A stretch of 20,000 nucleotides of DNA, taken from the IMG/VR virus record IMGVR_UViG_3300033066_000375; one strand, given 5' to 3'. Origin of the DNA: an uncultured virus (IMG/VR IMGVR_UViG_3300033066_000375). Its lineage: Duplodnaviria; Heunggongvirae; Uroviricota; Caudoviricetes. The notes under the pieces are model-generated. The model was not told the origin of the DNA, did no database searches, and saw nothing but the letters and a program-made list of their open reading frames with translations. The position numbers were made by a program, and so were the translations under genes. Positions 1 through 20,000 of the stretch are shown here, piece by piece; position 1 is the stretch's first letter; each line of letters begins with the position of its first letter.

Positions 1-2
1 AT

Positions 3-149
3 TTTCACAATGCTGCGGGCAGTCGTTTGGGCTGGGTTCATCTTGTCTGGGGTAATGATTGCGATCTTATCAGCGATTCTGCGGACAATGCTGACACCAC
101 TTGGCTACTGTACGATGCGGAATTGTTCGCTGATAGTCTTTTGCCCTAA
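3..149 (+). CDS. 3' end of phage hypothetical protein (5'-truncated by window edge)
   Basis: Frame 3 is open from the window edge to TAA at 147-149 (FHNAAGSRLGWVHLVWGNDCDLISDSADN...LLP*). It is followed directly by the promoter of the next gene. Not in the ORF track. Confidence 0.7.
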   Translation, partial: FHNAAGSRLGWVHLVWGNDCDLISDSADNADTTWLLYDAELFADSLLP

Positions 150-152
150 TCC

Positions 153-186
153 ATTCAGTAATGATTCATCTAGTGTGGAGTATACT
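153..186 (+). promoter_or_regulatory. Direct-repeat-box promoter: ATTCAG-N5-ATTCAT, 11 nt, -10 TATACT
   Basis: Half sites at 153-158 and 164-169, TATACT at 181-186, GGAG RBS before ATG 219. No TTGACA-like -35. Confidence 0.65.
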
Positions 187-218
187 AGCTTCACACTAGA
201 TGAAACGGAGAATTCAGC

Positions 219-518
219 ATGAAATTCAACGTCAAGTATAACGTGACCCTGACCGATGACCAGGGCGAATACGAAGAATTGCGCAGCACCATCGCCGTGC
301 TGGATTATGCCAGCGCTCCAACCCCCGCATCCTGGGATGATCCTGGCGACCCTGGTGATTTTGAGTGGCATTTTGAGAATGAAGATGGAACATCTGATAA
401 GTTTGCAGAAGAGAATTGCAGCAAGCGTGACCGGGAAGCAATCGAAGAGTATATGACGCTGGAAGACGGTTGGCTTGCGCGACGTAACTTCCGCAAGCGC
501 CACGGTTGGGATGATTGA
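219..518 (+). CDS. Acidic phage hypothetical protein (99 aa)
   Basis: ORF with GGAG RBS, its own promoter and a downstream terminator. Confidence 0.85.
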   Translation: MKFNVKYNVTLTDDQGEYEELRSTIAVLDYASAPTPASWDDPGDPGDFEWHFENEDGTSDKFAEENCSKRDREAIEEYMTLEDGWLARRNFRKRHGWDD

Positions 519-520
519 TA

Positions 521-548
521 GAGCGCCCTTCGGGGCGCTTTCTTTTTT
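521..548 (+). terminator. Rho-independent terminator
   Basis: GAGCGCCC-TTCG-GGGCGCTT hairpin followed by TCTTTTTT, right after the stop at 518. Confidence 0.9.
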
Positions 549-562
549 GCCTGCCATCTTCT

Positions 563-610
563 CCGACCACGCACCCATTTTATCATAATATATCTGAACA
601 GTTCCTGAAC
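563..610 (-). promoter_or_regulatory. Antisense direct-repeat-box promoter with conserved AAAATGGG-N5-GGTCGG element (copy A)
   Basis: Minus strand reads GTTCAG-gaact-GTTCAG, 11 nt, TAAAAT GGG tgcgt GGTCGG. Near-identical to + strand 4402-4449. Confidence 0.65.
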
Positions 611-642
611 AGACTGTAACCGATCTTGTTACAAAATTCTTG

Positions 643-670
643 TTGACGTCATATCGGATTAGAGTATAAT
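643..670 (+). promoter_or_regulatory. sigma70-type early promoter
   Basis: TTGACG (643-648) - 16 nt - TATAAT (665-670), with an A/T tract upstream. Confidence 0.75.
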
Positions 671-675
671 CAAAC

Positions 676-691
676 CCATACCAACGGAGAC
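676..691 (+). repeat. 16-bp leader/RBS repeat CCATACCAACGGAGAC, copy 1 (copy 2 at 1424-1439)
   Basis: Exact 16-nt match in the 5' UTRs of genes 698 and 1446. Confidence 0.85.
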
Positions 692-697
692 TAGACC

Positions 698-949
698 ATG
701 ACCCCCAGCGAACTCAAGCGTAACATCGAACGGAATCGTCCTGAGAGCATGTTTTTCTCTCGCAATAACATGAAGTATGCTGGGGATACCATGCGTAACT
801 ATGGGGTGCGTTCCGCGAAAATCTTGACCAAAGAGGGTGTAACGGAAGTGTGGGAGCTGTATCGTCGTCAGCCAACCCGCCATGGTTTCACTCGTTCGGT
901 GTATTGGGATAAGGTCACGTTCAACGTGATTTACGCACTATCTCGTTAA
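698..949 (+). CDS. Basic phage hypothetical protein (83 aa)
   Basis: ORF with GGAG RBS and an upstream promoter. Confidence 0.85.
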   Translation: MTPSELKRNIERNRPESMFFSRNNMKYAGDTMRNYGVRSAKILTKEGVTEVWELYRRQPTRHGFTRSVYWDKVTFNVIYALSR

Positions 950-977
950 GTTAGAGTTCAGCTTCATAGCGTATAAT
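945..977 (+). promoter_or_regulatory. Direct-repeat-box promoter: GTTAAG-N5-GTTCAG, 10 nt, TATAAT
   Basis: Half sites at 945-950 and 956-961, -10 at 972-977. Confidence 0.7.
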
Positions 978-1004
978 CTAATCCAACAACCAAGGAAAGC
1001 AGCC

Positions 1005-1394
1005 ATGATCCTGAATCGCGAAGAGGCAACCATCGCATGTAATATATACGCTGCCGCGATTGCCAGCGAATTTCCTCATTTCATGGTCAGCATTCACGTC
1101 ACAAAAATTCTGGGCGACGTGGTGCAATTCTGCATCGCTAACGTCCCCACTGCCAATGATGCACCTTATGGCATCATTCACAATGCGTCATTCTTAGTCA
1201 AGGGCTTGATTCAGACTGACCACAAGGGCGCATACATGGAAAATCCGATTCTGTCTGGTCGTCACTTCAAGTTTCGCAAGATCAGCGGAGCCAATGAGGC
1301 TGAAGTGCTGAAAAAGTTTGACATGTGGATGCTCAAGAATAAAGAGGAAATTCTCGCCATCGTTCCGCGCCTTCGCGGGTATGAGGTTCAGTAA
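1005..1394 (+). CDS. Phage hypothetical protein (129 aa)
   Basis: ORF with AAGGA RBS and its own promoter. Confidence 0.85.
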   Translation: MILNREEATIACNIYAAAIASEFPHFMVSIHVTKILGDVVQFCIANVPTANDAPYGIIHNASFLVKGLIQTDHKGAYMENPILSGRHFKFRKISGANEAEVLKKFDMWMLKNKEEILAIVPRLRGYEVQ

Positions 1395-1418
1395 CTGTTC
1401 AGGTTGATAGTGTAGAAT
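1386..1418 (+). promoter_or_regulatory. Direct-repeat-box promoter: GTTCAG-N5-GTTCAG, 10 nt, TAGAAT
   Basis: Half sites at 1386-1391 and 1397-1402, -10 at 1413-1418. Confidence 0.75.
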
Positions 1419-1445
1419 ACAATCCATACCAACGGAGACAAGCAA

Positions 1446-1646
1446 ATGCACTGTCAGCCACTGAATACGCCAACCAAAGCTACCCCGTTCTCTGTCGGAG
1501 AGTATGTCGTGAACATCTATCAGCATGGGGTGTTCGTCATCGCCTACCGTTACACGCAATGTAGTGGCGATTCCATGATGGAAGAGATCAAAGAATTGCG
1601 CCGCAGAGCCTACCCCGCAGACCAAGGGTACACCATCGAATGGTAG
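1446..1646 (+). CDS. Phage hypothetical protein (66 aa)
   Basis: ORF with GGAG RBS, promoter and terminator. Confidence 0.8.
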   Translation: MHCQPLNTPTKATPFSVGEYVVNIYQHGVFVIAYRYTQCSGDSMMEEIKELRRRAYPADQGYTIEW

Positions 1647-1651
1647 CTACA

Positions 1652-1672
1652 AGCGCCCTTTCGGGCGCTTTT
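1652..1672 (+). terminator. Rho-independent terminator, similar to 521-548
   Basis: AAGCGCCC-TTTC-GGGCGCTT hairpin followed by T residues. Confidence 0.8.
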
Positions 1673-1687
1673 GGTATTTCAACCTCC

Positions 1688-1735
1688 CCGACCGCCATCC
1701 CATTTTATACTATCTATCCTGAACGACCACTGAAT
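1688..1735 (-). promoter_or_regulatory. Antisense direct-repeat-box promoter with AAAATGGG-N5-GGTCGG element (copy B)
   Basis: Minus strand reads ATTCAG-tggtc-GTTCAG, 11 nt, TAAAAT GGG atggc GGTCGG. Confidence 0.65.
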
Positions 1736-1746
1736 GAAAAAACCTG

Positions 1747-1775
1747 TTGACAACGTATAAAAGAATAGGTATAGT
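1747..1775 (+). promoter_or_regulatory. sigma70-type early promoter
   Basis: TTGACA (1747-1752) - 17 nt - TATAGT (1770-1775). Confidence 0.85.
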
Positions 1776-1802
1776 TCACTCATCGTCAGCGGAGATAGCC
1801 AA

Positions 1803-2177
1803 ATGACCACCGAACGTGTTGCCACTCTGGAAGACATGCAAGGCGCTTATTCCGATCTGTATAAGGATGTGTATGGTTTTCGCCCGCGTAATTTTGCTGG
1901 TTGGGACGATTATGATGCTTTGGGTAAAGAGATCGAATATCTGTATGGCGAGCTTGAACATGTAATGCAGCGTGAAAAGGAAGAGCAGGAGATCGCTGTA
2001 GCGGATTTTGAGAAGCGGATAGCCGACACCATCGCTATTGGTGCTGGGACGCGCCAGGATGCGATTCGTTGGATTGCACAGGGTGCTGGCTGGGCCGATC
2101 CTGATTTCATCTGTCACGAATTCGGGTTGCCTTATGGTTACCTTGGTCAGAAGTATCTGTTTGAAGAAATCGCTTGA
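1803..2177 (+). CDS. Conserved-type phage hypothetical protein (SDLYKDVYGFRPR motif), 124 aa
   Basis: ORF with GGAG RBS. The motif resembles small early proteins of T4-like/large phages (recognition, not a search). Confidence 0.85.
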   Translation: MTTERVATLEDMQGAYSDLYKDVYGFRPRNFAGWDDYDALGKEIEYLYGELEHVMQREKEEQEIAVADFEKRIADTIAIGAGTRQDAIRWIAQGAGWADPDFICHEFGLPYGYLGQKYLFEEIA

Positions 2178-2201
2178 CCATCGCTGCAATTCTGTTATAA
2201 T
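2174..2201 (+). promoter_or_regulatory. sigma70-type early promoter with extended -10
   Basis: TTGACC (2174-2179) - 16 nt - TATAAT (2196-2201), preceded by TGn. Confidence 0.8.
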
Positions 2202-2229
2202 ACCCTACATCAACCAAGGGGACACGATC

Positions 2230-2583
2230 ATGGCCAAGTCGAAAAAGCCCGTCATCCTGACCAACAAGACCAAGCAAGTGGTCGATAAGCCGTTCATTGT
2301 CAAGATGATGAACGAGAATGATGCTTGGCTGTATCGTGGCATTCTGCGCATCTATGATCGTCAGACGCAAGATGAACAAAATACCGAAGTCACTGCACAT
2401 GACAACGGCATCGGGTTTAACTCAGTTGACGCTACGATTTTATCAAGTTTTGCAAAGCAGATTGCTTCGCGTAACTTTCTAACCCCCAAACAGAAAGAGA
2501 TTGCCCGTAAGAAGATGAAAAAATACGCTGGCCAGCTATTGACAATAGCTACCAATAAGGTTATGACACATGCTGCCATATAA
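2230..2583 (+). CDS. Phage hypothetical protein (117 aa; RQTxDEQ...NGIGFN..D...KKYAGQL motif)
   Basis: Start reassigned from 2038 to ATG 2230, which follows a promoter and AAGGGG RBS. The upstream part overlaps gene 1803-2177. Confidence 0.85.
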   Translation: MAKSKKPVILTNKTKQVVDKPFIVKMMNENDAWLYRGILRIYDRQTQDEQNTEVTAHDNGIGFNSVDATILSSFAKQIASRNFLTPKQKEIARKKMKKYAGQLLTIATNKVMTHAAI

Positions 2584-3088
2584 TCCTGTTTACTATATCA
2601 CCCACAGTTGTAGGATTTAGACCGTAATCTCTTGCGATTGCGGTCACTCCATTTTGTAGATCACCCTTAACGCAGCGCGCTCTGATTTCAATAACGTCCT
2701 GCTCTGTAATTTTTGAACGTTTATGATTACTACCTCTAGGGCGCATTTCATTAGTGATTAATTTGGTTAATATCGCATGTTCAGCATTTTGCGCATTTGA
2801 GCACCATTCTAGATTATCAACATGATTGTTCAACTTATTTCCATCCTTGTGATTAATTTGCTCATAATTATTAGGATTATCTAAAAATGTTATAGCAACC
2901 ATCCTGTGGACTGTTATTGTTTTCTTTTCTGGATATAACTTAACTTTCACATAGCCTTTTTTATCTATGGTTTGTTTAAGAAAAAGACCATTAATAGAAT
3001 GATTCATTTTGTTTGGTTTACTAAAAATTCGCCCGTCACTATACACTATATAACGATTATTGTGTGGATATTCTTTGAATTGTATCAT
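2561..3088 (-). CDS. HNH homing endonuclease (NUMOD4-like N-terminus, HNH core, C-terminal HTH-like domain)
   Basis: Motifs Y.VYSDGRIFS, KGYVKVKL, VHRMVAITF, INHKDGNKLNNHVDNLEWCSNAQN. ATG 3088 lies 9 nt from a CAGGAG RBS (3097 is an alternative start). AT-rich relative to its neighbours. Confidence 0.92.
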   Translation of the reverse strand: MIQFKEYPHNNRYIVYSDGRIFSKPNKMNHSINGLFLKQTIDKKGYVKVKLYPEKKTITVHRMVAITFLDNPNNYEQINHKDGNKLNNHVDNLEWCSNAQNAEHAILTKLITNEMRPRGSNHKRSKITEQDVIEIRARCVKGDLQNGVTAIARDYGLNPTTVGDIVNRIIWQHVS

Positions 3089-3110
3089 AATTTGCATCTC
3101 CTGTTTATTG

Positions 3111-3118
3111 TATTTATA
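3111..3118 (-). promoter_or_regulatory. T4-type late promoter TATAAATA for the HNH gene
   Basis: TATTTATA on + strand = TATAAATA on - strand, immediately upstream of the HNH RBS. Confidence 0.75.
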
Positions 3119-3148
3119 CCCGATGGTTTAATTTGAAAGACCCGAATC

Positions 3149-3181
3149 ATTAAGTCACAGTTCAGGTTTGATCTGTATACT
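3149..3181 (+). promoter_or_regulatory. Direct-repeat-box promoter: ATTAAG-N5-GTTCAG, 10 nt, TATACT
   Basis: Half sites at 3149-3154 and 3160-3165, -10 at 3176-3181. Confidence 0.65.
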
Positions 3182-3207
3182 ACTTACCAACCAACAAGGA
3201 CTTAAAA

Positions 3208-3573
3208 ATGAAAAGCATTCGCGATGCGGCACTGCTGTCTCAGATTCTGAATCTGATCGAAACGCGGGCTTACGATATCCTGTGTGATATCGTGGACGCA
3301 ATCCTGTTCAACACTGGCTCCGTCCAAAGCGTTCTGCACAATTGGGGCATCAAGATCAATGTCGAGGCCCCCGCAATTGCGCCTGACACCGTGGCAGTTT
3401 ACTGCAACGGAATCATATTCAACTTCACCATCAAGCAATACAATGAGGTGGTGAATCACTTGTGTTATGGTCGCGTCATTGAAGCTATCAAGGCCACTCG
3501 CACAGCTACCAACTATGGCTTGAAGGAATCCAAGGAATTCTGTGAAGTGCTGCGCGATAGCCTCCCGCGCTGA
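3208..3573 (+). CDS. Protein with C-terminal ribosomal protein bL12 (L7/L12) CTD-like motif
   Basis: C-terminal VIEAIKATRTATNYGLKESKEFCE matches the L7/L12 signature (KIxxIKxVRxxTGLGLKEAKDLVE). AAGGA RBS. Confidence 0.75.
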   Translation: MKSIRDAALLSQILNLIETRAYDILCDIVDAILFNTGSVQSVLHNWGIKINVEAPAIAPDTVAVYCNGIIFNFTIKQYNEVVNHLCYGRVIEAIKATRTATNYGLKESKEFCEVLRDSLPR

Positions 3574-3608
3574 CCTGGACTAGCTTTTAGAAACGTAATT
3601 TTATTCTG

Positions 3609-3650
3609 AACAACCCTGGATCAGCAATGGTCTAGGGTTGTTGTTTTTAT
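3609..3650 (+). terminator. Rho-independent terminator
   Basis: AACAACCCTGGATCA-GCAA-TGGTCTAGGGTTGTT stem (with G-U pairs) followed by GTTTTT. Confidence 0.85.
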
Positions 3651-3712
3651 GCCACACCAGATTTTTTCACCATCATACGCGCTGTGATGATCTAAAATAG
3701 TGTTGAAATAGC

Positions 3713-3743
3713 TTCCAATAATCTTTCCAATAATCTTTCCAAT
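3713..3743 (+). repeat. 12-bp tandem repeat TTCCAATAATCT x2.6 in promoter region
   Basis: TTCCAATAATCT TTCCAATAATCT TTCCAAT, just before a TATCAT -10-like hexamer (3748-3753). Confidence 0.85.
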
Positions 3744-3778
3744 GGTGTATCATTCGATCATTCCAAGGGAGAACAGCC

Positions 3779-4171
3779 ATGGGCCAGACAATCGAAGTCG
3801 CAATCGGATATGATGACAACGGTGAAAGTATCATGGAAACGCTGCCCGCGAAGTTCATCGTGTGTCCTGAGTGTGAGGGCCATGGCACCATCATGAATAT
3901 CAGCATGGGCGGGCACGCCTACACGCAGGAAGAATTCAATAAACAATTCGATGACGAGGATAGCGCGGAATATTTCAAGCGTGGTGGCAAGTATGACGTA
4001 CAGTGTCCCCACTGCAAGGGTAAGAACGTGGTGTTGGACATTGACGCGGAAGCATGCGTGACCAATGAACAAAAGGACATTGTGAAAGCTTACGTCATTT
4101 GGCAGCATGAATTGTGGAAGGGTGAGATGGAAGACAGGATGACGATGCGCGGAGAATCCGGGCAGTGGTAG
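3779..4171 (+). CDS. DnaJ-type CxxCxGxG zinc-finger phage protein (130 aa)
   Basis: CPECEGHG and CPHCKGKN motifs. GGGAG RBS. Confidence 0.85.
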   Translation: MGQTIEVAIGYDDNGESIMETLPAKFIVCPECEGHGTIMNISMGGHAYTQEEFNKQFDDEDSAEYFKRGGKYDVQCPHCKGKNVVLDIDAEACVTNEQKDIVKAYVIWQHELWKGEMEDRMTMRGESGQW

Positions 4172-4286
4172 GAATTGAGCGGTGCGATCAGTGGCAATGG
4201 ACTGTAGGGTCGCACCGTCCTATCAGGGAATGCTACATTAGCAAACCCTAATTTGCATTTTTCAGGTTTACAATGCGCAACTTACA

Positions 4287-4320
4287 AGTGTACCAAAGCC
4301 AACCTGAACACAGGCTGAAC
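4287..4320 (-). promoter_or_regulatory. Direct-repeat-box promoter on minus strand, with no CDS downstream
   Basis: Minus strand reads GTTCAG-cctgt-GTTCAG, 11 nt, TACACT with TGn extension. Confidence 0.6.
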
Positions 4321-4401
4321 AAATCAGGGTCGCTGGGAAATGCGATGCACTGATTCACTAAACGTACCATAACCCCCATGAAGCATGCAATAGTGATTTT
4401 C

Positions 4402-4449
4402 GTTCAGGGTCCATTCAGTTATATTATGGTAAAATGGGTGCGTGGTCGG
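4402..4449 (+). promoter_or_regulatory. Direct-repeat-box promoter with AAAATGGG-N5-GGTCGG element (copy C)
   Basis: GTTCAG-ggtcc-ATTCAG (4402-4418), 11 nt, TAAAAT (4430-4435), GGG tgcgt GGTCGG. Confidence 0.7.
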
Positions 4450-4518
4450 GAGAATTGGCGAGCTTCAGAATGTTGCGAAAAACAACAGCCACTACGTGGA
4501 GCACTGTCCCGACCTCCA
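4444..4518 (+). ncRNA. Candidate structured small RNA (75 nt)
   Basis: Begins 8 nt after a -10 element. GGTCGGGA pairs with TCCCGACC, with inner helices TGGC/GCCA and TGTT/AACA. The segment ends TCCA. Confidence 0.3.
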
Positions 4519-4706
4519 GCCCATTTTGAACTAACTCGAAAGACATGGGAAGTACCGTTCGTCGGAAAGTCTAGGCGAAGATCGCTAGCACAATCCTGGA
4601 AAGCGTGCAAGTGCCATATGGCATATGGTGTAATTATCCAGAAGGTCTATAGTCCTATCCATGCCGCAGCGGTCCAGCGGTCCAGCAGCTTCAGGAGCAT
4701 ATCAGT

Positions 4707-4976
4707 ATGTCGTCTTTCAATGCTTTGGTCGATGATCTCAAGACTGCGTATCAGGCCGGTTTGGATTGTTGGGATGATGGTCGTTCGCCGTTGGAATGGG
4801 GCGGTGAATTGCTCTGTGGTGACCTTGAGGTTCACATGCCGTTGGTCGATGCGCTCAAGGATCGCGTCCAGCGCGAGGATCTCGAAACGGCGGTGGGCGC
4901 AAAGTTTAGCCTCCGCTGGAACGGCGAATCCTACGATCTTCTGGCACGTTGGCACGTTGCACCTGTCGCAAACTAG
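4707..4976 (+). CDS. Phage hypothetical protein (89 aa)
   Basis: AGGAG RBS, TATAGT -10 at 4648-4653, codon style like the neighbours. Confidence 0.8.
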   Translation: MSSFNALVDDLKTAYQAGLDCWDDGRSPLEWGGELLCGDLEVHMPLVDALKDRVQREDLETAVGAKFSLRWNGESYDLLARWHVAPVAN

Positions 4977-4985
4977 TTGTATACT
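4957..4985 (+). promoter_or_regulatory. sigma70-type early promoter
   Basis: TTGCAC (4957-4962) - 17 nt - TATACT (4980-4985). Confidence 0.7.
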
Positions 4986-5013
4986 AACCTCTCTCAACAA
5001 CGGAGCACCGAAC

Positions 5014-5778
5014 ATGAACACGATCACGCTGCAAGGCCCGATGACCCTTTCCCGCTTTGGCTTTCTCGCGAGTCTGGCGCTGCTGAGTGTGCTTGACACG
5101 TTGGCACAATGCACCGCTGGCCGTTTCGCCGCCATCATCGGCTATGTTCCGGTGGGCAAAGACTGGCTCACGCTGCCCAAGTATGACGCGACCTTCACCA
5201 GTCGCTTTGACACTCTCAAGCTCTACCAGCGTAAGCGTATGGCGCTGGAGGCGATCACCTTTGAGATGCTGGCCGATGCCATCGCCAAGGAACCAAAGCT
5301 TGCCACGCTTGAGCATGATGCGCTTGTGACGCTGTTCACCCTGCGCAAGTCGCTGATGCTGCAATCGCTGGATGGTACGCGAGAGGATACGGCAGCACAC
5401 CGCGAAGGTCAGGCGCGCTGTCATGCAACGGTCGAGGATGGTCTGCCCGCTGGCGTCCGCGTCCATTACGTGACCGCAAAGGGTGATGATGGTCTGATGT
5501 ATCCTGTGTTGCACGATGGTGCGCCTGTGGCCGAGTCTGTGCGCCTCCACGCTATCGTGCAATCTCGCCGCTACATCGTCAAGGGTGAGCGCAAGAAAGT
5601 GAACAGCGGTGCTCCTGTGTTGATGAGCAACGCGATTAAGAGCCTGTTGAATAGTCGCAGCGTGAGCATCACGTCGTTTACGTTGCGTGACAATTTCGAT
5701 GCGGTGCGCGTCGATGGTCACACGATCAGCAATGATGACGAACTGTATACGCCAACGGGTGAGGGCGATGATGACTGA
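5014..5778 (+). CDS. Phage hypothetical protein (254 aa)
   Basis: Start reassigned from 4378 to ATG 5014 (GGAG RBS, own promoter). Ends before a terminator. Confidence 0.85.
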   Translation: MNTITLQGPMTLSRFGFLASLALLSVLDTLAQCTAGRFAAIIGYVPVGKDWLTLPKYDATFTSRFDTLKLYQRKRMALEAITFEMLADAIAKEPKLATLEHDALVTLFTLRKSLMLQSLDGTREDTAAHREGQARCHATVEDGLPAGVRVHYVTAKGDDGLMYPVLHDGAPVAESVRLHAIVQSRRYIVKGERKKVNSGAPVLMSNAIKSLLNSRSVSITSFTLRDNFDAVRVDGHTISNDDELYTPTGEGDDD

Positions 5779-5803
5779 TAGTAACAAGTAGTAACACCAT
5801 ACT

Positions 5804-5833
5804 AGGGCCAGCATAATGCTGGCCCTTTTCTTT
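5804..5833 (+). terminator. Rho-independent terminator closing the GC-rich module
   Basis: AGGGCCAGCA-TAA-TGCTGGCCCT followed by TTTCTTT. Confidence 0.9.
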
Positions 5834-6165
5834 GGGCATTATCAGATAGTAACTTGATAGTAACTTGATAATGATCAGGGCATTATCAACTGGCATTATG
5901 TGATCGTCAAAAAACAGTTTGGGGTTACGATGAGTTACTTTATTTACTCATTATATATAATCACTTCGCCGGGGGATCAAGTCTATTTTTCCGTATAGAC
6001 CTTTTTATCATTCTATCCAAAATTATATTTTATAATGCCTTATGATCATCCAAGTCTATTTTTCTCTCCCACCTTTTTTCTCATTCTACCCAAAATCATC
6101 AATCATAATTTACTAGATCAGTTTGCCATTCTCTTCTACGCACTTTTCGATCATTCTATCAAGAC
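5834..6165. repeat. Repeat-rich non-coding junction (short repeats plus a degenerate ~70-73 bp tandem repeat)
   Basis: GGCATTAT x3, GATAGTAACTT x2, CAAGTCTATTTTT at 5978 and 6051, TCATTCTA at 6008, 6081 and 6151. Confidence 0.75.
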
Positions 6166-6208
6166 CCGCATCTAAAAAATTTTTACCAAGATATTTTTAA
6201 TTATTGTA

Positions 6209-6216
6209 TATAAATA
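6209..6216 (+). promoter_or_regulatory. T4-type late promoter TATAAATA
   Basis: Exact T4 gp55 consensus 23 nt before ATG 6240. Confidence 0.8.
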
Positions 6217-6239
6217 TCTGGTAGAATATTGGACATTGT

Positions 6240-7076
6240 ATGAAACTGACTGACATCTTGACCGAAGCAATTAATCTTAGTAGGTATCATAATGAATTCT
6301 CTGAGCTAATTCATAAGACACTTCAAAAAATGATCGATGACGACCAATATCAGGTTTATACTAGTGATGATTATTATAAGAATGGAAAGAAACGACAGAC
6401 TAAGCGAAGTAAATTCTCTTTAGACCCAAATAAAGTAGCCCAATCACTTGCACAGTCATTGCAATATAAATGTATGGAAATTATTAGAACTATGTCTAAA
6501 AGTAGATCAGTCAATGATTTCCGTTTAAGGTTTGATCACATATCCACTTCTGGCACATGTGAGGGGATTAAAATTACTATTGACATTGAAGAAATACTTA
6601 CACCCATTATAGACAGCCTTAATATTTCTAAGGATGCTTGGAGTGTCGATGTTAGTCCACTTATTTCGATTTTATCGCATGAACTAACTCATGCGATACA
6701 GAACATTAAGGCATGGGACAATCTATTTTTCAATGGAAGTTCTACGACACTCGGAACTAGATCAAAGGAAGATCGCATGGTATATTATTCTCACCCTAGA
6801 GAGATGCCCGCATTTGCCCATAATTTTGCAGCAACGATTATCAGTAATCATCTTAAAACTTCTACACCACCAGACTTGACAGACATTCCTATGATTGTTA
6901 AGAATCATCTTAAAAATGTTTTTTCTGATGAAGATTGGCGTGATCCAAAAAATTTCAAGATTCTTAAAAAATACTATACACTAATCTATAAGGAAGTTGT
7001 GGATTATATGGAGTATAAAGAAAAAAAGAAATCCATTCCGAATAAATTGGTTCCAACTCCAAATTCTCTTCCATAA
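6240..7076 (+). CDS. Zincin-like metallopeptidase-domain protein with capsid-targeting-like leader
   Basis: HELTH (HExxH) plus downstream YYSHPRE..A. Leader MKLTDILTE. Paralog of 14227-15126. Confidence 0.8.
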   Translation: MKLTDILTEAINLSRYHNEFSELIHKTLQKMIDDDQYQVYTSDDYYKNGKKRQTKRSKFSLDPNKVAQSLAQSLQYKCMEIIRTMSKSRSVNDFRLRFDHISTSGTCEGIKITIDIEEILTPIIDSLNISKDAWSVDVSPLISILSHELTHAIQNIKAWDNLFFNGSSTTLGTRSKEDRMVYYSHPREMPAFAHNFAATIISNHLKTSTPPDLTDIPMIVKNHLKNVFSDEDWRDPKNFKILKKYYTLIYKEVVDYMEYKEKKKSIPNKLVPTPNSLP

Positions 7077-7157
7077 TTCTCCCCCTACGATTTGTTCCGC
7101 GTATTCATCTCATGGCTATCTCTTAAAAATTTCCAGAAAAATTTTAACACTTACGAT

Positions 7158-7165
7158 CATAAATA
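7158..7165 (+). promoter_or_regulatory. T4-type late promoter variant CATAAATA
   Basis: 21 nt before ATG 7187. Confidence 0.65.
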
Positions 7166-7186
7166 TCATATAAAAGAATCCCTCAT

Positions 7187-7840
7187 ATGTTACTAAATGA
7201 AATATTAGATAGACTCGCCGCCCCAGAAAATGCACGCAAGCATGACACTGCAAGCCCAAACCTGTTTGAATATCACTGGAAAACCAAGTCAGGTAATAGC
7301 GTTACATTATCTTTCTTACTTTATAAGCCCAATGCCGTTGAAATTATGTTTGAAGTTAACTACGACACTTTAGAGACTGGGCGCGATCTTGATAAAGATA
7401 TATTGAGTTCTGTCTTTTACAAGATTGGCGAGTTTATAAAAACGCATGGTATCACTGAGGTTAAATTTGAACCTGTGGATGATATTAGTGACTACAAAGG
7501 ATATGCGCCTCATATAGAAATTATTAAAGATTTCGTAAAAAACAATGCAGAAATCCGTCATCAAAAAGGTTTAATAAGAGATCTATCGATGGTTATTTCT
7601 GACAAGAAGATAAATCATGCTTATATGAGTTATATTAAGAGTAGAGCATCTAACGCTTTTGATGATGCACATCGGCTAAAGTTTGAGGCACTGCTAGACC
7701 AATTAGAAAATATTAATCATAGTTCGATGGGTGGGGAGAATAGACGAAAAAGATTATATCTATATGCTATTAAGAAGTACCTACCAGATTGGACTGTAAA
7801 ACAGCAGAGTTCGTATATCTACGCTTATAAAGAATACTAA
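7187..7840 (+). CDS. Hypothetical protein with leader MLLNEILD; paralog of 12669-13379
   Basis: Shared blocks WKTKSGNSVTLSF/WTTAKGNRVNVSF, DKDILSSV/DKEILQTV, NRRKRLY/NRRLAIY. Confidence 0.85.
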   Translation: MLLNEILDRLAAPENARKHDTASPNLFEYHWKTKSGNSVTLSFLLYKPNAVEIMFEVNYDTLETGRDLDKDILSSVFYKIGEFIKTHGITEVKFEPVDDISDYKGYAPHIEIIKDFVKNNAEIRHQKGLIRDLSMVISDKKINHAYMSYIKSRASNAFDDAHRLKFEALLDQLENINHSSMGGENRRKRLYLYAIKKYLPDWTVKQQSSYIYAYKEY

Positions 7841-7873
7841 CCCACTACTATAATTTATCATTTGGAAACCCCT

Positions 7874-8302
7874 ATGAAACTAATTGATATACTACATGAA
7901 ACTCATTCCAGTACTGTGACTTGGGTCTATCCTGATATTGATGATGAAATGAATGAAATTGAAAGAACATCACAAGAACTTAATATTGATTTACAGCAAT
8001 TGATTGATTCTTTTGAAAATGCTCATCTAATTACATTAAAAGATAATATATGGTCTAGATTGGATAATACCGATTCTTATGATATTGAGCAAGGTGATAT
8101 GGAGACTGTCACTCGTTTGTCTTCGCAGTATGGAAAAGATTTACAGAGTATATTAAAGGTCTTCGATCATGGTGGTAGTCTTCCTGCCCCAATCGTGATG
8201 AACAGTAATGGTAGGTATTACTTAATTGCTGGTAATACTAGACTTATGGCAGCGAGAGTTCATGGTGTTATTCCTAATGTGTTATTAGTCGTAGTACGAT
8301 AA
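7874..8302 (+). CDS. ParB/Srx-like N-terminal-domain protein with leader MKLIDILHE
   Basis: LPAPIV...RYYLIAGNTRLMAAR matches the ParB/Srx GxxR motif. ATG 7874 is preferred over TTG 7862 (GGA before the ATG, and the leader motif). Confidence 0.8.
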   Translation: MKLIDILHETHSSTVTWVYPDIDDEMNEIERTSQELNIDLQQLIDSFENAHLITLKDNIWSRLDNTDSYDIEQGDMETVTRLSSQYGKDLQSILKVFDHGGSLPAPIVMNSNGRYYLIAGNTRLMAARVHGVIPNVLLVVVR

Positions 8303-8305
8303 ATA
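8298..8305 (+). promoter_or_regulatory. T4-type late promoter variant GATAAATA
   Basis: Overlaps the stop of the previous gene, 18 nt before ATG 8324. Confidence 0.55.
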
Positions 8306-8323
8306 TTATCATTTGGAAACCTT

Positions 8324-8392
8324 ATGAAATACTTACGATACTTATTAGAAACTCAATTACTTGAAGGTAGTATTGGAGAGAATACAGGATGA
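8324..8392 (+). CDS. 22-aa mini-ORF consisting almost only of the leader (MKYLRYLLETQLLEGSIGENTG); possible gene remnant
   Basis: Read directly from the sequence. Same 5' UTR (TTATCATTTGGAAACC) as gene 7874. Its TGA overlaps the ATG of 8389 (ATGA). Confidence 0.6.
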   Translation: MKYLRYLLETQLLEGSIGENTG

Positions 8393-9114
8393 AACTGTTT
8401 ACGCAATATCTAATAGAACAATTAAATGAGTCCAGAACTGTTCGTGGCGGTCGCATTCGTAGAACTATAGATGAATTGGTTGCTGCTGCTGAATCTATGA
8501 AGTCTTGGAAAGATTGGTATGACCGACATGAGTCAACATTAAAAGATGTGTTTGGTGATGATGCTAAACTATTTCAGAAACTACTTTCAGCTACAAGTCA
8601 AGCATCCAGTGTACCAACGAATGTCGTGCTTGCATTGAAAGCATATACACAATTACGTAATGGTACGCCATTCACTGGATATTTACCAGCAGTCATTAAA
8701 AATCTTGACAGAATAGCCGCAAATGTTTCTACACAAGGACAAAAAATTGGACCATATGGAGACGCTAACGAAGGTGATAATGATGCTAGTGCTGTTGATC
8801 GTCATATTGCAATGTTATTATTCAATACCAAGATTACCAATCGTAAGCAAATAGAGTCAGCAAAAAGACGCATACGGATCATCGCTGATCGACTTGGATG
8901 GGCACCACGTCAAGTACAAGCATCTTTATGGGCATACAATCAGACATTGTTAGGAACAAACCCAGAGAACATTAAAAGTTATGATACAATAATTAATGCA
9001 AAGCGTACAAAAATAGATGCTTTGCGATCTGCCTTGCGCGCTGAAATCAATACTGAAACAACTCCTAGTCAAAGTGATGAAATACTACAAACAGTATTGG
9101 ATAAAATAACATGA
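8389..9114 (+). CDS. Putative HhH DNA-glycosylase-like fold protein with leader MKLFTQYLIEQLNE
   Basis: Pattern WY...LLSATS...SVPTN...QKIGPY...AVDRH...LGWAPRQVQASLW resembles the HhH-GPD/Ogg-like K...(V)D(x)H architecture. GGAG RBS. Confidence 0.55.
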   Translation: MKLFTQYLIEQLNESRTVRGGRIRRTIDELVAAAESMKSWKDWYDRHESTLKDVFGDDAKLFQKLLSATSQASSVPTNVVLALKAYTQLRNGTPFTGYLPAVIKNLDRIAANVSTQGQKIGPYGDANEGDNDASAVDRHIAMLLFNTKITNRKQIESAKRRIRIIADRLGWAPRQVQASLWAYNQTLLGTNPENIKSYDTIINAKRTKIDALRSALRAEINTETTPSQSDEILQTVLDKIT

Positions 9115-9998
9115 AACTCAATGACATACTAAATGAGTCTTTTAAACTATTTAAAGATGAATCGATTAAAAAGAATCCATTTTTAAAGAACGATGAATTT
9201 AACGCAACTATTAACGCATTTAAAACAGCAGTGTCTAAGGGATTCTTGAAAGATCAGGAAAAAGATATTAATTATTGGCGCAAAAATGGCGGTTTTAATA
9301 AATTACACGATAGGCTATTAAATGCGTCCAATAACATGTCCAAAAGAGAAGGGAAAGCGCTCGCTCGTAAAGCCGATGTTATACAATTAACAGAAACTCC
9401 CAACTATACTGTAATAATACCATTAACGCCTGAAGCATCCAGAATGCACGGCGCTGGTACTAAATGGTGTGTCTCATCTAGAAACGTAGATTATTTTAAT
9501 GATTACTTTGCCACATATAATACACTTGGTAGATTAGTTATTATATTCTTACCCAAGCATGGTCATTTACCAAAACTTGCAGCAGCAATCACATCCGATA
9601 GCGATTTTCAATTATATGACGACAGAGATGGTTCAATAAACTCAGTAGACTTTAATGGCATGATAGACGGTGATATATTGAAAATAATATCAATGGCACG
9701 TTCACGCATGCCAGAAAAAGATGCGGCTGTTATAAAGCAAGCAAAAACTAATAAATATATTGCATCTAAATTATTAGAAAAGGGGCAAATAGATCCAGAA
9801 GTTGTTAAAGATATATTATTAACAAATATTCTTTATGCAATAGTTTATGTAGAATTTGGTGGCAAAGACTATGATGCAATCAAAGAACGAATACCATTAA
9901 AGGCTGATTGGAACTTAGGGCGCTTACTCAGACATATGCCTAAAGGTACATGGCCAGAAGCTGAACGATTATTCTCCGATTTTAGACAAAAAGCGTAA
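9111..9998 (+). CDS. GTKWC-motif (PcfJ-like) protein with leader MKLNDILNE; paralog of 15896-16801
   Basis: VIIPLTPEASRMHGAGTKWCVSS motif, and long identical blocks with the paralog. Confidence 0.8.
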   Translation: MKLNDILNESFKLFKDESIKKNPFLKNDEFNATINAFKTAVSKGFLKDQEKDINYWRKNGGFNKLHDRLLNASNNMSKREGKALARKADVIQLTETPNYTVIIPLTPEASRMHGAGTKWCVSSRNVDYFNDYFATYNTLGRLVIIFLPKHGHLPKLAAAITSDSDFQLYDDRDGSINSVDFNGMIDGDILKIISMARSRMPEKDAAVIKQAKTNKYIASKLLEKGQIDPEVVKDILLTNILYAIVYVEFGGKDYDAIKERIPLKADWNLGRLLRHMPKGTWPEAERLFSDFRQKA

Positions 9999-10005
9999 AA
10001 CGTAT

Positions 10006-10263
10006 TTACTGTTTAATAAATTGTTGCTCAAGTTGTATCAAAGTATGGACATAACTATTCATTAGTTCATTATATAATAGTAATGTAGCCTTGGCTTTTT
10101 CTAATCTCATTGTATTAGCATAAACTATACTAGGCGGTGCCTCTGGATTATCTAATGTTTTCTCTAGATATTTTATAAACCTGTCCTGTATTGCTAACTC
10201 ACTGGCACGATAGTCCAATACCTCTTTAGACTGATGTAAATCTATTCTGGTTTCGGTGCTCAT
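10006..10263 (-). CDS. Hypothetical protein (85 aa, helical)
   Basis: Tightly packed minus-strand operon. Confidence 0.75.
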   Translation of the reverse strand: MSTETRIDLHQSKEVLDYRASELAIQDRFIKYLEKTLDNPEAPPSIVYANTMRLEKAKATLLLYNELMNSYVHTLIQLEQQFIKQ

Positions 10264-10264
10264 T

Positions 10265-10489
10265 TCATTTACCCTTTTTAGATAATTCGTCCATCATTGT
10301 TTTTTGATTTCTTTGTATTAATTCAATATACTCTTGAATTCTACTATTGATTTTTGATACGTCATATTTAATATCGTCTGGCATATCTTCATTGACTGTA
10401 ATACTTAAAGATCTTGCAAATTGCAATCTCTCATTATCAAAGTCTATCAGTTGCTGGCATAAGTCTGATTTCTTTTCTGTACTATTCAT
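10265..10489 (-). CDS. Hypothetical protein (74 aa, coiled-coil-like)
   Basis: TAATG coupling with the upstream gene. Confidence 0.75.
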   Translation of the reverse strand: MNSTEKKSDLCQQLIDFDNERLQFARSLSITVNEDMPDDIKYDVSKINSRIQEYIELIQRNQKTMMDELSKKGK

Positions 10490-11253
10490 TACTTATTCTC
10501 TTTAAATTTGACTTTAACACTATCCACTAAGGAAAAGCTAGTGTCATCATAGTTATTTTTGAATTCTATAAACTTGTTAGTTAATTCTAATCTGGCATCC
10601 ATTTCTTTTGTAAAATTGTGCAAATAATATATCCATTCTTTTCTGGGTGGATATTCTGCTAAAGATTTTAACCTTCTGGAGACATCTTCCCACACATCTC
10701 TATTTCTATTGATTGAGAAATGCCTATAAGTGACAAGACCATCTGATTCTTTAACTTCAATAGAAAGAATTGGAATATACACGTTACTTTCTTCTATTCC
10801 ATAGAAATTAGTTTTAGTGAATTTATAAATTCTTATGATTCCATCAATACTACCACTTAGTCCATTGTCCATTTTATTTTCTTTATCCTTCTCTTCAAGC
10901 CTTCGTTTTTTATTTTCAGCTATTCTTGTTTTCATTCGTTCTACATATACTGCAAATTGTTCTTCATTTACAATCATATCTTCTGGTATGTGCTCTAAGG
11001 TATCTAATTTACCTATTGTTATAAATTGATCTGTGAGTGGGTTGCTCAACATCACCCAATAATAAGTTACACCGGGTGTTCCAGATTCTATTTGAATATT
11101 TTTTATTTTTATTGATTCATTGTCTTTATCAATACGCATATGCTCTGTTAGCCATTTTGTGTTCAATAACTCTTCCAGAGAATTGAATTCCTCTGGTGGT
11201 GGTAATGGTCCAAGATCTATATAACCGGGTCTGTATGGTGATAATCTATTCAT
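10489..11253 (-). CDS. Hypothetical protein (254 aa)
   Basis: AAGGA RBS; long ORF in AT-rich DNA. Confidence 0.85.
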   Translation of the reverse strand: MNRLSPYRPGYIDLGPLPPPEEFNSLEELLNTKWLTEHMRIDKDNESIKIKNIQIESGTPGVTYYWVMLSNPLTDQFITIGKLDTLEHIPEDMIVNEEQFAVYVERMKTRIAENKKRRLEEKDKENKMDNGLSGSIDGIIRIYKFTKTNFYGIEESNVYIPILSIEVKESDGLVTYRHFSINRNRDVWEDVSRRLKSLAEYPPRKEWIYYLHNFTKEMDARLELTNKFIEFKNNYDDTSFSLVDSVKVKFKENK

Positions 11254-11262
11254 TTATATTCC

Positions 11263-11847
11263 TTAAATATGTTCTAGTTCAAGATAGTGTATCTCACCAC
11301 CTACTGTGTTGCTATGCTCTATAGCACATTCAATGGCTAATTGCAATCTATCCTTGGTTGGTAAGTGTGGATACATTCTTTGTGATGTATATAAAGATGC
11401 GTGTGCGTAATCACTACCTGAACCACATGAAATATAATTTGCTAGTGGTTGTCCCACTTGAAAGTCGCTTTCAATAATAAATAACTTATCACTTATTGCA
11501 ACTATAAAAGTTCCACCAGACGATTCATCACCTTCTTTTATTTCTCCAAATCCATTTAATTTAAATACGTCCATTAATTGCTTAACAAATATTGACACCA
11601 TGTAATTATGTAATGATTCATCACTGGTTTCATCAACATCATATCCAGTTGGAACGAATTGATATTTTAATAGCTGACCCATTCTATATGATGTAGTAAA
11701 TCCTATCATAAATTTTTGACCAAAAGATGTTTTTCCAATGAAGAGCTTTTGATCTTTTCTTCTAATTCTCCTATGAGCATCGAACCCCATAGAATCTGCC
11801 GCCATGTATGTTTTATTATCTTTTATTGCTGCTACTACACAAGTCAT
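11263..11847 (-). CDS. HslV/proteasome-beta-like Ntn-hydrolase protease
   Basis: N-terminal MT (catalytic Thr), MAADS, conserved K (DQKLF), and CGSGSDYA motifs. Confidence 0.85.
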   Translation of the reverse strand: MTCVVAAIKDNKTYMAADSMGFDAHRRIRRKDQKLFIGKTSFGQKFMIGFTTSYRMGQLLKYQFVPTGYDVDETSDESLHNYMVSIFVKQLMDVFKLNGFGEIKEGDESSGGTFIVAISDKLFIIESDFQVGQPLANYISCGSGSDYAHASLYTSQRMYPHLPTKDRLQLAIECAIEHSNTVGGEIHYLELEHI

Positions 11848-11871
11848 TTTTTATTCCTATGATTTTTAACT

Positions 11872-11900
11872 AGAATATCATTTTTTATTTTGAATGTCTA
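11872..11900 (-). promoter_or_regulatory. sigma70-type promoter for the protease operon
   Basis: Minus strand TAGACA - 17 nt - TATTCT with TGn extension. Confidence 0.55.
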
Positions 11901-11973
11901 GATTCAAAATTAATAAATATCGCGAAGCGAATTTATGCCTAACTGGCAAATACACGTAGTGTATTATCCTTTG

Positions 11974-11981
11974 GATAAATA
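11974..11981 (+). promoter_or_regulatory. T4-type late promoter variant GATAAATA (second candidate AATAAATA at 11912-11919)
   Basis: 24 nt before ATG 12006. Confidence 0.6.
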
Positions 11982-12005
11982 ATATCAATTACAAGAATTA
12001 AAGAA

Positions 12006-12659
12006 ATGAAAATAAATGAAATTTTTGACACAACTGAGAAGAGTGTATCTACCAAAACACCATTCAAGAAAAATTATGACCTCAATAAGTTTGATGATCC
12101 TAATGCTGGATGGTATTCTCATGTCGTTGGTGATAAAGATCCACATATGGTTAATAAAATATCACATAGACATGATCCAGCTTATTCGTATTTTGTTGAA
12201 TATCTTATAAAGAATAAAATAGCTCAAGACAATCCGCACTTTCCTAGAATTTATGACGTTAGTAAATATACTGACAAAAATGGACAAAGTAAATATAAAT
12301 GGCAAATGGAAAGACTTAAAATCACTTTATATAAGTACATTTCTATAGATAATAGTGCTATAGCAAAAGAAAGAATGCGATACATTGGCGAAATATATTT
12401 AACTGATACCGGCGTTAAAGATTTAGAATATTCTATGGCAAAACAATCTAATATTGCGTATACAGTCAATGACTTTTGCAATTATATAATAGATCCTCAA
12501 TATTTACAAGATAATGCATACAAAGACGCTATAAAAATTGTGGAAAAAATGAAACAAGCGAAACATGGAGTTTTTATGGATTTACACGGAAATAATCTAA
12601 TGTTACGTTTTGGTCCATATGCGCCGCAATTGGTCATTATTGACCCATTTGTTGGTTAA
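12006..12659 (+). CDS. Protein-kinase-like (PKL fold) enzyme with leader MKINEIFD
   Basis: AGWYSHV (Gly loop), VNK, PHFPRIY, MERL, catalytic DLHGNNLM and IIDP motifs. Confidence 0.8.
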   Translation: MKINEIFDTTEKSVSTKTPFKKNYDLNKFDDPNAGWYSHVVGDKDPHMVNKISHRHDPAYSYFVEYLIKNKIAQDNPHFPRIYDVSKYTDKNGQSKYKWQMERLKITLYKYISIDNSAIAKERMRYIGEIYLTDTGVKDLEYSMAKQSNIAYTVNDFCNYIIDPQYLQDNAYKDAIKIVEKMKQAKHGVFMDLHGNNLMLRFGPYAPQLVIIDPFVG

Positions 12660-12668
12660 GGAAATATA

Positions 12669-13379
12669 ATGAAGACTTTTATAAAATACTTGATAGAAAA
12701 AATTGAAATGAAAGCACCAACTAAACCCAGATATAATAAAAATAAATATGACGAGATTTCATCTAATTGGACTACAGCAAAGGGCAATAGAGTTAATGTG
12801 TCATTTGAACCCGCATACGATAGAATCTATGATGACATATTTGATGTAGTATTTTCTGTTAATGGTAATATAGGCGAAGATGTTACTAGATCACAAGATA
12901 AAGAAATATTGCAGACAGTTTTGCATCAAATTAAACACATTATAGATGAAAATGATATACAAGCATTTATGTTTTCAGCATATAATGATACAATGGATAA
13001 CAAACTAATAGGTAAGTTAATAAAGCCATTCATAGCTAGACATAAAGAATTAATGCAAAAATATATGCACGAACCAATTGGTAATGTATTATACCATATT
13101 GGCATGTGCTATCCATCTCTCAATCATCTAGAATGGAGGGATAAACTCTTAAAAGCCATTAATGAAATATTATCTTATGAAGATTTACCAAATGATGTTA
13201 GAGCTTACGTTACTGATTTAAAGCCAGTTGCAGAACAAATCTACCACAGTGAACTTAATCCAGATGCTCCAAATAGGCGTCTAGCAATTTATAAACGTTT
13301 GTTATCACAATACCTTGGTAGCGAATGGGTAGTTACTGAAAAAAAGAAAGATACAATACTAGTCAGGAAAACTTCATGA
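12669..13379 (+). CDS. Hypothetical protein with leader MKTFIKYLIE; paralog of 7187-7840
   Basis: AAGGA RBS and shared motif blocks. Confidence 0.85.
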   Translation: MKTFIKYLIEKIEMKAPTKPRYNKNKYDEISSNWTTAKGNRVNVSFEPAYDRIYDDIFDVVFSVNGNIGEDVTRSQDKEILQTVLHQIKHIIDENDIQAFMFSAYNDTMDNKLIGKLIKPFIARHKELMQKYMHEPIGNVLYHIGMCYPSLNHLEWRDKLLKAINEILSYEDLPNDVRAYVTDLKPVAEQIYHSELNPDAPNRRLAIYKRLLSQYLGSEWVVTEKKKDTILVRKTS

Positions 13380-14224
13380 AATTTACAGAATTTTTAATAC
13401 TTAAGGAAGCACCAATCACGGATTATAAAACATTTGGAGATTTTTCCAAAGGCTCATCATTTAGAGATAAACGTGATAGATTCCTTATCACAAATCCTCG
13501 CACAATTGAACACGTAAAAAAGAAGTTTGGAAATACTGATTATAATATTAATATGTATTTCATGAATTCGCCACAGGCAAATAAATGGACAGAAGAAGGC
13601 AGTGTCAACTTAGATTGGGTTAGAAAAAATCTAGGAGATGAAATAGCAGATCATATTTCTCCAAAATTAGATGACGATGCAATTAATATTATATTCACTA
13701 ATAATAAAGGTGCTGAACGCATTAATATGACTGCCTGGATGATTGCTCATAGATTATTTCATGCACTCGGAAGAAGTGATGGTCGTGGCGCACAATTTTA
13801 CCAATATAATGAAGCTGGTAAACATTATGTAGATCAAATTAACAATTTATTACAATGTTACAGTAATGGTAATACGCAAATATCAACTAGACGTGGGCCA
13901 GCAGCACATGATTATGGTCCAAAAAGTAGAGATCATCAATTACTATTAAAAAACATATCACAGCAGATTTGTACATTTAAATCTGCTAGAGATGGTGTTA
14001 TTAGAGATTGGTTTGAAGTATTGCATGAGTTAGGCGCTCAATTAGTAACTACTGGTAATATAAAATTCAATGATCCTCCGAAATCCTTAAAGGTCGGTAG
14101 ATATTCTTTAGTATTAAAAGATGAAGAAGAAGCTAAATCAATATTGGATATGCTAGGACGAGATATGGGTTATTATATAAACGCATTATTAGGTTCAGTA
14201 GTTAATAGTATATTGGTAATGTAA
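13376..14224 (+). CDS. Hypothetical protein, possible variant zincin fold (HRLFH...HE), leader MKFTEFLILKE
   Basis: WMIAHRLFHAL (HxxxH with R in place of E) and distal EVLHEL. ATGA coupling. Confidence 0.75.
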   Translation: MKFTEFLILKEAPITDYKTFGDFSKGSSFRDKRDRFLITNPRTIEHVKKKFGNTDYNINMYFMNSPQANKWTEEGSVNLDWVRKNLGDEIADHISPKLDDDAINIIFTNNKGAERINMTAWMIAHRLFHALGRSDGRGAQFYQYNEAGKHYVDQINNLLQCYSNGNTQISTRRGPAAHDYGPKSRDHQLLLKNISQQICTFKSARDGVIRDWFEVLHELGAQLVTTGNIKFNDPPKSLKVGRYSLVLKDEEEAKSILDMLGRDMGYYINALLGSVVNSILVM

Positions 14225-14226
14225 TT

Positions 14227-15126
14227 ATGAAACTACAACATTTATATGAAGCCATAAGCATATCACATTATTATAATGACATCAAAAATGTCATTCAGAT
14301 GGGCATTGATTTTAACATCAGAAAATTAAACGAGATTCATGGTAAATTTAATGTATTTGGTATAAAATCCGCTGAAACCCTTAAACAGTTTATTGAAGGA
14401 AACTTATTTTATAATTTGGAATATAATTTAAAGAAAACTATTAAGTCTATAGTTAAAAATGAAACCGGAAAGTACGTACCAGTAGAAGTAGAATTTCAAG
14501 ATATTAAAGGTGGTATATGTCACGATATGTTAATAGGTCTAAGTTTCTCATATTGTGAGAAAATGGTCGCAGACTTATTTCATGTTATAGTTGAAATGGT
14601 TGACGAAGACTGCGATAGTCATGATATACATAAATGTCTGGTTGATTTCTCATTCGAAAATGAGAGAATAATGGTATCCGAATTATCAGATAAAGAGAAT
14701 ATAGATAATTTTATTAATACCGTGTTGCACGAAGTAGTACATCTAATTCAAAATGTTAAACAAGATCATAGATCAAATACGGAATATAGATCATATTTAA
14801 ACACAGACAAAAAACAATTCCTTGACTCAATGGGTAGAATTCTTAAAGGAACTAATGACGAGCAAGATAACAAATTATATTATGCTAGTCCACAGGAAAT
14901 CGCTGCGTATTCTCATAACATTGCAATAAACATCATAAAAAACAATAACTTAGATAAGAAAAATGAAAAAATATCTAGTAATGAAATCACACATTATGTT
15001 AATGCATATTTAGATGATATTTTTAAAAATAAATCAGATCCAAAAATAAAAAAGGTCTATAACAGATATTATAAATTAGTTTATTTAGAATTACAAAGAT
15101 TTTTAGAAAAAACCCATAAAACTTAG
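14227..15126 (+). CDS. Zincin-like metallopeptidase-domain protein with leader MKLQHLYE; paralog of 6240-7076
   Basis: VLHEVVHLIQ and YYASPQEIAAYSHNIA. Confidence 0.8.
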   Translation: MKLQHLYEAISISHYYNDIKNVIQMGIDFNIRKLNEIHGKFNVFGIKSAETLKQFIEGNLFYNLEYNLKKTIKSIVKNETGKYVPVEVEFQDIKGGICHDMLIGLSFSYCEKMVADLFHVIVEMVDEDCDSHDIHKCLVDFSFENERIMVSELSDKENIDNFINTVLHEVVHLIQNVKQDHRSNTEYRSYLNTDKKQFLDSMGRILKGTNDEQDNKLYYASPQEIAAYSHNIAINIIKNNNLDKKNEKISSNEITHYVNAYLDDIFKNKSDPKIKKVYNRYYKLVYLELQRFLEKTHKT

Positions 15127-15824
15127 TTACACACTCCATTCCCATCTACCGTTTTGAAACGAAAGTATGACAAATGATTTACATAATCAACCATTGCTAC
15201 TAATGGATTTTTAGTATTCCCAATTTCATATACAAAAGTTCTTGAATAGATTGCTGTTGGGTTCCTTTGTGTCATATTTTCATGAATCCAGAAATATGGA
15301 GAATCTTGTTGTGTTTGCGTGACTACGCTATAATTATAATAAGATCCAGCCACAAACGCTGGATCACATGGATAATCACTACAATAAGTAAATTTTCCCA
15401 CAGTCGAATTGTTAACATAAGAGGTGTTGGAAGGGATAATACTATTAGTAAATATTGGAGATGGTTGATACTCTTGAACGCCAAATACATAAGTTGGAAA
15501 TCCATTTTTATCAGAATGGATAGCATATTCAGCTAATACTTTAATATTGTCCACAGTCTTCTCATATACACTCATATGCCCAGTTTGTATATTTGGTAAT
15601 GAGACTGCTGGATTACTAGCGTCAGAAGTAGTATATCTTAATATTAACTGCTTATCACCAACATCGTATATTACATCTTGTAACCAAAATCCAAGCACAT
15701 ATTTGTTACTTTTAGTATCAAAAGCACAATATGGTGTTCTTACCATAGTGGAAAATATAGCATCGTTTGTGGTAAATTGACTTGACGCTAGTAATAACAC
15801 ACATAATAATATTTTTGATAACAT
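15123..15824 (-). CDS. Exported/periplasmic protein with signal peptide (233 aa)
   Basis: MLSKILLCVLLLASSQ hydrophobic N-terminus, several Cys, beta-rich composition. CATAAATA lies upstream on the minus strand (15843-15850). Confidence 0.8.
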   Translation of the reverse strand: MLSKILLCVLLLASSQFTTNDAIFSTMVRTPYCAFDTKSNKYVLGFWLQDVIYDVGDKQLILRYTTSDASNPAVSLPNIQTGHMSVYEKTVDNIKVLAEYAIHSDKNGFPTYVFGVQEYQPSPIFTNSIIPSNTSYVNNSTVGKFTYCSDYPCDPAFVAGSYYNYSVVTQTQQDSPYFWIHENMTQRNPTAIYSRTFVYEIGNTKNPLVAMVDYVNHLSYFRFKTVDGNGVCN

Positions 15825-15842
15825 AGGTAATCACTTTTTCAT

Positions 15843-15876
15843 TATTTATGTCTACTGATTTGTTCCATGATAAATA
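15843..15876. promoter_or_regulatory. Divergent pair of late promoters: CATAAATA (-, 15843-15850) and GATAAATA (+, 15869-15876)
   Basis: Each lies about 18-19 nt before its start codon (15824 on -, 15896 on +). Confidence 0.7.
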
Positions 15877-15895
15877 TTTCTATTTGGGGAATAAT

Positions 15896-16801
15896 ATGAA
15901 ATTTTTACAATATCTTTTGCATAATCAGTTAGATGAGTCATTTAAATTATTTAAAGACGAAACTATTAAACATTATCCAATGCAAAATATCGAAAAAGAA
16001 GTCGATGCGACTATTAATTCTTTTAAAGCAGCAGTATCAAAAGGTTTCTTAACTGGTCAAGAAAAAGATATTAATTATTGGCGTAAAAATGGTGGGTTTA
16101 GTGCATTGCACGATAAATTGTTAGCCACATCTAATAACATGTCAAAAAGAGAAGGTAAAATATTAGCCAAAAAAGCTGATGTTATACAACTAACCGATAC
16201 CCCTAATTATAATGTGATAATACCATTATCACCAGAAGCCGCCAGAATGTATGGGGCTGGAACTAAATGGTGTGTTTCTTCTAAAGATCCAGATCATTTT
16301 AATAATTATTTCGCGAATTATAATACTCTTGGTAGATTGGTTATAATATTTTTACCGAAAACTAAAGAGTTACCTAAACTTGCCGCAGCTATTATATCTG
16401 ATAAAGAAATTATTTTATACGATGATACTGATACACAAGTCAATGAAAGCAAATTTAATGAAATGCTGGGTGATAATATATCAAAAATAGAATCATTAGC
16501 TAGATCACATATGAAACAAAAAGACGATGCAATATTAAAACTAGCTAAAACCAATAGATTTTTAGCAATTAAATTAGTAGAAGCTAAACAAATAGATCCA
16601 GAAAACGTGAAAGATGTATTATTATCTGATATTACTGGGGCAATAATATATTTACAATTTGGTGGAAAAGATTATGAAGCTGTTAAACAAAAAATACCAT
16701 TAAAAGGTAGTTTAAACTTAGGTCGTATACTCAGGCATATGCCTAAAGGAACATGGCCAGAAGCTGAACAAGCTTATTTTGATTTTGTAAAGGAGATGTA
16801 A
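15896..16801 (+). CDS. GTKWC-motif (PcfJ-like) protein with leader MKFLQYLLHNQLDE; paralog of 9111-9998
   Basis: Start reassigned from 15848 to 15896 (GGGGA RBS, late promoter). Confidence 0.85.
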   Translation: MKFLQYLLHNQLDESFKLFKDETIKHYPMQNIEKEVDATINSFKAAVSKGFLTGQEKDINYWRKNGGFSALHDKLLATSNNMSKREGKILAKKADVIQLTDTPNYNVIIPLSPEAARMYGAGTKWCVSSKDPDHFNNYFANYNTLGRLVIIFLPKTKELPKLAAAIISDKEIILYDDTDTQVNESKFNEMLGDNISKIESLARSHMKQKDDAILKLAKTNRFLAIKLVEAKQIDPENVKDVLLSDITGAIIYLQFGGKDYEAVKQKIPLKGSLNLGRILRHMPKGTWPEAEQAYFDFVKEM

Positions 16802-16805
16802 GTAT

Positions 16806-17267
16806 ATGATTAAGTTTACAGATTTTTTACAAGAAAAACAATTACTTACAGAAAAAACTATTATACAAGAAATGACTGCGATGCAGCTGTCCACGCTATA
16901 TAATGTATTACAGCGCATGCTTAAAAGTTATAAGATTAATCTGGTCACTACTACTCACAGCTTACAAAGATTTTTATTAAGTAAAGATATGGAAAGAGCC
17001 AGTATAGACGCATTAAATTTCTACGAAACAATGAAAAAGTTTTGTGAAAATCAAGGAAATAATTTCATAAGATATCGTCAAAAGCAAAAAGAATACATTG
17101 CTGTTATAACGAATAATACATCGAAACTGAATATCGTTGTATCAATAGATTATGATAAGAAACCAGAATTAAATAACATGCATAATATGAAAATAATTAC
17201 AGCAATGATTAAGAACAATTTTGGCTCAGATCACTATCCAACATCCATAAGAGTGAGTATAGATTAA
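16806..17267 (+). CDS. Hypothetical protein with leader MIKFTDFLQEKQLLTE
   Basis: AAGGAG RBS. THSLQR ... KIITAM pattern. Confidence 0.85.
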   Translation: MIKFTDFLQEKQLLTEKTIIQEMTAMQLSTLYNVLQRMLKSYKINLVTTTHSLQRFLLSKDMERASIDALNFYETMKKFCENQGNNFIRYRQKQKEYIAVITNNTSKLNIVVSIDYDKKPELNNMHNMKIITAMIKNNFGSDHYPTSIRVSID

Positions 17268-17268
17268 T

Positions 17269-17523
17269 ATGACAACTAATAAACAATACCTTTTAATACC
17301 TTTAGGCATATCATTTGACAACTTAGTAGATGCTGCTATAGTAGCAACTAAGCGTGAGAACATTGGCAATACTGTACATGATACTATTAATGATAGAGAA
17401 ATTGATAGAAAAGAACTAATTAAAATAGTAAAATCTTTAAATAAAAAGAAATCAGTGGAAGCTCCAGTTCAACAAAGTTTTTTTGACAGTGAATTTAAAC
17501 TATTACCATTATTAATAAAATGA
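17269..17523 (+). CDS. Hypothetical protein (84 aa)
   Basis: Tightly coupled between its neighbours. Confidence 0.7.
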   Translation: MTTNKQYLLIPLGISFDNLVDAAIVATKRENIGNTVHDTINDREIDRKELIKIVKSLNKKKSVEAPVQQSFFDSEFKLLPLLIK

Positions 17524-18005
17524 TATACGACATACTAAAATATCCAGATCCAAGATTGAAAATTATTGCATCAGAAATAAAAAATGATGAATTCAATCAA
17601 GATCTATTTAATATTGTTAGAAATATGTATGAAACCATGTACGCTATGCACGGAGTAGGTCTAGCTGCTACTCAAGTTGGTATACATAAACAAATTATAG
17701 TAACAAATGTCGATGGAACTGAACGCACATTTATAAATCCTAACATATTCTTTTTAGATGATGAAACTAAAAAATTTACCGAAGGATGTTTATCATTTCC
17801 TGGCGTAAAGATTGAAAAAGAACGTCCTAAAAATGTTTCTTTAGAATATAGAGAAGTAGATGGGATGTTTAAAGAAATTCACTGCGATGGGCTTTTAGCC
17901 GTTTGTGTACAGCACGAAATAGATCACCTGAATGGTAGTCTCTTTATAGATGATCTTGGTGAATTTAAAAAACAAAGAATTTTACAAAAATATTTTAAAA
18001 CTTAA
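17520..18005 (+). CDS. def: Peptide deformylase
   Basis: All three PDF motifs are present: GVGLAATQVG, EGCLSFPG, QHEIDHLNG. Confidence 0.97.
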   Translation: MIYDILKYPDPRLKIIASEIKNDEFNQDLFNIVRNMYETMYAMHGVGLAATQVGIHKQIIVTNVDGTERTFINPNIFFLDDETKKFTEGCLSFPGVKIEKERPKNVSLEYREVDGMFKEIHCDGLLAVCVQHEIDHLNGSLFIDDLGEFKKQRILQKYFKT

Positions 18006-18219
18006 AAATTCTGTCCGTCGATATACCTTCATTACGTTGAAATGGATGCAACTGCACGCCAGTCACATCTTTAAGTAATTGAATTACGCCAGCACTATCA
18101 CCATTTCTTATGAATTGCTTCATTAATAATTTTTGCTCATCAGTAGCAGCACGTTGAAACTGCACAAACTCCATAAATCCAAGATTCCCTGGATATGATG
18201 CCTCGTCGATTTTATTCAT
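17995..18219 (-). CDS. Small late protein (74 aa; MNKIDE leader, ASYPGNLGFMEF motif)
   Basis: Exact TATAAATA at 18241-18248 on the minus strand, and a GGGA RBS. Confidence 0.8.
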   Translation of the reverse strand: MNKIDEASYPGNLGFMEFVQFQRAATDEQKLLMKQFIRNGDSAGVIQLLKDVTGVQLHPFQRNEGISTDRIFKF

Positions 18220-18240
18220 TATCTAATCCCTAATTAAGTT

Positions 18241-18248
18241 TATTTATA
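18241..18248 (-). promoter_or_regulatory. T4-type late promoter TATAAATA
   Basis: TATTTATA on + strand, 21 nt before ATG 18219 (-). Confidence 0.8.
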
Positions 18249-18255
18249 TTGCCTA

Positions 18256-18284
18256 TTGCATAAGTTGGTAAGATGTAGTATTAT
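18256..18284 (+). promoter_or_regulatory. sigma70-type promoter for RNA ligase
   Basis: TTGCAT - 17 nt - TATTAT, with a GAGGA RBS downstream. Confidence 0.6.
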
Positions 18285-18320
18285 TTGCTTTCTTAAACAA
18301 TTACTGTAGAGGATAAAAAT

Positions 18321-19637
18321 ATGTTAAGTACAAAAAATACAGGCTCAAATTACTTAGCCCAAGTCGTAAAAATTCAAAACTTGCGTAAGCATTCTAATGC
18401 TGATCGTCTTCAGTGCGTATCTATACAAGGTAATAATGTTATTACTGGTTTAGACGCAAAAGATGGTATGATCTATGTATACTTTCCTTTGGAATGTAAG
18501 ATTAATTCTAATTTTCTTTCACACACTAATTCATTCCGTGATAAGACTTTGAACAAAGATCAAAATGTTGTTGGTTTTTTTGATGATTCTGGACGAGTAA
18601 AAGCCGTAAAGTTACGTAATGAGAAGTCTGAAGGGTACATAGTACCTGCTTATGTAATAGAATCTTGGATTAAATCTACTCACGATATGACAATTGATCT
18701 ATCGAAATTCGTTAATCAAGAATTTGATACAATTGGTACTGTTTTATTATGTGAAAAATATATTATTAATCGTCGCAATCAAGGCGGTGAAAATGCTGGT
18801 AAGATCAAGAAACAAGATAAGAAAAAGCGTTTCACTAAATTGATCTCAAATCAATATTCATTAGCTGAAGATACGAATCATCTGAAAAAGAATATCCACA
18901 GAATATCACCAGACGATAATATTACAATCGCATATAAAATGCATGGGTGTAATATTTCTATGGGTAATGTCTTGTGCAATAAACCACTAAAATGGTATGA
19001 GAAGATTTTAAAGAAAATTGGAGTAAATGTTGTTGACACTGAATATGATGTCATTTATGCGTCAAGAAAAGTGATAAAAAATCAATTCATTTACAATGAT
19101 ACTCAACACTATTACGATGTTGATATTTGGGGTGAAATTTGTAACAAATATAAAAATTCTCTACAAGACGGAATAAGCATTCATGGTGAAATCGTCGGGC
19201 AACTTCCAAATGGAAAGTACATTCAATCAAAATATGATTATGGTATCGGGGAAGGCAAGGCTGATTTATTCGTATATAGAATGTTTTACAAGTCTCCATC
19301 TGGTAAAGTATTTGAGTTTAATACTGATCAAATGGTTGCGTATTGTAATCAGCATGGACTTAAAACTGTACCAATTTTCTTTAATGGAAAAGCAAAAGAT
19401 TTGTTTGATATCAGTGTTACGGAACATTGGCACCAGAATTTCTTACAGAAATTGATGGAAACATATAATGAGAAGGACTGCTTTATGTGTAAGAATAAAG
19501 TTCCAGAAGAAGGTATCTGTTTGATTTTAAACAGTAAAAATTCTTTTGAAGCTTTCAAATTAAAATCATTTAGATTCTTACAACACGAAACGGAAGAGCT
19601 AGATAAAGGCACCGAAAATATAGAAGATGAAGTATAA
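18321..19637 (+). CDS. RNA ligase, DRB0094 (Rnl5-like) family with N-terminal OB-fold
   Basis: N-terminal HSNADRL...VYFP...RVKAVKLRNEKSEG OB-type domain. Nucleotidyltransferase motifs YKMHGCN (I), HGEIVG (III), EEGIC (IV), FKLKS (V). Confidence 0.88.
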   Translation: MLSTKNTGSNYLAQVVKIQNLRKHSNADRLQCVSIQGNNVITGLDAKDGMIYVYFPLECKINSNFLSHTNSFRDKTLNKDQNVVGFFDDSGRVKAVKLRNEKSEGYIVPAYVIESWIKSTHDMTIDLSKFVNQEFDTIGTVLLCEKYIINRRNQGGENAGKIKKQDKKKRFTKLISNQYSLAEDTNHLKKNIHRISPDDNITIAYKMHGCNISMGNVLCNKPLKWYEKILKKIGVNVVDTEYDVIYASRKVIKNQFIYNDTQHYYDVDIWGEICNKYKNSLQDGISIHGEIVGQLPNGKYIQSKYDYGIGEGKADLFVYRMFYKSPSGKVFEFNTDQMVAYCNQHGLKTVPIFFNGKAKDLFDISVTEHWHQNFLQKLMETYNEKDCFMCKNKVPEEGICLILNSKNSFEAFKLKSFRFLQHETEELDKGTENIEDEV

Positions 19638-19638
19638 T

Positions 19639-19669
19639 AGATTGGGCGGGAAACCGCCCAATCTTATTT
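19639..19669 (+). terminator. Rho-independent terminator
   Basis: AGATTGGGCGG-GAAA-CCGCCCAATCT followed by TATTT. Confidence 0.9.
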
Positions 19670-19727
19670 GACTTTGCCGAAAACAACATGTAGTATTCAC
19701 TAACAATAAGGAATTATATACCAAACT

Positions 19728-20000
19728 ATGAGCAATGAAAATTACTTAGTATCTGGAGAAGGTTTTATTTCACGTTTTACTTATCGTGACGCATATAAAA
19801 CCGCTTACACAAATGTTTACGATTTGGATAATGTCGAAAATTTATCATTAGATGATGTGCGTGATATTATAAATCTCATAGCAACCAAACATGGTACTTA
19901 TAGACTATTAAGTGAAATGCGCATGGATGTCATACCATCAGAGACTGATAATTTTGAATATGATGAGGAAGAGCTATCGGATATTTCTAGTAGAAAGTTT
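19728..20000 (+). CDS. Hypothetical protein, 3'-truncated (MSNENYLVSGEGFISRF...)
   Basis: Open for 91 codons to the window end. AAGGA upstream and a TTGACT-N17-TAGTAT candidate promoter (19668-19696). Confidence 0.7.
   Translation, partial: MSNENYLVSGEGFISRFTYRDAYKTAYTNVYDLDNVENLSLDDVRDIINLIATKHGTYRLLSEMRMDVIPSETDNFEYDEEELSDISSRKF

Follow-up and report, generated by a model that had tools for sequence, protein, structure and literature searches.

The window analysed here is a stretch of 20,000 nt from an uncultured virus of the Caudoviricetes (IMG/VR IMGVR_UViG_3300033066_000375). Thirteen of its ORFs begin with a similar short leader, and all 13 leader N-termini listed in an earlier, sequence-only reading of this DNA were found where that reading had placed them. 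Six of these ORFs, all on the + strand, form three families. Family A comprises 6240..7076 (278 aa; MKLTDILTE, then AINLSRY; HExxH motif within SHELTHAIQ) and 14227..15126 (299 aa; MKLQHLYE, then AISISHY; invariant HExxH at 168–172), whilst family B comprises 7187..7840 (217 aa; leader-like MLLNEILD) and 12669..13379 (236 aa; MKTFIKYLIE-KIE). In family C (GTKWC) the leaders of 9111..9998 (295 aa; MKLNDILNE) and 15896..16801 (301 aa; the 14-residue MKFLQYLLHNQLDE) are both followed by SFKLFKD. The ORF at 7874..8302 (+, 142 aa; MKLIDILHE) has a weakly ParB-like C-terminal part, and that at 12006..12659 (+, 217 aa) is kinase-like, with the N-terminus MKINEIFDT and residues 1–55 predicted to be disordered. 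A double leader, MKLFTQYLIE-QLNE, opens 8389..9114 (+, 241 aa), which has a weak DUF7178 match under the cut-off. Its ATG overlaps the TGA of a 22-codon, leader-only mini-ORF at 8324..8392 (+, MKYLRYLLETQLLEGSIGENTG), reading MKYLRYLLE-TQLLE-GSIGENTG. The remaining three are two orphans, 13376..14224 (+, 282 aa; MKFTEFLILKE) and 16806..17267 (+, 153 aa; MIKFTDFLQE), and 17995..18219 (−, 74 aa), with the weak and short leader MNKIDE.

All 13 leaders occupy the extreme N-terminus and are 6–14 residues long. Their general form is M-[K/R]-x-x-[D/E]-hydrophobic-hydrophobic-x-E, doubled in some; 11 of the 13 end in Glu with Leu or Ile at P3, and those at 7187 (..EILD) and 12006 (..EIFD) end in Asp. 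The motif [LI]-x-E falls inside the first ~15 residues at 13/13 of the claimed starts versus 11/235 other ATGs, the latter being those followed by at least 20 open codons on either strand between 6001 and 19940. In the AT-rich block, the nine further predicted genes (starts at 10263c, 10489c, 11253c, 11847c, 15824c, 17269, 17520, 18321 and 19728) all lack it in the same ATG scan, and by a reading of the translations so do all 11 ORFs in the GC-rich block (1–6000). A stricter leader pattern gave 6 matches in the 32 called ORFs, where internal positions would lead one to expect 0.2.

When the first 16 residues were removed, BLASTP linked only 6240 with 14227, 7187 with 12669 and 9111 with 15896, and therefore at least nine separate families bear the leader. 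The resemblance is at the peptide level and not at the DNA level: mean column identity of the aligned promoter-plus-leader DNA is 46%, and the three MKLxDILxE leaders use differing synonymous codons at L3, D5, I6, L7 and E9. One explanation that these data address is that the peptide is functionless, a by-product of codon preferences for translation in A/T-rich start regions or the remnant of old duplications that recombination has spread. The block has 29–34% G+C, genomes of this kind often have Lys at position 2, the three linked pairs are paralogs and the mini-ORF at 8324 resembles a recombination remnant. However, such a by-product fits badly with the poor DNA conservation, with synonymous changes at conserved residues and with the missing motif in nine other genes of the same block.

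Late-promoter-like ATAAATA motifs lie directly before six of the leader genes. On the + strand they are found at 6210..6216 (TATAAATA including the preceding base), 7159..7165 (CATAAATA), 8299..8305, 11975..11981 and 15870..15876 (the last three GATAAATA), ending 24, 22, 19, 25 and 20 nt 5′ of the ATGs at 6240, 7187, 8324, 12006 and 15896, respectively; on the − strand, 18241..18247 (TATAAATA) lies 22 nt 5′ of the ATG at 18219. With all six at 19–25 nt upstream of a leader ATG, they are placed like the T4-type, gp55-dependent late promoter (TATAAATA), in which NATAAATA stands close to the gene and a −35 element is absent. The seven remaining leader ORFs only follow within the same tightly packed operons, and so the earlier statement that every leader gene lies downstream of a late promoter is true in the operon sense; gene by gene, a direct motif is present at 6/13. 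ATAAATA is not enriched in the window as a whole (12 copies against 13.8 ± 3.9 expected), and two further copies precede leaderless genes, namely the signal-peptide gene 15824c (motif at 15843, −) and an HNH gene (motif at 3111, −). No gp55-type late sigma factor is encoded within the window; one is annotated in XacN1 (ORF303). On a second IMG/VR contig, G001, nine leader-bearing genes have NATAAATA at −25/−26.

The position of the motif relative to the protein could be followed in two families. The alignment of 36 family A sequences shows no variation at M1 or at the junction Glu, nor in HExxH (H168, E169 and H172, together with E224, conserved in 36/36). P3 is Leu or Ile in 32, Val in three and Glu in one, and the leader is 5–16 residues long, barring one sequence whose start was called further upstream. 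For family C, 6,587 cluster representatives match at E up to 0.001; the best 148 were analysed, and 141 of these show the junction, under a pattern that fixes Glu at P1 and a profile that took in leader columns and may favour leader-bearing matches among the best 150. Among these 141 best representatives P3 is Leu in 73, Ile in 61, Val in five, Met in one and Phe in one (L/I in 134/141), and leader length ranges from 3 to 30 residues (mode 9, median 10), the 9-mers having the form M-[RK]-x-x-E-[FLI]-[IL]-x-E. An ortholog (P0009, 48% identical) has a 15-residue leader as against 8 in the window protein, and in fused forms [LI]-x-E again precedes the internal domain copies. In these alignments the conserved element is fixed relative to the start of the mature protein, whereas leader length varies. 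A start-region effect would instead track the ATG, and with this further mismatch the by-product explanation, already disfavoured, seems highly improbable. In both structural models the leader is predicted to lie outside the folded mature protein. The model of the 14227 product (pLDDT 90.7) has residues 1–5 below 50 and its first core helix starting at residue 13, and in that of the 12006 product residues 1–14 are below 50.

In phage T4, the prohead protease gp21 removes such a leader from the internal proteins IPI–III and Alt, as it does the propeptides of gp24 and gp22. The T4 propeptides (AF158101) read MKTYQEFIAE (IPII/IPIII), MELITELFDE (Alt), MAKINELLRE (gp24) and MLKEQLIAE (gp22), and the window leaders MKLTDILTE, MKLNDILNE and MIKFTDFLQE resemble them. 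Common to both are the extreme N-terminal position, a length of ~8–14 residues, an M-K start, an acidic residue, two hydrophobic residues and x-E. As far as the available text of three sources goes, late expression, suggested in the window by the promoter motifs, and unrelated carriers are further points in common with the T4 capsid-targeting sequence, or CTS (PMC9026906, PMC3012670, PMC5694885). The available part of one review gives the T4 CTS as 10–19 residues, with residues 4 and 7 serving targeting and residues 8 and 10 processing, and Asp at position 10 blocking cutting whilst loading is kept (PMC9026906). For the two Asp-ended window leaders, loading without cleavage may likewise occur. 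In contrast to T4, the leader is found on at least nine families, some of them multi-copy arrays; the carriers are of 142–301 aa with enzyme-like motifs where those of T4 are small and basic; and window-type leaders are often doubled and differ in length between orthologs. Unlike T4, the window phage is a distant relative of the giant phages SCTP-2 and RAS14 and is known here from its sequence alone.

Several observations support the core of the sequence-only reading, a T4-type capsid-targeting-like leader: the motif is enriched at the claimed starts, occurs on unrelated families, stands at the junction and outside the modelled fold, goes with promoter motifs and resembles the T4 propeptides, and the nearest cultured phages have a gp21-family protease. 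The enzyme labels of that reading are mostly weak. On balance we think it fairly probable that the N-terminal peptide common to these proteins is a capsid-targeting propeptide of the T4 type, and that roughly a dozen late proteins with no other resemblance to one another are carried in the particle. The leader might also be a docking helix for some other partner, such as a chaperone, a tail or baseplate assembly site or an intracellular compartment, with no need for its removal. Consistent with this, nothing within the window ties these proteins to a head. The N-terminus of the kinase-like family is invariant and Asp-ended (M1, E5, D8 and T9 kept in 5/5 sequences) and could be an integral motif, and the RAS14 homolog sits amid leaderless genes. 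Moreover, a chitinase (ORF272) and a lipase (ORF279) are described as virion enzymes of XacN1 in the accessible part of its report (PMC5852040), and neither has such a leader at its N-terminus. A docking helix leaves unexplained, however, why [L/I]-x-E stands exactly at the junction behind leaders of 3–30 residues, and why the leaders are like the T4 propeptides, gp24 and gp22 included. We regard it as unlikely.

A T4-type propeptide presupposes a gp21-family (Peptidase_S77) protease and a scaffolding core. The window contains no head gene, scaffold or protease, and a gp21-type protease is therefore deduced from relatives that share only few genes with the window phage, at 24–41% identity. The nearest cultured phages, SCTP-2 and RAS14, encode a T4 gp21-type head protease; Peptidase_S77 is present in 3/3 cultured relatives (SCTP-2, RAS14 and B23) and the Gp23 capsid protein in 3/4 records searched, and capsid proteins of the relatives begin MSPELLNE, MLYTELNE and MANLFE. 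SCTP-2 is the sole carrier of family C among 50,697 phage records and also has family A and HNH homologs. Genome-wide, the strict leader pattern is only modestly enriched in the two complete cultured genomes (14 against 7.5 expected in RAS14; 19 against 11.5 in SCTP-2), which counts against the propeptide reading. On contig G001, between 55.8 and 82 kb, several families bear the leaders MRAREFIxE, MRIYEVITE, MKIREIITE and MSISKLIIE, with 19 strict matches against 3.2 expected; neither S77 nor Gp23 was seen in this 145-kb fragment (41% complete). We infer that the window phage encodes a late sigma factor of the gp55 type as well as a gp21-type protease, and that the leader proteins are packaged, cut and then enter the host.

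Another protease, HslV-like or ClpP, might use the leader as its cleavage tag, for timed activation or turnover in the infected cell and not for packaging. An HslV-family gene (11263-11847, −; phrog_1040, E 1.8e-19) does lie inside the leader block and has a homolog in SCTP-2, and G001 encodes ClpP (PF00574, 217 bits) ~8 kb from its leader array. The HslV-like operon, however, is encoded on the other strand and lacks an upstream ATAAATA, its homolog was not found in the G001 fragment, and this analysis found no evidence of HslV or ClpP types recognising the motif. The junction motif does fit the specificity of the gp21 family, whose members cut after Glu and for which additional propeptide sites are expected, according to the available text of PMC5694885. 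Cleavage by another protease is accordingly improbable in our view, more so than a docking helix.

The cargo was examined by sequence and structure searches. For family A, called metallopeptidases in the sequence-only reading, the invariant HExxH speaks for the label. However, its Pfam matches are all below the cut-off (SprT-like in 9/36 sequences, LPD1 in 2/36), Foldseek gave no match at E up to 0.001, and the best VIA hit (Z = 7.1) is to unrelated helical proteins. The kinase label of 12006 keeps some backing from the fold, since all 50 VIA matches listed are kinases or pseudokinases, at Z of 4.7 or less; the best Foldseek match of the model (pLDDT 70) is CDK6, a weak one (E 0.15), and Pfam gave no kinase match at E up to 5. 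The ParB-like label of 7874 comes down to a single match in phmmer against PDB sequences, to ParB 4umk at E 0.0025 over residues 96–141 only, with no Pfam match at E up to 5. A glycosylase-like protein had been proposed as well, for which no support was found.

Other phages also carry proteins in their heads. Loading of the Dar proteins of phage P1 follows an ordered protein hierarchy, and we know of no short common cleavable leader among them. The available text of two sources describes Dar proteins as head-packaged anti-restriction proteins delivered with the DNA against host defence (PMC12810830, PMC9024508). In the giant phages SPN3US, phiKZ and 201phi2-1, many ejection proteins are loaded into the head and trimmed after Glu by a gp21-related protease; to judge from the part of this source available, their propeptides are mostly >100 residues with A/S-x-E, whereas the window leaders are of T4 length with L/I at P3 (PMC5694885). 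The claim to novelty must be lowered, as it has been proposed in T4 reviews, in the text available, that the CTS serves T4-like phages generally for loading varied proteins (PMC9026906). The sub-threshold zincin-like and LPD matches, the ParB-like match and a PcfJ lead hint at a domain repertoire like that of polyvalent proteins. Iyer and co-workers reportedly described these in 2017 from phages and conjugative elements, with the domains fused in one giant protein; in the window, in contrast, the genes are separate, each with its own leader. We treat this link as a lead.

In summary, under the capsid-targeting reading a NATAAATA-type promoter would drive each leader protein late in infection, the leader would attach it to the scaffolding core as the prohead assembles, and a gp21-family prohead protease would cleave behind the Glu that closes [L/I]-x-E, leaving the mature protein in the head alongside the DNA. 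More tentatively, the leader may be a portable address label, readable from sequence, of a very large uncultured clade of giant phages. Its cargo of zincin-like, kinase-like, ParB-like and GTxWC/PcfJ-like families would then correspond to polyvalent proteins in unfused form, as an anti-defence arsenal injected in the first minute, with promoter-leader-cargo cassettes shuffled at the leader and the mini-ORF at 8324 as a footprint of that recombination. If so, the set of packaged proteins could be read from genomes. Given that the cultured Salicola phage SCTP-2 carries families A and C along with the protease, the claim is directly testable. Were the leader a head-loading tag, an N-terminal rule together with the adjoining start of a conserved domain would predict proteins of the particle, possibly ones entering the host. 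Thousands of orphan viral proteins could then be assigned a class of function, candidate enzymes acting against host defence would come into view, and new tags would be available for bringing foreign proteins into large capsids.

The sequence-only reading had described 13 ORFs that share a short N-terminal leader, and all 13 starts were found in the sequence. Twelve are plus-strand ORFs between 6240 and 17267 (ORFs are named here by their window start coordinates); the thirteenth, 18219, is on the minus strand. The leader motif ends in Asp, not Glu, in 7187 and 12006, and the 18219 leader, MNKIDE, is short. All lie in an AT-rich block of 21 predicted genes (G+C 28-37% in bases 6001-20000, compared with 42-53% in bases 1-6000). 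Within the first ~15 residues, [LI]-x-E occurs at 13/13 of the claimed starts as against 11 of 235 other ATGs (at least 20 open codons, both strands, 6001-19940). It was found in none of the nine other genes of the AT-rich block, nor, in translations read by eye, in any of the 11 GC-rich-block ORFs. The original observation is confirmed. A stricter leader pattern gave 6 hits in 32 called ORFs, where 0.2 were expected. With the first 16 residues cut off, BLASTP linked only three pairs, 6240 with 14227 (family A), 7187 with 12669 (family B) and 9111 with 15896 (family C), and therefore the leader sits on at least nine unrelated families. Moreover, the promoter-plus-leader DNA shows only 46% column identity and the conserved residues are written in differing synonymous codons, thus selection acts on the peptide. 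One of the 13, at 8324-8392, is a 22-codon mini-ORF with little beyond a double leader. It has its own ATAAATA motif and ribosome-binding site, and its TGA stop codon overlaps the 8389 start codon (ATGA, translationally coupled). It resembles either the remnant of a cargo gene since lost or a regulatory ORF placed upstream, and is comparable to the annotated duplicated gene start of T4 alt.-1/alt.-2.

We then considered the junction between leader and conserved mature protein. A search with family A returned 35 hits, one being the window's own protein; two others were left out of the alignment, the fragment P0016 and P0015, which comes from a 943-bp contig and has its called start shortly after the junction, whilst 6240 and two proteins of G001, an IMG/VR contig from a second phage, were added, giving 36 rows. 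Invariant across these were M1, the junction Glu (P1), the HExxH residues and four others. P3, two residues before the junction Glu, is L/I in 32 rows and V in 3, with a single E; leaders are 5-16 residues long, except in one protein whose called start lies upstream. Even P0009, an ortholog at 48% identity, has a leader of 15 residues versus 8 in the window. For family C, a six-sequence profile that included the leader columns matched 6,587 cluster representatives among 1.84 billion at E ≤0.001 (281 at 1e-30). A junction, by a pattern that itself fixes Glu at P1, was recognisable in 141 of the 148 best of these 6,587; P3 was L in 73 sequences, I in 61, V in 5, and M and F in one each, and leader length ran from 3 to 30 with a mode of 9; the 57 leaders of this modal length follow the pattern M-[RK]-x-x-E-[FLI]-[IL]-x-E. 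In these alignments the element holds a fixed position at the mature protein, whereas the number of residues separating it from the start codon varies; this is the pattern of a cleavage site, and not one that an effect on translation start would give. Four family C relatives (P0052, P0075, P0131 and P0189) are fusions of 2-4 GTxWC domains. In P0052 and P0131, the two with a junction-pattern match at a domain start, the internal GTxWC copy is preceded by [LI]-x-E, and such fusions may be polyproteins cut into units.

Predicted structures place the leader outside the fold in both proteins modelled. In the 14227 AlphaFold model (36-row alignment, pLDDT 90.7, pTM 0.89) residues 1-5 fall below pLDDT 50 and the first core helix begins at residue 13, and in the 12006 model (5 rows, pLDDT 70) residues 1-55 are disordered.

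All leader ORFs had been placed downstream of late promoters. This held directly for six, where a copy of ATAAATA ends 19-25 nt upstream of the leader ATG; the rest lie downstream in tight or overlapping operons. The overall count of ATAAATA is unremarkable (12 copies in the window vs 13.8 ± 3.9 expected), and two copies precede leaderless genes, 15824c and 3097c, so the late-type motif does not always accompany the leader. The first of these genes (15123-15824, minus strand) encodes a 233-residue orphan with a signal-peptide-like N-terminus, MLSKILLCVLLLASS, 18 nt downstream of the motif, and appears to be a late protein routed elsewhere. The second (2561-3117, minus strand) encodes an HNH/NUMOD4 endonuclease in the GC-rich early block, with the motif 13 nt upstream. 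Three sigma-70-like sites matching 11/12 lie before ORFs in the GC-rich block, along with several terminators; in total, such sites are not above shuffled sequence (97 vs 84 ± 8).

Most window proteins are unmatched in Pfam and PHROGs, the named products being a peptide deformylase (17520-18005; PF01327, E 1.8e-45), an RNA ligase (18321-19637, directly followed by a bidirectional terminator hairpin at 19639-19664), an HslV-family peptidase and the HNH endonuclease. Phage records gave no match to either window half by megablast (50,697 records) or to 6240 and 13376 by tblastn. The RNA ligase shows 50% identity (tblastn) to the T4-like freshwater cyanophages B3/B23, the 5014 ORF 41% to Stenotrophomonas phages RAS14/CM1 and 38% to Xanthomonas phage XacN1, and the 12006 ORF 29% to RAS14/CM1. 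Among the 50,697 records, only Salicola phage SCTP-2 (host Salicola sp. PV4) matched family C; family A, the HNH gene and the HslV-like peptidase likewise have homologs in it. From this handful of distant gene matches, the most likely source of the window would be a giant phage of the loosely T4-related group that includes RAS14, SCTP-2, XacN1 and B23. The G+C jump from ~50% to ~31% near 5.9 kb might suggest a chimeric assembly; we rejected this as the simplest reading, since the best cultured relatives of both halves, through the 5014 and 12006 ORFs, are the same phages. At the jump lies a gene-free stretch of 460 bp (5780-6240) with a direct repeat in two to three copies at ~73-bp spacing (5978, 6051 and ~6142), three GGCATTAT repeats and a strong terminator at 5804-5826 just before them; this stretch could serve as an origin or regulatory region, or mark a module boundary.

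Leaders were also found beyond the window. G001 (145,656 bp, 41% complete) has a leader array (55.8-82 kb) whose family C paralogs begin MRAREFI[IVF]E and whose other proteins begin MRIYEVITE, MRIYEIINE, MKIFEVIQE, MKIREIITE (with a GH19 domain) or MSISKLIIE (family A). The strict pattern occurs 19 times in G001 vs 3.2 expected, and NATAAATA lies at -25/-26 of nine leader genes. In complete genomes the excess is modest (RAS14 14 vs 7.5 expected, SCTP-2 19 vs 11.5), and clear leader families are present in both; in SCTP-2 the family C and A leaders end ..YLFE and ..QITE. Family C paralogs of G001 (L001, 61904-78321) carry long C-terminal arrays of a ~30-residue repeat (..PFPAGE[AP]AIAT..Y.Y..), variable in copy number and often ending ..FGTNLAQ[RQ]; for clusters like these the Atlas lead is DUF4116 (56% of members). 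A literature search outside subscription journals found no paper on leader sets of this kind, whether in giant phages or in uncultured ones.

The leaders resemble the T4 propeptides. In the T4 record, IPII and IPIII begin MKTYQEFIAE, Alt MELITELFDE, gp24 MAKINELLRE and gp22 MLKEQLIAE; window leaders such as MKLTDILTE, MKLIDILHE, MKLNDILNE, MIKFTDFLQE and MKTFIKYLIE have the M-K start and the length in common with them, and in both an acidic or polar residue and two hydrophobic residues precede x-Glu. PMC9026906 gives the T4 capsid-targeting sequence as 10-19 residues, with residues 4 and 7 serving targeting and 8 and 10 processing, and reports that Asp at position 10 blocks cutting and leaves loading unaffected. 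T4 reviews already propose this sequence as a general loading device (PMC9026906). The Asp effect may be relevant to 7187 and 12006. As described in PMC5694885, gp21-family proteases all cut after Glu, and extra sites would aid propeptide clearance; the doubled leaders YLIE-QLNE and YLLE-TQLLE (window) and FIVE-SFIVE (G001) fit that expectation. Peptidase_S77, the gp21-family protease, is encoded by SCTP-2 (at about 81.2-81.8 kb), RAS14 and B23 (3/3), a Gp23-type capsid protein occurs in three of the four records searched, the fourth being the G001 fragment, and the XacN1 annotation includes a prohead protease, portal and late sigma factor. A 'head maturation protease' PHROG hit in G001 was not counted as a prohead protease, being an ordinary ClpP by Pfam.

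However, several findings count against a propeptide. Neither S77 nor Gp23 was found in the G001 fragment, and the window holds no head genes. Chitinase and lipase were detected in XacN1 virions, according to PMC5852040, and the N-termini of both lack such a leader. Moreover, the N-terminus of the kinase-like family (12006) is invariant and Asp-ended, and its RAS14 homolog lies among leaderless genes. The family's motif, M-[KR]-x-x-[ED]-hydrophobic-hydrophobic-[DE], is kept in three distant phages (homologs at L008:15091-15786 in G001 and 42433-43140 in RAS14), with ~45 disordered residues between it and the fold.

The cargo had been proposed to form a diverse enzyme arsenal, which we treat as a lead and not a result, because the matches are weak, sub-threshold or absent. 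Family A has an invariant HExxH and Glu, its Pfam zincin hits are all sub-threshold (SprT-like 9/36, BSP 5/36, DUF6782 5/36, LPD1 2/36) and fold searches with its model gave no convincing structural neighbour. For 12006, all 50 listed rows of the VIA fold search were kinases or pseudokinases, with Z at most 4.7 and a best Foldseek E of 0.15. The 7874 protein has a single ParB match (E 0.0025, 46 residues) and 8389 a DUF7178 match below cut-off; PDB sequence searches with 8389 and 13376 gave nothing usable. In the ESM Atlas, 9111 and 13376 fell in viral unnamed clusters, with sub-0.9 leads to PcfJ (26%), DUF4116 (56%) and LPD23 (44%), and the searches run gave no function for 13376, 16806, family B or family C. 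Inside the leader block lies a four-gene minus-strand operon (10006-11847) of three orphans and the HslV-family Ntn peptidase, which starts MTC... (phrog_1040) and has an SCTP-2 homolog at 27% identity.

Taken together, we consider it fairly likely that the leader is a capsid-targeting propeptide of the T4 type, which a gp21-family protease would cut. That the proteins are injected, or that they counter host defences, would go a step beyond that reading. As a practical bonus, SCTP-2 offers a cultured test system with a clear mass-spectrometry prediction.
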